From an uncultured Bacilli bacterium (lineage in GTDB: Bacteria > Bacillota_I > Bacilli_A > RF39 > UBA660): a stretch of DNA of 64,000 nucleotides. Location: positions 54,034 to 118,033 of the forward strand of contig CAKOJN010000003.1 in assembly GCA_934090685.1 (NCBI GenBank), in the 5' to 3' direction. Positions within the stretch are counted from its first letter, which is position 1. Each line of letters begins with the position of its first letter. Made by a program: the position numbers and the translations under genes. Shown in pieces: positions 1 through 64,000 of the stretch. Under the pieces are notes generated by a model, which was given only the letters and a program-made list of their open reading frames with translations, made no database searches and was not told the DNA's origin.

Positions 1-1184
1 TTATTAATTCTTATCTTTTTAATGTAATTTTGTTCATCAGTCACTTTTAATTGAGTGCTGTTATCATTTAGTATGGCATTATTGTTATTGTTAATATTAG
101 TGGTATTATTATTATTTGAGAGCAATAATACCATTTTAATAAAATATATTTCAACCAACATTTTTTGACTAGATGTTTTCTTCAACTCATTTGATAATGA
201 GAATAATTCTTGACATAATTTAATGTAAATATCATCTTTAAAATTACAATATTTATCTAATTGAGACTCATATTCACTGTCAAAATAATTTTTAGTATTT
301 TTATAAATCAAAATATCTCTTATGAAAACTTGTAACTTATTACAAACACTATCAAAATTAATACCTTTATTGCAAAATTTTTCTAATATTTTTAATAAAT
401 TTGACATATCAGAATTAAAAATATTATTAACAACTTCTAATAATTCTTCATCAGTTATTTCACCAATTATTTTAAAAATATCATCAGTTGTAATATCATT
501 TTTGTTTAATGATAATATTTGGTCTAAAAGATTTATTGCATCCCTCATTCCGCCATCAGAAATTTTAGCTATTAATTTAATAACTTTATCATTTACAGTT
601 CTATTTTCTAATTTCAAAATTTTATTTAATTGTTTTTCAATTGAATCCGTTGAAATTTTTTCAAAATCAAACTTTTGACATCTTGAAATTACAGTACTCG
701 GAATTTTATTCACCTCTGTTGTAGCTAATATGAATATTGCATGAGCCGGAGGTTCTTCTAAAGTTTTTAATAAGGCATTAAAAGCACTTAATGATAACAT
801 ATGAACTTCATCTATTATATATACTTTATATTTTAATTTACTAGGCATCAAATTTATACTATTTCTAATTTCTCTTATTTCATCAACGCCATTATTACTT
901 GCTGCATCTATCTCTATAATGTCTATTTCATTGTTCATATTATTCAAACATACTTCACATTTTTCACATAAATCTCCAATATTAGGGTTAAGACAATTAA
1001 CTGCTTTAGAAAAAATTTTTGCAATACTAGTTTTTCCAACGCCTCTTGGTCCAGCAAAAATATATGCATGAGCAATTTTATTTTCTTTTATACTATTTTT
1101 CAGTATTTTAACAACTATTTCTTGGCCAACAACATCTTTAAATGTTTTTGGTCTATATTTACGATATAAAGATACATATGTCAT
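1..1184 (-). CDS. dnaX: DNA polymerase III subunit gamma/tau, N-terminal ~394 codons (3' end runs off the window)
   Basis: Absent from the ORF track because there is no stop in the window. Hand translation from ATG at 1184 (GGAGG RBS upstream) gives MTYVSLYRKYRPKTFKDVVGQE..FAGPRGVGKTS (Walker A)..IIDEVHMLS..LKTLEEPP..ISRCQKFDF, the clamp-loader signature. Confidence 0.9.
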   Translation of the reverse strand, partial: MTYVSLYRKYRPKTFKDVVGQEIVVKILKNSIKENKIAHAYIFAGPRGVGKTSIAKIFSKAVNCLNPNIGDLCEKCEVCLNNMNNEIDIIEIDAASNNGVDEIREIRNSINLMPSKLKYKVYIIDEVHMLSLSAFNALLKTLEEPPAHAIFILATTEVNKIPSTVISRCQKFDFEKISTDSIEKQLNKILKLENRTVNDKVIKLIAKISDGGMRDAINLLDQILSLNKNDITTDDIFKIIGEITDEELLEVVNNIFNSDMSNLLKILEKFCNKGINFDSVCNKLQVFIRDILIYKNTKNYFDSEYESQLDKYCNFKDDIYIKLCQELFSLSNELKKTSSQKMLVEIYFIKMVLLLSNNNNTTNINNNNNAILNDNSTQLKVTDEQNYIKKIRIN

Positions 1185-1226
1185 TTTTGCCTCCATAAAT
1201 ATTATAACAGTTTATTAACAATAATT

Positions 1227-1634
1227 CTACCTTTTGTTAACAAAGAATTCCTTTATTTCATTCAAAAAATAATCATTATCAGCAACATCTAATTGCTCAT
1301 ATTTAACTGTATCATTAATTTTTTTTGTTTTACTTAAAATATAATATACTTTTTTTATTCTTGCTTCATTTATTATACTTTTGCACATTTCACAAGGTTC
1401 TAATGTAACATATAATTCACAATCATTAAGATTCCATGTTTTAATTCGTTTGGCAGCTTTTATTATTGCTAAAATTTCAGCATGCGCTAGTGGACTATTT
1501 TTTTTCTGTCTTTTATTATATTCTTTAGCAATTATCTTATTATTTTTCACTATTATACAAGAAACTGGAACATCTCCGTGTTTTAACGCTATATTATTTA
1601 ATTTTTTTAATTGTTCAATAATTATTTTTTTCAT
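1227..1634 (-). CDS. tadA: tRNA-specific adenosine deaminase
   Basis: 135 aa with the CMP/dCMP deaminase zinc motifs HAE..PCEMC. It has the classic tadA/ffs/dnaX neighbourhood. Confidence 0.88.
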   Translation of the reverse strand: MKKIIIEQLKKLNNIALKHGDVPVSCIIVKNNKIIAKEYNKRQKKNSPLAHAEILAIIKAAKRIKTWNLNDCELYVTLEPCEMCKSIINEARIKKVYYILSKTKKINDTVKYEQLDVADNDYFLNEIKEFFVNKR

Positions 1635-1674
1635 ATTATTTTACTCTTATGCAAACATTTTTTCGTATTTTTTT

Positions 1675-1757
1675 AAAAAAATATGTGCACACAATCATTT
1701 TGTTTAAGGCTGCTATCTTCCGATCCTGACCTGTTTCACAAACTAACTGTTGCACGT
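1675..1757 (-). ncRNA. ffs: Small (4.5S-type, ~80 nt) signal recognition particle RNA
   Basis: The minus strand reads GTGCAACAGTTAGTTTGTGAAACAGGTCAGGATCGGAAGATAGCAGCCTTAAACAAAATGATTGTGTGCAC followed by a T-run. The core AGGTCAGG..GGAAG..AGCAGCC matches the conserved SRP domain IV (E. coli 4.5S: CAGGUCAGGUCCGGAAGGAAGCAGCC). The 5' and 3' arms pair into one long hairpin. The ends are approximate. Confidence 0.75.
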
Positions 1758-1761
1758 ATTT

Positions 1762-1791
1762 ATTATATCATTGATTACATATCATTTTCAA
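1762..1791 (-). promoter_or_regulatory. Sigma-A-type promoter for ffs
   Basis: On the minus strand: TTGAAA (1791-1786), an 18-bp spacer, then TATAAT (1767-1762), about 6-8 nt upstream of the SRP RNA 5' arm. Confidence 0.5.
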
Positions 1792-1840
1792 GTATTATTT
1801 TTATTTATTATACATTTGTCATTAATTATTTTAATTAATA

Positions 1841-1856
1841 TGTTTCACGTGGAACA
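1841..1856. promoter_or_regulatory. parS centromere-like site (exact 16-mer)
   Basis: TGTTTCACGTGGAACA is the reverse complement of TGTTCCACGTGAAACA and an exact fit to the Firmicute parS consensus TGTTNCACGTGAAACA. It is embedded in a 36-bp near-palindrome TTAATTAATATGTTTCACGTGGAACATATTAATTAA. Confidence 0.85.
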
Positions 1857-2428
1857 TATTAATTAAAAATCAGTTATTAAAAATAGGTAATATCACATTA
1901 TAATATACATTGAGGTTAAAAATAAATAAATTTTAATATTATCCTTTATAATTGTACATTTTTTTAAATGGCATTTGTATTTTAAATATAAATTAATATT
2001 AAATATTATTATTGTATTTTTAATTATATTATTTATGACATACTTAAAATAATATAATAGGTAATATATATTAAATACATTAATGATTTAATTCTGACAT
2101 TTTAATTTCTTTATATTTTTTAAAAAAGTTTACTATATTAAAATAATATACAATATTTATTATTTTATCTGTTTTATTTATAAAATAATGTTTTTAAAAT
2201 AATAATTTCACTATTCTTGTGTTTTTACTTTTATTGTAAATTGTTAATATTTATTTTAATAGTTACTATCAAATATTTATAAATTTAGAGAGCAATTACT
2301 TTTTATTATATTACTTTTAGTAAATAATTATTAAATGTTTTGTATTAGAACCTTGAAATATATTAAAATACAAAACATTGTTTTGAAATATATAGAATAA
2401 ACAATAATTATTTTTTATCTTAATAAAT

Positions 2429-2444
2429 TATTTCCCGGGAAATA
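2429..2444. promoter_or_regulatory. Noc-binding-site (NBS)-type palindrome
   Basis: TATTTCCCGGGAAATA contains the B. subtilis NBS consensus ATTTCCCGGGAAAT exactly. It is part of a 29-bp segment (2425-2453) repeated identically at 2766-2794. Confidence 0.8.
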
Positions 2445-2726
2445 ATTTATTAATTATAAAATGCTTGATCTATATTTTTATATTTTATTTAAATTAAATT
2501 TATTAATGATAGTTTATTTTTTTAAGTTATATTTTACCTGAATTATAAAACAATATTAATATTTTTTAATTATTTTAAATAAATACGACTTTTTATATTA
2601 TATTTAATGAACTACTATTTTTTAAAAAAATCAATGACATTATAGTATTATAATTGTTTTTTTACAGTTGATACTTACTTTTTAATTTAAAATTATCATA
2701 ATATATAATTTTCATATAAAATGCTA

Positions 2727-2742
2727 TGTTCCACGTGAAACA
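2727..2742. promoter_or_regulatory. parS centromere-like site (exact 16-mer)
   Basis: TGTTCCACGTGAAACA is an exact parS consensus match. It lies 66 bp beyond the gyrA stop. On the minus-strand transcript it would also fold as a hairpin followed by UUUUAU. Confidence 0.85.
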
Positions 2743-2769
2743 TAGTATTTTATAATATAATGTTAAAAT

Positions 2770-2785
2770 TATTTCCCGGGAAATA
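2770..2785. promoter_or_regulatory. Noc-binding-site (NBS)-type palindrome, possibly doubling as the gyrA terminator stem
   Basis: TATTTCCCGGGAAATA is the second copy of the 29-bp repeat AAATTATTTCCCGGGAAATAATTTATTAA (2766-2794). It lies 23 bp beyond the gyrA stop codon. Confidence 0.8.
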
Positions 2786-2807
2786 ATTTATTAAAAAAAG
2801 AAGAAAA

Positions 2808-5393
2808 TTATTCATTTTCTTCATTTAGTTCTTTATCAATAATAGAAATTGAAGCAACTTTGTTGCTATTTTTTAAATTTATTAATTTTACACCTTTAGT
2901 TACCCTTCCCATTTCAGATATATTATTAACATCCATTCTAATGATAATTCCATTTTCAGTAATTATCATTAAATCTTTATCATTATCAGTAGATTTAAAT
3001 CCTATAACTTTACCATTTTTCTCTGATATATTAATGGTTTTAACCCCTTTACTTCCTCTTTTTGTTTCCCTATATTCAGAAATTGAAGTTTTTTTGCCAT
3101 AACCATTTTCTGTAACAACTAATAATAATTTATCGTCTTCAGAAACCTCTGTACCAACGCAAATATCATTTACTAAATTTATGCCTTTAACTCCTGACGC
3201 AGTACGTCCCATAATTCTTACTTCATTTTCATCAAAACGCGCCATTCTTCCGTTTGAAGAACACATTAAGATTTGATTATCACCAGTTGTTTTTTTAACA
3301 GATATTAATTCATCATCATCTTTTAAAGTTATAGCAATTTTTCCTGATTGCCTTATGTTATCAAATTCGCTAATCAAAGTTCTCTTAATTAAACCTTGTT
3401 TTGTACTAAAAAGCAAACATTTGTATGTGTTATCCTTTTCAATTTTAATAATGGTATTAATTTTTTCGTCTTTTTCTATTTGAATCAAATTAATTAATGG
3501 TAATCCCTTACCTACACGAGAATATTCTGGAATATTATAACCTTTCAATCTATAAACTTTACCTTTATTTGAAAAGAATAGTACATAATCATGCGTATTT
3601 AAAGAAATTAATTGTTCAACAAAATCTTCATCTGTTGTTGTCATCCCTTTTATTCCAACTCCACCTCGATTTTGAGATTTATAAGTATCTTTTGGAATTC
3701 TCTTTATATAATTTTTATTTGTAATTGTTACAATTACTTCCTCTTGAGGTATTAAAGATTCGTCTTCGATATAATCTACAGCTGTCATATCAATAGTAGT
3801 TCTTCTGTCATCACCATACTTATTCTTGATTTCTAACATTTCTTTCTTAATAATATCTAAAACTTTCTTTTCTGATGCTAAAATTGATTTTAATTCTTCT
3901 ATTTCTTTTAATAAAGTTTCTAATTCTGCTTCAATTTTTTCTCTTTCTAATCCAGTTAATCTTCTTAATTTTAATTCTAAAATTGCATCCGATTGAATTT
4001 CATCAAGACCAAATCTACTTATCAATTTTAATTTTGCTTCTTGATCTGTTTCTGCTGTTTTAATAATTTTAATTACTTCATCTATATTATCCTGTGCTAT
4101 TTTGTAACCATTCAATATATGTACTCGTTTCTCATCTTTATTTAAATCAAATCTTGTTCTTCTTATAATAACTTCACGTTGATGGTCAATATATTTAGAA
4201 ATAATTGATTTTAATCCCAGCGTTTTAGGAGTTAAACCATCTAACATTAAGAATATTATTCCATAGTTAATTTGAAATGAAGTATGCTTATATAAATTGT
4301 TTAAAACAACTTGAGGATTAGCATCTCTTTTTAATGTAATAGTTATTTTTACTCCATCTTTTAAATCTGTATGGTAATCAGAAATACCTTCAATAACCTT
4401 GGTATGAACTAATTCTGCCACCTTATTCTTAAGTTCCATAGTATTCACTCCAAATGGAACTTCTGTAAATACTATGCAATTATGTCCGTTATGTTCTTCT
4501 ATTGTTGCTTTACTTCTAATTGTTATAGAACCTCTACCTGTTTCATATGCTTTTTTTATGCCAGAATTACCAAGTATTACACCTCCAGTGGGAAAATCAG
4601 GACCTTTTATATATTGCATTAATTCATCTATTGTTATATCAGGATTGTCTATATATGCAACACAACCATCGATAACTTCTGATAAATTATGAGGCGGAAT
4701 ATTAGTTGCCATACCAACTGCAATGCCCATTGAACCATTTACTAAAATATTAGGAAATCTTGATGGTAAAACTTTTGGTTCTTTTTTTGTAACATCAAAG
4801 TTATCATCCATATCAACAGTATCCTTATTTATATCTTTTAATAATTCTAATGATATTTTTGCTAAACGAGATTCAGTATATCTCATTGCAGCAGCACCAT
4901 CACCTTCAACGTTACCAAAATTGCCATGGCCATCTACTAGCATATATCTTTGATTAAAATCTTGTGCTAGACGTACCATTGCTTCATATATTGATGAATC
5001 GCCATGAGGATGATAATGTCCCATAACATATCCAACTGTTGTTGCACATTTTCTATGAGGTTTATCTGGTGTATATCCACATTCATACATTGACCATAAA
5101 ATTCTTCTGTGAACAGGTTTTAAACCATCTCTTAAGTCTGGCAAAGCACGTGATGCTATAACACTCATTGAATATTCTATAAATGATGTACTTACTTCTT
5201 TAACTATATCATTATGATCTAATCTATCTCTCTCGTGAAAATATCCACTAAATTCATTGTCTTTTTTTTCTGCTATTGATGTATTAGTATTATCCAAGTT
5301 ATCTGTTGTTAAAGAATCATTACTATTATCACTATCATTATCTAGTGCTCTGTTTAATAATTCTTCATTAATATTCTTTTCTTCGTTATTCAT
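2808..5393 (-). CDS. gyrA: DNA gyrase subunit A
   Basis: 861 aa with the motifs YSMSVIASRALPDLRDGLKPVHRR and AAMRYTE (active-site Tyr) plus C-terminal beta-pinwheel repeats. A GGAGG RBS precedes the ATG. The N-terminus has an N/D-rich extension. Confidence 0.97.
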   Translation of the reverse strand: MNNEEKNINEELLNRALDNDSDNSNDSLTTDNLDNTNTSIAEKKDNEFSGYFHERDRLDHNDIVKEVSTSFIEYSMSVIASRALPDLRDGLKPVHRRILWSMYECGYTPDKPHRKCATTVGYVMGHYHPHGDSSIYEAMVRLAQDFNQRYMLVDGHGNFGNVEGDGAAAMRYTESRLAKISLELLKDINKDTVDMDDNFDVTKKEPKVLPSRFPNILVNGSMGIAVGMATNIPPHNLSEVIDGCVAYIDNPDITIDELMQYIKGPDFPTGGVILGNSGIKKAYETGRGSITIRSKATIEEHNGHNCIVFTEVPFGVNTMELKNKVAELVHTKVIEGISDYHTDLKDGVKITITLKRDANPQVVLNNLYKHTSFQINYGIIFLMLDGLTPKTLGLKSIISKYIDHQREVIIRRTRFDLNKDEKRVHILNGYKIAQDNIDEVIKIIKTAETDQEAKLKLISRFGLDEIQSDAILELKLRRLTGLEREKIEAELETLLKEIEELKSILASEKKVLDIIKKEMLEIKNKYGDDRRTTIDMTAVDYIEDESLIPQEEVIVTITNKNYIKRIPKDTYKSQNRGGVGIKGMTTTDEDFVEQLISLNTHDYVLFFSNKGKVYRLKGYNIPEYSRVGKGLPLINLIQIEKDEKINTIIKIEKDNTYKCLLFSTKQGLIKRTLISEFDNIRQSGKIAITLKDDDELISVKKTTGDNQILMCSSNGRMARFDENEVRIMGRTASGVKGINLVNDICVGTEVSEDDKLLLVVTENGYGKKTSISEYRETKRGSKGVKTINISEKNGKVIGFKSTDNDKDLMIITENGIIIRMDVNNISEMGRVTKGVKLINLKNSNKVASISIIDKELNEENE

Positions 5394-5405
5394 ATTTATT
5401 TCCTC

Positions 5406-7325
5406 CTATATATCAAGATTTTTAACATAACCTGCATTTTCTTCTATAAATTTTCTTCTAGGTTCTACTTCGTCACCCATTAATTTTTCAAAGATTGCAT
5501 CTGCTGCAATACAATCATCAACAGTTATTTTTCTTAAAACTCTTTTTTCAATATCCATAGTTGTCTCATTTAATTCTTCCGCATCCATTTCACCAAGTCC
5601 TTTCATTCTTGCTATTTCCGCTCTTTGCCTTACATTTTCAGGTAAAGATTCTAAATAACTATCCAGTTCCTTTGGACTTAATACATATTTTCTTGTTTTT
5701 CCATGCATAATTCTGAATAATGGAGGCTGAGCAGCATATACATGACCTGCTTCCACAATTGGTTTAAAAAATCTATAAAATAAAGTTAATAACAATACCC
5801 TAATGTGAGAACCATCTACATCTGCATCGGTCATTATTATAATTTTGTCATATCTTAATTTAGATAGATCAAAATATTCTCCAATACCAGTACCAAATGC
5901 AGTTATTATTGTTTTAATTTCTTCGTTTCCTAATGCTCTATCTAATCTAGCCTTTTCAACATTCAATATTTTTCCTCTCAATGGTAAAATTGCTTGTGTC
6001 ATGGAATTTCTACCTTTTTTAGCAGAACCACCGGCTGAATCTCCCTCGACAATAAATATTTCAGATTCAGATGGATCTTTACTTTTACAATCAGATAATT
6101 TACCAAAAAAATTTGTTATTGTTAAATCTGTTTTTCTTGTTGCTTCACGTGCTTTTTTAGCAGCCATTCTAGCGTTTCTAGCTAATATAGCTTTATTAAC
6201 AATAATTTTAGCGGAGTCGGGATTTTCTAATAAAAACTGTTCAAAACCTTCTGCAAATACAGCATCAGCAATAGGTTTTACGTCAGAATTTCCTAATCTA
6301 CCTTTAGTTTGACCTTCAAATTGAGGATTAGGATGTTTACATGAAATGATCATTGTAATTCCTTCTTTTACATCATCCTCTCTCAAATTATCATCTTTCT
6401 CTTTTAAAATATTTGATTTTCTAGCATAAGCATTTATAACTCTAACCAATGCTCTTTTAACACCATCCTCATGGGTACCACCATCATGAGTGTTAATATT
6501 ATTAACAAATGAATATATATTTTCATTATATCCTGAATTGTACTGTAATGCTACTTCAAAGAAAATTCCATTTTTTTCACCTTCTAAATGAATAATATTA
6601 TCATGAATAGGGGTTTTACCTTGATTGATAAATCTAACATATTCACTTATTCCACCTTCGTATAAGAATTTTTCACCTTGTGTATCTTCATCATCTCTAT
6701 CGTCTCTTAATGTTAGCTGAAGACCTTTATTTAAAAATGCTAACTCCCTTGTTCTAATTTTTAAAGTTTCATAATCAAAAATATCAGTATCAAATATTTC
6801 AGAATCAGGTTTAAATGATACTGTAGTTCCCGTTCTATTTGGTTCACATTCACCAATTATTGTTAATTTTTGAGCAGTCTTACCACCATCCTCAAATTTT
6901 GTTTGATAAATTTTACAATCTTTATATACAGTAACTACAACCCATTTAGATAATGCATTAACTACTGATGCACCTACACCATGTAATCCACCAGAAACTT
7001 TGTAACCACCACCGCCAAATTTTCCACCAGCGTGAAGAACTGTATAAACAGTCTCAACAGTTGAAATTCCTGTTTTTGGATGAATACCTACCGGAATACC
7101 TCTTCCATCATCCTTAACTGTAATTGAATTATCTTTATTAATTATTATTTCAATATTATGACAAAAACCAGCTAGTGCTTCATCAATAGAGTTATCAACA
7201 ATTTCCCATACTAAATGATGCAAGCCCTTAACATCAGTAGTACCAATATACATTCCAGGTCTCTTTCTTACAGCCTCCAATCCCTCTAATACTTGAATTT
7301 CATTTACTCCATAATCATCATTCAT
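5406..7325 (-). CDS. gyrB: DNA gyrase subunit B
   Basis: Motifs [16 protein letters not shown], the GHKL ATPase fold, the Toprim EGDSAGG, and [12 protein letters not shown]. The track start (7334) is a GTG overlapping the recF stop. The ATG at 7325 has better RBS spacing. Confidence 0.95.
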
Positions 7326-7330
7326 TTTAA

Positions 7331-8413
7331 TCACCTTCCTATTTCATCTAAATTATAAATTTTTGCTTTATTTAATATATTTTTATTAATACTTTTTAAA
7401 TCTGTGGTTGTAATAAATATTTGAATATCATTACTTAACGATTTAAAAATATTATTTCTATTTTTTTCATCAAGTTCACTAAATAAATCATCAAGCAATA
7501 AAATTGGTTTTATATCATAATCATTAATAAATATACAAATTTCAGACAGTTTCATAGCTAAAACAATTAATTTTTGAATTCCCTGAGAACAATATTCTCT
7601 TGCATCATAATTATCATATAAGAAAATAATATCATCACGATGGATTCCAAATAATGCTATACCAGTCTTAATTTCTTTTGTTCTATTTTTTTTAATTGAT
7701 TCTAATATTTTGTCTTTATTTTCATCTTTAAAATCAGATATGTATTGTAAACATATTTTTCCTTTCTTATCATAATTTTTATATATATCGTTGATATAAT
7801 TATTTATTTTAAATATATATTCTCGCCTGAAATTATAAATTTTCAAACCTTCTTCAGAAATTTTTTCATCAATAATGTTTAAATATTCAATATCAGATGA
7901 TTTATTTAAATTTAATCTTTTTAAATACTCATTTTTGTTTTTAATTAAATTATTATAATTATTTAAATTTTTTAAATACTGTTTATTTAATTGTGAAAGT
8001 TCAATGTTAAAATAATTTCTTCTGACTGATGGTGCTGATCTTATAAGTTTAAGTTCATCTGGCGAAAGTATAATAATTCTATACTGCGATATAAATTCAC
8101 TTAATTTTTTTTGAGGAAATGAGTTAATTTTAGTTTTTGTCCCAAACTTATCATAAAGTAATTCTAAGTTTTTCTTAATTCCATAATCATAACAAGCAAT
8201 TTTTATTTTAAAAAAATTTTCTCCTTTTTTTATTATAGACCACTCGTTATTAGTCTTAAAAGACTTTGCTAAACTACCAATATAAATAGATTCAATAATA
8301 GATGTCTTACCAATTCCATTTTTTCCAATTATAATATTTAAATTTGAAAATTTATCAAATATTTTTTTTCTATAATTTCTAAAATTTAATAATTCAATTT
8401 TGGTAATATTCAT
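7331..8413 (-). CDS. recF: DNA replication and repair protein RecF
   Basis: 360 aa with N-terminal Walker [10 protein letters not shown] and an SMC-like signature/Walker [12 protein letters not shown]. It occupies the canonical position upstream of gyrB. Confidence 0.92.
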
Positions 8414-8525
8414 TTTAAACCTCTTTTACCCCCAAATTTTGAGTTTTTCTTTTTTTATGTACACCTACACACTGTTATAATTATACCATAATTTAAGGTA
8501 TAAAAAAAGGAAAAAGTAATTTTTC

Positions 8526-8978
8526 TTATACTTTTCCCTTAATTCTTTCTTCAAGAATATATTTTAATCTTGATGCACGTAAAATTTGATTTGTTAATGA
8601 ACCAATTGATACATCAAATTCTATAATATCTCCATTTTTAAATTCAATAATTGACTTTTTTTGTGAAGATTTATAATACCTATTGATTTTTTCTAAGTTT
8701 ATCCAAATACAATCATTTCTATCTGGAGAAGTTGTCGGAAAAAATATTATTTTTCTACTTTCTTCAACTATTATAGGTGATTTATGAGTTATTCCAAGTA
8801 ACTTTTTTGTTCCTTCTCTTCTTCCGTCAAAAGAACTTCCAAAATACTCGCAGCTGTGTTCCAAAATTTGCATTGGAGTTACATTTACTACATATGACTC
8901 ATTATTTTCTATAATTTTAGAACTCTTACTATCCATAGGCAATATAACTTGAGTATCAAATGTTATTTCATAATCCAT
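8526..8978 (-). CDS. ComK-family competence transcription factor homologue (short, 150 aa)
   Basis: It aligns along its length with B. subtilis ComK as I remember it: FGSSFDGRREGT vs FGSSYAGRKAGT, THKSPIIV vs SHKPPIMV, IIFFPTTSP..DCIWI vs IFLFPTLSS..QCGWI. A strong AAGGAGG RBS is present. Confidence 0.75.
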   Translation of the reverse strand: MDYEITFDTQVILPMDSKSSKIIENNESYVVNVTPMQILEHSCEYFGSSFDGRREGTKKLLGITHKSPIIVEESRKIIFFPTTSPDRNDCIWINLEKINRYYKSSQKKSIIEFKNGDIIEFDVSIGSLTNQILRASRLKYILEERIKGKV

Positions 8979-9026
8979 ATTTTCCTCCTTTTCTTAAATA
9001 TTTGTTTGATATGGTAACACAATTAA

Positions 9027-9055
9027 TTTGTCGAATTTTGTCGAATTTTGTCGAA
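9027..9055 (+). promoter_or_regulatory. Three tandem Spo0A-box-like repeats (TTTTGTCGAA x3, 10-bp period)
   Basis: AATTTGTCGAATTTTGTCGAATTTTGTCGAAAAA: each unit contains an exact 0A box TGTCGAA (consensus TGNCGAA / TTTGTCRAA). The array lies 49-77 bp upstream of the comK-like start. Confidence 0.65.
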
Positions 9056-9159
9056 AAATGTAAAAAAAATAAAAAACATCCATTTTTTAGATTGATTTTA
9101 AAATATTTTAACAAGATGTTCACATAATTTTGATTAATTAAATTTAATAATTTTTTTTA

Positions 9160-9191
9160 CACAAAAAAATATAGTCTTCGATTTGACTATA
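9160..9191 (-). terminator. Rho-independent terminator after dnaN
   Basis: On the minus strand: TATAGTC-aaatcgaa-GACTATA hairpin followed by TTTTTTTG. Confidence 0.6.
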
Positions 9192-9215
9192 TTTATTAAA
9201 AAAAATTTATATTTG

Positions 9216-10334
9216 TTAATATGTTTTCATAGGTAATATTAATTGAATAAGTTCGTCATTATTTTGTTCTTTAACAATTATTGGACTTATTTCACCATTT
9301 AAAAGTAAATATATCTTTTCTTCTTTAAATATTTTTAATGCCTCTATCATATATTTTGCACTAAATGATATTTTTATGTTATTACAATATTTATTGATAA
9401 TGTTCATCTTTTCTTCAACTTTTCCCATTTCTTGGCTTGATGCTTTTATTACAATTGTATTACCATTTAGATCCAAATCTATTATATTTTTATCTTTTGA
9501 TTGAGTAATTAAAGAAGCTCTGTCCAAAATATTATAAAAATCTTTTAAATTTAATTCTAATTCATATTTATATTCTTTTGGAAATGAATTATCTGTATTT
9601 GGATAAGTTCCATTTAATAATGAAGTTTGGAAAATTAAATTTCCATGTTTAAATATTGCCTTATTTGCAAATGTATGTATTTCTAATTCATTATCTTTTT
9701 CTATTGTTTTTATAAATTCATTAATGTTTTTAGCGGGAATAACTATATTTATATTTTCATCATATGATTTATCTAACTCAATAGTTACTTTAGATAATCT
9801 ATAAGAATCTGTAGCAACACATTCAAATTTTCTATTGTGAATTTTAAAATCAACGCCAGTTAATAGTGGTCTACTTTCTTGAATAGAACATGCAAATGAT
9901 GTTTGACTAACTATTTCTTTGAATTTTAAACTAGATAGTTTAATTGGTTTTTTAACTTCTTCTAAATTAATATCAGGAAAGTCCTCTTGCAAAAAGCAGT
10001 TAAAATTATAGATTGATGTTTCTGTTTTAAAAGAAACTTCATTACTTTCAAAATTCTCAATCATAATAGTAGTTTCTGGGAGTTTTCTTATAATTTCTAA
10101 TAATGATTTACCATATATTATAATACATCCTGTTTCGTCTATAGAATTAATATCTTTCTTTTCAATAAAATATTGTATAGTAATATCATTATCTGTTGCT
10201 GTTAGATATAATCCTTCTTTTTTTAAATCAAATTTAATTCCATTCAAAACTGGTATAATATTTCTTGTTGATAGAGCTCTACTAACAAAGTTTATACCCT
10301 CTAGTAATATATTTTTTTCAATTAACATTTTCAT
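9216..10334 (-). CDS. dnaN: DNA polymerase III beta sliding clamp
   Basis: 372 aa with typical three-domain clamp length and the N-terminal motif ...RALSTRNIIPVLNGIKF. It lies immediately downstream of dnaA. Confidence 0.93.
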   Translation of the reverse strand: MKMLIEKNILLEGINFVSRALSTRNIIPVLNGIKFDLKKEGLYLTATDNDITIQYFIEKKDINSIDETGCIIIYGKSLLEIIRKLPETTIMIENFESNEVSFKTETSIYNFNCFLQEDFPDINLEEVKKPIKLSSLKFKEIVSQTSFACSIQESRPLLTGVDFKIHNRKFECVATDSYRLSKVTIELDKSYDENINIVIPAKNINEFIKTIEKDNELEIHTFANKAIFKHGNLIFQTSLLNGTYPNTDNSFPKEYKYELELNLKDFYNILDRASLITQSKDKNIIDLDLNGNTIVIKASSQEMGKVEEKMNIINKYCNNIKISFSAKYMIEALKIFKEEKIYLLLNGEISPIIVKEQNNDELIQLILPMKTY

Positions 10335-10466
10335 AATAATTTACCTCCTTATTTATATATTTATTATTATTATAGATTGTTAATACTGTTAATAACTTAT
10401 TTATATTAAGATAAAATCTACTAATTATGTAAATTTATCATTGTTAAGATGTTTATAACTTTTACT

Positions 10467-11864
10467 TTATTCACATATTTTTTCCCTTAAAATTTTAATT
10501 TCTTCTTGGAGTTTTAAATTTGTTTTTAATTCTTTAGAAATTTTTTCGTGTGAGTAAATAACAGTAGAATGATCTCTTCCTCCAAATTCTAATCCTATTC
10601 TTTGAAGGCTTTCATCTGTCATTATACGACTTAAATACATTGCAATCGCACGAGCATCTGCAATATTTTTCTTTTTCATTTTTCCTTTTAACATTGATGC
10701 ATCTAAATTAAAATATTTGGATACAATGTCTATTATTTTAGCAACAGAGTTCGTTCTATATACTGTTTTTGGTACAAATTCTTGTAATGCTTCTTGTGCA
10801 ATTTCAAGTGTAACGTCTTTTATATTGAATGCTGCTTTATAAGCAACAATTCTGATAACAGCTCCTTCTAAATTTCTTATGTCACTACCACAATTGTTTG
10901 CTATATAATCTATAACCAATTCATTAATATCTAAGTCAAAGTCATTGATCATTATTTTATTTTTTATAATATTTTTCTTTAACTCTAATTCAGGTGGATT
11001 AATTGATTCTGTTAATCCCCATCTAAATCTAGTTTTTAGTCTTTCTTCTAAATACTTATAATCATTAATTGATGTGTCGGAAGCAATAATAATTTGCTTT
11101 TCATTGTCATATAGCGTATTAAAGGTATTTGTAAATTCAATTTGTGATTTAGTAGCATTTTCTAAAAATTGAATATCATCAATCATCAATACATCTACAC
11201 TTCTGTATTTATCTCTAAAAGCTTCTAAATAAGTTACATTATTATCAAATTTATTTTTAGCATTAATAATTGCTCTGTAATCATTTGTAAATTGTTCTGC
11301 AGTAATATATAAAACTTTCTTATCAGAATGAGTAACAATATAATTTCCAATTGCATGCATAAGATGTGTTTTACCAAGACCACTTTTAGCATATATAAAA
11401 TATGGGTTATAAAGTTTTCCTGGATTTTGAGCAACGGCAAGTGCAGTACCATATGCCAATCTATTAGATTCACCTACTACGAAAGTATCAAAAGTATATT
11501 TTTGATTAAAATTACTTATATATTTATAATTATTAATATTATTATTTATAGATTCATCATTATCTTTATTTAAAATATCATCTCTTTTTGCTTTTTTTTG
11601 TTCTAATTTATTTATATCTCTTTCAAAAATATATTCTATTTCACACGTATCATTAGTGATATCATCAATTAATTCTTGAATTATAGAAGTATAATTTTTA
11701 GTTATATTTTGTAAAAGTAACTCATTTGATGGAACAATAATTATCATTTTACTGTTTTCATATGAATATAGTTTTAAGTCTTTAAATAAATAATTATAAG
11801 ACATTAATGAAACTTTAGTTTTAATTTTAGATAAAAATTCATTCCATATTTCATTTGAATCCAT
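10467..11864 (-). CDS. dnaA: Chromosomal replication initiator DnaA
   Basis: AAA+ Walker A GLGKTHLMHAIGN, Walker B LMIDDIQF, and domain IV ..GGRDHSTVIYSHEKI. The track start at 11885 is a TTG. The ATG at 11864 (MDSNEIW) has the best spacing from the GGAAAGGA RBS. Confidence 0.95.
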   Translation of the reverse strand: MDSNEIWNEFLSKIKTKVSLMSYNYLFKDLKLYSYENSKMIIIVPSNELLLQNITKNYTSIIQELIDDITNDTCEIEYIFERDINKLEQKKAKRDDILNKDNDESINNNINNYKYISNFNQKYTFDTFVVGESNRLAYGTALAVAQNPGKLYNPYFIYAKSGLGKTHLMHAIGNYIVTHSDKKVLYITAEQFTNDYRAIINAKNKFDNNVTYLEAFRDKYRSVDVLMIDDIQFLENATKSQIEFTNTFNTLYDNEKQIIIASDTSINDYKYLEERLKTRFRWGLTESINPPELELKKNIIKNKIMINDFDLDINELVIDYIANNCGSDIRNLEGAVIRIVAYKAAFNIKDVTLEIAQEALQEFVPKTVYRTNSVAKIIDIVSKYFNLDASMLKGKMKKKNIADARAIAMYLSRIMTDESLQRIGLEFGGRDHSTVIYSHEKISKELKTNLKLQEEIKILREKICE

Positions 11865-11885
11865 AATAATCATCCTTTCCAACAA

Positions 11886-12364
11886 ACTTTCTAATTTAAT
11901 TATAAATCAACTATTTTTAATGTCAAACAAAAAAAATTATTACCATTTATATTAACAAGTTATAAACTATTTGTAAACATTTTTTTCTTAATTTTTCTTA
12001 TATAAATTGAGTTATCAACAATATCAACATTTTTACAATATTATATTATGTATATTTGTTAATAAAATGTTTGTAAGTTAACATAATTTTGTTAGTATAG
12101 TGTTGATAAGTTAACATAATTACAGTGCTAATATTAGTTAACATAATATAAACATCACAAGAAACATAAATAAAGATCTTTATATTATATAAAAGTATTA
12201 TAAATTCATATTATTATTAAATTTTTTATAAATAAAATGAATAAAAAAAATTAAATAATTAAAAATTTCATTTGAATCAAGTAAAAGACACTTATTAACT
12301 AAATTAAAAAAATATGTGTTTTTTCAATAGAAAAATAAAAAAATATATAAATTTTTAAATATTA
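11886..12364. other. oriC region (dnaA-rpmH spacer) with DnaA-box-like sites and an AT-rich unwinding-type segment
   Basis: Gene-strand polarity switches here. TTATCAACA (12012-12020), ATATCAACA (12021-12029) and TGTTGATAA (12101-12109) are one- to two-mismatch versions of TTATCCACA. The stretch 12180-12360 is almost pure A/T. Confidence 0.7.
12075..12147 (+). repeat. Three direct copies of AGTTAACATAAT inside oriC
   Basis: AAGTTAACATAAT at 12075-12087 and 12108-12120, and TAGTTAACATAAT at 12135-12147. The middle copy abuts the TGTTGATAA DnaA box. Confidence 0.8.
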
Positions 12365-12393
12365 TTGACAATTTATATCAATTATTATATAAT
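12365..12393 (+). promoter_or_regulatory. Sigma-A promoter of rpmH-rnpA
   Basis: TTGACA (12365-12370), a 17-bp spacer, then TATAAT (12388-12393). Confidence 0.7.
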
Positions 12394-12427
12394 CTAACTC
12401 AGTTGAAACGGAAATGGAGGTATTAAA

Positions 12428-12547
12428 GTGAAAAGAACATTCCAACCTAATAATAGAAAAAAAAGTAAAACTTCTGGTTTTTTAAATAGAAGTACAAAAG
12501 TATTAAAATCAAGAAGATCTAAAGGTAGAAAAGAATTAGCAAAATAA
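12428..12547 (+). CDS. rpmH: 50S ribosomal protein L34
   Basis: Below the track size cutoff. A GTG start after a GGAGG RBS gives [39 protein letters not shown] (39 aa), with the canonical MKRTFQP.. start. It lies upstream of rnpA. Confidence 0.95.
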
Positions 12548-12612
12548 AAAATAATTACTTTTTAATGAGTAATTTTTTTGTATAATAATATTGTTTAAAA
12601 GTGAGTGATTAA

Positions 12613-12936
12613 ATGAATAAAAAATATATAATAAGAAAAAATGAAGAAATTCAAAAAATTTTGCAAAATTCAAAAAAATTAGTTAATAAATACTTTGTCA
12701 TTTATTACTCTAAAAATAATTCAAATTATAATAGATATTGTATAAGTGTTGGCAAAAAAATTGGAAAAGCACATACTAGAAATTTATATAAAAGAAGAAT
12801 AAAAGATATTTTATCTAAAAATGATATTAATTTGTCAATGGATTATGTTATAATATTAAGAGTTAATATTTTAAATTTAACTTATATTCAGATTAAAAAT
12901 GAATTAGTTAAAGTCTTGAAGGGAGAAAATAAATGA
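12613..12936 (+). CDS. rnpA: Ribonuclease P protein component
   Basis: 107 aa, basic, with the RNR-type motif AHTRNLYKRRIKD. It shows rpmH-rnpA-yidC synteny. Confidence 0.9.
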   Translation: MNKKYIIRKNEEIQKILQNSKKLVNKYFVIYYSKNNSNYNRYCISVGKKIGKAHTRNLYKRRIKDILSKNDINLSMDYVIILRVNILNLTYIQIKNELVKVLKGENK

Positions 12937-13844
12937 GAAAAAAAATTATTATAATGCTTTTGATACTGTTTTCCTTAAGTGGATGTATAAAAAGATTTAA
13001 TGTTGTTATTGATGAAAATAAAAATGAACAAAAATCATATGTTTCTAATATTCTTTGCAAACCTGAAACAAAAGAATTAATAGAAATATATAAAGCTAAT
13101 GATAAAAAATTAACTATAAAATATGAAGACTTGCCAAAATGTAGTAATTTAAAGATAAATTCAGGCGGTTATGAAGGATTGTGGACATCATTATTTGTAA
13201 AACCGTTAGCGTGGGTTATAGTTAAAATAGGTTTGGTTGTTAAAAATTATGGTTTAGCTATTATGATTGTTGGATTGTTATTAAGATTATTAATGTTTCC
13301 AATATCTAAAAAGTCTACAAATATGAATGTAAATATGCAAAAAGCACAGAAAGATTTAACTAAATTAGAAAAAAAATATCAAGGTAAAGATGATAGAGAT
13401 TCAATGATGGCAAAAAGTCAAGAAATGATGCTTATTTACAAAAAATATGATATTAATCCTTTTTCTAGTTGCCTATTTGCCTTTTTACAATTACCAATAT
13501 TTTTTGCCTTTTTAGAAGCAGTTTATAGAGTACCTGCATTTTTTGAAAAAAACTTCTTAGTATTTAATTTAGGTACAACTCCATTAGAAGGAATAAAATC
13601 CGGTAACTATTGGTATATAATATTAGTAGCATTAATTATTTTAGCAACAATATTTTCATTTAAGAATATGAATATGTCCTCAAGTGAAGAACAGGCAAAA
13701 CAAATGAAAATGATGAGTACTTTTATGATTGTATTTATATCATTTGTATCATTTGGATTACCGACATCTATTGCATTATATTGGATAGTATCAAATGGAT
13801 TTACAGTGATACAAAATTTAATATTAAAGAAAGGTAAGTTATAG
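12933..13844 (+). CDS. yidC: Membrane protein insertase YidC/SpoIIIJ (lipoprotein type)
   Basis: Lipobox LFSLSGC, multi-TM 60-kDa-IMP core, and a 4-nt overlap with the rnpA stop. Confidence 0.9.
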   Translation: MRKKIIIMLLILFSLSGCIKRFNVVIDENKNEQKSYVSNILCKPETKELIEIYKANDKKLTIKYEDLPKCSNLKINSGGYEGLWTSLFVKPLAWVIVKIGLVVKNYGLAIMIVGLLLRLLMFPISKKSTNMNVNMQKAQKDLTKLEKKYQGKDDRDSMMAKSQEMMLIYKKYDINPFSSCLFAFLQLPIFFAFLEAVYRVPAFFEKNFLVFNLGTTPLEGIKSGNYWYIILVALIILATIFSFKNMNMSSSEEQAKQMKMMSTFMIVFISFVSFGLPTSIALYWIVSNGFTVIQNLILKKGKL

Positions 13845-13848
13845 TAGT

Positions 13849-14466
13849 ATGGAAAAGTATAAGTTTCAAGCAAAAAGTAAAGATGATCTTCTAGATAAGG
13901 CATTAAATGAATTAAATGTAAAAGAAGAAGATGTATTTACAAAATGTTATGAAGAAAAAGGTGGTTTATTCAGTGGTAAAAAATATACTATTGAAGTTGT
14001 TAAATTAACAGATATTGCAGAAACAGGAAGAGATATTATTTTAGAATTATTAAATGCATTAAATATTCAAGCAAATGTAGAAACTAAAATAAGAGACAGA
14101 AGAATAAAATATGAAATATTTTCAAAAAATAATTCATTATTAATTGGAAAGAAAGGACATATTTTAAATTCAATTCAAACATATGTAAGACAAGCACTAT
14201 ATACAATGTTAGATATATATATTGACTTAACAATAGATGTAGAAAAATATAGACAAAAACAAGATTATTTTTTAGAAAAAAATGCAAAAAAAATAGCAAG
14301 AGAAGTAACTTTGTCAAAAATAGACATAAAATTAGATCCTATGAATGCTTATGATAGAAAAATAGTTCATTCTGCTTTACAAAACTTCAAGTACATAAAG
14401 ACTGAAAGTGAAGGTAAAGAACCAAATAGATGCGTTGTAATTAAGTATGTTGAAAATAAAGAGTAA
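13849..14466 (+). CDS. jag: Jag/KhpB RNA-binding protein (KH + R3H domains)
   Basis: KH GxxG (GKKGHILNSIQ) and R3H (DRKIVHSAL). It has the conserved position after yidC. Confidence 0.85.
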   Translation: MEKYKFQAKSKDDLLDKALNELNVKEEDVFTKCYEEKGGLFSGKKYTIEVVKLTDIAETGRDIILELLNALNIQANVETKIRDRRIKYEIFSKNNSLLIGKKGHILNSIQTYVRQALYTMLDIYIDLTIDVEKYRQKQDYFLEKNAKKIAREVTLSKIDIKLDPMNAYDRKIVHSALQNFKYIKTESEGKEPNRCVVIKYVENKE

Positions 14467-14537
14467 AATTAAATTACTCTTTTGTTTTACAATTAATTAC
14501 TATTATGGTATAATCTTGTGGAAAGAAAGGGACTATT

Positions 14538-15890
14538 ATGAAGGATACAATTTGTGCTGTAGCAACTTTAGTTGGAGAAAGTTCTATAAACGTTATAAGA
14601 GTAAGTGGAAATGAATCAATTAATATAGTAAATAAAATATTTGATAAAGATCTAAGCAAAAAATCTAGTCATACAATAACATATGGATTTATCATTGAAA
14701 ATAATGAAAAAATAGATGAAGTTTTGGTAAGTATATTTAAAGCACCAAAAAGTTTTACCACCGAAGATATAGTTGAAATAAACGTTCATGGAGGAAATAT
14801 ATCAGTTAATAAAGTAATGGAATTATTAATATCAAATGGTGCTAGATTAGCAGAACCAGGTGAATTTTTAAAAAGAGCATTTTTAAATGGTAGAATAGAT
14901 TTAACTCAAGCAGAAGCGGTAGGAGATTTAATAAATGCTCAAACTGAAGGTTCTAGAAAAATGGCTTTAAAAGGAATAGATAAAACAATTTTTAATAAGA
15001 TTTCTGATTTAAAGCAAAAAATATTATCTTTAATAGCAAATATTGAAGTTAATATTGATTATCCTGAATATGAAGATGCTATAATTGTAACTAAAAATTT
15101 AATAGAAGAAAATATTAATATAGTAAAATCTTCTATAAGTGATTTATTAAAAAATAGTAAAAAAGGTTTATTGATTAAAAATGGACTTAAAATAGCAATA
15201 GTAGGTAAACCAAATGTGGGAAAAAGTAGTTTATTAAATTTATTATTAAATGAAGATAAAGCGATTGTTACCAACATAAAAGGAACTACAAGAGATATAG
15301 TAGAAGGCAATTTATTAATTGATGGAGTAAAAATTGACATATTAGATACAGCAGGAATACGTGAGACTAATGATGTTGTAGAATCAATTGGAGTAAAGAA
15401 AAGTATAGAAGCAATAAATGCATCTGATTTAGTATTATTTGTTATAGATAGTGAAATTGGTTTTGATAAAGAAGATGAAACAATATTAAAACAAATAAAA
15501 AATAAAAATATTTTGGTTATTTATAATAAAAAAGACAAAAATAATAATTATAAATATGGAAAATTATCAAAATATAGTTATATTAATATTTCAACATTCG
15601 ATAAAGAATGTGTTGAAGAATTACGAAAAAAAATATCTGAAATATTTGATTTAAAATCAATATGTGAATCTAATTATACTTATATTTCAAATGCAAGACA
15701 AATAGGTTTACTTAATAATTCAATGCAAATAATTTTCGAGATAGAAACCGCATTAGAGATGAATTATGAAATTGACATGATTGAAATAGATTTAAAAAGA
15801 TTATGGAATACATTATCAAGTATAACTGGTGAAGTAAATGATGATGATTTATTAAATGAAATATTTAGTAAATTTTGTTTAGGAAAGTAG
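14538..15890 (+). CDS. mnmE: tRNA modification GTPase MnmE
   Basis: G1 GKPNVGKSSLLN, DTAGIR, and the C-terminal FCLGK motif. Confidence 0.95.
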   Translation: MKDTICAVATLVGESSINVIRVSGNESINIVNKIFDKDLSKKSSHTITYGFIIENNEKIDEVLVSIFKAPKSFTTEDIVEINVHGGNISVNKVMELLISNGARLAEPGEFLKRAFLNGRIDLTQAEAVGDLINAQTEGSRKMALKGIDKTIFNKISDLKQKILSLIANIEVNIDYPEYEDAIIVTKNLIEENINIVKSSISDLLKNSKKGLLIKNGLKIAIVGKPNVGKSSLLNLLLNEDKAIVTNIKGTTRDIVEGNLLIDGVKIDILDTAGIRETNDVVESIGVKKSIEAINASDLVLFVIDSEIGFDKEDETILKQIKNKNILVIYNKKDKNNNYKYGKLSKYSYINISTFDKECVEELRKKISEIFDLKSICESNYTYISNARQIGLLNNSMQIIFEIETALEMNYEIDMIEIDLKRLWNTLSSITGEVNDDDLLNEIFSKFCLGK

Positions 15891-15899
15891 ATGATATAA

Positions 15900-17759
15900 A
15901 TGAAGTATGATGTAATAGTAGTAGGTGGAGGACATGCTGGATGTGAAGCAGCGTCTGTAAGCGCTAAAATGGGTAAAAAAACATTGTTAATTACAATTAA
16001 TATTAATAATATAGCTGATATGCCATGTAATCCATCTATAGGAGGTTCAGCAAAAGGAATAGTTGTTAGAGAAATTGACGCTTTGGGTGGTCAAATGGGA
16101 TATTGTGCAGATAGAACTCATTTACAAATTAAAATGTTGAATGTTAAAAAAGGTCCAGGTGTTAGATCATTAAGAGCACAAGGATGTAAAGTAAATTATC
16201 CAAAAGAGATGTTAAATCAACTTAAAAAATTAGAAAATTTAACAATAAAAGAAGATATAGTCAAAGAATTAATAGTTGAAAATAAAAAAGTATATGGAAT
16301 ATTAACTGAATCCGGAGAAAGAATATATAGCAAAGTTGTAATATTAACGACAGGAACATATTTAAATTCTGATATAATGTGTGGTCACGAAAAATATAAA
16401 GGTGGTCCACATGGTGAAAAAAATTCCATATATTTAAGTACATTTTTAAAAAACAATGGAATTAATATAATTAGACTTAAAACAGGGACTCCGCCACGTA
16501 TTTTAAAAAGTAGTATCAACTTTGATGAGGTTAAAATAGAAAATGGTGATAACAATTTATTAACATTCAGTAATTTTTATAATGCAACATATCTTATTGA
16601 TAAACAAGTTCCATGTTATTTAACTTATACTAATAAGGAGACACATAAAATTATAATGGATAATTTAGATAAATGTGCTTTGTATAGCGGAATGATTAAA
16701 GGAATTGGACCAAGATATTGCCCGTCTATAGAAGATAAAGTAGTAAAATTTAATGATAAAGAAAGACATCAAATATTTTTAGAACCAGAAAGAAGTGACG
16801 ATATAGAATACTATGTAGGTGGTTTTTCGACAACTATGCCACATGAAATTCAAGAAAAACTATTAAAAACTATGGATGGTCTTCATAATGTAAAAATTAC
16901 TAAATATGGTTATGCAATTGAATATGATGCTATAGATCCATTACAATTAAAAATGAATTTAGAAAATAAAATATTAGAAAACTTATTCACAGCTGGTCAA
17001 ATTAATGGTACGAGTGGTTATGAAGAAGCAGCAGCACAAGGTTTAATGGCTGGTATTAATGCTGTTTTAAAAATAGATAATAAAGAACCTTTTATTTTAA
17101 AAAGAAATGAAGCATATATTGGAGTTTTAATAGATGATTTAATAAATAAAGGAATAACTGAACCATATAGATTATTAACATCAAGAGCTGAATTTAGATT
17201 GTTACTAAGACATGATAATGCTATGATTAGATTAACAAAATATGCTGAAAAATATAATTTACTTAATGATTTTGAAAAAAATAAATATCACGAAACACTT
17301 AGTGAAATAGAAAAATTAAAAAAATATTTAAATACAACTTATGTTACCCCTAAGGAAATTGAATCATTTTTAGAACAACATAATTCATCAAAAATATATA
17401 AAAAATTATTATTAAGCGACATAATAAAAAGACCAGAAATAGATACTAAGGAGTTATTACAATTTGAAAATGAAATTTATGACGAAAATGTTATTGAAAT
17501 AGTTCAAACTGAAATAAAATATAAAGGTTATATTGATAAAACAATAAATGAAGTTGAAAAAATGTTAAAATTAGAAAATAAAAAAATACCTAATGATATT
17601 AATTATGATAAAGTACCAAATATTGCTACAGAAGCTAGACAAAAATTCACTAAAATAAGACCATTAACTATAGGACAAGCATCAAGAATTAGTGGTGTAA
17701 ATCCAGCAGATATAACAATGCTATTGGTATATTTAAAAAAGGAATATAATCATGACTAA
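15900..17759 (+). CDS. mnmG: tRNA uridine 5-carboxymethylaminomethyl modification enzyme MnmG (GidA)
   Basis: FAD motif VIVVGGGHAGCEAA, with the GPRYCPSIEDK motif at full length (619 aa). Confidence 0.95.
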   Translation: MKYDVIVVGGGHAGCEAASVSAKMGKKTLLITININNIADMPCNPSIGGSAKGIVVREIDALGGQMGYCADRTHLQIKMLNVKKGPGVRSLRAQGCKVNYPKEMLNQLKKLENLTIKEDIVKELIVENKKVYGILTESGERIYSKVVILTTGTYLNSDIMCGHEKYKGGPHGEKNSIYLSTFLKNNGINIIRLKTGTPPRILKSSINFDEVKIENGDNNLLTFSNFYNATYLIDKQVPCYLTYTNKETHKIIMDNLDKCALYSGMIKGIGPRYCPSIEDKVVKFNDKERHQIFLEPERSDDIEYYVGGFSTTMPHEIQEKLLKTMDGLHNVKITKYGYAIEYDAIDPLQLKMNLENKILENLFTAGQINGTSGYEEAAAQGLMAGINAVLKIDNKEPFILKRNEAYIGVLIDDLINKGITEPYRLLTSRAEFRLLLRHDNAMIRLTKYAEKYNLLNDFEKNKYHETLSEIEKLKKYLNTTYVTPKEIESFLEQHNSSKIYKKLLLSDIIKRPEIDTKELLQFENEIYDENVIEIVQTEIKYKGYIDKTINEVEKMLKLENKKIPNDINYDKVPNIATEARQKFTKIRPLTIGQASRISGVNPADITMLLVYLKKEYNHD

Positions 17760-18468
17760 AGAAGAATTTATTAATTATTGTAGAGAATTAGGAGTTAATA
17801 TAACCGATGAACTTTATATTATGCTTAATAAATATTACGAATTGTTAGTTGAATGGAATAAGAAGTTTAATATGACTAGTATATTGGATAAAAAACAAGT
17901 TTTCTTATTACATTTTTATGATTCAATATGTTTAAATAAAGTTATAGATTTAAATAAAGAATGTTCATTATGTGATTTTGGTACAGGTGCAGGTTTCCCT
18001 GGTATGGTGATTGCAATATTATTTAATAAAGTAAATGTAACACTAATAGAATCAAATCAAAAAAAATGTAAATTTTTAGAATATATAAAAAAAGAATTTA
18101 ATCTAAAAAATGTAAATGTAATATGTTCAAGAATTGAAGTATTTGGAGTTGAAAATAGAGAAATTTTTGATTATGTAACTTGTAGAGCAGTAACATCATT
18201 ACCAATAATAATAGAATTATCTACGAGCACATTAAAAGTGAATGGTTATTTAGCACCATTAAAAGCAGATTGCAGTGATGAAATTGAAAAATTTGAACTA
18301 TCTGAACTATTAAAAAACTTCAATTTAGAATTAATTAAAGTTAACAATTACAATTTACCTATACAAAATGCTAATAGAATGATTCCTTTGTTCAAGAAGA
18401 CAGCAATCACATCAAAAAAATATCCTAGTAATTATAGTACTATTGTAAAAAAATATAAAAAAAAGTAA
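17752..18468 (+). CDS. rsmG: 16S rRNA (guanine527-N7)-methyltransferase RsmG (GidB)
   Basis: SAM motif DFGTGAGFPG. It overlaps the mnmG stop. Confidence 0.9.
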   Translation: MTKEEFINYCRELGVNITDELYIMLNKYYELLVEWNKKFNMTSILDKKQVFLLHFYDSICLNKVIDLNKECSLCDFGTGAGFPGMVIAILFNKVNVTLIESNQKKCKFLEYIKKEFNLKNVNVICSRIEVFGVENREIFDYVTCRAVTSLPIIIELSTSTLKVNGYLAPLKADCSDEIEKFELSELLKNFNLELIKVNNYNLPIQNANRMIPLFKKTAITSKKYPSNYSTIVKKYKKK

Positions 18469-18544
18469 AATGGTATTTTTACTGTTGATTATATGTAAAA
18501 AATCAATTAAAATATATATATAATAGGGAAAAAGAGGAAAAAGG

Positions 18545-19699
18545 ATGGAAGAAAAAGATAAAATAATTTATGTTTCAGTAGATGATATAATTCCGAATAG
18601 ATTTCAACCAAGACTTGCTTTTGATGAAAAAGAATTAAACAGTTTGTCTGAATCTATTAAAAAATATGGTGTTATCCAACCAATTGTATTAAGAAAAATT
18701 GGTGAGAAATATGAAATAATAGCAGGTGAAAGAAGATATAAGGCCTCTCTTTTAGCGGGTTTAATGAAAATACCAGCTATAATAAACCAAACGGATGATA
18801 ACACAAGTGCTGAAATAGCATTATTGGAGAATCTTCAAAGAAAAAATTTAACAGTAATAGAGGAAGCACAATCATATAAAAAATTATTAGATAGAGGTTT
18901 TACCCAAGATGAAATAGCAAATAAATTAGGGGTTAGTCAATCATCTATAGCTAATAAATTAAGACTTTTAAATTTGCCTAAAGAAGTCCAAGAAGCTTTA
19001 TTATATAACAAAATTTCTGAACGTCATGCAAGAAGTTTACTATCATTAAATAATAAAGAAAAACAAATTCAATTATTAAACAAAATAATTAATGAAAAAT
19101 TAACTGTTAAACAAACCGAAGAAGAAATAAGTGATATATTAAATAACAAAACAAACTTTAATTTTGAAACTAATGATCTAACAACTACTAATAATAAAAG
19201 TGATAAATCTGTTCAAGAATTTTTAAATATAGATGTTCCAGAAGTAATAAGTATTGGTCAAGAAATTGAAAATGATATACCAGAAAATAGTCACAATCAA
19301 ATAGAAATAAAAAATATTGAATCTAATTCTCTATCGATAAACCCTTTCCAAGAAAATTTTATGGATAAGATAAAAGAAATAAATGAAATTAGTAGTCAAG
19401 AAATATCACCTGATATGGAAAGTAAAATAGAAAAGTTAGAATTAGAAACTAGGCCAAATTTAATGAAAAATAATGAAACTAGTATTTTTAATAGTTCTAA
19501 TAATAATGTTCAAATTCAAATGAAAGAGCATGATGAATCTGATAATTCTGCTAGTAATAAACAACTAAGTTTGCCAAAAGTGATTGAAAAAATAAGAAAT
19601 CTAATTACAGAATTAAACTATGATAATAATGTTATTTCTACTAGTGAAGTGGATTTATCTGATCAATATCAAATAGTAATTAATATAAAAAAAGAGTAG
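18545..19699 (+). CDS. ParB-family CTPase/DNA-binding protein, Noc-like by HTH residues
   Basis: IPNRFQPR, IIAGERRYKA (CTP-binding GERR box), QSSIANKLRLLNLPKEVQEA and ISERHARSL resemble B. subtilis Noc (PNRFQPR, QSTIANKLRLL, ITERHARAL) more than Spo0J (PNPYQPR, RPHIANHLRLL, SMGHGRTL). About 130 aa of N/S/E-rich insert precedes the C-terminal domain. Confidence 0.8.
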   Translation: MEEKDKIIYVSVDDIIPNRFQPRLAFDEKELNSLSESIKKYGVIQPIVLRKIGEKYEIIAGERRYKASLLAGLMKIPAIINQTDDNTSAEIALLENLQRKNLTVIEEAQSYKKLLDRGFTQDEIANKLGVSQSSIANKLRLLNLPKEVQEALLYNKISERHARSLLSLNNKEKQIQLLNKIINEKLTVKQTEEEISDILNNKTNFNFETNDLTTTNNKSDKSVQEFLNIDVPEVISIGQEIENDIPENSHNQIEIKNIESNSLSINPFQENFMDKIKEINEISSQEISPDMESKIEKLELETRPNLMKNNETSIFNSSNNNVQIQMKEHDESDNSASNKQLSLPKVIEKIRNLITELNYDNNVISTSEVDLSDQYQIVINIKKE

Positions 19700-19808
19700 G
19701 AAAAAATAATTTTCTTACTTTTTGTTTACACTTTTAAGTTAAATTATTTTGAATATTTTTTTTTATAATGATATAATTATTATAGAAATATAGAAAAGAG
19801 GTATGTAT

Positions 19809-20963
19809 ATGGGTTTAATTAAAGCTCTTACTGGAGCAACTTCTACAGCATTAGGAGATCAATTTAAAGAATTTGTTAATTGTCCTACCATAGAAAAAAA
19901 TGTTTTAATACAAAGAGGAATTGTTACACATGGTAAAGGAAATACTAATCCTTCTGAAGGAATAATTTCTAATGGTAGTACAATTGTTGTACCACAAGGT
20001 ATGGCTATGATGATCATAGAAAATGGTGAAATTAAAGAATTTACAGCAGATGCTGGTACGTTTTATTTTGATACAAGTAGTGAACCGAGTATATTTACAG
20101 GAGGACTTGGTAAAGGTATAATTGATACCTTTAAAACAATAGGTAAAAGGTTTACGTATGGAGGGCAAACTGCTAAGGATCAAAGAGTTTATTACGTTAA
20201 TTTATTAACAATAACAGGAAATAAATTCGGTTCTCCTCAACCAAAAAAAATTACTGATGAAAAATATGGTATGTTAGAAGTAACTTTTTTTGGAGAATTC
20301 GCATTTAAAGTAGTTGATCCAATATTATTAGTAAATAGTGTTATAGGTGCTAATCCTCAAGATACTATTACTTATGAAGAAATTATAGGTAGTCAATTAC
20401 AATCAAAATTTGTTGAAAAAGTTACGCAAGCAATATCAGTAGTAATGAGAAAAAATAAGGTTTCATTTGGTGATATAGGAATGTATAATAGTGATATATC
20501 AGATGAAATGAATGTTTGTTTAGATGAAAGTTGGAAACAAAAATATGGTTTAGAAGTAACAGATGTTGCTTTAGGTGATATTAATCTAACAGATGATTCA
20601 ATGAAGAAAGTAAATAAAGTTGATGAGGCAACTATTTTCTCAAATAAAAATTTACAATCTGGACTTATGGCTTCAGCATCAGCGGATGCTTTAAGAAATG
20701 CTTCTAGTAATGAAAATGGTTCTATGATGGGATTCATGGGTATGAATATGGCTAGTTCAGCAGCAGGAAGTATGATGGGAGTAGCAAATGAAGGTTCTGA
20801 TGTGGAAGGATATAAACCGGAAACTAATCAACCCGAAATAGGTACAATATTTAATAATAAAAAAGAAGAAACTACAAAAAATAAAGAAAAAGTAACTTGT
20901 CCTAAATGTAAGGCAGAGGTTAATGGTGCATATTGTAGTCAATGCGGAACTAAAATAGAGTAA
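19809..20963 (+). CDS. SPFH-domain protein of the YdjI / COG4260 'virion core protein-like' family with a C-terminal zinc ribbon
   Basis: The N-terminus MGLIKAL..GDQFKEF.. is typical of the family. The C-terminus has CPKC..CSQCG. The start is taken at the second ATG for RBS spacing. Confidence 0.6.
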   Translation: MGLIKALTGATSTALGDQFKEFVNCPTIEKNVLIQRGIVTHGKGNTNPSEGIISNGSTIVVPQGMAMMIIENGEIKEFTADAGTFYFDTSSEPSIFTGGLGKGIIDTFKTIGKRFTYGGQTAKDQRVYYVNLLTITGNKFGSPQPKKITDEKYGMLEVTFFGEFAFKVVDPILLVNSVIGANPQDTITYEEIIGSQLQSKFVEKVTQAISVVMRKNKVSFGDIGMYNSDISDEMNVCLDESWKQKYGLEVTDVALGDINLTDDSMKKVNKVDEATIFSNKNLQSGLMASASADALRNASSNENGSMMGFMGMNMASSAAGSMMGVANEGSDVEGYKPETNQPEIGTIFNNKKEETTKNKEKVTCPKCKAEVNGAYCSQCGTKIE

Positions 20964-21010
20964 AAAATGAAAGATTAGTGATTAACTCTTAAGTTTATCA
21001 GTAATCTTTT

Positions 21011-22939
21011 TTATTTTGATATTTTTTCATATAAATCGACATAATTATAACTAGGTTCTGTTCCTTTTTCATAAAAACAAAGAAAACCATTTTTTTCAGA
21101 AATACCACTTATTGGATTAATTTCTTCACCAGTAATACCATTTGGTATTTCGTACCATTCAGGTTTATTATTGATTGATGTTATTGTTTTAGACCAAATT
21201 TTTTTTGTGATTTTTGATTCGTTATTTTTAATTTTATTATCATTATCATTCCCTGCCCAGACCATAACCAAATAATTTTTATCGTAACCAATAGTCCAAT
21301 AATCATAAGATGTGCTTCCACTTTTAATAGCATATTTACCATTTAAATCACTAGAAATAGATAGTAATGTAGGCGAAGTGTAATTTACCATTTTATAATT
21401 ATAAGTAGAGGTTAATAAACTGTTCAAAATATATACGTATTTTTTATTTAATAATTCTTCATTATTATATTTATATTCATATAAAACTTTCCCGTATTTA
21501 TTTGTTATTTTTTCAATTAGATGTGGTGTTTCATGTTTGCCTTCATTAGCAAGAGTAATGTACCCATTACTATAATCTAACATATTTATTTCAGTTGTAC
21601 CAAGTGCAGAAGAAGCTACCTCCTTAATTGGTGTATTTATTCTTATTCTTTTTGCTAATTTACTCAGTGTGTCCTTACCTAAAAAAAGATGAGTTTTAAT
21701 AGCGTAAATATTATCCGAATAAGCAATAGCTGCTAACATAGAAATATTTTTATTAGCATAAATGTTATTAGCATTTTTAGGTGAATATGTTTCTTTACCA
21801 AGATTAAATGTAGTTTTTTCGCTTAAAAATGTACTAGAAGGAGTAAAACCATTTTCTAAAGCAGAATAGTAAATAAAAGGTTTAATAGTAGAACCAATTT
21901 GTCTTTCAGATTTAGTAGCCCTATTAAATTGAGATCTAGAATAATCTTTACCACCAATCAAAGCTATTACTTTTCCAGTTTTTGGTTCTACTACAATAGA
22001 TGCTACTTGCATAGTAGTTGATTGCATTTCCTCATCAATAGATTTTTCTAAACTTTTTTGCGCATTTTTATCTAAATTAGTATAAATATTAAGTTCATCC
22101 ATATCTAACATTGATTTTGGAATTTCTTTAATATTTCTCATTTCATCAATAATTGCATCTTTATAATAATAAATACTTGATAATTCTACTTTATCATTTT
22201 TTCCATAAAAATTTATTTTTTCGTTATATATTTTATTCATTTCTTTTTTTGTTATATATCCATTTTTAACCATACTTTCTAATACAGCATATTGTCTTTT
22301 TTTTGCATTTTTAAAATTAGATATAGGATTATAATAATTAGGGCTCTTTGGAATGCCGACCAATAAAGATGCTTCTGCTTTTGTTAAATTTTTTGGTTCT
22401 TTATTAAAATAATATTTACTAGCATCTTTAATTCCATAATTACCTCCGCCAAAGTCAATTGCATTTAAATAACCTTCTAATATTTCATTTTTTGAAAAAT
22501 GAGTTTCTAATTCTAATGTTAAAAAAGCTTCTTCTATTTTTCTTTTCCAAGTTTTTTCGAATGTTAAATATAAATTTTTAATATATTGTTGTGAAATAGT
22601 AGAAGCACCTTGTTTAATTTCACCACTTTTAATATTAATTAGCATTGCTTTAGCAATTCTTGGATAGTCAAAGCCCCTATGATTATAAAAATTTTTATCT
22701 TCTATAGAAACGATGGCATTTTTAGTAAAATTTGTGATTTCATTAAGTTTAGCATAATCATTATTTAAGTTTTCACTAAAAATATCTTCACCATTAGAAT
22801 CATAATAAACAATATTTTTACTTGTATTAATTTGAAACTTAGGTGTGATAAAAGCATACACATTAAAACTTAAATAAACTATAATAAAAGTAAAAAATAA
22901 GAATATAAATATTTTAGATATTAGTATAATTTTTTTCAT
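21011..22939 (-). CDS. Class A penicillin-binding protein (glycosyltransferase + transpeptidase)
   Basis: N-terminal TM. GT51 motifs SIEDKNFYNHRGFD and GASTISQQ. Transpeptidase motifs STIKP (SxxK), SDN and KSGS. Confidence 0.88.
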   Translation of the reverse strand: MKKIILISKIFIFLFFTFIIVYLSFNVYAFITPKFQINTSKNIVYYDSNGEDIFSENLNNDYAKLNEITNFTKNAIVSIEDKNFYNHRGFDYPRIAKAMLINIKSGEIKQGASTISQQYIKNLYLTFEKTWKRKIEEAFLTLELETHFSKNEILEGYLNAIDFGGGNYGIKDASKYYFNKEPKNLTKAEASLLVGIPKSPNYYNPISNFKNAKKRQYAVLESMVKNGYITKKEMNKIYNEKINFYGKNDKVELSSIYYYKDAIIDEMRNIKEIPKSMLDMDELNIYTNLDKNAQKSLEKSIDEEMQSTTMQVASIVVEPKTGKVIALIGGKDYSRSQFNRATKSERQIGSTIKPFIYYSALENGFTPSSTFLSEKTTFNLGKETYSPKNANNIYANKNISMLAAIAYSDNIYAIKTHLFLGKDTLSKLAKRIRINTPIKEVASSALGTTEINMLDYSNGYITLANEGKHETPHLIEKITNKYGKVLYEYKYNNEELLNKKYVYILNSLLTSTYNYKMVNYTSPTLLSISSDLNGKYAIKSGSTSYDYWTIGYDKNYLVMVWAGNDNDNKIKNNESKITKKIWSKTITSINNKPEWYEIPNGITGEEINPISGISEKNGFLCFYEKGTEPSYNYVDLYEKISK

Positions 22940-23058
22940 ATATATTACCCTAATAATTAGTATGTAAAATAAATGAGCAAAAAATACTTGATTTATTAAA
23001 AAAAATAAGTATAATGAAACTGGAATGAAATTATGTCTTAAGGAGGACGAAATATAAA

Positions 23059-23496
23059 ATGAAATTTAAAACAGTTAATAAAGAAGATTTAGAAACAATG
23101 TCTTTTGATGATATAGCTTACGTTATATTAAAAGAAAAAGGCAAAAAAATGAAAATAAATGATATATTTAAAATAATTTGTGATACATTATGCTTAGGTG
23201 ACGCTGCATTTGAAAATCAGATTGGGGATTTTTTTACATTATTAGCAACAGAAAAAAGATTTATTCAATTAGAAAAAGGATATTGGGATTTAAGAGAAAA
23301 TCATACATCTGAAGTTAATATAAGTGATTTAGAGGACGAGTTTGATGATGATATATTATCAGAAGAAGAAAAAGATGAAGTATATGAAGACAATGATTAC
23401 TATGATGATATTGATGATATGGACGATGATAAACCAGATGATGATTTAAAAGACCTAGTAATTGTTGATGAAAATTATGATGAGTCTGAATTATAG
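23059..23496 (+). CDS. rpoE: DNA-directed RNA polymerase delta subunit
   Basis: N-terminal HARE-HTH-like domain (SFDDIAYVILKE..) followed by a highly acidic D/E tail. Confidence 0.8.
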   Translation: MKFKTVNKEDLETMSFDDIAYVILKEKGKKMKINDIFKIICDTLCLGDAAFENQIGDFFTLLATEKRFIQLEKGYWDLRENHTSEVNISDLEDEFDDDILSEEEKDEVYEDNDYYDDIDDMDDDKPDDDLKDLVIVDENYDESEL

Positions 23497-23530
23497 GTAA
23501 TCTTTTAGAAATATTAGAAAAGGAGAAAAT

Positions 23531-24592
23531 ATGAAAGAAAGATTAGAAATAATACAAGAAAGATATAATCACTTATGTGATGAATTATTAAAACCAGAAG
23601 TATATGAAGATTATAAAAAAATGCAAACTATTTCTAAAGAAAAAAATGCAATAGAAAATGTTGTTATTACCTATAAAAAATACAATCAAATTCTTCAAGA
23701 TATAGATGCAGCAAAAGAAATGAGTCATGATGAAGAAATGAAAGAGTTTGCTTTAGAAGAATTAGAGAGATTAAATAATAGTAAAATTGATTTAGAAAGA
23801 AAATTAAAAGTTTTACTATTACCAAAAGATCCAAATGATGAGAAGAATGTAATTGTAGAAATAAGAGGAGCAGCTGGTGGAGATGAAGCAAATATATTTG
23901 CTGGAGACCTATTTAGAATGTATAGTAAATATGCTGAACATCAAGGATGGAAACTAGAAATTACACATGAAGTTCAAGGCGAAAGCGGAGGTTATTCCCA
24001 AATTGAATTCATGTTAAGTGGAGAAGCAGTTTATTCTAAAATGAAATATGAAAGTGGTGCTCATAGAGTACAAAGAGTACCTGAGACTGAATCACAGGGA
24101 CGAGTTCACACAAGTACAGCAACTGTATTAGTAATGCCAGAAGCAGAGGAAATAGATTTGGAAATAAAAGACAGCGATATTAGAGTGGATATTACTAGAA
24201 GTAGTGGAGCAGGAGGTCAATGCGTAAATACAACAGATTCTGCTGTAAGACTTACACATATACCGACTAATATAGTGGTTTATTGTCAAGTTGAAAGAAG
24301 TCAAATTAAAAATAAAGAAAAAGCTATGCAAATACTTAAAACTAGACTTTATGATTTAAAGCAACGTGAACAAGAAGAAAAATTAGGAAATGAAAGAAGA
24401 AGTAAAATAGGAACTGGAGATAGAGCAGAAAAAATTAGAACATATAATTATCCACAAAACAGATTAACTGATCATAGAATTAATTATACAGTAATGCATT
24501 TGGATAAAATAATGGAAGGCGATTTGGAAGATTTGATAGAAGCTTTAATTGCTGAAGATGAAAGAATGAGATTGGAATCAGATGCTGAATAA
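23531..24592 (+). CDS. prfA: Peptide chain release factor 1
   Basis: GGQ motif (SGAGGQCVNTTDSAVR), PxT-type anticodon motif (RVPETESQGRVHTS), and prfA-prmC synteny. Confidence 0.95.
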   Translation: MKERLEIIQERYNHLCDELLKPEVYEDYKKMQTISKEKNAIENVVITYKKYNQILQDIDAAKEMSHDEEMKEFALEELERLNNSKIDLERKLKVLLLPKDPNDEKNVIVEIRGAAGGDEANIFAGDLFRMYSKYAEHQGWKLEITHEVQGESGGYSQIEFMLSGEAVYSKMKYESGAHRVQRVPETESQGRVHTSTATVLVMPEAEEIDLEIKDSDIRVDITRSSGAGGQCVNTTDSAVRLTHIPTNIVVYCQVERSQIKNKEKAMQILKTRLYDLKQREQEEKLGNERRSKIGTGDRAEKIRTYNYPQNRLTDHRINYTVMHLDKIMEGDLEDLIEALIAEDERMRLESDAE

Positions 24593-25322
24593 AATTTTAA
24601 AATTAGGCATTTCTAAAAGAGAAGCAGAAGAATTATTAAAAGTAAGTAAAAATATTGATAAAGATTATCAACAATTACTATTAGGTTATCCAATTCAATA
24701 TTTAATAGGATATGTAAATTTTTATGGTAATAAAATAATTGTTAATAAAAATGTTTTAATTCCAAGGTATGAGACAGAATATTTAGTTGAAAAAACAATA
24801 ACTTATATTAAAAAAGTATTTAATAGAAAAGTTAAAATATTAGATCTTTGTAGTGGAAGCGGTGCGATTGGAATCACTATAAAAAAAGAACTCGATTGTG
24901 ATGTTGTAATTAGTGATATTTCAAATGAAGCATTAAAAATTGCAAATGAAAACTGTAATGTGAATAATGTGGATATAAAAATAATACAAAGCGATTTATT
25001 AAATAATATTAGCGAACAATTTGATATTATTATAAGTAATCCACCATATATAAACAAAAATATGAAAATAATGAAAACTGTGTATGATTATGAACCTCAT
25101 TTAGCTTTATTTGCTGAAGAAGAGGGTTTATATTATTATAGAAATATTTTTGAACAAATAAAAAAGAATTTAAATAAGAAATATATTTTAGCATTTGAGA
25201 TAGGATTTGAACAAAAAGATAAATTAAATATTTTAGCAAAAGAACATTTTAATGACTGTAAAATAATTTTTGAAAAAGATTTAAATGAAAAATATAGATA
25301 TTTATTTATAATAAATGAATAA
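24582..25322 (+). CDS. prmC: Release factor glutamine methyltransferase (HemK/PrmC)
   Basis: SAM motif LDLCSGSGAIG and catalytic NPPY. It overlaps the prfA stop. Confidence 0.88.
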   Translation: MLNKILKLGISKREAEELLKVSKNIDKDYQQLLLGYPIQYLIGYVNFYGNKIIVNKNVLIPRYETEYLVEKTITYIKKVFNRKVKILDLCSGSGAIGITIKKELDCDVVISDISNEALKIANENCNVNNVDIKIIQSDLLNNISEQFDIIISNPPYINKNMKIMKTVYDYEPHLALFAEEEGLYYYRNIFEQIKKNLNKKYILAFEIGFEQKDKLNILAKEHFNDCKIIFEKDLNEKYRYLFIINE

Positions 25323-25368
25323 AATATGAAATAAAAGACCAATACTTATATGAAAGGTTGGTTTTTTA

Positions 25369-25878
25369 ATGAAAAAAATAGTTATAATTATAGGTATTTT
25401 ATTTATAATACTAATTAATTATGAAAAACAAGATTATTTAGTGAATGATAGCATTAGATTTAGAGTAATCTCAAATAGTGATTCTGCAAAAGATGTATTA
25501 ATAAAACAAAAGGTGAGTAGAAAAATTTCTAATATTATTTTTGATAAAGGTAATTCTAAAGATGATGTAAGAAAGAACATTTTAAAAAATATCAGTAAAA
25601 TTGAAAAAGAAGTAGATCAAGTTTTAACTGATAATGATTATGATAATGAATTTAATATAAATTATGGTTATAATTATTTTCCAGAAAAAGAGTATAATGG
25701 AAGAACATTAGAAGCAGGAAATTATGAATCATTGGTTGTTACAATTGGAAAAGGTGATGGTAATAATTATTGGTGTATTTTGTATCCACCACTATGTATG
25801 ATAAACGAAGATGATAGTGTGGGTAATAAAATAAAATATAAATTTAAGTTAATAGAATATATTAAAAACATATTATAA
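25369..25878 (+). CDS. spoIIR: Stage II sporulation protein R
   Basis: Signal/TM followed by IRFRVISNSDS and NYWCILYPPLC, the two signature blocks of SpoIIR. Confidence 0.8.
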   Translation: MKKIVIIIGILFIILINYEKQDYLVNDSIRFRVISNSDSAKDVLIKQKVSRKISNIIFDKGNSKDDVRKNILKNISKIEKEVDQVLTDNDYDNEFNINYGYNYFPEKEYNGRTLEAGNYESLVVTIGKGDGNNYWCILYPPLCMINEDDSVGNKIKYKFKLIEYIKNIL

Positions 25879-25964
25879 ATGTAAATATATTATAAAAAGT
25901 GCATAATTCATTGATAAAAACTTAATTTAATAGTATATTATTAGTAGAGAAAGAAAGGTGAATT

Positions 25965-27218
25965 ATGACAAAAATAACAATCGAAGGAAATAATTTACTT
26001 TCTGGTGAAATAAAGATTAGCGGCGCTAAAAACAGTGCTGTAGCATTGATTCCAGCTGCTGTTCTTTCAAAAGAAAAAAGTATCATATATAATGTTCCAG
26101 AAATAAAAGATATAGAATATTTAATAAAAATAATGGAATTATTAGATTGTAAAATCGAATATAAAAACAATACTTTATATATAGATTCAAGTAACTTAAA
26201 AAATAAACCTATACCAGAAGATTTAAGTGTTCAAATGAGAGCTTCATATTATTTTATGGGTGCGCTATTAGCAAAATTTGGTAAAGTAGAAATGTCATTT
26301 CCTGGTGGATGTAATATTGGTGCTAGACCAATAGATATACATATTAAAGGATTTGAACAATTGGGAGCGAAAGTTGAAATTATAAAAAATAGATACATTA
26401 TTACTGCTGATAAATTGATAGGTAAAAAAATATATTTTGATTTTCCTAGCGTAGGCGCTACTATAAACATAATGTTAGCTGCTATAGGAGCAGAAGGTAC
26501 AACAATTATAGAAAATGCTGCAATGGAACCTGAAATAGTTAATGTCGCTTCATTTTTAATTAATATGGGTGTCAAAATCAGAGGAGCAGGTACAAAAAGA
26601 ATCGAAATTGAGGGGACACGTAAATTAAATAATGGTATTTGTGAAGTTTTCTCTGATAGAATAGAATGTGGAACTTATATTATAATAGGAGCGCTTTTAG
26701 GTAAAAATTTAACAATAAAAGGAGTTATAAAAGAGCATTTAGAAGCATTTTTAATGAAATTAAAAGAAGTAGGTGTAAAATATAGTATAAATGGTGATAC
26801 ATTAATTATTTCTAAAACAGAGAATTTAAAACCTACATATATTAAAACATTAGTTTTTCCTGGTTTTCCAACAGATTTACAGCAACCATTTACAACTTTA
26901 TTAACACAAGCAACAGGAACGTCAATAATAGAAGAAACAATTTATGAAAATCGTTTCAAAAATACATACGATCTTAATAGAATGGGTGCAATTACTAATA
27001 TTATTTCATTAAATAAGCTTGAGATTAAAGGTCCAAGAAAATTACATGGCACTAATGTAATAGCAACAGATTTAAGAGGTGGAGCATCTTTACTGATAGC
27101 TGCTTTAATAGCAGAAGGTACAACTGAGATAGAAAATAGTGATGTTATTTTAAGAGGATACAGTGATGTAATTAAAAAGTTAGAAAATGTGGGTGCTAAA
27201 ATAAAAATAACTGAGTAA
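25965..27218 (+). CDS. murA: UDP-N-acetylglucosamine 1-carboxyvinyltransferase
   Basis: ISGAKNSAV and the active-site loop PGGCNIGARPID. 417 aa. Confidence 0.95.
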   Translation: MTKITIEGNNLLSGEIKISGAKNSAVALIPAAVLSKEKSIIYNVPEIKDIEYLIKIMELLDCKIEYKNNTLYIDSSNLKNKPIPEDLSVQMRASYYFMGALLAKFGKVEMSFPGGCNIGARPIDIHIKGFEQLGAKVEIIKNRYIITADKLIGKKIYFDFPSVGATINIMLAAIGAEGTTIIENAAMEPEIVNVASFLINMGVKIRGAGTKRIEIEGTRKLNNGICEVFSDRIECGTYIIIGALLGKNLTIKGVIKEHLEAFLMKLKEVGVKYSINGDTLIISKTENLKPTYIKTLVFPGFPTDLQQPFTTLLTQATGTSIIEETIYENRFKNTYDLNRMGAITNIISLNKLEIKGPRKLHGTNVIATDLRGGASLLIAALIAEGTTEIENSDVILRGYSDVIKKLENVGAKIKITE

Positions 27219-27228
27219 TATTTAATAG

Positions 27229-27837
27229 GTGAACAATATGAAAAATAAAATCTTAGTTATTTTTTTAATTGCATTAATTTTTTCAATTTTAATTTATAAA
27301 ATAACAATAAGTAGTAAAATAAATATATTAATTTTAGGTGATAAATATTTTTTTAATTCAAATTTTAAAACCTATGATACTTTTTTAAAAGATAAATATT
27401 ATAATGTTAACAATTTGTTAACAGAAGAAAATGATACTTATAAAAATATAAAAGACAAAATAAAAAGTAATTATAGCATTAAAATAAAAAATAGAAAAAT
27501 GTATTTAAGTCAAGAAATATCTAAAGCAAACTATATCATTATAAGTGCTAATAATAAGCAATATAATGAAAAATGTAATAAAAGTAAAAAAATAACTAAT
27601 TATTATATTAATAAAACAAATACTGAAATAAATTCACTAATATATATTATAAATAAAATTTCTTCTTCTAAAATAATTATAATGGATAATTCTTGTTCAA
27701 ATAATGACGCAAATTATACACATATTAAATTAAAACTAGATATAAATAATACAAATAATACAAAAAGTAAACTTTCATTAAAAGATAATTATTTCATTTT
27801 TACAAAATTAGTTAATAAAATAGAAGAAAAAAATTAA
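27229..27837 (+). CDS. Hypothetical N-terminally anchored N/K-rich protein
   Basis: One N-terminal TM helix. LILGDKYF faintly recalls a GDSL block with the Ser replaced. No confident family. Confidence 0.5.
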   Translation: MNNMKNKILVIFLIALIFSILIYKITISSKINILILGDKYFFNSNFKTYDTFLKDKYYNVNNLLTEENDTYKNIKDKIKSNYSIKIKNRKMYLSQEISKANYIIISANNKQYNEKCNKSKKITNYYINKTNTEINSLIYIINKISSSKIIIMDNSCSNNDANYTHIKLKLDINNTNNTKSKLSLKDNYFIFTKLVNKIEEKN

Positions 27838-27926
27838 TTGCACTTGATTTATTTATAAAAAGCATGTATAATACCAAATGAAGTTATTTCTATAACTGTT
27901 AATAAGTTATGGCGAGGAGGATAAAA

Positions 27927-28127
27927 ATGAAAAAGGGAATACATCCAGTGCAAAAAGTATGTAAAGTTAAATGTGCTTGTGGAAATGAATTTGAAGTAAA
28001 ATCTTCTAAAGAAGAAATTCAATTAGAATCTTGTAATAAATGTCATTCGTTCTATACAGGTAAATTTAAAACTGTAAAAACAGGAAATGTACAAAAATTC
28101 AAAGACAAATATGGAATCACTGATTAA
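27927..28127 (+). CDS. rpmE: 50S ribosomal protein L31
   Basis: MKKGIHP.. start after a GAGGAGG RBS. CxxG..CxxC zinc motif (CACGNEF..CNKCHSFYTGK). Confidence 0.92.
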   Translation: MKKGIHPVQKVCKVKCACGNEFEVKSSKEEIQLESCNKCHSFYTGKFKTVKTGNVQKFKDKYGITD

Positions 28128-28161
28128 TAGTGATTTTTTATTTAATGATAAAGAGGTTTTT

Positions 28162-28425
28162 ATGATAATTAATAATCAAGAAATAAATATAAAAGATCTT
28201 TTTGATGAAAGATATATGCATAAAGAAATAGGAAATGGGATTTTTTTAAATGAGTATCAAATTCAAATATTATTAAAATATAAAATAGATCCTTATAAGT
28301 GTGTATCACTTAAAAATTTAATGTTTGAAATTGAGGATGTTTTATTAGAAGATGATTTTGAAGATTTAGAAAATATTGCAGCTGAAATAGCTGAATTTAA
28401 TTATTATTCAAATACTAACAAATAA
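28162..28425 (+). CDS. Hypothetical small acidic protein (87 aa)
   Basis: The ORF has an AAGAGG RBS. The longer track ORF overlaps the rpmE 3' end and is unlikely. No family recognised. Confidence 0.45.
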   Translation: MIINNQEINIKDLFDERYMHKEIGNGIFLNEYQIQILLKYKIDPYKCVSLKNLMFEIEDVLLEDDFEDLENIAAEIAEFNYYSNTNK

Positions 28426-28509
28426 TTAACACTTAAAATTACTATATGAACATAAAAATTTCACTAAAAATTCACAATGTGTTATTATATTTATTGCAGA
28501 GGTGATTTA

Positions 28510-29163
28510 ATGAAAGTATTAATAGTAGATGATGAAAAATTAATAAGAGATGTTATAAAAGAATATTGTTTAGGAAATAAATACGAAGTTATTGAAGCAG
28601 ATAATGGTTTAGACGCTATTAAACTAGCATCAGAAGCTGATATCATAGTAATGGATATAATGATGCCTAAAATGGATGGTTTTACAGCATACAAAGAGAT
28701 AAAAGAAAAATATAATACACCAACTATTATATTATCAGCAAGAGGAGAAGAATACGATAAACTAGCCGGTTTTGATTTAGGAATAGATGATTATATGACT
28801 AAACCATTTAGTCCAAAAGAATTGTTAGCAAGAATTAATGCTATAATTAAAAGATATAAAAGAGATGAAAATATTTTTGAATATAAAGGGCTTAAAGTAG
28901 ATTATTTAGGTCATTGTGTTTATATAGATGATAAAGAAATTAATTTAACTCCAAAAGAATATGATTTATTAGTATATTTCATAAATAATAAGGGAATTGC
29001 ATTATCTAGAGAACAATTATTAAATAATATATGGAACTATGACTATTTTGGTAATGATAGAACTATAGACACTCATATTAAAATGCTAAGAAATAATTTA
29101 AAAGAATATAGAAATCTAATAATAACTGTTAGAGGAATGGGGTATAAATTTGATTATAAATAA
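28510..29163 (+). CDS. OmpR-family response regulator
   Basis: Receiver domain (MKVLIVDDE..VMDIMMPKMDG..) plus a winged-helix trans_reg_C domain (..TVRGMGYKF). Confidence 0.9.
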   Translation: MKVLIVDDEKLIRDVIKEYCLGNKYEVIEADNGLDAIKLASEADIIVMDIMMPKMDGFTAYKEIKEKYNTPTIILSARGEEYDKLAGFDLGIDDYMTKPFSPKELLARINAIIKRYKRDENIFEYKGLKVDYLGHCVYIDDKEINLTPKEYDLLVYFINNKGIALSREQLLNNIWNYDYFGNDRTIDTHIKMLRNNLKEYRNLIITVRGMGYKFDYK

Positions 29164-30538
29164 TCCAAAGATAAGAAATACAGTTTTAGCATTTTTTATA
29201 ACGTTTTCTTGCATAATATTATTGTTATTATTTATAATGCAAATAGGTTTATTAAAACAATATTATGAAATATATCAAACTAAAAAATTAAATAAAATTA
29301 CGGAAGAAATATTATCAAAAGAAGTAATAGATAATAAATATTTAGAAGATTTATCATATGAAAATGGTATATGTATGGCAATATTTTCTAATGATAACAC
29401 AGTTACTGTAGCAAATTCTTACAATAGAGGATGTGTTATAGGAGATAATAAAGCTGATTTAACTTTTATAAATAAATTTATTGAGAGTGGGAAGTCTGAA
29501 GATCAGACAATTATAAAAGCATATAGGTTTAAAAATAATACGTTACTCAAAGGAATTAAATTAGATAATGATCTTTATATATTTTTAAATGCACCAATAC
29601 AACCATTAGATACATCATTAACATTAATAAAAAGTCAGTATATTTATATAGTTGTAGCTATGATGATAATTGCTATACTGATTAGTTCTTTAATTTCAAA
29701 AATACTAACAGATCCTATTGTAAAAATAAGTGACTCAGCAAATAAATTAGCAAAAGGTGATTTTGATGTTTCATTTAATACAACCAGTAACATTAAAGAA
29801 ATTAAAAATCTTTCTGAAACGTTAGAAAGAGCAAAAAATGAGCTTTCTAAAACAGATAGTCTAAGAAAAGATTTAATGGCAAATGTTGGTCATGATTTAA
29901 AAACACCATTAACAATGATAAAGGCGTATGCAGAAATGACTAGAGATATTACACAAACTAAAGAAAAAGAACAAGAAAATATGAATATAATAATTGAAGA
30001 AACAGATAGATTAACATTGCTAGTAAATGATATATTGAATTTATCTAAATTACAATCTAAAACATATGAATTAAAGTTAGAAGAATTTGATATTAATGAG
30101 TTAATAAAATCTATCATAAAAAGGTATAAAATATTAATAAAAGATGAAAAATATAAATTTATATATGAAAATAAAAAATCAGTTATTGTTAAAGCAGACA
30201 AGACAAGAATAGAGCAAGTAATATATAATTTAATTAATAATGCTGTTAATTATACAGGGGAAGATAAAAAAGTATATATTAATTTAAAAGAAGAGAAAAA
30301 ATATGTTAGAATTGAAATAATTGATACAGGTAAAGGTATTGATGAAAAAGATATAAAATATATTTGGAATAAATATTATCATAGCGAATTAAAGCATAAG
30401 AGAAATGCATATGGTACAGGATTAGGTTTATCTATTGTAAAAACAATATTAGAAACACATGGATATAAATATGGTGTAAATAGTAGTAAAGGAAATGGAA
30501 CAATGTTTTATTTTGAAATAAATAGAAAAAACAATTAA
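29150..30538 (+). CDS. Sensor histidine kinase (HisKA/HATPase_c), partner of the upstream regulator
   Basis: Two TM segments, HAMP, H-box ANVGHDLKTPLT, N-box LINNAVNYT, G-boxes DTGKGI and GTGLGLSIV. Confidence 0.9.
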   Translation: MIINNPKIRNTVLAFFITFSCIILLLLFIMQIGLLKQYYEIYQTKKLNKITEEILSKEVIDNKYLEDLSYENGICMAIFSNDNTVTVANSYNRGCVIGDNKADLTFINKFIESGKSEDQTIIKAYRFKNNTLLKGIKLDNDLYIFLNAPIQPLDTSLTLIKSQYIYIVVAMMIIAILISSLISKILTDPIVKISDSANKLAKGDFDVSFNTTSNIKEIKNLSETLERAKNELSKTDSLRKDLMANVGHDLKTPLTMIKAYAEMTRDITQTKEKEQENMNIIIEETDRLTLLVNDILNLSKLQSKTYELKLEEFDINELIKSIIKRYKILIKDEKYKFIYENKKSVIVKADKTRIEQVIYNLINNAVNYTGEDKKVYINLKEEKKYVRIEIIDTGKGIDEKDIKYIWNKYYHSELKHKRNAYGTGLGLSIVKTILETHGYKYGVNSSKGNGTMFYFEINRKNN

Positions 30539-30574
30539 ATGATGGTATAATTATTTCATAAATAAGGAGTAAAC

Positions 30575-32068
30575 ATGAATAAATATATATGCAAATGTGG
30601 TTATGAAATTGAATCTGAAAAATTAACTGAAAATTATTCTTGTCCAAAATGTGGAGCAAGTAGTAATAGCTTTGAAAAATCAGAAAAACTAGTAGATGTT
30701 ATTGATTCGATGCTTGAAGAAGTAATAGAAAAAGAAACTCAAAAAATAATTAATGATGATGTAGAAGATAAAAAAGTAAAAATTGATCCATATAATCCTG
30801 CAATTGTGAGAATTCCTGAAAAATGTATTAATTGTGGTCAATGTAAGAAAACATGTGAAAATATAGTTAATTTGAAATATGATATAAAAAAATGTAAAAA
30901 TCCTATTTGTTTGGGTTGTGGTCAATGTTTGTTAAACTGTCCAACAGGTGCTATTATACCTAGATATTGTTATCATGACGTTAAAAGAACAATAGTTTCA
31001 AATGATAAAATAGTTGTAGGTATTATTGCTCCAGCTGTAAGAGTAGCATTAGGAGAAGCGTTTAATTTGAATCCTGGAGACAATGTAGAGAAAAAAATAG
31101 TTACGGCACTAAAAAAATTAGGTTTCGATTATGTTTTTGATACAGCATTTGGCGCAGATTTGACAATAATGGAAGAAGTAACTGAATTTGCAAAACGATT
31201 AAAAGAAGGACTTGCCTTACCTCAGTTTACCAGTTGTTGTCCTGCTTGGGTTAAATATGCCGAAATATATCATCCTGAATTATTAGAAAATTTATCAACT
31301 TGCAAAAGTCCAATTGGTATGCAATGTTCAATAATTAAAACTTATTTTGCCGAAGAAAAAAATTTTGAATCTTCAAAAATAGTTACTGTTGCAATTGCAC
31401 CATGTACTTCAAAAAAAATGGAAGCTAAGGAATATACGCCTAATATTGATTATGTTATGACTACCAGTGAATTAGCAATATATTTAAAAGAGGAAGAAAT
31501 TAATTTATCCTCTTTAGAAGAAAATGAATATGATAGTATTTTAGGTGACAGCAGTGGAGCAGGTGTAATATTTGGTAATACTGGTGGAGTTACAGAATCA
31601 GCAATAAGAACACTATATAGAATGTTAACTAATGAAAATCTAAAAAAAGAAGATTTAACTTTCAATGACTTAAGAGGATTTAAAGGGATAAAAGAAGCAA
31701 CTGTAAAAATAAATAAATATGTTATTAAAGTTGCAGTTGTTCAACAAATGGAGAATTTGGAAGCAATTCTTAAGGATGACTATTATAAAAAATTCCATTT
31801 TATAGAAGTTATGAACTGTAAAGGTGGCTGCATAGGTGGTGGTGGACAACCATTGTGTGCTATTCCAAAACTAGAAGAAGTAAAACAGCAAAGAGCTGAA
31901 GGACTTTATAAAATCGATCAAAAAAGAGCAAATAAATTTGCTCATAACAATAAAGAACTAAAACTTTTATATAAAAATTATCTTAAAAATCCATTAGGTG
32001 AAAAAAGTATGACATTATTACACACAACATTTAGTGATAAAAGTAGCTTATTAAATGAAAAAAAATAA
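30575..32068 (+). CDS. [FeFe] hydrogenase with an N-terminal Cys4 zinc-ribbon/rubredoxin-like module and a 2x[4Fe-4S] ferredoxin domain
   Basis: H-cluster motifs TSCCPAW, APCTSKKMEAKE, EVMNCKGGCIGGGGQP. CINCGQCKKTCE and CLGCGQCLLNCP. N-terminal CKCG..CPKCG. Confidence 0.9.
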   Translation: MNKYICKCGYEIESEKLTENYSCPKCGASSNSFEKSEKLVDVIDSMLEEVIEKETQKIINDDVEDKKVKIDPYNPAIVRIPEKCINCGQCKKTCENIVNLKYDIKKCKNPICLGCGQCLLNCPTGAIIPRYCYHDVKRTIVSNDKIVVGIIAPAVRVALGEAFNLNPGDNVEKKIVTALKKLGFDYVFDTAFGADLTIMEEVTEFAKRLKEGLALPQFTSCCPAWVKYAEIYHPELLENLSTCKSPIGMQCSIIKTYFAEEKNFESSKIVTVAIAPCTSKKMEAKEYTPNIDYVMTTSELAIYLKEEEINLSSLEENEYDSILGDSSGAGVIFGNTGGVTESAIRTLYRMLTNENLKKEDLTFNDLRGFKGIKEATVKINKYVIKVAVVQQMENLEAILKDDYYKKFHFIEVMNCKGGCIGGGGQPLCAIPKLEEVKQQRAEGLYKIDQKRANKFAHNNKELKLLYKNYLKNPLGEKSMTLLHTTFSDKSSLLNEKK

Positions 32069-32095
32069 TTTTTTTCATTTTTTTTAAAAAAAGTA

Positions 32096-32125
32096 TTGAC
32101 ATAAATTAAATATATATGGTAATAT
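32096..32125 (+). promoter_or_regulatory. Strong sigma-A-type promoter with extended -10
   Basis: TTGACA (32096-32101), an 18-bp spacer, then TGgTAATAT (32117-32125). Confidence 0.55.
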
Positions 32126-32555
32126 ATATTTGTCCAATATAATAATTGAGAAGCCTCATAAAATTATAGTATTAATATTTATTTATTATTTATTAGTATT
32201 ATATAGAGTATAAGTCAATTAATAGTGAAAAAATTCTAATTTTATTTCACATATTGTATTTGATATTTTCGTTATTATTAATCAATTATATGTTTTTAAT
32301 TAATATTAACTTATTGATTATTTATGTATTTATCTTATTAATAATAATTTATATCTTAATACTTAATGTTGAAATATGTATCTTATTAAAAATAAGATTT
32401 AGAATCCTAATCTACTAAGGACAAATGATATATCGTTGAGAAAGTAAAACTCAAAAAGATTAGAAATTAAGCTAAATACTGATAATATTTAGAAGTATTT
32501 ATATTAAAGTAATATTTAATATAAATGATTCTTAATTTATTTTCGCGAAACTCGG

Positions 32556-32591
32556 AGCAAAGTATGTTTTATCAGAACACTTTGCTTTTTG
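32556..32591 (+). terminator. Rho-independent terminator immediately upstream of the 32612 RBS
   Basis: AGCAAAGT-atgttttatcagaac-ACTTTGCT followed by TTTTT. The reverse strand lacks a T-run. Confidence 0.65.
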
Positions 32592-32611
32592 TGTATTAAA
32601 AAGGAGGAAAA

Positions 32612-32980
32612 ATGAGATTCAAAGTTATGTTCAGTGTAACTACAATAATGGTATTATTCTTATTATTTTATCCACAGACGGGTTATTTAAGCAAATATGA
32701 AAATAAAATTACAGTTGATTATCGTGAATTAAATTTAACAAATAATTGTATTTGGGAATATAAATTGTCAAATAATAATATTAAATTAATAAATTCAAAC
32801 GAGAATATATGGACATATAAACTAGTTAAAAATGGTAAAACAACTTTGAATTATTATTGTAAAGACAAAAACGATAAAAGTATTTATATAATTACATATA
32901 ACTTAAAAGTAAAAAATAATTATATTTATTGGTTAACAGGTAATGGAACTGGATTAGTTGATTTTCCAAATTTGTATTAA
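32612..32980 (+). CDS. Hypothetical small secreted protein (122 aa)
   Basis: AAGGAGG RBS and an N-terminal signal-like hydrophobic segment. No family recognised. Confidence 0.6.
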   Translation: MRFKVMFSVTTIMVLFLLFYPQTGYLSKYENKITVDYRELNLTNNCIWEYKLSNNNIKLINSNENIWTYKLVKNGKTTLNYYCKDKNDKSIYIITYNLKVKNNYIYWLTGNGTGLVDFPNLY

Positions 32981-33019
32981 ATATACATAAATTTACAAAA
33001 ATATGTATATTTTTTTTTA
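32981..33019 (+). terminator. Rho-independent terminator
   Basis: ATATACATA-aatttacaaaaa-TATGTATAT followed by TTTTTTTTT. Confidence 0.6.
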
Positions 33020-33055
33020 TAATTGTGTTATATTTAAGAAAATGGAGGTGTAAAG

Positions 33056-34132
33056 ATGGAACCATATAAAGCAAAAAAATTGGAATTAAATTATAATTAT
33101 AGTAATGATATACTAAAAATTTTAAATGATACCATGGAAGCTTATGGAGAATATAAGGGCTATTTAAAAAATATGAGTTATGATTATAAAAATTTTTTAG
33201 ATACCTTATTTGTAAATGAGACATATTATTCATTTAAAATAGACAATATGGATATTAAAAAAGAAGACATGTTTTATATACCTTATAAAAATAAAAATAA
33301 TACTGTAATAGAATTTATTAATATGAGAAAAGCGTTAATAGTTGGACTAACAGAATCTAATAAAACTGGTTTTGATACTTTATTCTTTAATAAAATGAAT
33401 AAAATAATATATTCAAATTGTAAAAAAGATAACACAACTAAAAAAAGTGGCCTTTTAAGAAAAAAACAAACTTTTTTATTAAAACCTGGTCTTGCTGGTT
33501 CAAGTGTTTCATATATTCCTCCTAAGTATACAGAACTTGCAAAATTAATGGGAGATTTAAGTCAATATTTAAATGAAAATGTTAATAGAAATTTTATTTC
33601 AGTTGCACTAAGCCATTATCAATTTGAAAAATTACATCCATATTTATCTGGCAATGGTTTAATGGGTAGATTACTAATTCCTATTGAAACATCTTATTAT
33701 AAAAATGAACCACCATTATTATTTATATCAGAAAGTTTATATAATTTAAAAAACACTTATTTTACTTTATTAAGTAACTCTGATATAGAACAAAATGATA
33801 AATTTATCAAATTCTTCTTACAGTGTGTAATCGAGCAGTGCAATTTAAATATTAAAAAAATTAAGTTACTAAATAAAATATATAATACTGATATACAAAA
33901 ATTTAAAACTGAAATAGGTGGTAGCACAATTTATAAGATTTATCCTATAATTGTTAAAAAAATAGTATTTACTGTTAACGATATAGTTACAGAAAGTAAG
34001 TTACATATTAATTCAGTAAATAAAGTACTAAATAAACTAGTTGCATCTGGTTACTTAATTAAAGAGAAGAAAAAAGAAACTAATAGAGTAACTTATTGTT
34101 ATAAGAATATGCATGATGTATTTGTTAAGTAG
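33056..34132 (+). CDS. Fic-domain protein (Fic_N + Fic + C-terminal winged-helix) with a non-canonical active-site motif
   Basis: HPYLSGNGLMGR occupies the position of HPFx[D/E]GNGRxxR. The N-terminal NETYYSFKIDN corresponds to the EAxxSSxIEG block. The C-terminal ..LNKLVASGYLIKEKK.. is wHTH-like. Confidence 0.75.
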   Translation: MEPYKAKKLELNYNYSNDILKILNDTMEAYGEYKGYLKNMSYDYKNFLDTLFVNETYYSFKIDNMDIKKEDMFYIPYKNKNNTVIEFINMRKALIVGLTESNKTGFDTLFFNKMNKIIYSNCKKDNTTKKSGLLRKKQTFLLKPGLAGSSVSYIPPKYTELAKLMGDLSQYLNENVNRNFISVALSHYQFEKLHPYLSGNGLMGRLLIPIETSYYKNEPPLLFISESLYNLKNTYFTLLSNSDIEQNDKFIKFFLQCVIEQCNLNIKKIKLLNKIYNTDIQKFKTEIGGSTIYKIYPIIVKKIVFTVNDIVTESKLHINSVNKVLNKLVASGYLIKEKKKETNRVTYCYKNMHDVFVK

Positions 34133-34655
34133 ATTCAATATAATCTATTATATTGAAATAAAATTTAAGGTTTTGTTTATTAATAATTTCAAAATAGACA
34201 AATGCCTTTTTTTTATGTCTATTAATTATATCTATTAATTCATTATTGTCGTGAAATTTTATATTATACTTTTTTAATAATGAGTAATTCTTTTTATAAT
34301 TTAGAAATAGCATTTTTTCAAAGTTTTGATTATAAATATTTGAATTATCTGGAAAATATTTATTAGATTTTAAAATTCTATTATATTTGTTATCAATTGT
34401 AAGACTAATTATATACCTTATTAATAATTGATCAATTAATAAAGTGTTTTTAACATATGAAATGTACTTGTCTAAATTAGAAATTATTTGGTAATTTATG
34501 TCTACTTCTTTACAATTTTTAATTAATATAGCTTTTATTTTAATATTATATGACTTTTTAATTAATAGTTTATCTAGAAATCCATCTTTGTATAAAAAAA
34601 TTAAATCAGAAATATTATTATTGTTTTCATTATAAATGTATTTTTCGATATTCAT
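34125..34655 (-). CDS. Hypothetical protein (176 aa) translationally coupled to an XRE regulator
   Basis: Its ATG overlaps the upstream gene's TGA (ATGA). It is K/N/I-rich and predicted helical, with no motif recognised. Confidence 0.55.
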   Translation of the reverse strand: MNIEKYIYNENNNNISDLIFLYKDGFLDKLLIKKSYNIKIKAILIKNCKEVDINYQIISNLDKYISYVKNTLLIDQLLIRYIISLTIDNKYNRILKSNKYFPDNSNIYNQNFEKMLFLNYKKNYSLLKKYNIKFHDNNELIDIINRHKKKAFVYFEIINKQNLKFYFNIIDYIEST

Positions 34656-34897
34656 TTTACATCACCCTCAAAAAACTTACTTACTGGTGTTTTTAATACA
34701 ATAGATATTTTATATAAATTATTAATACTAATTCCCTTATTAGTTTTTTCACTTTCTAAACTACTTATTAGTGATACAGAAACGTTAATTATTTCCGCTA
34801 ATTGCTCTTGAGTAATGGGTTCATAAGTTAAACTGTAAAGTTTTCGATATTTCTTGATATTTCTTCCAATAATGCTATTTAATTCTTTTTCTGTCAT
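34652..34897 (-). CDS. XRE-family helix-turn-helix regulator (81 aa)
   Basis: HTH_3 pattern ..ITQEQLAEIINVSVSLISSLESEK..LYKISIVLKTPVSKFFE. Confidence 0.8.
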   Translation of the reverse strand: MTEKELNSIIGRNIKKYRKLYSLTYEPITQEQLAEIINVSVSLISSLESEKTNKGISINNLYKISIVLKTPVSKFFEGDVK

Positions 34898-35004
34898 AAA
34901 TTCTCCTATTTCTATATTAATTATAAATTAAAAATTTAATTTTGTATAGTACAACATTACATAATTATATTATAAAAACTAGTAAAATATTATTAGGTGG
35001 ATGT

Positions 35005-35265
35005 ATGACAAAATTTAAAAGAGAATTTTACTTTGATGAAAACATAATAGAGACTATAGCATATAATGTCATCAAATACAGAAAATTGAATGGAATTACA
35101 CAAGAACAGTTAGCAATAGATATTGGAATATCTCCAGAATTTATTAGAAAGTTTGAAAGTACTAAAGGTAGTGAAGGATTATCATTAATGTCACTATATA
35201 AAATTTCTATTGTTTTAAACACATCAATGGATAAATTTTTTGAGTATATAGAAATTAACGATTAA
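35005..35265 (+). CDS. XRE-family helix-turn-helix regulator (86 aa)
   Basis: ..ITQEQLAIDIGISPEFIRKFES..LYKISIVLNTSMDKFFE. The start is taken at the internal ATG behind a GGTGGA RBS. Confidence 0.75.
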   Translation: MTKFKREFYFDENIIETIAYNVIKYRKLNGITQEQLAIDIGISPEFIRKFESTKGSEGLSLMSLYKISIVLNTSMDKFFEYIEIND

Positions 35266-35515
35266 TAAAAAAGTCATCTATAGGTACATTTAAAATTAGA
35301 CTTATTTTATATAAGTTATATACACTAATACCTTGAAATATTTTTTTACTTTCTAAATTCCCTATTAGTGATGTTGATATATTTGCAAGTTCGGCTAAAC
35401 ACTCTTGTGTTAGTTCTTTTTCGTTTAGGCTATAAAGTTTTCTATAATATTTTACATTATTTCCAATAATATAATAAAGATCTTTTTCTTTTAGAAATTC
35501 ATATGTTTTTTTCAT
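35255..35515 (-). CDS. XRE-family helix-turn-helix regulator (86 aa)
   Basis: ..LTQECLAELANISTSLIGNLES..LYKISLILNVPIDDFF. Its 3' end overlaps the convergent XRE gene by 11 nt. Confidence 0.75.
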   Translation of the reverse strand: MKKTYEFLKEKDLYYIIGNNVKYYRKLYSLNEKELTQECLAELANISTSLIGNLESKKIFQGISVYNLYKISLILNVPIDDFFINR

Positions 35516-35537
35516 TATTGTCTCCCAATATTATTTT

Positions 35538-35563
35538 GCCATTATTTACCATTTTTCGCCATT
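35538..35563 (+). repeat. Three 10-bp-phased RCCATT repeats upstream of the third XRE gene
   Basis: GCCATTATTT ACCATTTTTC GCCATT. The hexamers start at 35538, 35548 and 35558. Confidence 0.6.
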
Positions 35564-35678
35564 TACTATAAATGAGAAAATATCATTCTTAGTGATATTA
35601 AGCTGCATAGATATAAAAAACTTTACAAATGCAAAAAAATGTTGTAATATTAATAGTCGTATCAAAGGGGAGAGAAGT

Positions 35679-37481
35679 ATGGATAAAATTATTAATTTTG
35701 CTGTAGTAGCACATGTAGATGCAGGGAAAAGTACATTAGTAGATGCACTTTTAAAACAAAATGGAGTATTCCGTGAAAATGAACAAGTTGTCGATTGTGT
35801 AATGGATAGTGGCGACTTAGAACGTGAAAGAGGTATAACTATAACTGCTAAGAATTGTTCTATAAGATATAAAGATTATAAAATGAATATAGTAGATACT
35901 CCTGGACATGCTGATTTTTCATCAGAAATAGAAAGAATTATTAAAACTGTTGATACAGTTGTTCTTTTAGTTGATTCAGCAGAAGGACCAATGCCACAAA
36001 CAAGATTTGTTTTAAAAGAAGCACTAAAATTTGGTTTAAAACCAATATTATTTATAAATAAAATAGATAAAAAAGATGCAAGAGCAGAAGAAGTTGTTAA
36101 TATGACTTTTGATTTATTTTGTGAACTTGGAGCAACAGATGAACAATTAGACTTTAAAATTCTTTATGGAATTGCTAAAGAAGGTATAGCAAAATATGAA
36201 GAAAATGATGATAATAAAGATATCAAGCCATTATTGGATACTATTATTGAAACAACAGAACCATTTAAAGGAGATAAAAACGATCCATTACAATTTCAAA
36301 TATCACAATTAGATTATGATGATTATATTGGAAGACTTGGAATAGGAAGAATAAATAAAGGAACAATTAAAACTGGTTCTCAAGTTACTATTGTAAAAAA
36401 TGATGGTAATATAGAAAAAACTAAAATAACTAAATTATTCATAAATGAAGGAATTAAAAAAAGAGAAGTAACTGAAGCATATTATGGTGACATTGTAACT
36501 ATGGCAGGTTGTCCAGACATATCAATTGGAGATACTATTTGTGATAATAATCATGTTGAAGGTTTACCAAGAATTGAAATAGAGAAACCAACTTTATCAA
36601 TGAATTTTATGGTAAATAACAGTCCATTTGCAGGTAAATCAGGTAAATTTGTTACATCAAGACATATTAGAGATAGGTTAAATGCTGAACTTGAAAGAAA
36701 TGTAGGCTTAGAAGTTGAAGAGTTACCATCATCTGATGGATTTAAGGTTTCTGGAAGAGGAGAATTACATTTATCAATTCTTATTGAAAATATGAGAAGA
36801 GAAGGCTATGAGTTAGGTGTATCAAAACCAGAAGTAATTACAAAAGATATTGATGGTGTAAAATGTGAACCATATGAGAAAGTTATAGTAACAGTACCAA
36901 CTGATTACTCAGGAACAGTTATTAATGATATAAGCGAAAGAAAAGGTACTATGGAATTAATGGAACCAGCAGAAGAAAACTATGTAAGGCTTGAATTTTC
37001 AGTACCAACTAGGGGTTTAATTGGATACAGAAGTAATTTTATAACGAATACAAAAGGTGAAGGCATAATGGTTAGAAGTTTTGATTCATATAAACCATAT
37101 GCAGGAGAAATAATAGGAAGAAAAAATGGAGTTTTAGTTTCTATGGAAAGTGGAAAAGCATTTGGATATGCATTATATAATTTACTTGATAGAGGAACTA
37201 TGATAATTGAACCAGCTACTGAAATATACGAAGGTATGATTATTGGTATCAATAATAGAGAAAATGATTTAAATGTTAACCCATGTAAAAATAAAGAATT
37301 TTCAAATACAAGATCATCAGGTAGTGATGAGGCAATAATATTACCAAAACCTAAAACTTTTACATTAGAAGAAGCATTAGAATTTATAGATAATGATGAA
37401 TTAGTTGAAGTAACACCTGATGCAATAAGATTAAGAAAGAAAATTCTTAATGAAAAAGAAAGATTTAGAAGTAATAGGTAA
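35679..37481 (+). CDS. typA: Translational GTPase TypA/BipA
   Basis: AHVDAGKST, DTPGHADF, NKIDK, and EF-G-like domain order. The start is at the ATG after a GGGGAGAG RBS. Confidence 0.93.
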   Translation: MDKIINFAVVAHVDAGKSTLVDALLKQNGVFRENEQVVDCVMDSGDLERERGITITAKNCSIRYKDYKMNIVDTPGHADFSSEIERIIKTVDTVVLLVDSAEGPMPQTRFVLKEALKFGLKPILFINKIDKKDARAEEVVNMTFDLFCELGATDEQLDFKILYGIAKEGIAKYEENDDNKDIKPLLDTIIETTEPFKGDKNDPLQFQISQLDYDDYIGRLGIGRINKGTIKTGSQVTIVKNDGNIEKTKITKLFINEGIKKREVTEAYYGDIVTMAGCPDISIGDTICDNNHVEGLPRIEIEKPTLSMNFMVNNSPFAGKSGKFVTSRHIRDRLNAELERNVGLEVEELPSSDGFKVSGRGELHLSILIENMRREGYELGVSKPEVITKDIDGVKCEPYEKVIVTVPTDYSGTVINDISERKGTMELMEPAEENYVRLEFSVPTRGLIGYRSNFITNTKGEGIMVRSFDSYKPYAGEIIGRKNGVLVSMESGKAFGYALYNLLDRGTMIIEPATEIYEGMIIGINNRENDLNVNPCKNKEFSNTRSSGSDEAIILPKPKTFTLEEALEFIDNDELVEVTPDAIRLRKKILNEKERFRSNR

Positions 37482-37500
37482 GACCATTTGGTCTTTTTAT
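37479..37500 (+). terminator. Rho-independent terminator after typA
   Basis: AAGACCA-tt-TGGTCTT followed by TTTATTTT. Confidence 0.6.
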
Positions 37501-37545
37501 TTTATGATATTTATGTTATAATTTAACAAGAAAAAAGGTGATTAT

Positions 37546-39270
37546 ATGAGTTATATTAAGGAATGCGAAGAATATATATTAAATGTATTTGAATCATGTG
37601 GTTATGATATATCAGAAGTTATTTTAGAAGTATCTTCTAGAGAAGATTTAGGAGAATTTCAAGTAAATACATGTATGTCCTTAGCGAAAAAATATGGTAA
37701 AAATCCAAGAGTGATTGCTGAAGAAATAATTAGTAATTTTGATGATAGATTTGAAAATGTAAATATTGCTGGTCCTGGGTTTATTAATGTAAGTATAAAT
37801 AAGAATCAACTGCTTAATGTTGTGAACAGTAGTTTAAAAGATTTAAGTTATTTAATAGATAAAGATAAGAATAAAACAATTATTATTGATTATGGTGGTG
37901 CAAATGCTGCGAAAACACTCCATATAGGACATATGAGGTCTGCAAATATAGGTGAATCATTAAAAAGATTATCTGCATTATTAGGAAACAAAATGATTGG
38001 AGATGTTCATTTAGGAGATATTGGAAGACAATCTGGAATGGTTATATCTGAAATTAAGAAAAGAAAACCAAATTTATGTTTTTTTGATAAAAACTATAAA
38101 GGTGATTATCCAAAATTAGAAATAACACCAGAAGAATTAAGTATATATTATCCAAGCGCTAGCAATGATGCTAAAGAAAATCCTGAAAGAATGGAAGAAG
38201 TTAGAAAAATCACTGCACTTGTAGATGAGGGAATAGAACCATATATAAGTATGTGGAAAGATATAGTAGAAGTCTCTAAACAAGAAATAAAAAAGACATA
38301 TGATTATTTAAATTGCCATTTTGATTTGTGGGAAGGTGAATTAAGTTCATTAAAATATATCAAAGATACTTTAAAAGTATTAGAACCATATATGTATGAG
38401 TCTGATAAAGCAAAAGTAATAGATGTAAAAAGAGAAGATGATAAGATAGAATTTCCTCCATTAATAGTTATAAAAAATGACGGTTCTTCAATATATGCAA
38501 CAAGAGATTTAGCAACAATATATAATAGAATTAATTTATATAATCCCGATGAAATTTGGTATGTTGTTGACATGAGACAATCAATGTATTTTGAACAAGT
38601 GTTTAGAGCATCATATAAATCTAAATTAGTAAAAGAAAATTGTAAACTTAATTACTATGGTTTTGGTACTATGAATGGTAAAGATAAAAAACCATTTAAA
38701 ACTAGAGATGGTGGAGTTTTACAATTAAATGATTTAATAAAAATGATAAAGGATGAATTAAGCAAACGAATTAGTTCATCAAGTAGTGAAGAAGAAAAAG
38801 AAGAAATATTAAATAAATTAACAGTAGCGACAATTAAATTTGCTGATCTATTACCTTATCGTACTACTGATTATATTTTTGATTTAGAAAAATTTTGTTC
38901 ATTTGAAGGAAAAACAGGGCCATATATTTTATATAGTATGGTAAGAATAAAATCAATACTAAATAAAGTAGATTATAAATCTTTTAGTATACACGATATT
39001 TATAGTGATTCAGAACGAAAACTATATGTAAAATTATTAAGTTTATCAAAGATATTAAATAAATCCTATAATGAAAAAACTTTGAGTTATATATGCGAAT
39101 ATTTATATGAATTATGTAGTATATTTAATAAATTTTATTCAGAAACTAATATTATTAATGAAACAAATAACGAAAGAAAAGAGACATATATAACATTATT
39201 ACATTTAATATTGAATATTTGTACTACTTTATTAGATGTATTAGCAATAGAAATTCCAGATAAAATGTAA
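37546..39270 (+). CDS. argS: Arginine--tRNA ligase
   Basis: Class I HIGH (AKTLHIGHMRS), GDIGRQ, an N-terminal Arg-tRNA-synthetase add-on domain, and a DALR-like C-terminus. 574 aa. Confidence 0.85.
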   Translation: MSYIKECEEYILNVFESCGYDISEVILEVSSREDLGEFQVNTCMSLAKKYGKNPRVIAEEIISNFDDRFENVNIAGPGFINVSINKNQLLNVVNSSLKDLSYLIDKDKNKTIIIDYGGANAAKTLHIGHMRSANIGESLKRLSALLGNKMIGDVHLGDIGRQSGMVISEIKKRKPNLCFFDKNYKGDYPKLEITPEELSIYYPSASNDAKENPERMEEVRKITALVDEGIEPYISMWKDIVEVSKQEIKKTYDYLNCHFDLWEGELSSLKYIKDTLKVLEPYMYESDKAKVIDVKREDDKIEFPPLIVIKNDGSSIYATRDLATIYNRINLYNPDEIWYVVDMRQSMYFEQVFRASYKSKLVKENCKLNYYGFGTMNGKDKKPFKTRDGGVLQLNDLIKMIKDELSKRISSSSSEEEKEEILNKLTVATIKFADLLPYRTTDYIFDLEKFCSFEGKTGPYILYSMVRIKSILNKVDYKSFSIHDIYSDSERKLYVKLLSLSKILNKSYNEKTLSYICEYLYELCSIFNKFYSETNIINETNNERKETYITLLHLILNICTTLLDVLAIEIPDKM

Positions 39271-39331
39271 AAGAATTTAAAAAAATAATAATTTATATTG
39301 TGCATATTAAAAAATCATGCTATAATACATT

Positions 39332-39388
39332 CGAACGAAAGTTCCTTGCTTCGATTGCGAAGCCGTTAGACCAAAAGGAGGTGTAGAA
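39332..39388 (+). promoter_or_regulatory. Structured rpsF 5' leader (candidate S6:S18 autoregulatory element)
   Basis: It lies downstream of the extended -10 TGcTATAAT (39318-39326). There are two hairpins: GAAC-GAAA-GTTC (GNRA loop) and GCTTCG-ATTG-CGAAGC, followed by CCG. Confidence 0.4.
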
Positions 39389-39676
39389 ATGAATAAATAT
39401 GAGATAATGTTCATTGTAAAATCTGAAAATGATGAGAAGACTATTAAAGATACAGTTTCTGCTTTTGAAAAAGTATTAACTGATATGAAAGCTAAAATAG
39501 TTAATAAAAAAGACATGGGACAAAAAAAATTAGCATATCCAATTAAAAAACAAGTAAGAGGAAACTATTACTTATTTAATGTTGAAGCTACAGTAGCAGC
39601 AATAAATGAATTTGATAGAAAAGCTAAAATTGATGAAAACATTTTAAGACATATTGTTATAAGAGAAGAGGAATAG
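39389..39676 (+). CDS. rpsF: 30S ribosomal protein S6
   Basis: MNKYEIMFIV.. start and rpsF-ssb-rpsR operon order. Confidence 0.95.
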   Translation: MNKYEIMFIVKSENDEKTIKDTVSAFEKVLTDMKAKIVNKKDMGQKKLAYPIKKQVRGNYYLFNVEATVAAINEFDRKAKIDENILRHIVIREEE

Positions 39677-39679
39677 AAT

Positions 39680-40147
39680 ATGAATAAAATAATTTTAGTT
39701 GGAAGATTAACAAGAGATCCTGAACTTAGAAGTACAAGTACTGGTATATCTACTGCAAATTTTACTGTTGCTGTTAACAGAAACTTTAAAAATAAAGATG
39801 GTCAATATGATGCAGATTTTATATCTTGTGTTGCTTTTAGAAATACTGCAGATTTTGTAAGTAAATATTTCAAAAAAGGTAATTTAATATGTTTGGATGG
39901 TAGAATTCAAACTAGAAATTATGATGCGCAAGATGGTACTAAAAGATATGTAACTGAGGTAGTTGTTGAAAATGTTGAATTTGTTGGAGGTAAGTCTGAT
40001 AATTCAACAAGTCAGTCAAACAACTTTGTTGATGCACCATCTCAAGATATAGTTGATACTATACCAGAGTATGATATTCCTAAGTCAGATCCATATGAAA
40101 ATTATGATAAAGAAGTATCACTAAGTGATAATGATTTACCATTTTAA
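39680..40147 (+). CDS. ssb: Single-stranded DNA-binding protein
   Basis: OB-fold N-terminus ([17 protein letters not shown]) and an acidic tail ending DNDLPF. Confidence 0.95.
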
Positions 40148-40158
40148 GGAGGAAAATA

Positions 40159-40371
40159 ATGGCAGAATATTATAGAAGAAAAAAAATATGTCAAATGTGT
40201 GCAGGAAAACCTGTAGATTATAAAGATGTTATGATTGTTTCTAAATATATTAATGAAAAAGGCAAAATATTACCTAGAAGAATGACAGGAGCATGTGCAA
40301 AACATCAAAGACATATTGCTAATCAAATTAAAAGAGCAAGATTTATGGCTTTATTACCATTTAAAAAATAA
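40159..40371 (+). CDS. rpsR: 30S ribosomal protein S18
   Basis: 70 aa with ..[15 protein letters not shown].. signature. Confidence 0.93.
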
Positions 40372-40433
40372 TAGAAATTCTATTATTTTTTTATTTATAA
40401 AATTAAAAGTAGTAATTATTAGTTACTACTTAT

Positions 40434-41108
40434 TTAATTGCTATTATTATTTCTAGCAAGAAGAAGTCTTAATATTTGAACTGCCATTGCTAAAAATGAA
40501 GCAACGTAAGTAAATGCAGCAGCACTTAAAACTTTTTTTGTTCCTCTAGTGTCCTTTTTATTTAATAGTCCGCAATTTTTTAGTTGTTCTTTTGCACGTT
40601 TTGATGCATTAAATTCAACTGGTAAAGTTATTAATTGAAAAAATAAACCGACAAGAAGTAAAATTATACCAGCATCTAACATATCTAATATGTTAAAGAC
40701 AAAAGACAATATTATTAAAATTGAAGCAACTCTTGAAGTAAAATTAACAAATGGAACCATCTTATTTCTAAATCTTAAAAAACTATAACATTCTTTATCT
40801 TGAATAGCATGCCCAACTTCATGAGCAGCAATTGCAACACCAGCAATTGATTTTGAGTCATATGAACTTTCAGATAATGAAATTTTTTTAGTAATTGGAT
40901 TATAATGATCAGTAAGATGTCCCTTAGTAGGCAATATATCAATATAATTGAGACCATTATTATCAAGTATTCTTCTTGCAACCTCTTTACCTGATAAATT
41001 TAAACTATTTTTTTCTTTTGAATACTTTGAATAATTACTTCTTACTTTTATGTCCGCTATTAAAGGAACAAAAAGTATTATAAAAACTAATATTATATCT
41101 ACATCCAT
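40434..41108 (-). CDS. Membrane zinc metallopeptidase (YugP / Zn_peptidase_2 family)
   Basis: HEVGHAIQ zinc motif, an N-terminal TM and C-terminal TM helices. Confidence 0.75.
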   Translation of the reverse strand: MDVDIILVFIILFVPLIADIKVRSNYSKYSKEKNSLNLSGKEVARRILDNNGLNYIDILPTKGHLTDHYNPITKKISLSESSYDSKSIAGVAIAAHEVGHAIQDKECYSFLRFRNKMVPFVNFTSRVASILIILSFVFNILDMLDAGIILLLVGLFFQLITLPVEFNASKRAKEQLKNCGLLNKKDTRGTKKVLSAAAFTYVASFLAMAVQILRLLLARNNNSN

Positions 41109-41157
41109 TTTTATCACCATTATCAGTATATCATTTATATGTGAAATTTAAAAGAAA

Positions 41158-42510
41158 TTAATTATATTTAAATCCAAAAACTTTTTCATGAATGTTACTG
41201 CCAAATAAGTTTTTAATAGTTTCATCACTGACTTTATATGTTACTTTTTTTGAAATTAATTTTTCCATATCTACGTTTACTTTAATGGCTTTTTTAAATT
41301 CTTTATTTTTTAAATAGGTATCTTTTTTAATATTTAGTTTTCTTAAAATATCTTCCTTGTTATTTGACGAATTAATTAGTTTCGTTTTAGTACACACAGT
41401 ATCTAAAATTTCTAAGCTTTTATCAGGTTCTGCTTTATTTTTTATATATTTATTAGACAAATCAACTATCATTCTAATTTGATTTTTTGTTATAGTTACA
41501 TTATGAAATTTTTCATAATATTTCTTTGTATTTTCTAAAATATTCAAAGTTTGATTGTAAGTTGGTTCTTCAATTAAAATTGGGTTAAATCTTCTATTTA
41601 ATGCCTTATCGTTTTTGATAGATTTGTTATATTCTCCTATAGTTGTTGCGCCTATACATGAAATATTATTTCTAGCAAGATAAGGTTTTAAAATATTTGC
41701 TGCATCGATTGCCCCTTCTGCACCACCTGCTCCTACTATAGTATGAATTTCATCAATAAATAAAATTGTATTTTTGTCTTTTTCTACATCAGAAATTAGA
41801 TTGTTTAGTTTTTCTTCAAATTCTCCTCTGTATTTTGTGCCACTAACTAAAGATGAAATATTAACTGATAAAATTTTTTTATTTTGAAGTTCTTTAGGTA
41901 CTTTATGGTGCTCTATTCTATGCGCTAGTTCTTCAATTATTGCGGTTTTGCCAGTACCAGCTTTACCAATTAATAATGGATTAGTTTTATTTTTTCTTAA
42001 AAGTGTTTCAATAATTTGATTTAATTCTTTTTCTCTTCCAATTACTTCATTATAATTTTTTAAATTATTGAGATAAACACCACAATTTATATTTATATCT
42101 TTTTTTAATATTGAATTATAAAGTTTTTTAATATCTATATTTAATGCATTCAATATTGAATAGCCTATACCTTCTCCCTCTTCTAAAAAAATTATAAATA
42201 AATCTTTTAATGGTTGCTTACTGTTACTAGGAATATTCATTATTAATCTTTTGAATAAAGGAGTATATATAACTATATTTGTTTTAGTTTTAATTGTTGA
42301 TAATTTGTTTACTTCATTTTTACATTTACTATATGAAAGATTATTTTGGAGCAAAATATCTTTTAATCTATTATTTGTGCTTAATAATGCTAATAATAAA
42401 TGTTCAGTTCCAACAAATTCATTTTTTAATGATAATGCTTCTTTTTCTGATTGTTTTAACACTTTGATTAATTCTTCATTATTATTTGTCATACTAATAG
42501 TATGTTTCAA
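41158..42510 (-). CDS. ClpC/ClpB-like AAA+ protein comprising the N-domain, D1 ring and start of the M-domain only
   Basis: Clp_N (FVGTEHLLLALL), Walker A GKAGTGKTAIIEELA, Walker B ILFIDEIHTIVGAGGAEGAIDAANILKP, and ALNRRF. It ends shortly after the UVR-like KEFKKAIKV. Confidence 0.8.
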   Translation of the reverse strand: MKHTISMTNNNEELIKVLKQSEKEALSLKNEFVGTEHLLLALLSTNNRLKDILLQNNLSYSKCKNEVNKLSTIKTKTNIVIYTPLFKRLIMNIPSNSKQPLKDLFIIFLEEGEGIGYSILNALNIDIKKLYNSILKKDININCGVYLNNLKNYNEVIGREKELNQIIETLLRKNKTNPLLIGKAGTGKTAIIEELAHRIEHHKVPKELQNKKILSVNISSLVSGTKYRGEFEEKLNNLISDVEKDKNTILFIDEIHTIVGAGGAEGAIDAANILKPYLARNNISCIGATTIGEYNKSIKNDKALNRRFNPILIEEPTYNQTLNILENTKKYYEKFHNVTITKNQIRMIVDLSNKYIKNKAEPDKSLEILDTVCTKTKLINSSNNKEDILRKLNIKKDTYLKNKEFKKAIKVNVDMEKLISKKVTYKVSDETIKNLFGSNIHEKVFGFKYN

Positions 42511-42575
42511 AAATAAAAATTAATCACAAAAAAAGAATGTTTTTTCAAACACTCTTTATTAATTAATAGTAATTA

Positions 42576-43973
42576 TTATATAATTGCTGCTAGAATAAGA
42601 GCAACCATTACTATTGCAAATAATACTAATGCAAGTTTCCATGTTTTCTTGATCCACTCTTTATATGGAATATTTAAATATGAAAGACCTAGAACTAGCA
42701 TTACACTTGTTGGGGCAACAAACATAGTAACACCATATATACCTTGAATTAATACAGCTAATACAGTTGTATTAACATCTTGTGCAGCTAATTGTGGTAT
42801 TACATAACTTACTACATAAAGCATATCAACATGTAAAGCAGAACCTAATATCATAACAATAGTACTGAAGAAAATATTAAATTTACTTGTAGCTTTTAAT
42901 ATAAAGTCAGCAATTGTTGGATAGAACATAGTGTTACCAGCAAAGAAGATTACTGCATATACAAGTACAATCATTAATGCAGGTGCAAGCATATTTTTAG
43001 CACCTTGAGCCATGTATGAGAACATATCTCTATGTTTCATTCTGTAGAATCTTCCAAGAAGTAATGCTGCTAATAAGCACATAATTGCCATTTCTGCATA
43101 ATACCAATTACCGAAAGCATTAACAGTACCTAATAAATTACCAAATATAGCAAAGCCTTTAATAGATACTTCTGATACTTTTGTATTGAAATCAGTAAAT
43201 ACGTTAATACCAAAAGTTGAATTCCAAGCAGTACATCCCATTATTAATAATACAAATAATATTGAGAATATTACTATAATTGGGGCAACTGAATATTTAT
43301 TAGATATTTTTTCTCCTGCAAACATATCAATTGTTTTTGCATCTTCTTTGTCAACTTTTTTAGTTTTCTTAACTTTTAATAGATAAACTACTAAAGCAGC
43401 AAAGCATAAGACAAACATTCCAATTTTATATGGAAGAGCAGTTGTTAAAGTACCATTAATTTGTTCGTTAATAACGCCAACCATATTGTAACCTAATGTT
43501 GTTCCAATTGTACCTATTAATATAGCACCAAATGTAGTTATACAAGCTGTTATTTTGTCATATCCCATAGCTAATATAATACTAATAATAGCAGGTATGA
43601 ATATGAATAATAATAACCCATAATCAAATACAGATGTAAGTGCTGCAATTAAGAAGGCAGCTGTGATTAAAAATACTTGTTCCTTTCCTTTAAATTTACT
43701 TGCTATTTTTTCAATTAAAGCTCCATATTTACCAGTTTTAACAAGTACACCATATAATGCACCAATAGAAACTAATAAAATAAAGATTTGGATGAAGTAA
43801 GCAAACTCAAATGTACCGAATAATAGTTGAAAGAAATCAAAGAATCCCACTCTATTCATTCCTAAACTAGATAAATTTCCATCTGTGAAATAACTAGCTG
43901 GTACAAACCAAGTTACTAATAAAATACCAAGTAGTGTAAACATGATTATTTTAAATAAACCTGTTTTTTTCAT
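42576..43973 (-). CDS. YfcC-family (DcuC-superfamily) integral membrane transporter
   Basis: About 12 TM. The blocks GAKNMLAPAL and ..APTSVMLVLGLSYLNIPYKEWIK resemble E. coli YfcC (GARMMIAPAL; YPTSASLMATLGV..FRNWLK). Confidence 0.65.
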   Translation of the reverse strand: MKKTGLFKIIMFTLLGILLVTWFVPASYFTDGNLSSLGMNRVGFFDFFQLLFGTFEFAYFIQIFILLVSIGALYGVLVKTGKYGALIEKIASKFKGKEQVFLITAAFLIAALTSVFDYGLLLFIFIPAIISIILAMGYDKITACITTFGAILIGTIGTTLGYNMVGVINEQINGTLTTALPYKIGMFVLCFAALVVYLLKVKKTKKVDKEDAKTIDMFAGEKISNKYSVAPIIVIFSILFVLLIMGCTAWNSTFGINVFTDFNTKVSEVSIKGFAIFGNLLGTVNAFGNWYYAEMAIMCLLAALLLGRFYRMKHRDMFSYMAQGAKNMLAPALMIVLVYAVIFFAGNTMFYPTIADFILKATSKFNIFFSTIVMILGSALHVDMLYVVSYVIPQLAAQDVNTTVLAVLIQGIYGVTMFVAPTSVMLVLGLSYLNIPYKEWIKKTWKLALVLFAIVMVALILAAII

Positions 43974-44042
43974 TTCTATTCCTCCTTAACTTAATTATAT
44001 AACAAAAAATACTAACTTTACAAGAATAAGCTAGTATTTTTG

Positions 44043-45035
44043 TTATTTTTCACAATATAAACACCTAATATGATTCCTTATTTTATCTATACAGTTTAAA
44101 AATTCAGTTTCATTTTTGCACATAGATATTTCTTTTTTTAATTCTTTTGATTTTGGTATATATTTTAAATAATATAACGCAGGGGTTTTAATATCTAATA
44201 TAGCCTTTCTATCATTAGTATTTTCTTTTAACAAATTATAATGTCTGACTAACATGTCAACTCTTTCATCATATGTTGGTTTATCAATTATTTTATTATT
44301 TTCAATGTATTCTACGCATTCTCTTATAAACCATGGATTTCCTAGAGTTGCTCTACCTATCATTATCGCATCGCATCCAGTTTCATCAATCATTTGTTTT
44401 GCTTCATGTATAGTTGTAATATCTCCATTTCCAATTACAGGTATATTAACAGAATCTTTAACTTGCTTTATCAAATTCCAATCTGCTTTCCCACTATATC
44501 CTTGTACTCTTGTTCTTGGATGGATTGCTATGGCACTTGCTCCTGCTTTTTCAATTATTTTAGCAACCTCTACGCAATTAATAGTATTACTATCCCAACC
44601 CGCTCTGATTTTTACAGTGACTGGTATTGCTACGGTATTAACTACTGAAGATACTATTTCATATATTTTTTCTGGATTTTTAAGAAGTCCGGAACCAGCT
44701 TGTGATTTAATAGCAACTTTAGGAACTGGGCACCCCATATTAATATCGATAATATCAGGTTTATAATTTTCTTCTACAAATTTAGCAGATTTAACAAAAC
44801 TATCAATGTCACTCCCAAATATTTGTATACTAATAGGTCTTTCTTTATCATTTATTTTAAGCAAATCCATTGTATTTTTGCTATTATATACTATTCCCAT
44901 TGTACTAATCATTTCAGTATAAATAAGACCTGCACCCATCTCTTTTATAATAGTTCTATAACTTTCATTTGATATTCCAGCCATAGGTGCGAATACAATT
45001 TTATTATTAATTTTTACATTACCGATTTTCCACAT
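44043..45035 (-). CDS. dusB: tRNA-dihydrouridine synthase
   Basis: FAPMAGISN and the catalytic NMGCPVPK. TIM-barrel FMN enzyme length. Confidence 0.9.
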   Translation of the reverse strand: MWKIGNVKINNKIVFAPMAGISNESYRTIIKEMGAGLIYTEMISTMGIVYNSKNTMDLLKINDKERPISIQIFGSDIDSFVKSAKFVEENYKPDIIDINMGCPVPKVAIKSQAGSGLLKNPEKIYEIVSSVVNTVAIPVTVKIRAGWDSNTINCVEVAKIIEKAGASAIAIHPRTRVQGYSGKADWNLIKQVKDSVNIPVIGNGDITTIHEAKQMIDETGCDAIMIGRATLGNPWFIRECVEYIENNKIIDKPTYDERVDMLVRHYNLLKENTNDRKAILDIKTPALYYLKYIPKSKELKKEISMCKNETEFLNCIDKIRNHIRCLYCEK

Positions 45036-45103
45036 ATTTTTTCCTCATGAATAATTTATCATTTTTATATTATTTTTTCAATAAAAAAACGATATGTTAA
45101 TCG

Positions 45104-46150
45104 TTAATTTATATCACATGTTATATCACTTGTTACATTTAAGAACGTATATTTAAATGTATTTGTATCTATTGTACCTTTTTTAGATGGACTAATATTA
45201 CCACAATTTAATTTAGGTTCACTTCCATCTGATGATTTAATACTAAATACACCAGTTGTTCCATTATCAACTGAAATTGATTCAGAGCCACTTGAAATTG
45301 AAAATTTTGTATTGTCTGCAATATTTATTTTTAATGTATGTTTAACAACAGGTGCTTTTTCAAATGTAATAGTACATTTTGTGTTATCTGTTAACTTAGC
45401 AATTGTAAATTTATTAGATGCAAATGTTCCAACTTGATTATTAGTACATTCAATTTTTGCTTTTTCAAAACCTGAATTTGGTTGTACTAAAGCAGATACA
45501 CTATCACCATATTTAGCATTTTCAGTAGTATTACCTTTACCATTTATAACAGTTATATCAGCTTGAAGATTTTTAATTTCAAAATCAATTTTACATGTAA
45601 TATCTTTCATAATAGCATTTAATGTAAATGTATTTGTTGATTCATCCCAAGAACCTTCTTTATTATCAGAACAAACAGCTGATTTATATATATAACCTTC
45701 ATTTGGTTTAATTATGAATTTACCATCTTTTTCTCTTTGAACTATTTTCGGATTATTTTCATCTTCTATACCATTTGTAATAGTTAATGTAATAGCATAA
45801 TTTGTTTTTACGAAGTATAATTTGCAAGTGCTAGTTTTATTTTCTTTAGGAATAAACTTCCAGTTATCAACATCAAAGTCACCTGTTAAATCATTAGTAC
45901 ATGTAAATCTTGAAAATTGATAAGTAGGTTCACTTATAACATTGCCATTTTCATCCGTACCATTTGGGGTATTTATTGGCATAGTTTCTTGTAACTCATC
46001 TTCCAAATAATATTCATATGTTATTTTATTAACATCTTCATTTGGTTTATTAGTTGGTTGCTTTTTTGATTGAACATATCCTACTGCACCCATACTTCCT
46101 GTTAATAATATTAGAATGATTAATATAATTTTCAACCCTTTACTTTTCAT
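45104..46150 (-). CDS. Hypothetical membrane-anchored surface protein with four Cys-containing repeat modules
   Basis: An N-terminal TM, then a recurring ..T.CK(L/I).F.. pattern (STCKLYF, ITCKIDF, TKCTITF, ITCDIN) every ~70-80 aa. Confidence 0.55.
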   Translation of the reverse strand: MKSKGLKIILIILILLTGSMGAVGYVQSKKQPTNKPNEDVNKITYEYYLEDELQETMPINTPNGTDENGNVISEPTYQFSRFTCTNDLTGDFDVDNWKFIPKENKTSTCKLYFVKTNYAITLTITNGIEDENNPKIVQREKDGKFIIKPNEGYIYKSAVCSDNKEGSWDESTNTFTLNAIMKDITCKIDFEIKNLQADITVINGKGNTTENAKYGDSVSALVQPNSGFEKAKIECTNNQVGTFASNKFTIAKLTDNTKCTITFEKAPVVKHTLKINIADNTKFSISSGSESISVDNGTTGVFSIKSSDGSEPKLNCGNISPSKKGTIDTNTFKYTFLNVTSDITCDIN

Positions 46151-46254
46151 TTATTCCTCCATATTATATTGTTATTATATAATTAAGAGGGTAGATGTGT
46201 CAAGAATACATTTAAAATATAAAAATATTTTTGTGATAAATGTAATAAAAACAT

Positions 46255-46283
46255 TTGACTTTTAGATGTACATTTTATATAAT
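46255..46283 (+). promoter_or_regulatory. Sigma-A promoter of rplM-rpsI
   Basis: TTGACT (46255-46260), a 17-bp spacer, then TATAAT (46278-46283). Confidence 0.65.
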
Positions 46284-46289
46284 ATATCC

Positions 46290-46380
46290 GGTACATTTTA
46301 ATGGAGATGCAGTTTCTGTGGGATAGAAATGTCGTAGTTGCAAATGCGATGGTGTCGAAGTTAAAGAAGGGAAAGAAATT
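46290..46380 (+). promoter_or_regulatory. rplM 5' leader (candidate L13 ribosomal-protein leader)
   Basis: A ~90-nt comparatively GC-rich untranslated segment between the promoter and the rplM RBS, matching the position of the Firmicute L13 leader. The structure was not verified. Confidence 0.45.
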
Positions 46381-46812
46381 ATGAAAACATTTATGTTAAG
46401 AAAAGAAGACGTTGAACATAAGTGGTATGTTATTGATGCTGAAGGTAAAAACTTAGGTAAAGTTGCTGCTTTAGCTGCTTCTGTTTTAAGAGGTAAAAAC
46501 AAACCAACTTATACTCCTCATGTTGCATGTGGAGATAACGTAATTATTATCAATGCTGAAAAGGTAAATCTAACTGGTAATAAGTTAGATAAAAAAATGT
46601 ACTATAATCATAGTGGGTACCCAGGTGGTTTAAGAGAAAGAACTGCTAGAACTATGATTGAAAAATATCCTGTTGAAATGGTAGAAAGAGCTGTTAAAGG
46701 TATGCTTCCTAAAAATAGATTAGGTAGACAAATCTATAGACAATTATTTGTTTATGCAGGAAGTGAACATAAACATCAAGCTCAAAAACCAGAAAGATTA
46801 GAGGTAAGATAA
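46381..46812 (+). CDS. rplM: 50S ribosomal protein L13
   Basis: [23 protein letters not shown].. is the canonical L13 N-terminus. Confidence 0.96.
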
Positions 46813-46813
46813 T

Positions 46814-47206
46814 ATGGCAGAAAAAAAATATACTGCAATAGGCAGAAGAAAAAGAAGTGTTGCTAAAGTTACTTTAATTAATGGAACAGGTAAAATTACT
46901 GTTAACGGGAAAGGTGTTAACGAATATATGCCTTATGAAACACTAGTTATGGATTTAGTTCAACCGCTAGAATTAACTGATACTTTAAAGAAATATGATA
47001 TTGAAATCACTGTTAAAGGTGGAGGTTTTTCTGGACAAACTGGTGCAATTAGATTGGGTATAGCAAGAGCATTAATGCTAGTTAATAGTGAAAATAGACC
47101 AGTATTAAAGACTAATGGAATGATTACTCGTGATGCTAGAATCAAAGAAAGAAAGAAATATGGTCTTAAGAAGGCTCGTAGAGCACCTCAATTCAGTAAG
47201 AGATAG
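46814..47206 (+). CDS. rpsI: 30S ribosomal protein S9
   Basis: ..[19 protein letters not shown].. and a C-terminal ..[12 protein letters not shown]. Confidence 0.96.
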
Positions 47207-47221
47207 TAAATTTAACATAAG

Positions 47222-47250
47222 ACTCAGTAATTGTTTACTGAGTTTTTTTA
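47222..47250 (+). terminator. Rho-independent terminator after rpsI
   Basis: ACTCAGTAA-ttgt-TTACTGAGT followed by TTTTTTT. Confidence 0.75.
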
Positions 47251-47344
47251 TTGATAAGTAAATTGTAAAGTTATAAAAAATAATAAAAAATAGTTTTAAA
47301 TAAAGCAATTTATGATATAATTTTAACATAGGAGAGTAATAGGG

Positions 47345-48274
47345 ATGGCTGCTAAAATATTTAAAACAATTGATGAACAAATAGAAATATTAAGAAGTAA
47401 AGGCATGGTATTTGAGGATTACGATAAAGCCAGAGAAATACTATTGCGTGAAAATTACTTTTTTTTGAATGGATATAGATCTCCGTTTTTAATGAATGGT
47501 ACTAAAAGATTTATTGAGGGGACTACCTTTGAAGAATTATATTCATTATTTACATTTGATAGATTTTTTAGAAATATTATTTTTAAAAATGTTTTGATTG
47601 TTGAAAATAATTATAAATCTATATATAGTTATGTTCTTAGTAAAAAATATGGTTATAAAGAAAAAGATTATTTAAATATTAATAATTTTGATAGAAGTAA
47701 AGAAAAGAATAGACAGATTAATGATTTACTTAGAAAATTAAAAAGACAAATTAGAATAAATGGTTATCAACATCAAGCAACTAGTCACTATATCAATAAT
47801 TATGGATACATTCCTATGTGGGTTGGTGTTAAAGTATTAAGTTTTGGTCTTATGAGTGAGTTGTTTACAATATTAAAAGAAGAAGATAGAAAAGAAATTT
47901 CTAATTATTATGGTTTAAATCCAGATAAAATAGAAAATTATATGTCTATATTAGCAAATTATAGGAATTTATGTGCTCATGAAGATATATTATTTAATCA
48001 TGAAACTCAAAAGTGTATAGCAGATACTACTTTTCATTTACAACTAGGTATACCAAAAGTCGATGATGAATATATTTATGGGAAAAATGATATTTTTGCA
48101 TTATTAATTATATTAAAAGAATTATTGACTGCTGATGACTTTAAAATGATGATGAATGAAATATGTTATGAGATTGATAAATTATCAAGTAAATTAAAAG
48201 TAATTGATGTAAATAAAGTATTATTTAGAATGGGATTCCCAGAAAACTATAAACAATTATCATATTTAGAATAG
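47345..48274 (+). CDS. Abi_2 (AbiD/AbiF-like) abortive-infection family protein, HEPN-type
   Basis: The N-terminus ..FKTIDEQIEILRSKGMVFED..LLRENYFFLNGY.. and the RNxxAH motif (YRNLCAHEDILFN) are typical of the Abi_2 family. Confidence 0.75.
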   Translation: MAAKIFKTIDEQIEILRSKGMVFEDYDKAREILLRENYFFLNGYRSPFLMNGTKRFIEGTTFEELYSLFTFDRFFRNIIFKNVLIVENNYKSIYSYVLSKKYGYKEKDYLNINNFDRSKEKNRQINDLLRKLKRQIRINGYQHQATSHYINNYGYIPMWVGVKVLSFGLMSELFTILKEEDRKEISNYYGLNPDKIENYMSILANYRNLCAHEDILFNHETQKCIADTTFHLQLGIPKVDDEYIYGKNDIFALLIILKELLTADDFKMMMNEICYEIDKLSSKLKVIDVNKVLFRMGFPENYKQLSYLE

Positions 48275-48287
48275 GAGGCATTACATA

Positions 48288-49370
48288 ATGAATAAAAAAC
48301 TTAAATACATTGTTACAGTAATATTATCAGTTTTTGTTGGTTGTGGATTAATGTACATGATTATATATTATTTTCCTAACACAATAGTTAAAACAGAAAA
48401 CAAAGTTGAAAAAGTTGTTAATGTTAATGAAGAAGGTATTTCATCAGGAATTGATAATATTTATGATGCAGTAGTTGTTGTTGAAAATTATAAAAAGGGT
48501 AAATTAGTTGGAATAGGTTCTGGTTTTATTTATTCTGGTGAAGGTTATATTATGACTAATCATCATGTGATTGATTCATCAGATGAAATAAAAATCACAT
48601 TAACTAGTGGAGAAAGTATAGAAGCAAAAGTTTTAGGAAGTGATGAACTTGCTGATATTGCTGTTTTACAAATTGATAAAAAATATGCAACTAATATAGC
48701 TAAAATAGGAAAAAGTACTGATTCTAAAGTAGGAGATACAGTTTTTACAATTGGTTCTCCAATGAGTTCTGAATTTTCAGGTACTGTGACTAGAGGTATA
48801 CTAAGTGGTAAAAATAGAATGGTTGAAGTGTCTGTAGGTTCATCTTCATCAAAAGATTGGATTATGAATGTTATGCAGACAGATGCTGCTATAAATCCTG
48901 GAAATAGTGGTGGACCATTGTGTAATGTTTCAGGTGAAGTAATCGGTATAAATTCTATGAAAATAGTTCAATCTGAAATAGAAGGTATTGGTTTTTCAAT
49001 ACCGATAGAGGATGCTCTTCAATATGCTAATAAGATAGTTAAGGGAGAAAAAATAGAAAGGCCTTTCTTGGGAATACAAATGGCAGATGTATCAACATCT
49101 AGTTATTATTTGTCAAGACAAGGTATTAAAATAGATAGTTCAATAACATCAGGAGTTATAGTTATATCAACCACAAATGATGGACCAAGTGGTAGTGCTG
49201 GTATTGAAAAAGGTGATGTAATAATAAATATTGGAAAGTATTCAGTTAAAAGTGTTGCTGAACTAAGATATTATTTATATAAATATGAACCAAATAATGA
49301 AGTTGATATTAAAGTTATAAGGGGAAAAGAAGAAAAAACTTTTAAAGTTAAATTAGGAATAAGTGACTAA
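48288..49370 (+). CDS. htrA: HtrA/DegP-family serine protease with a PDZ domain
   Basis: N-terminal TM. Catalytic His (TNHHVI), Asp (ADIAVLQ) and Ser (GNSGGPL). A C-terminal PDZ domain. Confidence 0.9.
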   Translation: MNKKLKYIVTVILSVFVGCGLMYMIIYYFPNTIVKTENKVEKVVNVNEEGISSGIDNIYDAVVVVENYKKGKLVGIGSGFIYSGEGYIMTNHHVIDSSDEIKITLTSGESIEAKVLGSDELADIAVLQIDKKYATNIAKIGKSTDSKVGDTVFTIGSPMSSEFSGTVTRGILSGKNRMVEVSVGSSSSKDWIMNVMQTDAAINPGNSGGPLCNVSGEVIGINSMKIVQSEIEGIGFSIPIEDALQYANKIVKGEKIERPFLGIQMADVSTSSYYLSRQGIKIDSSITSGVIVISTTNDGPSGSAGIEKGDVIINIGKYSVKSVAELRYYLYKYEPNNEVDIKVIRGKEEKTFKVKLGISD

Positions 49371-49432
49371 CTTATTTTTTAATATTGAAAAAAAATGACT
49401 AATAATTTATAATTATTATAATGGTGAATAGT

Positions 49433-52039
49433 ATGAATAATAGAAATAAAGAAATATTAGAAGATTTTAAAACATCAATGGATGGTTTAACAACTAAAGA
49501 AGCAACAAAAAGATTAGAAAAATATGGGTATAATGAATTGCCTAAAGAAGAAATAAAACCATTGTATAAAGTATTTTTAGGTTCATTTAAAGATCCTATT
49601 ATATATGTTCTTATAGTATGTGCTATATTGTCTTTCATTGTTGGAGAAACATTGGATGGTCTTGCAATATTATTTATTATTATGGTTGATGCGATTGTAT
49701 CTACTATTCAAGAATATAAAGCTAATAAAAATTCTGAAGCATTAAAAAATTTAATTAAAGTGAATTCTAAAGTTATAAGGGATGGAAAACAATGTGAAAT
49801 AGATTCATCACTTGTAGTACCTGGAGACATTTTAATATTAGAATCAGGTAGTAAAATTTCTGCTGATGCTAGAATAATAGAATCGAATAATTTAACAGTA
49901 GATGAATCAATTTTAACAGGAGAAAGTATTGCTGTTAATAAATCAAGTGAAATATCTCAAAAGGATTTAACAAAGTGTAGTTTATATGCGGGTTGCTCTG
50001 TTTTAACTGGTAGAGCAGCAGCAGTAGTGTCATCAACTGGTATAAATACTGAAGTTGGAAAAATAGCACAAAAAGTTACAACTACTGAAGAGTCTTTATC
50101 ACCTCTAACGATTAGAATGGAAAAATTTTCAAAACAAATAACGTTAATTATAGTAGTTATAGCAGTAATAATAGCAATAATTTTATTTAAGAAAGATTAT
50201 GAACCTTTAGAAATCTTTTTAGCAGTAGTTGCATTATCGGTATCAGCAATGCCTGAGGGATTACCACTTGCCTTAACTATGGCACTAACAATTGGTTCGA
50301 ATAAAATGAGTAAAAGAAATGTTATATGTAAAAAGTTGACTGCTGTAGAAAGTTTAGGAAGTTGTACTGTAATAGCAAGTGATAAAACTGGAACACTTAC
50401 TGTAAATGAACAAACTGCTAAGAAAATAGTATTGCCTGATGGAAAAGAATACAACGTAACTGGTAATGGTTATAATGATATAGGTAAAGTCGAAGGAAAA
50501 AATATTAATGATGCTAAGTATATTGCTAAACTTGGATATATAAATAACGAAGCAAAGTTAGAAAAAGTAAAAGATTATTTTGAAAAATTAGGTGATTCAA
50601 TTGATGTAGCATTTTTGTCCTTAGCATATAAACTAGATTGTAATATAGATGATATTTTTAAAGTCCAAGAAATACCTTATGAGTCTGAAAAAAAATATTC
50701 AGCAGTTTATTATAAAAAAGATAATGAAATTTATTGTACTGCGAAAGGTTCGGTTGAAGAAATAATTGAATTTTGTTCACATAGTTATGTAAATAATAAA
50801 AAAGTTAAATTAAATAAAGAAGAAATACTTAAACAAAATGAAGCATTAGCTAGTAATGGTTATAGAGTTATAGCACTTTGTGATGGGAAAGTTAAAAGTA
50901 AAAAGTATGATGATGAAAACATTAAAAATTTAAATTTTATAGGATTAGTTGGATTTATAGATCCAGTAAGAAAAGAAGTAGTATCATCAATTAAAGAATG
51001 TACAGATGCGGGAATCAAAGTATTAATGATAACAGGAGATCATGCTTTAACTGCATATTCTATTGCAAAAGAATTAAAATTAGTTAGTGATTATAGCGAA
51101 GTAATAACAGGAGAAGAACTGGAATTTTGTATTGAGGATGAAGAATTTGATGAATGCATTAAAAATAAAAAAGTATTTGCAAGAGTTACGCCTTTACAAA
51201 AATTAAAGATAGTAGAATCTTTACAAAGAATGGGAGAATTTGTAGCAGTAACTGGTGATGGGGTAAATGATGCTCCGGCAATAAAAGCAGCAAATATTGG
51301 TGTCGCAATGGGTAGTGGTACTGATGTAGCAAAAGAAACAGCAAATATGATAATTATTGATGATAATTTTACTTCAATAGTTGCAGGTATCGAAGAAGGA
51401 AGAAATGCTTATTCAAATATAAGAAAAATTAGTATTTTGTTATTATCATGTGGATTTGCTGAAGTAATATTTTTTGTATTAGCAATATTATTTAATTTAC
51501 CTATGCCGTTAGTTGCGATACAACTATTATGGCTAAATTTAGTAACAGATGGACTTCAAGATATAGCATTATCATTTGAAAGAGAAACTGATACTATAAT
51601 GAAACAAAAGCCAAGAAAAACAAATGAAAGTTTGTTTGAAAAAGAAATGATAAAACAAATTCTTGCATCAGGATTATTTATGGGAATAATTGTATTTGAT
51701 GCTTGGTTTGTTATGATAAATTTCTTAAATTTTGAAGTAGTACATGCGAGGGGTTATATTTTAGCGCTTATGGTATTTATGCAAAATATACATGTACTTA
51801 ATTGTAGAAGCGAAGAAAAATCTGTATTTAAAAATGGATTTAAGCAAAATCCTTTTGTATTATTAACAATTGTATCAACAATAATATTACAAATAATTGT
51901 TATGGAAGTACCTGTTTTATCATTACTACTACAAACGTATAGTGTACCATACTCACATATGATTATCTTATTACTTCTTGCATTACCAGTATTGTTAATT
52001 ATAGAAATATATAAATATAGGAGAAGAAAAAATAAATAA
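49433..52039 (+). CDS. P-type (type IIA-like, Ca2+/cation) ATPase
   Basis: SDKTGTLT phosphorylation site, MITGDH, TGDGVNDAPA, and 10-TM architecture. Confidence 0.9.
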   Translation: MNNRNKEILEDFKTSMDGLTTKEATKRLEKYGYNELPKEEIKPLYKVFLGSFKDPIIYVLIVCAILSFIVGETLDGLAILFIIMVDAIVSTIQEYKANKNSEALKNLIKVNSKVIRDGKQCEIDSSLVVPGDILILESGSKISADARIIESNNLTVDESILTGESIAVNKSSEISQKDLTKCSLYAGCSVLTGRAAAVVSSTGINTEVGKIAQKVTTTEESLSPLTIRMEKFSKQITLIIVVIAVIIAIILFKKDYEPLEIFLAVVALSVSAMPEGLPLALTMALTIGSNKMSKRNVICKKLTAVESLGSCTVIASDKTGTLTVNEQTAKKIVLPDGKEYNVTGNGYNDIGKVEGKNINDAKYIAKLGYINNEAKLEKVKDYFEKLGDSIDVAFLSLAYKLDCNIDDIFKVQEIPYESEKKYSAVYYKKDNEIYCTAKGSVEEIIEFCSHSYVNNKKVKLNKEEILKQNEALASNGYRVIALCDGKVKSKKYDDENIKNLNFIGLVGFIDPVRKEVVSSIKECTDAGIKVLMITGDHALTAYSIAKELKLVSDYSEVITGEELEFCIEDEEFDECIKNKKVFARVTPLQKLKIVESLQRMGEFVAVTGDGVNDAPAIKAANIGVAMGSGTDVAKETANMIIIDDNFTSIVAGIEEGRNAYSNIRKISILLLSCGFAEVIFFVLAILFNLPMPLVAIQLLWLNLVTDGLQDIALSFERETDTIMKQKPRKTNESLFEKEMIKQILASGLFMGIIVFDAWFVMINFLNFEVVHARGYILALMVFMQNIHVLNCRSEEKSVFKNGFKQNPFVLLTIVSTIILQIIVMEVPVLSLLLQTYSVPYSHMIILLLLALPVLLIIEIYKYRRRKNK

Positions 52040-52057
52040 TATTACAGGAGGCTATTT

Positions 52058-53500
52058 ATGAAAAAAAATATATTGTTATTAATAAATGGTTTTGGTGTAG
52101 AACAAAGAGATTCATATAATATTTATAAGAAAGAATTAATGCCAAATTTAGATAGATTAACTGTGGAAGGATTGTTTTCAACATTATCAAGTAATTATTT
52201 AGATTATAAAGATGGATATAGAAATTTTAGTATAGGTATAAAAATACCATTATCATATAGTATAATATCTAATAATCTATCAAGTGAAAATTATAAAAAT
52301 AATCAAGTGTTTAAATACATGATTCAACAAGTTATTAACAAAAAATCTAAATTACACATTATATGTTATTGGGATAATGATGCAACAATAGAACAATTAA
52401 GTGCATACTTAAAATATGTTTTGCCATATGTTAATACAAAAATATGTCTACATTTAGTATTAACTCAAAAATCATTAAATGATTATAAGGCTATGTTGCC
52501 ACGTTTTAATAGTCTTAATTATGATTTATCTTCTAAAGTAAAAATATGTTTAATAACAGGTGAAAACAATTTTAACAATTTATTAACATTAAAAGATTAT
52601 GTAAGGTCATTTATTGCAGTAGTAGGTGAAAAATGGAAAGATATTGAAAAAAGATTTAATACATGTATCAGTACAAGAACTACTCCAAATAATATGAGAA
52701 CATTTATTTTAAATAGTGATTATTCTCTTGATAATAATGATCAAATACTATTCTTTAATTATTCAAATATAAATGTTGATGGGTTAATAAATGAAATGGA
52801 AAATCAAAAATACAAAAGTTTAGATTTCAATACTATTGGTTTTTATTCGTTATTTCCGGTAAAATCACAAAAAAAGATACCATTTATGTATAATTTTGCA
52901 GTTTCATCAACTTATGCTTTAAATTCACTTAAATCAATTAATGCAAAGTGTATAGTGTTAGATAAAAAAATGAAGTGCAGTTATATTAATTATTATTTAA
53001 CTGGTCTTAGAAATACTGTTGATCCTGATTTAAAATATTTTGCTACTGATGATGACTTCATTTATGATAAAGACAAGTTATTAACATTCTTAAAAGAGAG
53101 AAATCAAGAATTAACAATAATAAATTATGATATTAGTGAATGTAAATTAGTTGATGATATAGAAGAAGCATTAAGAAAAATAGATACAATAATAGGAGCA
53201 CTTGATGAATATATTAAGAAAATTTCTGGTACATTATTCATTTCATCCTTGTATGGAATAGAGAAAGAGATGTATAATAGAAAACAAGAACTGTGTAGAA
53301 TTAATTTTTCTGTAAGAGTTCCTTTAATAGTTGATGATAATAATTATAAGAAAAATGTTTATAATTTATCAGAAGGTAACTTATATGATTTATCAAATAC
53401 AATATTTAAAAATATTGATAATAAGTTTAAAGGGGACAGTTTAATTAAGAAAAAAAGTTCGTTATTGTCAATATTTTATAAAAAAGGAGGTAAAAAATGA
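52058..53500 (+). CDS. Cofactor-independent phosphoglycerate mutase (iPGM)-like protein lacking the catalytic/metal residues
   Basis: Colinear similarity to iPGM blocks: KKNILLLINGFGV vs KKP..LIILDGFG, MPNLDRL vs TPNFDR, QILFFNYS vs VIFYNFR, LTIINY vs AIILNF, VRVPLIV vs NPVPVIV. However, GNSEVGH, NPDMVGH and ADHGN are all replaced. Confidence 0.6.
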   Translation: MKKNILLLINGFGVEQRDSYNIYKKELMPNLDRLTVEGLFSTLSSNYLDYKDGYRNFSIGIKIPLSYSIISNNLSSENYKNNQVFKYMIQQVINKKSKLHIICYWDNDATIEQLSAYLKYVLPYVNTKICLHLVLTQKSLNDYKAMLPRFNSLNYDLSSKVKICLITGENNFNNLLTLKDYVRSFIAVVGEKWKDIEKRFNTCISTRTTPNNMRTFILNSDYSLDNNDQILFFNYSNINVDGLINEMENQKYKSLDFNTIGFYSLFPVKSQKKIPFMYNFAVSSTYALNSLKSINAKCIVLDKKMKCSYINYYLTGLRNTVDPDLKYFATDDDFIYDKDKLLTFLKERNQELTIINYDISECKLVDDIEEALRKIDTIIGALDEYIKKISGTLFISSLYGIEKEMYNRKQELCRINFSVRVPLIVDDNNYKKNVYNLSEGNLYDLSNTIFKNIDNKFKGDSLIKKKSSLLSIFYKKGGKK

Positions 53501-54159
53501 ACAAACCAACAATAAAAAGAGCATGTGCATATTTAATTGATTTAATGCTCGTGTTAATAATAAGTAGTTTATTTACTGGTATTGAAGCATTAAATCCTAA
53601 TGCTGATAAATATGAAAAAACATATGAAAAATATAAAACTATTATTTCAAATACTACTGATATTAATACAATAAATAATGAGGAAATTATGAATGTTACA
53701 TATGATATGAGTAAATATGGATTATCAGTTTCAGTTATAAATTTAGTTGTTACATTCTTATATTTTGTAGTATTTCAATATATGAACAATGGAAAAACTG
53801 TAGGAAAAATGCTGATGAAAATAAAAGTTGTTTCAAAAGATAGGAAAAAACTAAAATTTGATCAAATATTATTAAGAGCAATAATTATAAATAGTATTTT
53901 GTCTTCATTAATATTAGTTATTGTATTAGCTTTTGCTAGTAAGTCAGTTTACTTGTCAAGTAGTAGATACATTCAATTTGTTGATATGACTCTTGTATTT
54001 GCATCAATTATAATGATTTTATTTAAAGCAGATGGCCGTGGCTTACATGATATAATTGGTCGCACTGAAGTTATTTATGATATTGAAGAAGTTGAAAATG
54101 TAAAAGAAGCAAACATTGTAGAAGAAAAGAAAACTAAAAAGAGAAAGAAGAGTGAATAA
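53497..54159 (+). CDS. RDD-family membrane protein
   Basis: 3-4 TM with the terminal GRGLHDIIGRTEVI motif. It overlaps the upstream stop by 4 nt. Confidence 0.75.
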   Translation: MNKPTIKRACAYLIDLMLVLIISSLFTGIEALNPNADKYEKTYEKYKTIISNTTDINTINNEEIMNVTYDMSKYGLSVSVINLVVTFLYFVVFQYMNNGKTVGKMLMKIKVVSKDRKKLKFDQILLRAIIINSILSSLILVIVLAFASKSVYLSSSRYIQFVDMTLVFASIIMILFKADGRGLHDIIGRTEVIYDIEEVENVKEANIVEEKKTKKRKKSE

Positions 54160-54596
54160 TGAAAGTAGCGATAGGAAATGACCATCATGGCGTTGATGTT
54201 AAAAACAGAATAATTAAATATTTAGAAGAAAGAAACATCCAATATTTAAATTTTGGAACTGATACTAAGGAAAATGTTGATTATATAGATTTTGCTAAAA
54301 AAGTGTGTAAATCTATACAAAATAAAGAATGTGACTTAGGAATATTAATATGCGGTACAGGAATAGGTATGAGTATTGTTGCTAATAAATTTAAATCTAT
54401 ACGATGTGGAAAAGTAAATAATGAAGAAGAAGCTAGATTGACTAAAGAACATAATATGGCAAATGTAATGGCATTGTCTGAGAAAATAGAAAATCTAGAT
54501 AAAGTATTAGATGCGTATTTAAATACAGAATATTCCAAAGAAGAACGTCATAAAAGAAGAGTAAAAGAAATAGAGGAGGTGGAAAATAATGGATAA
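54159..54596 (+). CDS. rpiB: Ribose-5-phosphate isomerase B
   Basis: MKVAIGNDHHG.. and ILICGTGIGMSIVANK (RpiB/LacAB family). Confidence 0.88.
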   Translation: MKVAIGNDHHGVDVKNRIIKYLEERNIQYLNFGTDTKENVDYIDFAKKVCKSIQNKECDLGILICGTGIGMSIVANKFKSIRCGKVNNEEEARLTKEHNMANVMALSEKIENLDKVLDAYLNTEYSKEERHKRRVKEIEEVENNG

Positions 54597-54999
54597 GTCA
54601 TTATTAAAAATTGCAGGAATTATATCTATAATAGTTGGTATCTTATTTTGTTTAACTCTTATAGGTGCTATAGTAGGTGTACCAATAATAATAGGTGGTT
54701 GTAAATTTAAAGACTATGCTAATCTTTCAGATGAAGAATTATTACAACATAAAGATTCAATTATTATATGGACTATAGTATTCTTATTTATTAACCAATT
54801 AGCAGGTGTTTTAGGACTTGTGTTTGTAATCGTTAATAATTTATTTGATTCAAATAATACTAATACTAATAGTGCTACTAACTTTGATAAAAATAAATAT
54901 GAAAGTTTAGAAAGATTAAAAAAATTATATGACGAAAAAGCATTAACTAAAGAAGAATATGAAAAAGAAAAAGATAAGATATTAAATGGTCTAAATTAA
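54589..54999 (+). CDS. Membrane protein with a C-terminal SHOCT domain
   Basis: Two TM helices, then LERLKKLYDEKALTKEEYEKEKDKIL (SHOCT pattern). Confidence 0.65.
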   Translation: MDKSLLKIAGIISIIVGILFCLTLIGAIVGVPIIIGGCKFKDYANLSDEELLQHKDSIIIWTIVFLFINQLAGVLGLVFVIVNNLFDSNNTNTNSATNFDKNKYESLERLKKLYDEKALTKEEYEKEKDKILNGLN

Positions 55000-55021
55000 A
55001 ATGTAATGCATATAATATACT

Positions 55022-55963
55022 ATGAAGAGAAAATTCATAGTATTTTTTATATTGTTTATAATTATGCTGTGTAGTTACAATAAAAATGCATTAGATGATG
55101 ATATTAATAAAGTATCAACATCAGAAAATATAAAAGAAGAAAATAAAACAACAGAAGAAGAAAAAGAACCTATAATGGTAGCAGTAAACTATCAAAATGA
55201 TACAAAAAAATTGGATTTAGAAGAATATGTATTTGGAGTTGTGTCATGTGAAATGCCAGCTTCTTTTGAGATGGAAGCATTAAAAGCAATGGCAGTTGCA
55301 TCTAGAACATTTGCATTATATAAGTTACAATCAAATGAGAACTATGTTTTATCAAGTACTACATCAGATCAATGTTATTCTAGTATAGACAAATTAAAAT
55401 CAAGATGGAAAGATAAATATGATACTAATTATGAAAAAATAAAAAAAGCAGTAGCAGAAACAAAAGGAAAATACATATCATATGATGATAAAGCAATATA
55501 CGCAGCATACTTTTCAATATCAAATGGATATACTGAAAACTCTGAAGATGTATTTGTTAAAAAATTACCTTATTTAAAAAGTGTAAATTCATCTTGGGAT
55601 AAAAATTATTCATATAAAGAATCTGATAAAGAATATACAGTTTCTGAGTTTTTAAATAGATTAGGAATAAATGATGATAAAATTGAAAATATAAAAATAG
55701 AAAAATGTTCTCATGGTAGAGTTGATACAATATATGTAAACAATCATAAATATAAGGGAACTAAGTTTAGAACATTATTATCATTAAAATCGACTGATTT
55801 TGAAATAAAAAATATTAATGGTAAAGTGATAATACATACAAAAGGATATGGACATGGAGTTGGAATGAGCCAATATGGTGCTAATGGGATGGCTTTAGAA
55901 GGATATAAATATAATGAAATTATAAATCATTACTATACAGATGTAAAAATAATGAATAAATAA
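55022..55963 (+). CDS. spoIID: SpoIID/LytB-domain lytic transglycosylase (stage II sporulation protein D-like)
   Basis: LEEYVFGVVSCEMPASFEMEALKAMAVASRTFA and GHGVGMSQYGANGMA signature blocks. Confidence 0.82.
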   Translation: MKRKFIVFFILFIIMLCSYNKNALDDDINKVSTSENIKEENKTTEEEKEPIMVAVNYQNDTKKLDLEEYVFGVVSCEMPASFEMEALKAMAVASRTFALYKLQSNENYVLSSTTSDQCYSSIDKLKSRWKDKYDTNYEKIKKAVAETKGKYISYDDKAIYAAYFSISNGYTENSEDVFVKKLPYLKSVNSSWDKNYSYKESDKEYTVSEFLNRLGINDDKIENIKIEKCSHGRVDTIYVNNHKYKGTKFRTLLSLKSTDFEIKNINGKVIIHTKGYGHGVGMSQYGANGMALEGYKYNEIINHYYTDVKIMNK

Positions 55964-56000
55964 AATAAAATAGTTCATTCTAATAGTAGGAGAGTGAATT

Positions 56001-56633
56001 ATGGGAAAATATTATAAATTTTTATTACCAACTTTTTATGTTGGAATAGTTGCTGTAATGGTTGTTAGTGTTTTGTTAGTAGTTACTGGTATTAAAAATT
56101 ATGTAAATGAAAGTAACAATATGAAGTATACAATTGATTCGGTATTTGAAGATAAAGTAGAACCAGTAAATAAAACTAGTAGTAATACAATAGTAAAACC
56201 TTATGTATCAGAAAATGTAAAAGTAGGGAGAACCTTCTATGATTATAAGGCAGAGGCAAAAAAGCAAGAAAATTCTTTAATTGTATATGAAAATACTTAT
56301 ATGCAAAATAATGGAGTAGATTATGTTTCGGATGAAGAATTTGATGTGGTATCAGTATTAGAAGGTGAAATAATAGGTATAGAAGATAATGACGTATATG
56401 GAAAAATATTAACAATAAAACATAATGAAAATCTAATATCAGTTTATAGTAATATTAAAAATATAACAGCAAAAGTAGGATATAAATTATCACAAGGAGA
56501 AATCATTGGAACAAGTAATAAATCATCTTTAGAATCATCAGATAAAACTATGTTACATTTTGAAGTATATTATAAAGGAAATGCACTTGATCCTGAAAAT
56601 TTATATACTATGTCAGTTAGTGATTTTGAGTAA
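56001..56633 (+). CDS. Membrane-anchored degenerate LytM (M23) domain protein, SpoIIQ-like architecture
   Basis: An N-terminal TM and a C-terminal M23 fold (..GEIIGTS..MLHFEVYYKGNALDP). The HxxxD metal block reads NNGVDY. Confidence 0.55.
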   Translation: MGKYYKFLLPTFYVGIVAVMVVSVLLVVTGIKNYVNESNNMKYTIDSVFEDKVEPVNKTSSNTIVKPYVSENVKVGRTFYDYKAEAKKQENSLIVYENTYMQNNGVDYVSDEEFDVVSVLEGEIIGIEDNDVYGKILTIKHNENLISVYSNIKNITAKVGYKLSQGEIIGTSNKSSLESSDKTMLHFEVYYKGNALDPENLYTMSVSDFE

Positions 56634-56763
56634 GCATATTTATGCTTATTTTTTATTTTATAGAAAAATTTGTTCTTTGAATTAAATTTACTAATTTCCC
56701 TATAATAATTGAAAAAAATGTATAATTGTGGTATTATTAAATAAGTACAATAAGGAGCATCTT

Positions 56764-57477
56764 ATGGTTAATTTTATAATAGTAGACGATAATAGAATGC
56801 ATAGAAAAAAGGTTTACGATGTTATATTTTCATATATGATGAACAATAATATTGATTTTAAAATTCATGAATTTGGGAATGTAGATGCAAAACTGAGTGA
56901 ATTTTTGAAGACAACTAATAAAGATTGCGTTTATATTTTAGATTTAGAATTACCTGGTGGTGATGGTATTGATGTAGCAAGAGAAGTTAGATACCAAATA
57001 AATGATTGGGTAAGTCCAATTATAGTCTTAACCGCACATACATCATCATATTACAAAATATATAAACAAAAATTACAAATATTAGATTTTATAGGAAAAT
57101 GTAATGATATAGATGATGATATAAAAGAAAACATAGACATATCTTTAAGAGTTTTAAACCAAACTGGTTCTTACAAATTCACTTATAAAAATATAGGTTA
57201 TAATATTCCATATTCTGATATAGATTATATTCAAAGAGAAGACAGAAGAACAAAAATTGTAACGAGAAAAGAAACTTATTATAGAAATATTTCTATTAAT
57301 GATATTAAAAAAGAATTACCAGCATATTTTGTTATATCTTTAAAAGGAACATTAGTTAATACAAAGAACATATTTAAAATAGATTGGAACAGTTGTATAG
57401 TTTATTTTAAAGATGGAAACAGTGGATACTTAGTTTCAAGAAATCATAAAAAGGAGTTTGGTGAAAATGATTTTTAA
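56764..57477 (+). CDS. LytTR-family (AgrA-like) response regulator
   Basis: Receiver domain (FIIVDDN..ILDLELPGGDG..VLTAH) plus a C-terminal LytTR domain. The start is at the ATG after an AAGGAG RBS. Confidence 0.85.
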   Translation: MVNFIIVDDNRMHRKKVYDVIFSYMMNNNIDFKIHEFGNVDAKLSEFLKTTNKDCVYILDLELPGGDGIDVAREVRYQINDWVSPIIVLTAHTSSYYKIYKQKLQILDFIGKCNDIDDDIKENIDISLRVLNQTGSYKFTYKNIGYNIPYSDIDYIQREDRRTKIVTRKETYYRNISINDIKKELPAYFVISLKGTLVNTKNIFKIDWNSCIVYFKDGNSGYLVSRNHKKEFGENDF

Positions 57478-58762
57478 TGATTATTTTATATTAGGATTAT
57501 CTTCAATAATAGTTGCGCGGTTACATGGAATATGTTATGAAAGGCTGTCCAATACAAAATTTAAAGCAAATTTTAAAAACATAGTTGTATTCTTTACATT
57601 CGGTTGTTTATTTATAGCAAATAACTATTTAATAGGTAGTGGGATGAATAGAATAATTATAAGTGTAACGTTACTTACCATTATGTATAAATTAATATTT
57701 AATGATAATATGAAAGTAACATTAGCAAAAAGTTTGATATGTTATATAGTATTGGTACTTATCGAAATGCTACTTTCTATAATTTTGGTAAATTTGAAAT
57801 ATGTAAGTATTACAGATTTTAATAGTAGTATATTAGTGAAATGTGTGGTGTCATTTATAGAATTATATTTGACGATATTATTTATTAAAAATAAAAAATG
57901 TAATATGCAATTAAATAAAGTAGTAGAGGCAACTGGTAAAGAAATAATAGTTAATGTATTCTTAATCGCATCAGCAATAACAATGATAATACTTATATCA
58001 AAATATGAAAAATCATTTAATACAACTACTTACTTCACTAATCTAGTTTTAATACTAATTTTTACCGGTTTAATGTTTATATCAGTAAGAAATAATATTA
58101 AAGTGAAAAAAGAAAGTGAGAAAATAGAAACTTTATTAAAATTTATGTCTAAATATGAAAAGATTATTGATGAAGAAAGAATAAATAGACATGAGATGTT
58201 AAATAATCTATTGATGCTTAAAAGTTTTAAGAATAAGAATTCTAAAAAATATGATGACACTATAAATGAAATTATAAAGTTATATGAGAAAAATGGAAAA
58301 GAGACTATTAAAAATGTTTCTACTTTGCCTTCAGGTTTAAAAGGTATCTTATATTATAAAGTTGAAGACATGAAAAATAATGAGATTGATGTAAATATAA
58401 ATATATCTAAGAAAATTAAGTCATTGTTAGATATTATAAACACTAAAGAATATGTTTCATTATGTAAAATATTTGGTATTGTGCTTGATAATGCTTGTGA
58501 TGCAGCGAAGGAAAGCAAAGAAAAATCTGTTTTTATTGAAGTATTTGAAATAGAAAATAAAATATATATTAATGTAGAAAATTCATTTAAGAATAAAGTA
58601 GATGTTAATAAACTTAAAGAACAGTATTATTCAACTAAAGGTAAAGGTAGAGGTCTTGGTTTGTTTCTTGCGAATAAACTGATTAAAGAAAGTGAATCTA
58701 TAGATATGGTTCAAAGAGTTGAAGAGGATAGATTTATTAGTGAAATAACTGTTATGCTTTAA
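57458..58762 (+). CDS. AgrC-like (HPK10) membrane sensor histidine kinase
   Basis: About six N-terminal TM helices, the H-box RINRHEMLNNL, and a GHKL C-terminus (NVENSF..GKGRGLGLFL). Confidence 0.85.
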   Translation: MVKMIFNDYFILGLSSIIVARLHGICYERLSNTKFKANFKNIVVFFTFGCLFIANNYLIGSGMNRIIISVTLLTIMYKLIFNDNMKVTLAKSLICYIVLVLIEMLLSIILVNLKYVSITDFNSSILVKCVVSFIELYLTILFIKNKKCNMQLNKVVEATGKEIIVNVFLIASAITMIILISKYEKSFNTTTYFTNLVLILIFTGLMFISVRNNIKVKKESEKIETLLKFMSKYEKIIDEERINRHEMLNNLLMLKSFKNKNSKKYDDTINEIIKLYEKNGKETIKNVSTLPSGLKGILYYKVEDMKNNEIDVNINISKKIKSLLDIINTKEYVSLCKIFGIVLDNACDAAKESKEKSVFIEVFEIENKIYINVENSFKNKVDVNKLKEQYYSTKGKGRGLGLFLANKLIKESESIDMVQRVEEDRFISEITVML

Positions 58763-58772
58763 GACAAAAAAT

Positions 58773-58797
58773 AAAAGCCTAGATTTTCTAGGTTTTT
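58773..58797. terminator. Bidirectional terminator between convergent agrAC-like and agrBD-like operons
   Basis: AAAAGCCTAG-atttt-CTAGGTTTTT, with an A-run on one side and a T-run on the other. Confidence 0.65.
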
Positions 58798-58828
58798 ATA
58801 TTGGTGTTTTGCTTATTAAAATATTTTT

Positions 58829-58945
58829 TTATAATAATGATTCTGGCATTTCAGGTTCGTCAAATAACACAGTAATGCATCCAGTAGTCGCAGTAGTTGC
58901 TACTAATGCTCCAAGAAGAGCAGTTAATTTAGCAAATAATTTCAT
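58829..58945 (-). CDS. agrD: AgrD-type autoinducing peptide precursor (38 aa)
   Basis: Below the track cutoff. Its ATG overlaps the agrB-like TGA (ATGA) and sits behind AAGGAGG. The product is MKLFAKLTALLGALVATTATTGCITVLFDEPEMPESLL: an amphipathic leader, a single Cys, and an acidic DEPEMPE tail as in known AgrD proteins. Confidence 0.8.
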   Translation of the reverse strand: MKLFAKLTALLGALVATTATTGCITVLFDEPEMPESLL

Positions 58946-59547
58946 ATTGTCCTCCTTTCGTATTTTTTGTAATTATTATATTCTAAGCCAAAAAGCTTAT
59001 ATGAAATTGGAAGTACTAAAAATGTTTGAATAAGAATAGATATTATTAAAATATTACTTATATACACATCATTAGTAAATATTATGTATAAAATATATAG
59101 TACTGTAATAAGAATAGTTAACACTTTATATACAGTTCTTTTTGTTTCGTTAATTATAGGCCTTTTTTTGGTATCAGCAGGAGCATATATAAAAAGTAAA
59201 ATTAAACCTATTGATGATAAAGTAATTTGTAATATCTTTGGTATAGAAATCAAACTAACAATATTTGGAAGTATAACAAACATTAACAATGATGCAACCC
59301 AACAATGTGATGACTTTTTAGCATGTAATCCAAAACCTGTGAGTCGAAGCAGTCCATAAAATAGAAATATAAGTAATAATTCTTTTAATGAACCTAATAA
59401 TAAATTAATTATAATAATTGTTACTATTTTAAACATTGTTAAGTAAATTGTTTCTAATCCATATTTTATTTCTTTTAATTTAGTATCTGAATAATTATTA
59501 TATTTTTTAATGTTATTAATTGTTTTGTTTAATATTACTTCTTTCAT
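58942..59547 (-). CDS. agrB: AgrB-family membrane peptidase
   Basis: 201 aa, multi-TM, with ..LRLTGFGLHAKKSSHCWVAS.. (the conserved His/Cys region of AgrB). Confidence 0.85.
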   Translation of the reverse strand: MKEVILNKTINNIKKYNNYSDTKLKEIKYGLETIYLTMFKIVTIIIINLLLGSLKELLLIFLFYGLLRLTGFGLHAKKSSHCWVASLLMFVILPNIVSLISIPKILQITLSSIGLILLFIYAPADTKKRPIINETKRTVYKVLTILITVLYILYIIFTNDVYISNILIISILIQTFLVLPISYKLFGLEYNNYKKYERRTI

Positions 59548-59669
59548 TACTTCTTCCTTTCGCTTTTATAATAATACATATTATGTAAATTTTTTTTTGA
59601 ATTGCATAATCTCAATTATAAATTGTCTTAAAACCAATATTTTTTAAAATATTTGTATATAATTTTATT

Positions 59670-59699
59670 TAATGACATTTTTATTACTTTTAACGACAA
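59670..59699 (+). promoter_or_regulatory. Candidate LytTR-regulator binding site (two 9-bp direct repeats, 12-bp spacer)
   Basis: TAATGACAT-ttttattacttt-TAACGACAA, with 7/9 identity and 21-bp phasing. It lies 123 bp upstream of agrB and 94 bp upstream of csp. Confidence 0.35.
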
Positions 59700-59792
59700 A
59701 TATAAAAAATATATATAAAATTTTGCTAACATTAGTCATGCCGGCAGCAGTTGTATGTAGTACCATTATTTTTATGAAGGGACGGTGTTAAA

Positions 59793-60014
59793 GTGAGTAG
59801 AGGTCGCGTTAAATGGTTTAATAATGACAAAGGTTATGGATTTATTGAATATGAAGGTTTAGTAAACGAAGATATTTTTGTACATTATTCTGCAATTGAT
59901 CAAAAAGGCTACAAATCATTAAAAGAAGGTGACTTAGTTGAATTTACATTAGTAGAAACAGCTAAAGGAAACCAAGCAATTAATGTTAAAGAAGTTAACT
60001 TAACTGTAGTTTAG
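59793..60014 (+). CDS. Cold-shock protein (CspA family)
   Basis: GTG start. RNP1 KGYGFI and RNP2 VFVHYS-type motifs ([25 protein letters not shown]). Confidence 0.92.
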
Positions 60015-60019
60015 TAAAG

Positions 60020-60039
60020 GCACACTTATGTGTGTTTTT
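60020..60039 (+). terminator. Rho-independent terminator after csp
   Basis: GCACAC-ttat-GTGTGT followed by TTTT. Confidence 0.6.
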
Positions 60040-60122
60040 AAATGTAAAATTTTTGTGTATTTTTGTTTGATTTATGGAATTAGTGTTGACTTTATGATAT
60101 CCTATATATAGGAGGAATAATT

Positions 60123-60644
60123 ATGAAATATAATATTAGAGGTAACAAAATTGATGTTACAGAAGCTATAAGTGATTACATTAAAAGTAAGGTTTCAAAA
60201 TTAGAAAAGTATCTTGATGATAATGATGAGGTAGAGGCTAAGGCAATAGTTTCTGCTAAAGGACATGATCAAAAAGTTGAGATTACCATATGGAGTGGAA
60301 AATATAATATAAGAGCAGAGGTAGTAAATGCTGATTTATATTCTGCTATAGATTTAGTTATAGATAAATTAGAAAGACAATTTAAAAAATATAGAGGTAA
60401 ATTAAATATTAAAAGAGCTAAAGAAGAATATATTTCTGAAATAGAAGATTTATTTGAGGAAGAAGATCAAAAAATTGTTAGACGTAAAGAAGTATTCTTA
60501 AAGCCAATTGATGAGGAAGAGGCAATTACTCAAATGGAACTTCTTGGGCATTCATTCTTTGTATTTAAAAATGTAGATACAAATAAAATAAATGTTGTTT
60601 ATAAAAGAAGTGATTCTGATTATGGTATAATTGAAGCTAATTAA
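60123..60644 (+). CDS. hpf: Ribosome hibernation promoting factor (long HPF)
   Basis: MKYNIRGNKIDVTEAI.. is an S30AE N-domain. The C-terminal dimerisation domain ends ..FVFKN..INVVYKRSDSDYGIIE. Confidence 0.9.
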   Translation: MKYNIRGNKIDVTEAISDYIKSKVSKLEKYLDDNDEVEAKAIVSAKGHDQKVEITIWSGKYNIRAEVVNADLYSAIDLVIDKLERQFKKYRGKLNIKRAKEEYISEIEDLFEEEDQKIVRRKEVFLKPIDEEEAITQMELLGHSFFVFKNVDTNKINVVYKRSDSDYGIIEAN

Positions 60645-60718
60645 GTGATAGGAAGGTGAAAATAATTCACTTTTCTTTTTTTATTTGCTATAATTAAACA
60701 TGTGGAGATGATATTAAC

Positions 60719-63205
60719 ATGGGATTATTAAAAAACATATTTGACTATGAAACAAAAGAATTAAAAAGGATAGATAAAATAGTTGATGAAATAGAAGCTT
60801 TAGATGAAAAAATGCAAGGTATAAAAGATATTGAATTTAAAGCTAAGACAGAAGAGTTTAAAAAAAGAATTGAGGATGGTGAGGAACTTGATGATATTGC
60901 TGTTGAGGCGTTTGCATTAGCTCGTGAAGCGTGTTTTAGAGCAATAGGAGAAAAACCATTTAGAGTACAATTAATAGGTGGTCTTGCTATTCATAGGGGT
61001 AACATTGCTGAAATGAAGACTGGTGAGGGTAAAACATTAACAACAGTATTACCTGCTTATTTGAATGCATTAAGTGGTAAAGGAGTACATGTAATTACAA
61101 CAAATGAATACTTATCAACACGTAATGCACAATGGATGGGACCTATTTATGATTTGTTAGGAGTTAGCGTTGGTATTAACACAAGGGATAAATCTCCAAA
61201 AGAGAAAAAAGAAGCATATGAAGCTGATATAACATATACAACAAATAACGAACTTGGTTTTGATTACCTAAGGGATAATATGGTTGTTCATAAAGAGAAT
61301 AGAACTCAAAGAGGATTAAATTTTGCTATTATTGATGAAGTTGACTCAATATTAATAGATGAGGCTAGAACGCCATTAATAATATCAGGTGGTTCTGCTA
61401 AATCAGCTAATATATATAAAGAAGCAGATAGAGTTGCTAAAAGTCTTAAGATAGATGATTATGTAGTTGATGAAAAAACTAAAAAAGTAACACTAACTGA
61501 AGATGGCGTTAAAAATTGTGAAAAAATGTTACATTTAGATAATTTATATGACATTAGTAATAGTGTTATGGTACATAATTTAGATAAGGCATTAACTGCT
61601 AATTATGCATTTAAAAAAGATGTTGATTATGTAATTGAAAATGATAAAGTAATTATTGTTGATACATTTACAGGAAGATTAATGCATGGTAGACAATTTA
61701 GTGAAGGTTTACACCAAGCATTAGAAGCTAAAGAAGGCGTTACTATTAACGAAGAAACTAAGACTTTAGCAACTATAACATTCCAAAATTTATTTAGAAT
61801 GTATAATAAACTAAGTGGTATGACAGGTACTGCTAAAACTGAAGAAGAAGAATTCCAAAATATTTATAATACAAATGTAGTATGTATTCCAACAAATAAA
61901 CCAGTTATTCGTGATGATCAAGTTGATTTAATATATTCATCACTTAAGGGTAAATTTAATGCAGTTGTTAAAACTGTAAAAGAAATACATAAGACTGGAA
62001 GACCTGTTCTTGTTGGTGTTGCATCTGTAGAAACAAGTGAACTTGTTAGTCAACTATTAACTAAAGCAGGTGTTAAGCATGAATTATTAAATGCTAAGAA
62101 TCATGAAAGAGAAGCACATATCATAGAAAATGCTGGTAAAAAGAATGCTGTTACTATAGCAACAAACATGGCAGGACGTGGTACTGATATTAAGTTAGGT
62201 GAAGGTGTGCGTGAATTAGGTGGTTTATTTGTGCTTGGTACGGAAAGACACGATTCAAGAAGAATTGATAATCAATTAAGGGGACGTGCTGGACGTCAGG
62301 GGGACCCAGGTACTACAAGATTCTTCGTATCAATGGAAGATGACTTGATGATTAAGTTTGGTTCTGAAAAGATGAAAACAGTTATGGAAACATTAGGTAT
62401 CAAAGATGATCAAGCAATTTCAAATAAAATGATTTCTAAAAATATTGAATCTGCTCAAAAGAAAGTAGAAGGATTTAACTTTGATAGAAGAAAAGGATTA
62501 TTAGATTTTGATAATGTTATTAGTAAACAAAGAGAAATTATTTATGATAGAAGAAATGAAATACTTGATAATGATAGTATAAGAGATAGAGTTTTAGATA
62601 CATTTAAAGAGTTTGTTTCTAATCAAGTACATAGTCATTTAACTGATGGTGAATTAACTAGTAATGATGTTGATAATTTAATGGAATTATTTAATGCTAG
62701 ATATTTAAAGAAAAGAAAACTTAAGAAAGAGGATTTTAATAAAGATATTAATGAATTAATAGATTTCATATATGAAATAGTAGTAGATGACTATAGTAAA
62801 AAACTTGAAGATGTGCCTAAAGATATTCAAGATGATTTTGAAAAATCAATATCACTTAGATGTATAGATAAGAATTGGATGGATCAATTAGATGCGATGG
62901 AAGCGTTAAAAGAAGGAGTTGGACTACGTGGTTATGCACAAAGTAATCCACTTCAGGTTTATGCATTAGAAGGTTTTGATTTATTTGATAATATGATGGC
63001 TAATATTTCTGCAGAAATATCAAATTTTTTGCTTAATGCTGAAGTTAGACAAAATATAGAAAGAGAAGAAGTTAAAAATATTAAAACTAATGATGGCAAA
63101 GAGGGTGTTAAGAGTAAACCTAAAAAAGTGGATAAAAAAGTAGGTAGAAATGATTTATGCCCATGTGGCTCAGGAAAAAAATATAAACAATGTTGTGGAA
63201 AGTAA
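60719..63205 (+). CDS. secA: Preprotein translocase ATPase SecA
   Basis: MKTGEGKTL Walker A, DEVDSILIDEARTPLIISG, TNMAGRGTDIKLG, and a C-terminal zinc motif CPCGSGKKYKQCCGK. Confidence 0.97.
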   Translation: MGLLKNIFDYETKELKRIDKIVDEIEALDEKMQGIKDIEFKAKTEEFKKRIEDGEELDDIAVEAFALAREACFRAIGEKPFRVQLIGGLAIHRGNIAEMKTGEGKTLTTVLPAYLNALSGKGVHVITTNEYLSTRNAQWMGPIYDLLGVSVGINTRDKSPKEKKEAYEADITYTTNNELGFDYLRDNMVVHKENRTQRGLNFAIIDEVDSILIDEARTPLIISGGSAKSANIYKEADRVAKSLKIDDYVVDEKTKKVTLTEDGVKNCEKMLHLDNLYDISNSVMVHNLDKALTANYAFKKDVDYVIENDKVIIVDTFTGRLMHGRQFSEGLHQALEAKEGVTINEETKTLATITFQNLFRMYNKLSGMTGTAKTEEEEFQNIYNTNVVCIPTNKPVIRDDQVDLIYSSLKGKFNAVVKTVKEIHKTGRPVLVGVASVETSELVSQLLTKAGVKHELLNAKNHEREAHIIENAGKKNAVTIATNMAGRGTDIKLGEGVRELGGLFVLGTERHDSRRIDNQLRGRAGRQGDPGTTRFFVSMEDDLMIKFGSEKMKTVMETLGIKDDQAISNKMISKNIESAQKKVEGFNFDRRKGLLDFDNVISKQREIIYDRRNEILDNDSIRDRVLDTFKEFVSNQVHSHLTDGELTSNDVDNLMELFNARYLKKRKLKKEDFNKDINELIDFIYEIVVDDYSKKLEDVPKDIQDDFEKSISLRCIDKNWMDQLDAMEALKEGVGLRGYAQSNPLQVYALEGFDLFDNMMANISAEISNFLLNAEVRQNIEREEVKNIKTNDGKEGVKSKPKKVDKKVGRNDLCPCGSGKKYKQCCGK

Positions 63206-63295
63206 TGATTAAAATCGGCGTAAACTCAATAAATATAAGGGTTTGCGCTATTTTTATGATTGCAATATTTAGGTAATTTTACTTCAAAAAAGGTG

Positions 63296-63316
63296 TTTAG
63301 ATAAGTTTTAGATAAG
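63296..63316 (+). repeat. Tandem TTTAGATAAG(T) duplication inside a 9-bp inverted repeat
   Basis: TTTAGATAAG TTTTAGATAAG, flanked by TACTTCAAA (63280-63288) and TTTGAAGTA (63330-63338). Confidence 0.6.
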
Positions 63317-63421
63317 TTTTTTTAACGAATTTGAAGTATTTTTTAATCGTTTTGATATATGAATTTATTAATGAAAAATATTTTGTTTTCATGATATAAT
63401 AAGTATAGTAGGTGAGTAATA

Positions 63422-64000
63422 ATGAAATATAAAGATTATAAGTTTACAACTTCAAATGAAAGTATGGATTTAACATATGACCAAGCTTGTGAATATTTTG
63501 AAGAAACTTTAGATTTTATAAAAAAAAGTAAATTTGATTTGTTTAATGATGATGAAGAATTATCACTTTCTGATGCAAGAAAAAAATATAACGAAATTAA
63601 TAGAAGACTACAAACTTTTGGACAAGCTTTTGAATTATTTATGAAATATATAATACATGCATCAAGAATTGAAAAGAATCCGAATATTACTATTGATGAA
63701 CTTTGGAATAGATGGATTAGAGGACATCAAATGGTGCCTTTAATAAATGAAAAGGCGAATAGTGCAGAGGTATTGCCAAATTTTAAAGAAATTTTTAATT
63801 TATCAATGAATGCATGGTATGGAATTTATGGGTTTAATTATATTCAGCATTTGGGGATAAAGTCAGAACAAGGTCGTATTGAACCATTTAAACTATTTAC
63901 GGTACTTCAACCACAAAACTATCAAGGGCTTGGTTCTATTACAAATGAAGAAATAGAGAAAATAATAGAAAAAAATACGGCAATCTATGAAAAATGTAGA
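63422..64000 (+). CDS. Hypothetical protein, N-terminal 193 codons (runs off the window), with a possible HEPN-like Rx4H motif
   Basis: Not in the track because there is no stop in the window. It opens from the ATG at 63422 behind a GTAGGTGAG RBS and a TGaTATAAT promoter. The product MKYKDYKFTT..GQAFELFMKYIIHASR..WNRWIRGHQM.. matches no family I recognise. Confidence 0.6.
   Translation, partial: MKYKDYKFTTSNESMDLTYDQACEYFEETLDFIKKSKFDLFNDDEELSLSDARKKYNEINRRLQTFGQAFELFMKYIIHASRIEKNPNITIDELWNRWIRGHQMVPLINEKANSAEVLPNFKEIFNLSMNAWYGIYGFNYIQHLGIKSEQGRIEPFKLFTVLQPQNYQGLGSITNEEIEKIIEKNTAIYEKCR

Follow-up and report, generated by a model that had tools for sequence, protein, structure and literature searches.

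The spacer between gyrA and ffs

The window, by which we mean the whole 64-kb stretch of DNA that was analysed, contains an AT-rich, non-coding block of 1,043 bp (1765..2807) that extends from the stop codon of gyrA to the 5′ end of ffs. gyrA (2808..5393, minus strand, 861 aa) is the conserved anchor upstream of this block, and ffs, the small SRP RNA gene (1673..1764, minus strand, 61.6 bits in Rfam), is its downstream boundary and has a promoter, TTGAAA-18-TG-TATAAT, at 1791-1762 on the minus strand. With a GC fraction of 0.13-0.15, the block exceeds every other non-coding gap of the window in both size and AT content, and it is the longest gap among the 61 ORF-defined genes, for which the median is 48.5 bp, in agreement with the original prediction that it is unusually long. 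The same prediction had stated that the spacer lacks any ORF of 60 aa or more, which the ORF list confirmed; the only ORFs of at least 30 aa that touch it, of 51 aa and 38 aa, are both at the ffs end. Rfam models at gathering thresholds detected no non-coding RNA within the spacer, and matched only ffs.

Four palindromic sites had been predicted in this block, and both the letters of the window and motif searches placed them at the same coordinates. parS-1 (TGTTTCACGTGGAACA, 1841..1856) and parS-2 (TGTTCCACGTGAAACA, 2727..2742) match the 16-bp parS consensus TGTTNCACGTGAAACA exactly, and the Noc-binding sequence (NBS), TATTTCCCGGGAAATA, is present twice, as NBS-1 (2429..2444) and NBS-2 (2770..2785). 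Three of the sites are embedded in longer palindromes: parS-1 forms the centre of a 40-bp palindrome (1829-1868) in which one pair is asymmetric, NBS-1 forms that of a perfect 34-bp palindrome (2420-2453), and NBS-2 is inside a 24-bp palindrome (2766-2789). As predicted, the identity of the two NBS copies spans 29 bp (2425-2453 and 2766-2794), and the last pair, parS-2 and NBS-2, is 43 bp apart centre to centre. These sites are real and far beyond chance, given that the base composition leads to an expectation per 64 kb of ~9e-5 exact parS and 1.3e-5 exact NBS. No further parS (≤2 mismatches) or NBS (≤3 mismatches) was found elsewhere in the 64 kb. In agreement with the original prediction, CCCGGG is present only in the two NBS and TNCACGTGRA only in the two parS; a small correction is that plain CACGTG is also found at 5147 (gyrA) and 6146 (gyrB).

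NBS-2 is located 23 nt past the gyrA stop and adjoins the U-tract of an intrinsic terminator (2793..2822, minus strand), in which a hairpin with a 9-bp stem (2800-2822; -8.6 kcal/mol, z = -3.6) covers the stop codon and is followed by U7 (2793-2799). Because gyrA has this separate intrinsic terminator, the palindromes are dispensable for its termination.

A probable oriC region (11886..12427) was assigned between dnaA (10467-11885) and rpmH, the position of rpmH being taken from the gene table of scaffold locus L001, and it is ~9.1 kb from the array. Both GC skew and AT skew switch sign at ~12 kb in the window, and this switch, together with dnaA ~9 kb away, makes the position of the array origin-proximal. 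S. aureus Noc and ParB are reported to spread 8-10 kb (PMC5540599; RicO preprint 10.64898/2026.03.06.710092), and the distance of ~9 kb between the array and oriC fits this known range. The spacer was also considered as a second origin element, which was rejected because there are no DnaA boxes (≤1 mismatch) in 1765-2807 and the skew switch is at ~12 kb.

Conservation of the array and its site classes

For comparison, we used 77 evaluable species-level relatives with GyrA 69-84% identical. When the gyrA-ffs spacer was compared across them, as the original prediction had proposed, the sites were not missing in close relatives: exact parS was found ≤3 kb past the gyrA stop in 73 of the 77 (~95%), NBS in 60, and both together in 59, although the shared ancestry of the relatives means that such locus counts overstate the number of independent events. 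Arrays, covering 0.20 Mb, contained 347 parS and 131 NBS, compared to 3 parS and 32 NBS in 1.24 Mb outside of them. Thus 131 of 163 NBS (~80% of those seen in the gyrA-locus relatives) were in an array, and the relatives also have dispersed NBS, both genic and intergenic. Single arrays reached 11 parS, 7 NBS and up to 13 sites, and the array in the window, with 4 sites in 1 kb, is sparse. The first site was located at a median of 24.5 nt past the gyrA stop in the relatives, and among the 46 relatives in which ffs was detected, 11 had sites on both sides of it. MAGs that carry arrays include CAKOHZ01 (883-kb contig), CAKOOM01 and CAMIXH01.

Metagenome data gave at least 120 stretches with a tight NBS-parS module, 116 of which had gyrA and/or tadA (gyrA in 87 and tadA in 95 of the stretches). 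Three of the four without either gene were contigs of ≤1.5 kb, and in the fourth the module was located within ~330 bp of the end of the locus. The module seemed to occur in a 48%-GC organism as well, but this was discarded, since L187, the sole high-GC outlier, is an assembly chimera of Bacteroidetes and Bacilli.

Similarity between species peaks in the spacer only at the four sites, while the intervening DNA drifts. A conspecific strain differs by an indel of ~100 bp in the spacer and keeps the sites; the core of its parS-2 is inverted between the same flanks. We take this pattern to show strong purifying selection on the sites, at a fixed locus and across a large clade of uncultured gut Bacilli.

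In 199 related loci (2.2 Mb), we counted 704 exact parS, 421 exact NBS and 5 hybrids (1,130 in total). All 5 were single-base outer hybrids, and inner hybrids were not found at all; at the level of sequence, these counts show that parS and NBS are kept as two discrete classes. The parS consensus of the clade, A-TGTT[T/C]CACGTG[A/G]AACA-T, is an 18-bp palindrome, compared to the 16-bp consensus of Firmicutes, with the flanking A in 96% and the flanking T in 94%, and the NBS consensus is flanked by AAA/TTT (67-88%). Judged by these frequencies, selection reaches past the 16-mers into the flanks.

Among neighbours ≤30 bp apart, there were 29 parS-NBS pairs against 14.4 +/- 2.7 expected from label shuffling, and none of 5,000 shuffles reached 29. 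Two parS were never closer than 33 bp, and parS and NBS were interleaved with gaps down to 2 bp, the tight natural pairs of the two being 18-28 bp apart start to start. Tight neighbours are, by this measure, preferentially heterotypic, one parS with one NBS. Strict tandem units were seen in some relatives, with a 39-bp unit repeated 8 times in L051, a 62-bp unit repeated 6 times in L081, and a 117-bp unit of parS and NBS in L056. After masking, a search of the arrays for a third motif left only SRP-RNA sequence and degenerate parS halves.

ParB-family proteins and the reading of the sites

The only ParB-family gene near the array encodes a Noc-like protein of 384 aa (18545..19699, plus strand), which is the predicted reader of NBS. 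It is located 16 kb from the array and directly downstream of rsmG (gidB), as is canonical noc. The protein has the Pfam domains ParB_N and HTH_ParB, and its best structure matches are Noc, with 203 bits compared to 161 for Spo0J. The NCBIfam Noc model (TIGR04285) scored 272.2 bits, which is below its curated cut-off of 315, compared to 171 for generic ParB. GERRYK and ENLQR motifs are present, at positions that match GERRxR/ENLQR, which we take to be the CTP-binding elements of ParB and Noc.

The specificity residues of the protein are Q-K-N-R (Q173, K179, N184 and R201), with N at position 184, where Noc almost invariably has K. Among 150 family representatives, Q173 and R201 were present in all 150, and K179 in 142. 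Since the combination of Q173 and R201 with K at 179, at 184 or at both leads to NBS-specific binding (PMC7383237), the presence of Q173, K179 and R201 allows the Noc-like protein to be read as NBS-type.

Canonical Noc has a 10-aa N-terminal amphipathic helix that is needed for membrane binding and nucleoid occlusion. This membrane-targeting helix (~10 aa, plus helix alpha2) is absent from the Noc-like protein, which starts at the equivalent of residue 23 of G. thermoleovorans Noc and whose ORF leaves no room for an upstream extension. A PNRFQPR box was detected in 147 of 150 representatives, and the distance of its start from the N-terminus is 14-29 residues, and 14-21 in all but two of them. 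Residues 1-203 are confidently folded in the predicted layout, followed by a disordered linker (~203-340, ~140 aa) and a small C-terminal domain; like N184, this linker sets the protein apart from Noc, as does the range of total length in the subfamily (227-775 aa). Two motifs, I-x-VP-x-V and INPFQ, are conserved within the linker. By its predicted features, the NBS reader is a non-canonical Noc without the membrane helix, and the helix-less subfamily is large and appears to be previously undescribed.

A reader of parS was searched for in several ways. tblastn with the core of the Noc-like protein and a fragment of B. subtilis Spo0J revealed no parS-type ParB in the window and ~200 related loci, and Pfam searches of 56 window ORFs (most of those of at least 90 aa) and of the gene tables of L001 and L082 gave no second ParB. 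Scaffold ends L001 and L082 (~80 kb of scaffold overall), the neighbourhoods of distant Noc-like orthologs, and the regions of two relatives with homologs (70% and 48% identical) of a gene near the right edge of the scaffold segment were likewise without ParB, and database searches returned only Noc-like orthologs. No protein with the parS-type recognition residues R173 and G201 was found in the ~80 kb of scaffold or the ~200 related loci, which represent a small part of each genome. ParA was not seen in the ~80 kb examined either, and S. aureus and S. pneumoniae are likewise without ParA.

The ancestral gene cluster is noc-soj-spo0J (PMC8136486), and soj and spo0J do not follow noc in either the window or the relatives. 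This absence could mean that the clade has lost soj-spo0J, with its sole ParB-family protein, or a variant of it, reading both parS and NBS; the lack of a second ParB-family gene in any DNA examined and the N at position 184, where Noc has its near-invariant K, would fit as well. We regard a single reader as unlikely, however, since Q173 and R201 with one Lys (179) is an NBS-specific combination, the dual-specificity variants mostly having T or S at 201 (PMC7383237), and since the first two residues are found in every family representative. The rarity of hybrid sites (5 of 1,130) is what two exclusive readers would lead one to expect, Noc of B. subtilis was unresponsive on parS DNA (PMC8429893), and the ParB search covered only a small part of each genome.

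A candidate composite centromere

We think it quite probable that the spacer serves as a composite centromere near the origin, made of dedicated non-coding DNA and carrying loading sites for two ParB-family CTP-dependent clamps. The support for this function comes from motif identity and conservation, all of it computational. The platform for ParB-family clamps envisaged in the original prediction gains strong support from the recurrence of arrays, at this locus in 73 of 77 relatives and also in at least 120 metagenome stretches, from spacer conservation confined to the motifs, and from the NBS-type protein encoded 16 kb away. Our literature search found no paper on such a block, consistent with the earlier statement that no described one was known.

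In the mechanism we propose, a canonical ParB encoded elsewhere in the genome would nucleate on each parS, bind CTP, close as a clamp, and slide outward for ~10 kb, thereby reaching dnaA and oriC. Multiple sites would raise the loading flux and produce one large partition complex, which would mark the origin and recruit SMC. The Noc-like protein would nucleate on the NBS of the same strip and spread likewise. Since it lacks the membrane-targeting helix, it is probably no direct tether between DNA and membrane, and it would more likely recruit a partner via its long disordered linker, or modulate the ParB/SMC complex. Tandem duplication and indels may lengthen and shorten the arrays, with the sites kept by selection.

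Tentatively, the helix-less Q-K-N-R proteins might be a distinct class of ParB-family clamp, rather than nucleoid-occlusion factors, that loads together with ParB at a single composite "two-clamp" centromere and whose linker-borne partner motifs anchor, insulate or time the origin. NBS born inside a parS cluster, together with the missing membrane helix, could preserve a halfway state in the evolution of Noc, where the change in specificity preceded the grafting of the helix.

The NBS half could also serve as a control device for replication or SMC, where the Noc-like clamp beside parS restrains initiation at oriC, or serves as roadblock or insulator against ParB and the SMC that ParB loads. 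In S. aureus, initiation is restrained by Noc, which has small peaks near dnaA (PMC5540599), 4-5 relatives have NBS ~9.3 kb upstream of the gyrA stop, which is the oriC region by the gene order of the window, and the tight heterotypic pairing of parS and NBS suits interference or hand-off. RicO-ricS is a precedent for a second site-specific factor that limits ParB-loaded SMC. Such a role, which we consider quite unlikely, refines the composite centromere more than it replaces it, and co-operative loading would leave the same sequence.

It is very improbable that the palindromes act as RNA terminator hairpins, or as DNA cruciforms in AT-rich supercoiled DNA beside the gyrase genes, and not as protein sites. 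All four can form hairpins (-5.8 to -14.2 kcal/mol), the score of one parS is terminator-like, and several sites are within longer palindromes, but folding is common to any palindrome and gyrA already has its terminator. The cores are invariant without covariation, and 26% of parS lack symmetry at positions 5/12, against what would be expected if a hairpin were maintained. The letters are those of two known protein-binding consensuses with a matching NBS reader gene nearby, and arrays of up to 13 sites are unnecessary for termination. An intrinsic terminator or REP-like repeat was rejected on these invariant cores and asymmetric parS, the restriction to one locus, and the separate gyrA terminator. 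A selfish or mobile repeat (MITE- or REP-like), or a neutral relic resembling parS and NBS, is hardly credible despite the strict tandem units in L051, L081 and L056, since the repeats are limited to one locus, only cores of 16-24 bp are conserved between species, 2.9 million viral contigs gave 0 matches, and neither transposase nor terminal repeats were found.

Among known systems, the F-plasmid sopC consists of twelve 43-bp repeats and is a tandem centromere bound by a ParB-family protein. Plasmid tandem-repeat centromeres are likewise non-coding arrays of short palindromic sites for ParB-family proteins that grow by unit duplication, whereas the composite array belongs to the chromosome, is conserved vertically at a single locus, and has two interleaved site types for two paralogous predicted readers. 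On the B. subtilis chromosome, parS sites are dispersed and mostly intragenic. Firmicutes ParB-parS systems (B. subtilis Spo0J/parS, and S. aureus and S. pneumoniae, with SMC loading near oriC) share with the array the same 16-bp consensus, a position near the origin and several sites per chromosome. Here, however, up to 11 parS are contained in ≤2 kb of dedicated non-coding DNA at one locus past gyrA, compared to five parS over ~400 kb in S. aureus (RicO preprint 10.64898/2026.03.06.710092).

Noc-NBS of B. subtilis and S. aureus has the same 16-bp NBS, a reader with Q173, K179 and R201, and the gene after rsmG, but canonical NBS are "scattered around the chromosome" (PMC8429893), and those seen in this clade are mostly in the parS array. 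RicO-ricS of S. aureus and RacA-ram of B. subtilis are also cases of a second site-specific binder that co-clusters with parS around the origin, and RicO functionally interacts with ParB-loaded SMC (preprint 10.64898/2026.03.06.710092). Both proteins are from families unrelated to the Noc-like protein; ricS is non-palindromic and 5-12 kb from parS, whereas NBS here is 18-50 bp from parS, and RicO has a membrane helix of its own, which the Noc-like protein lacks.

The motifs and proteins are thus of known kinds, and it is the composite array at a fixed locus and the helix-less Noc subfamily that appear to be undescribed. Why parS sites cluster and what drives the clustering are listed as open questions in a review of the field (PMC7333895). 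Hundreds of independent-looking, compact, non-coding candidate centromeres, in which only the sites are conserved, offer a comparative set on site number, spacing and turnover. This would be the first case found of systematic interleaving between the loading sites of two paralogous CTP clamps, and such an arrangement makes collision, exclusion or co-operation between clamps testable on short natural DNA fragments. The helix-less subfamily also bears on the origin of Noc from ParB, and on a possible function of NBS binding beyond membrane tethering.

The hosts are abundant, uncultured gut Bacilli with reduced genomes. Regarding their nomenclature, "Candidatus Scybalousia" is a Bacteroidales homonym, and the synonym that applies here is Ca. 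Alloscybalousia (Bacilli incertae sedis).

Recurrence of the parS/NBS array downstream of gyrA

The window comes from a gut-metagenome scaffold of 170 kb (ENA ERZ28614050; 24.7% GC), and its relatives are uncultured Bacilli with varying database labels (Tenericutes, Erysipelotrichaceae, 'Clostridium sp. CAG'). The minus-strand gene order is dnaA, dnaN, comK, recF, gyrB, gyrA, spacer, ffs (the SRP RNA gene), tadA and dnaX, and the plus-strand order is rpmH, rnpA, yidC, jag, mnmE, mnmG, rsmG and one ParB-family gene; GC and AT skew switch sign at ~12 kb, adjoining dnaA. The spacer (1765-2807) is the longest and most AT-rich intergenic gap of the window. All four palindromes of the original prediction were present in it, namely two ParB sites (parS; 1841-1856 and 2727-2742) and two Noc-binding sites (NBS; 2429-2444 and 2770-2785), with no further copies within the 64 kb. 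Since gyrA has its own terminator (2793-2822) and ffs its own strong promoter (1791-1762), the 1 kb in between is not needed by either flanking gene.

The whole analysis was computational. Loci were fetched from 80 species-representative genomes with GyrA as the anchor, giving 77 evaluable loci (76 species-representative relatives and the window's own locus). Up to 3 kb past the gyrA stop, parS (≤1 mismatch) was found in 73 of the 77, so that the predicted sites recur at the gyrA-ffs locus, while NBS was found in 60 and both together in 59. Loci carried a median of 4 and a maximum of 11 parS, and at most 7 NBS; the first site lay a median of 24.5 nt past the gyrA stop codon, and arrays spanned a median of 632 bp. 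Within arrays, 347 parS and 131 NBS were counted in 0.20 Mb, against 3 parS and 32 NBS in 1.24 Mb elsewhere. The array sites are neither due to chance nor private to the window's genome. An independent metagenome scan, using the tight NBS-parS pair as query, returned at least 120 stretches; among the matches listed, 87 contained gyrA and 95 tadA. Neither marker was present in 4 of those listed: 3 of these were contigs no longer than 1.5 kb, and the other had the module at most ~330 bp from the locus end.

A comparison of the spacer across relatives, proposed with the original prediction, identified the four sites as its conserved parts. In BLASTN against 79 other-species loci, similarity peaked at the four sites (53-62 loci), and the DNA between them matched mostly 1-5 loci, apart from minor peaks reaching 26. 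In a conspecific strain (contig L002, GyrA identity 100%), the sites were retained in a spacer with a ~100-bp indel. The clade parS logo was A-TGTT[T/C]CACGTG[A/G]AACA-T, with the flanking A at 96% and T at 94%, and NBS was flanked by AAA and TTT (67-88%); the logos show selection reaching past the 16-mers at both site types. Strict tandem units were found in some relatives (39 bp x8; 62 bp x6; a 117-bp unit with one parS and one NBS), which, together with the indels, indicates that arrays turn over by duplication and indels. No third recurrent motif was found in the arrays once both motifs were masked.

The parS core is reversed on the same strand between the two conspecific strains (TGTTTCACGTGGAACA at 2727-2742 of the window vs TGTTCCACGTGAAACA at 3166-3181 of L002), with flanks otherwise near-identical and both asymmetric positions altered jointly. 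The change resembles the outcome of template switching or palindrome-templated inversion, not of two independent substitutions. L002 is a 3.4-kb contig binned as 'Bacteroides helcogenes', yet its GyrA is that of the window. The sole high-GC outlier, L187, keeps the usual array-ffs-tadA-dnaX layout in its Bacilli half; it was rejected as a genuine high-GC carrier because the contig is apparently a chimera, in which Bacteroidetes SusD genes (1-6200) are joined to a Bacilli array locus (6200-9295). L187 and the binning of L002 both look like public-data artefacts.

Site classes and their predicted readers

Across 199 loci (2.2 Mb), 704 sites were pure parS and 421 pure NBS; the remaining 5 were each hybrid at a single outer discriminating base, with no inner-base hybrids. 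From these sequences, two readers rather than one are predicted for the array sites. Adjacent pairs at most 30 bp apart were parS-NBS in 29 cases against 14.4 +/- 2.7 expected from within-array label shuffling (0 of 5,000 shuffles reached 29). The minimum distance was 33 bp for parS-parS and 18 bp, a 2-bp gap, for parS-NBS. Close neighbours are preferentially heterotypic; although common ancestry inflates the counts, their direction is clear.

The plus-strand gene at 18545-19699 (384 aa) is the sole ParB-family gene in the window, ~80 kb of scaffold and ~200 related loci. Its product scored 203 bits against Noc and 161 bits against Spo0J structures, and 272 bits with the NCBIfam Noc model (under its cut-off of 315) and 171 bits with generic ParB. 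Its four specificity positions (per Jalal et al. 2020) are Q173-K179-N184-R201. NBS-specific bases are read by Q173 and R201, given one Lys at 179 or 184, and most dual-specificity variants have T or S at 201 (Jalal et al. 2020, PMC7383237); NBS, but not parS, is thus the predicted target of the Noc-like protein. Membrane binding and nucleoid occlusion by Noc require its 10-aa N-terminal amphipathic helix (PMC8429893, PMC7333895). The region bearing this helix is missing from the Noc-like protein, whose start aligns with position 23 of G. thermoleovorans Noc, and upstream extension of the ORF is not possible. AlphaFold modelled residues 1-203 as a confident core, 203-340 as a disordered linker and 343-381 as a small C-terminal domain. 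The linker motifs I-x-VP-x-V (~229-237) and INPFQ (265-269), invariant among close orthologs, are candidate partner-binding peptides; INPFQ was present in 15 of the best 150 family representatives.

Among 1.84 billion representatives searched, the best 150 matches were analysed (core identity 58-81%, length 227-775 aa). All 150 had Q173 and R201 and no N-terminal extension, and 113 had Q-K-N-R, which shows a large helix-less Noc-type subfamily. The Noc-like gene lies in conserved synteny with rsmG, an SPFH gene and a PBP gene, and soj-spo0J is absent from its ancestral place in this neighbourhood (ancestral cluster: PMC8136486). The SPFH/Band-7 membrane-associated protein (386 aa, 19803-20963) directly follows the Noc-like gene, and does so even for orthologs with identity as low as 54%. 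This protein may serve the helix-less one as a partner at the membrane, or the adjacency could merely be general synteny.

No canonical parS-reading ParB was found in the window, ~80 kb of scaffold or ~200 related loci, as would be expected of a clade lacking any such protein. That reading is improbable: parS is under selection, ParB is to our knowledge its sole reader, and the residues of the Noc-like protein predict no parS binding. A canonical ParB is therefore very probably encoded elsewhere in the genome.

Possible function of the array

We propose that the block acts as a composite centromere, at which every parS would load ParB and every NBS the Noc-like clamp, and both clamps would bind CTP, close and slide. 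Noc and ParB spread over 8-10 kb in S. aureus (PMC5540599; RicO preprint 10.64898/2026.03.06.710092), and such spreading from the array would cover dnaA and oriC, 9 kb off. Many sites within transcription-free DNA would give a high, steady loading flux. The contribution of the second, Noc-like clamp is the least certain step of this mechanism. Direct membrane tethering by it is unlikely because a membrane helix is missing; the leading options are linker-mediated recruitment of a partner, or modulation of ParB/SMC like that by RicO, an origin-proximal DNA binder of S. aureus.

Three other readings of the palindromes were rejected: hairpins or terminators, given the separate gyrA terminator, the invariant site cores and the asymmetry of 26% of parS sites at positions 5/12; an origin element, as the spacer contains no DnaA box; and a mobile repeat, as the NBS-parS module had no match in 2.9 million viral contigs.

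Both motifs, both protein families and the clustering of parS near origins, which reaches 20-23 sites in some species (PMC7333895), are already known. No description of a non-coding block concentrating both site types was found in the literature, in agreement with the original prediction. Three features appear to be undescribed: a fixed-locus array in dedicated non-coding DNA, systematic parS/NBS interleaving including tight heterotypic pairs, and a large helix-less Noc-type subfamily.

Dispersed NBS and other features

NBS beyond the arrays were genic in 20 cases and intergenic in 12. Some were positionally conserved, ~4.6 kb upstream of the gyrA stop (recF in the window's order) and at an rsmI-like gene. 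A site ~9.3 kb upstream of the gyrA stop, corresponding to the oriC region next to dnaA by the window's gene order, was found in 4-5 genomes (L059, L065, L079, L073; ~11.3 kb in L013); the window itself has no NBS in its oriC region. These isolated sites are reminiscent of the small peaks of S. aureus Noc around dnaA. An ORF of 385-490 aa with no Pfam match lies between dnaA and rpmH, within the expected oriC, in two loci (L083, 2361-3833; L085, 2659-3816) and is absent from the window.

In the otherwise canonical dnaA-dnaN-recF-gyrB-gyrA cluster of the window, a ComK competence regulator gene (8526-8978; Pfam, 159 bits) lies between dnaN and recF. This very AT-rich genome, with relatives labelled Tenericutes/Mycoplasmatota, carries the sporulation genes spoIIR (25369-25878) and spoIID (55022-55963). 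An agr-like module consists of AgrB (58942-59547) and a LytTR regulator and kinase (56728-58762). At 32400-32492, in a 543-bp gap, the PGK RNA motif (Rfam RF03040) matched with 80.9 bits; the ORF downstream of the gap encodes 122 aa and matches no Pfam family.

Follow-up and report, generated by a model that had tools for sequence, protein, structure and literature searches.

The 64-kb stretch of DNA analysed here (the window) carries, on its forward strand, a gene for a 384-aa Noc-like protein of the ParB family (positions 18545–19699), as judged from profile, structure-match and alignment evidence and from specificity residues that read Q-K-N-R. The ORF has a ribosome-binding site, AGAGGAAAAAGG, and is located immediately downstream of rsmG (gidB; 17752–18468, + strand, identified by profile match) near oriC, which is the location typical of noc genes. 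Intergenic DNA between the end of rsmG (18468) and the ORF is limited to just 76 bp, and the frame 5' of the start reads ...YI-stop-stop-GKRGKR-M, the nearer of these two stops being the in-frame TAG at 18524–18526 (+ strand). Because of the two stops and the short gap to rsmG, a longer N-terminus is excluded and the protein begins 16 residues before its PNRFQPR motif, in agreement with an earlier sequence-only reading of this DNA, which had pointed to a short N-terminus behind upstream in-frame stops. The 3' neighbour encodes an SPFH/Band_7_1 protein with a C-terminal zinc ribbon (19803–20963, + strand; Pfam). Co-transcription of the two genes is unsupported. The SPFH gene has a promoter-like site of its own, although promoter-like matches at this locus are no more frequent than in shuffled sequence.

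The window gene is a member of the ParB/Noc CTPase-clamp family. Pfam models for ParB_N (PF02195, 108 bits) and HTH_ParB (PF17762, 117 bits), the two domains of Noc, both match the protein, and the top solved-structure matches are to Noc (7NFU, 203 bits; 7OL9, 179 bits), followed by Spo0J (6SDK, 161 bits). Among NCBIfam models, TIGR04285 (nucleoid_noc) fits best, with profile positions 2–208 of 255 matched at 272.2 bits, below the cut-off of 315; the broader model TIGR00180 (parB_part, ParB/RepB/Spo0J partition) is passed with 171 bits at a cut-off of 58.45. The N-terminal CTP-binding domain (ParB_N; residues 1–98, 18545–18838, + strand) contains the motifs PNRFQPR, GERRYK and ENLQRK and is equidistant from Noc and Spo0J (46–48% identity to both). 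GERRYK is a variant of GERRxR with Lys for the third Arg and is invariant in the family described below, and the segment 'AGERRY.A..AGL..PAI' is nearer to ParB than to canonical Noc. The HTH DNA-binding domain (residues 99–203, 18839–19153, + strand) shares 51–56% identity with Noc vs. 42–44% with Spo0J. The C-terminal domain (residues 341–384, 19565–19696, + strand) consists of one helix and two strands and holds a predicted dimerisation block, LPKVIEKIR...YQIVINIKKE. Judging from these domains, the protein probably acts as a CTP clamp. A spo0J/noc chimera, which the equidistant N-terminal domain had brought to mind, is unnecessary as an explanation, and a deletion within noc-soj-spo0J would yield the opposite domain order.

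Alignment places Q, K, N and R at positions 173, 179, 184 and 201 of the window protein, matching three of the four residues of Noc (Q173, K179, K184, and R201); the parS-type combination of R173 and G201 is replaced by Q173 and R201. The sequence-only reading had called the DNA-recognition region Noc-like and proposed scoring the specificity-determining HTH positions; these residues and the identities of the HTH domain support a Noc-like rather than a ParB-type helix-turn-helix. Deep mutational scanning has shown that parS binders have an invariant R173, that one Lys at either 179 or 184 suffices to license Q173/R201 for NBS, and that dual-specificity variants, which can be made, mainly carry T or S at 201 (PMC7383237). 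By these published rules for Q173/R201, we infer that the window protein binds NBS only and not parS.

Clustering of the related proteins at 50% identity gives at least 150 clusters, and the counts given here come from 150 cluster representatives. We take them to be a large, previously undescribed Noc-like subfamily in uncultured low-GC gut and rumen bacteria. Q173 and R201 are present in 150/150 representatives and the full QKNR combination in 116; the N-terminal extension is absent from every representative, and PNRFQPR is found at a residue offset of 14–21 in 146 of the 150. Over the first 200 residues, identity amounts to 57–80% across the at least 150 clusters, and the family shows no variation in its CTP- and DNA-binding motifs, its linker motifs or its C-terminal domain. 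In all members examined (the window protein, six homologues, and the CAG:1000 locus), rsmG lies directly 5', while the SPFH gene is conserved as the 3' neighbour only in the CAG:1000/CAG:524 subclade. The window protein falls close to 'Clostridium sp. CAG:1000' and to a MAG labelled 'Bacilli bacterium'.

S. aureus Noc retains its N-terminal helix, a feature that sets it apart from the window protein. Canonical Noc contains an N-terminal amphipathic, membrane-targeting helix alpha1, which is under CTP-gated autoinhibition, and a conserved helix alpha2 (PMC8429893); both are absent from the window protein. The membrane-targeting peptide, reported missing by the sequence-only reading, is thus lacking here and in the subfamily as a whole. 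The long, low-complexity N/S/E-rich insert of about 130 aa that the same reading described corresponds to an acidic disordered linker of 138 aa (about residues 203–340; residues 204–340 at 19154–19564, + strand) with a net charge of -16, an N/E/S content of 43% and AlphaFold2 pLDDT values mainly below 50; the linkers of some relatives exceed 500 aa. Two conserved motifs are embedded in it on the + strand: FLNIDVPEVISI (19220–19255), in which the clade shows no change at I229, P232, V234 or I237, and the invariant INPFQ (19337–19351), in place of which the majority of distant members have [GN][KR]FFN[FL]. The latter motif occurs in the linkers of 84/150 representatives, and with a hydrophobic moment of 0.70 and a hydrophobicity of 0.62 it equals or exceeds the canonical Noc helix (0.50–0.62 and 0.40–0.54). 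In the window's own clade the KFFN motif is missing, and the most amphipathic stretch is weakly hydrophobic and carries a net negative charge. Given that many members have the internal amphipathic [GN][KR]FFN[FL], absence of the helix alone is no proof against membrane association. Distant members also seem to have a related GF(M/L)(N/D)ID..I...A.DI motif (read by eye and uncounted).

Every parS and NBS site in the window falls within a 1.04-kb AT-rich non-coding gap between the SRP RNA/tadA and gyrA (1765–2807), which we read as a composite centromere region. A motif scan with parS = TGTTNCACGTGNAACA and NBS = TATTTCCCGGGAAATA identified two perfect copies of each in this gap: parS at 1841–1856 (TGTTTCACGTGGAACA) and 2727–2742 (TGTTCCACGTGAAACA), and the 16-bp NBS at 2429–2444 (TATTTCCCGGGAAATA) and 2770–2785. 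The start of the last of these is 43 bp from that of the parS at 2727, and the two form a parS-NBS pair. Elsewhere in the 64-kb window, including the 62 kb outside the gap for NBS, neither motif was detected with up to two mismatches, a setting at which about 0.1 sites are expected in the window by chance. Perfect parS and NBS sites about 16 kb from the gene, as noted in the sequence-only reading, are therefore real features of this DNA.

The same arrangement recurs across related genomes. A parS-NBS pair was found on more than 120 metagenome contigs, with the gyrA-tadA/dnaX context in 114 of 120 among the matches listed. The 119 related metagenome loci contain 680 sites, which separate into 379 pure parS, 291 pure NBS and about 10 hybrids, and a single site combines a parS half with an NBS half. 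The flanking consensus differs between the two classes, and variation at position 5 is tolerated in parS only and not in NBS. Since the two classes are discrete and have distinct flanks, they speak for two specific readers, and a ParB encoded elsewhere is favoured as the reader of parS. The sites are also paired: within 60 bp we counted 233 parS-NBS pairs vs. 19 same-type pairs, compared with 178 ± 5.7 vs. 74 ± 5.7 in label shuffles, which were conditioned on the scan criterion of at least one parS-NBS pair per locus to handle the resulting ascertainment bias; tandem parS+NBS arrays, present in some loci, are recent duplications, and the pair counts are thus not fully independent. The preferred parS-NBS spacing is 25–37 bp, start to start. 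Outside the clusters, 708 kb of nearby DNA contain 2 parS and 21 NBS, the majority of these NBS being within a few kb of a cluster, in dnaX or ybaB, and neither motif occurs in 235 kb on the side of oriC that carries noc. The GC-rich 16-bp sites stay perfect in genomes of 21–31% GC and across lineages whose GyrA proteins are 47–99% identical. Two discrete site classes are hence clustered and paired in the gyrA-tadA gap, about 8–10 kb from oriC, and the concentration of parS and NBS together in one centromere-like region, as seen in the available origin-proximal DNA, is new.

Which protein would read parS at these loci? The sequence-only reading had found a sole ParB-family gene at the rsmG position, with an SPFH gene next to it, and no soj-spo0J partner in the canonical place. 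Both statements hold locally: tblastn searches using the window protein and the Spo0J, Soj, and MinD sequences of B. subtilis returned no second ParB and no ParA within the 64-kb window, nor in 10 kb past either of its ends (84 kb around oriC in all), which means that the cognate ParA (Soj) expected of a chromosomal ParB is missing from this region. The N-terminus of the window protein is also too short for a ParA-stimulating peptide. Likewise, about 770 kb to 1 Mb of related origin-proximal loci contained no ParB gene, bar one unrelated locus of 49% GC, and the ancestral noc-soj-spo0J order was never seen around the window protein, its six homologues (down to ~40% full-length identity) or the CAG:1000 locus. 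Linkage of parB to rpsF-ssb-rpsR, as in S. aureus, was considered and dismissed; these genes are located at 39.4–40.4 kb, where the genes before them are typA and argS instead of parB or ychF. A ComK-family gene adjoins dnaN. The targets of ComK are AT-boxes and not GC-core palindromes, and this gene was accordingly rejected as a parS reader.

These searches leave the option, raised in the sequence-only reading, that no other ParB is encoded in the genome and that the window protein itself binds parS as well as NBS. The lack of a second ParB in the regions covered, and beside every family member examined, would fit this scenario, as would the Asn at position 184, where the canonical Lys is absent, and dual-specificity variants are indeed obtainable by experiment (PMC7383237). 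However, Q173 and R201 are invariant in the subfamily, whereas parS binders require R173 and position 201 is mostly T or S in engineered dual variants (PMC7383237), and a relaxed reader should accumulate hybrid sites, yet these make up only about 10 of 680 and the classes differ in their flanks and in the tolerance of position 5. Relaxed or dual specificity is thus unsupported, and we regard a single reader of both sites as very improbable. More weight is due to the proposal that the protein is a genuine nucleoid-occlusion factor, which contacts the membrane either by way of an amphipathic motif within the linker or through a partner, for instance the adjacent SPFH protein, and uses NBS scattered elsewhere on the chromosome. 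The [GN][KR]FFN[FL] motif resembles SFSRFFGLG of the canonical Noc helix and matches it in moment and hydrophobicity, the SPFH gene stays a neighbour down to 54% identity, and 21 NBS do occur outside the clusters. Against this, the window's clade is devoid of KFFN, more distant members lack the SPFH neighbour, and the non-cluster NBS mostly sit beside a cluster, with none over 62 kb of window sequence or over 235 kb on the far side of oriC. Moreover, a helix moved into the linker would be uncoupled from the CTP-gated autoinhibition of Noc (PMC8429893). NBS may possibly be present far from the origin, and with them a nucleoid-wide role; on balance, we consider nucleoid occlusion proper unlikely.

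It could further be argued that the gene is a degenerating remnant, i.e. a noc truncated after deletion of soj-spo0J, functionless and surrounded by relic sites. A reduced AT-rich genome, the short N-terminus, the low-complexity middle, and a score under the curated Noc threshold all agree with such decay, but it is scarcely credible for a protein whose residues 1–200 remain 57–80% identical over at least 150 clusters with invariant motifs and C-terminal domain, and whose perfect GC-rich sites are kept at 21–31% GC while GyrA diverges to 47% identity.

We therefore prefer, with a fair measure of confidence, an explanation in which a helix-less Noc-type clamp is loaded at NBS in a composite centromere, a separate ParB serves parS, and the function is centred on the origin rather than on chromosome-wide nucleoid occlusion. 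Asn at 184, where canonical Noc has Lys, and Lys for the third Arg of GERRxR, changes that may alter affinity and CTP binding, were counted against this explanation, as was the lack of a ParB gene in the DNA covered. According to this model, both N-terminal helices known from canonical Noc have been lost from the subfamily, and an acidic disordered linker with conserved short motifs has been gained between the DNA-binding and dimerisation domains. The protein would be loaded at the 16-bp NBS in the gyrA-tadA gap, beside parS, and a canonical ParB with its own gene at another genomic location would read parS, possibly with no ParA at all, as in S. aureus. Together, both clamps would build a composite nucleoprotein complex close to the origin, which the Noc-like component probably ties to a partner or the membrane through its linker motifs, and the resulting role would be in origin organisation, tethering or replication control. 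Of the parts of this model, the separate parS-reading ParB is favoured by our analysis of the sites, and the origin-centred function of the Noc-like protein is what we infer from their location. A bolder version holds that the whole radiation has a bipartite centromere, at which alternating parS and NBS load ParB and a helix-less Noc repurposed as an origin-specific organiser or tether via the INPFQ, KFFNF, and FLNID linker motifs; this we put forward tentatively, as a suggestion that may well prove too broad.

Noc and ParB are textbook examples of paralogous DNA clamps, with ParB driving segregation from parS at the origin and Noc tethering scattered NBS to the membrane. Similar to Noc of B. 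subtilis, Geobacillus, and S. aureus, the window protein combines ParB_N and HTH domains, is encoded after rsmG (gidB), carries Q173, K179 and R201 and ends in a similar dimerisation block, and the very 16-bp NBS of Noc, TATTTCCCGGGAAATA, is present in the genome without a mismatch. It differs from Noc by the loss of alpha1 and alpha2, by N184 for K184 and GERRYK for GERRxR, and by the acidic disordered linker. In B. subtilis, roughly 70 NBS are scattered, and those of S. aureus are likewise dispersed (41 loci by ChIP-seq; PMC5540599), whereas the NBS seen here in origin-proximal DNA lie beside parS in one gap. S. aureus also has Noc and ParB without ParA, and Noc controls replication initiation in this organism; pairing of NBS with parS was not reported in that study (PMC5540599). 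As in S. aureus, noc stands alone after rsmG without soj, and a separate ParB is the likely reader of parS. With chromosomal ParB/Spo0J, the protein shares the two-domain clamp architecture, a TIGR00180 match and origin-proximal centromere-like sites, but it has Q173/R201 for R173/G201, no ParA-interaction peptide and no adjacent ParA, and by prediction does not read parS. RicO, which tethers and organises the origin in S. aureus (bioRxiv 10.64898/2026.03.06.710092), would be a functional analogue only: it comes from an unrelated protein family, bears an amphipathic helix at its C-terminus and is not a CTP clamp, and the comparison with the window protein makes no claim of homology.

This very large natural subfamily appears to have kept the DNA specificity of Noc while the defining membrane feature of the Noc mechanism is gone and its sites are paired with parS. 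If confirmed, it would offer a natural system for studying two CTP clamps loaded 25–37 bp apart, which might block each other, co-condense or cooperate, and would bear on what Noc did before, or without, membrane tethering as well as on origin organisation in ParA-less bacteria with reduced genomes. Proteins of the subfamily are currently annotated generically as 'ParB/RepB/Spo0J family partition protein', an annotation that the Noc-type assignment corrects.

The Noc-like gene (18545-19699, plus strand; 384 aa) belongs to a window whose GC content is 20-30% and whose GC skew switches sign at ~12 kb, beside dnaA (10467-11885, minus strand). It is preceded by rpmH-rnpA-yidC-jag-mnmE-mnmG-rsmG and followed on its 3' side by an SPFH/Band_7_1 gene and then by an oppositely oriented class A PBP gene. 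The reading frame has a good ribosome-binding site. Given that two in-frame stops lie 5' of it, the nearer being a TAG 21 nt ahead of the ATG, and that rsmG ends 76 nt upstream of its start, the short N-terminus is real, and the sequence-only reading was correct in describing a product without the membrane-targeting helix. Its further claim, that this is the sole ParB-family gene and has no ParA partner, holds only locally: searches of the window, and of the 10 kb past either end, detected neither a second ParB-family gene nor a ParA.

The protein comprises ParB_N and HTH_ParB domains. Its top NCBIfam match is nucleoid_noc (272 bits); since the C-terminal part of the model is unmatched, the score falls short of the curated cut-off (315). 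Among solved structures, Geobacillus Noc (203 bits) and Bacillus Noc (179 bits) score highest, and Spo0J lower (161 bits). When the domains are compared separately, the N-terminal one is 46-48% identical to Noc and Spo0J alike; the DNA-binding domain is clearly nearer Noc (51-56% versus 42-44% to Spo0J), which bears out the Noc-like DNA recognition proposed earlier. AlphaFold2, given 14 homologues as input, predicts folded segments at residues 1-203 and 343-381 and disorder at residues 203-340. The low-complexity insert noticed previously is a linker of 138 aa, 43% N/E/S, with a net charge of -16. The CTP-binding motif (residues 61-66; 18725-18742) reads GERRYK, not GERRxR; all 14 sequences of the alignment share this Lys, and among the distant family sequences read, most have GERRYK and a few GERRFK.

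Homologues down to 54% full-length identity have in common a MEEKDK... start, a long, variable acidic linker, and a C-terminal LPKVI...YQIIIxI block. Two linker motifs are invariant among them, I-x-x-P-x-V-x-x-I, within FLNIDVPEVISI, and INPFQ. When 1.84 billion cluster representatives were searched exhaustively with residues 1-215 (HMMER), the best 150, which were analysed, proved to be 57-80% identical to the query in this region and 227-775 aa long (median 478). None has an N-terminal extension, and the PNRFQPR box begins at residue offset 14-21 in 146 of the 150. The linkers of 84 of these 150 contain a motif, [GN][KR]FFN[FL], that resembles the canonical Noc helix (SFSRFFGLG). With a hydrophobic moment of 0.70 and a hydrophobicity of 0.62, the motif at least equals that helix (0.50-0.62 and 0.40-0.54). 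The window's clade has INPFQxNF in its place, and the top amphipathic segment there is net negative and weakly hydrophobic. In three metagenome members (P0170, P0178, and P0236), the linker is built from a 15-20 aa unit repeated many times in tandem, e.g. MPEFNFEVPSVETPAVEPV; such linkers enlarge the proteins to as much as 775 aa.

In every family neighbourhood examined, rsmG directly precedes the gene and neither soj nor spo0J lies downstream; the SPFH neighbour is confined to the CAG:1000 / CAG:524 subclade (CAG-1000 being a family in GTDB order RF39). The closest species-representative genome record (L004, contig CAVBMP010000099.1; 91% protein identity) is labelled 'Bacteroides helcogenes'; its locus has 24% GC and the bin is probably mislabelled or contaminated.

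Even with two mismatches allowed, the only matches in the 64-kb window are two perfect parS (1841-1856 and 2727-2742) and two perfect 16-bp NBS (2429-2444 and 2770-2785), which agrees with the sites pointed out before; about 0.1 matches are expected by chance. All four lie in a 1.04-kb non-coding gap (1765-2807) that separates the SRP RNA and tadA from gyrA. A metagenome collection was scanned for parS followed by NBS within 10-40 nt, and at least 120 loci matched. Such a pair specifies 28 bases, and the number expected by chance is essentially zero. Among the matches listed, 119 of 120 loci have a GC content of 19-38% (mostly 21-31%), and gyrA, tadA and/or dnaX adjoin the sites in 114 of 120 (tblastn). 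Since GyrA in the latter loci is 47-99% identical to the window's and the site context is the same, the site region is conserved over a deep radiation.

Site clusters in the related loci span a median of 415 bp and hold a median of 3 parS and 2 NBS. Off-cluster sites amount to 2 parS and 21 NBS in 708 kb of flanking DNA, many of these NBS falling inside the dnaX or ybaB reading frame, a few kb from the cluster. Perfect NBS lie within the dnaX frame, or at its end, in L013, L029, L040, L042, L047, L051, L057, L064, L068, L085, L089, and L108; those of L035 and L111 read ...IISREII..., and in L070 and L116 an NBS inside ybaB encodes ...(L/I)FPGKY.... NBS appear to be kept even where they fall within genes at this distance; no NBS is present in the dnaX fragment of the window itself. 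On the far side of oriC, no parS or NBS was found in 12 loci from several lineages (235 kb), spanning dnaN to the noc-like gene plus 10 kb. In the DNA examined, Noc-type sites gather in a single place next to parS, unlike the dispersed Noc sites reported for B. subtilis and S. aureus (PMC5540599).

Adjacent sites are preferentially of unlike type. Neighbours at most 60 bp apart form 233 parS-NBS pairs and 19 same-type pairs, as compared to 178 ± 5.7 and 74 ± 5.7 after label shuffling conditioned on the scan criterion; the counts are somewhat inflated by recent duplications, seen in some loci as tandem parS+NBS units with periods of 61, 72, 105 or 106 bp. Start-to-start spacing peaks at 25-29 and 32-37 bp, and the window pair at 2727/2770 is 43 bp apart.

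Which protein reads these sites? The first reading had considered a ParB encoded elsewhere or, alternatively, one protein with relaxed, dual specificity. Numbered according to Jalal et al. 2020, the specificity residues are Q173, K179, N184, and R201, and are of Noc type. Q173 contacts A:T at position 1 and R201 contacts C:G at position 6 of NBS, and one Lys, at 179 or 184, suffices to license both contacts; R173 is invariant among parS-specific variants, and position 201 is mostly T or S in dual-specificity variants (PMC7383237). By these published rules, QKNR is predicted to be NBS-specific. Q173 and R201 occur in all of the best 150 representatives, 116 of which show QKNR. Moreover, a relaxed single reader would tolerate, and hence accumulate, hybrid sites, but the 680 sites that fit the general 16-bp palindrome frame in 119 loci divide into 379 pure parS, 291 pure NBS, and about 10 hybrids, with only one site combining a parS half and an NBS half. 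The flanks differ as well: in the related loci, NBS is almost always TATTTCCCGGGAAATA with AAAW and WTTT flanks, whereas in parS position 5 may be T or C and the flanking A and T are invariant. Together, the site classes and the residue rules make a dual-specificity protein very improbable and argue for two specific proteins, which implies that a canonical ParB is presumably encoded somewhere in these genomes. S. aureus provides a precedent: its noc follows rsmG, its ParB is encoded separately, and ParA is absent (PMC5540599). No ParB was found in any locus examined save an unrelated one: L093, a 49% GC metagenome contig from a higher-GC organism, carries a canonical-looking noc-like gene (QKQR), soj, and spo0J at about 690-4080. 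Here, an adjacent pair (parS 1991/NBS 2038) lies between the noc-like gene and soj, and parS-NBS pairing may therefore extend beyond the low-GC lineage.

In DNA recognition, the window protein is nearest to Noc, yet it has no membrane-targeting helix and its score stays under the threshold of the curated model. Nor is it a ParB, given Q173/R201 and the missing ParA-interaction peptide. We classify it in a Noc-like subfamily that is helix-less, has a long linker, and is coupled to a paired parS/NBS centromere. The current database name is only 'ParB/RepB/Spo0J family partition protein', and we found neither such a family nor parS-NBS pairing described in the literature.

The protein combines Noc-type recognition residues with the absence of helices α1 and α2, and two site classes are clustered and paired near oriC. 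Family knowledge suggests that it would act as a CTP-dependent clamp loaded at NBS, and that a separate ParB would load at the adjoining parS. Because the loading sites alternate at 25-37 bp, both clamps would have to share the same few hundred base pairs, and might either confine one another or co-assemble into a single complex near the origin. The output end could be the acidic, disordered linker and the short motifs conserved in it, which might bind a partner or, in KFFNF-bearing members, perhaps the membrane. Such a function would be nearer to an origin organiser or tether than to chromosome-wide nucleoid occlusion; functional analogues are the role of S. aureus Noc in replication initiation (PMC5540599) and the unrelated origin tether RicO (bioRxiv 10.64898/2026.03.06.710092).

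Several other features of the window deserve mention. A ComK-family gene (PF06338, 150 aa; 8526-8978, minus strand) lies between dnaN and recF and adjoins dnaN in every family lineage examined (L001, L007, L137, L138, L140, and L141), a fixed origin-proximal place that is unusual for a competence regulator in seemingly reduced genomes. Sporulation-associated genes for SpoIIR (25369-25878), SpoIID (55022-55963), and an M23 peptidase (56001-56633; possibly SpoIIQ-like) are kept in the genome of this uncultured lineage, which is small and has about 24% GC. An agr-like quorum-sensing module (56728-59547) comprises a LytTR response regulator, a histidine kinase, and, on the opposite strand, AgrB, beside which a 38-aa ORF is seen in L139. 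An Rfam PGK RNA motif (RF03040, 80.9 bits; 32400-32492, plus strand) precedes a small ORF and a Fic/DOC-family gene (33056-34132). Finally, two arginyl-tRNA synthetase paralogues are located about 26 kb apart, one at 37546-39270 and the other about 4.6 kb past the window's right end (L139 15125-16792).
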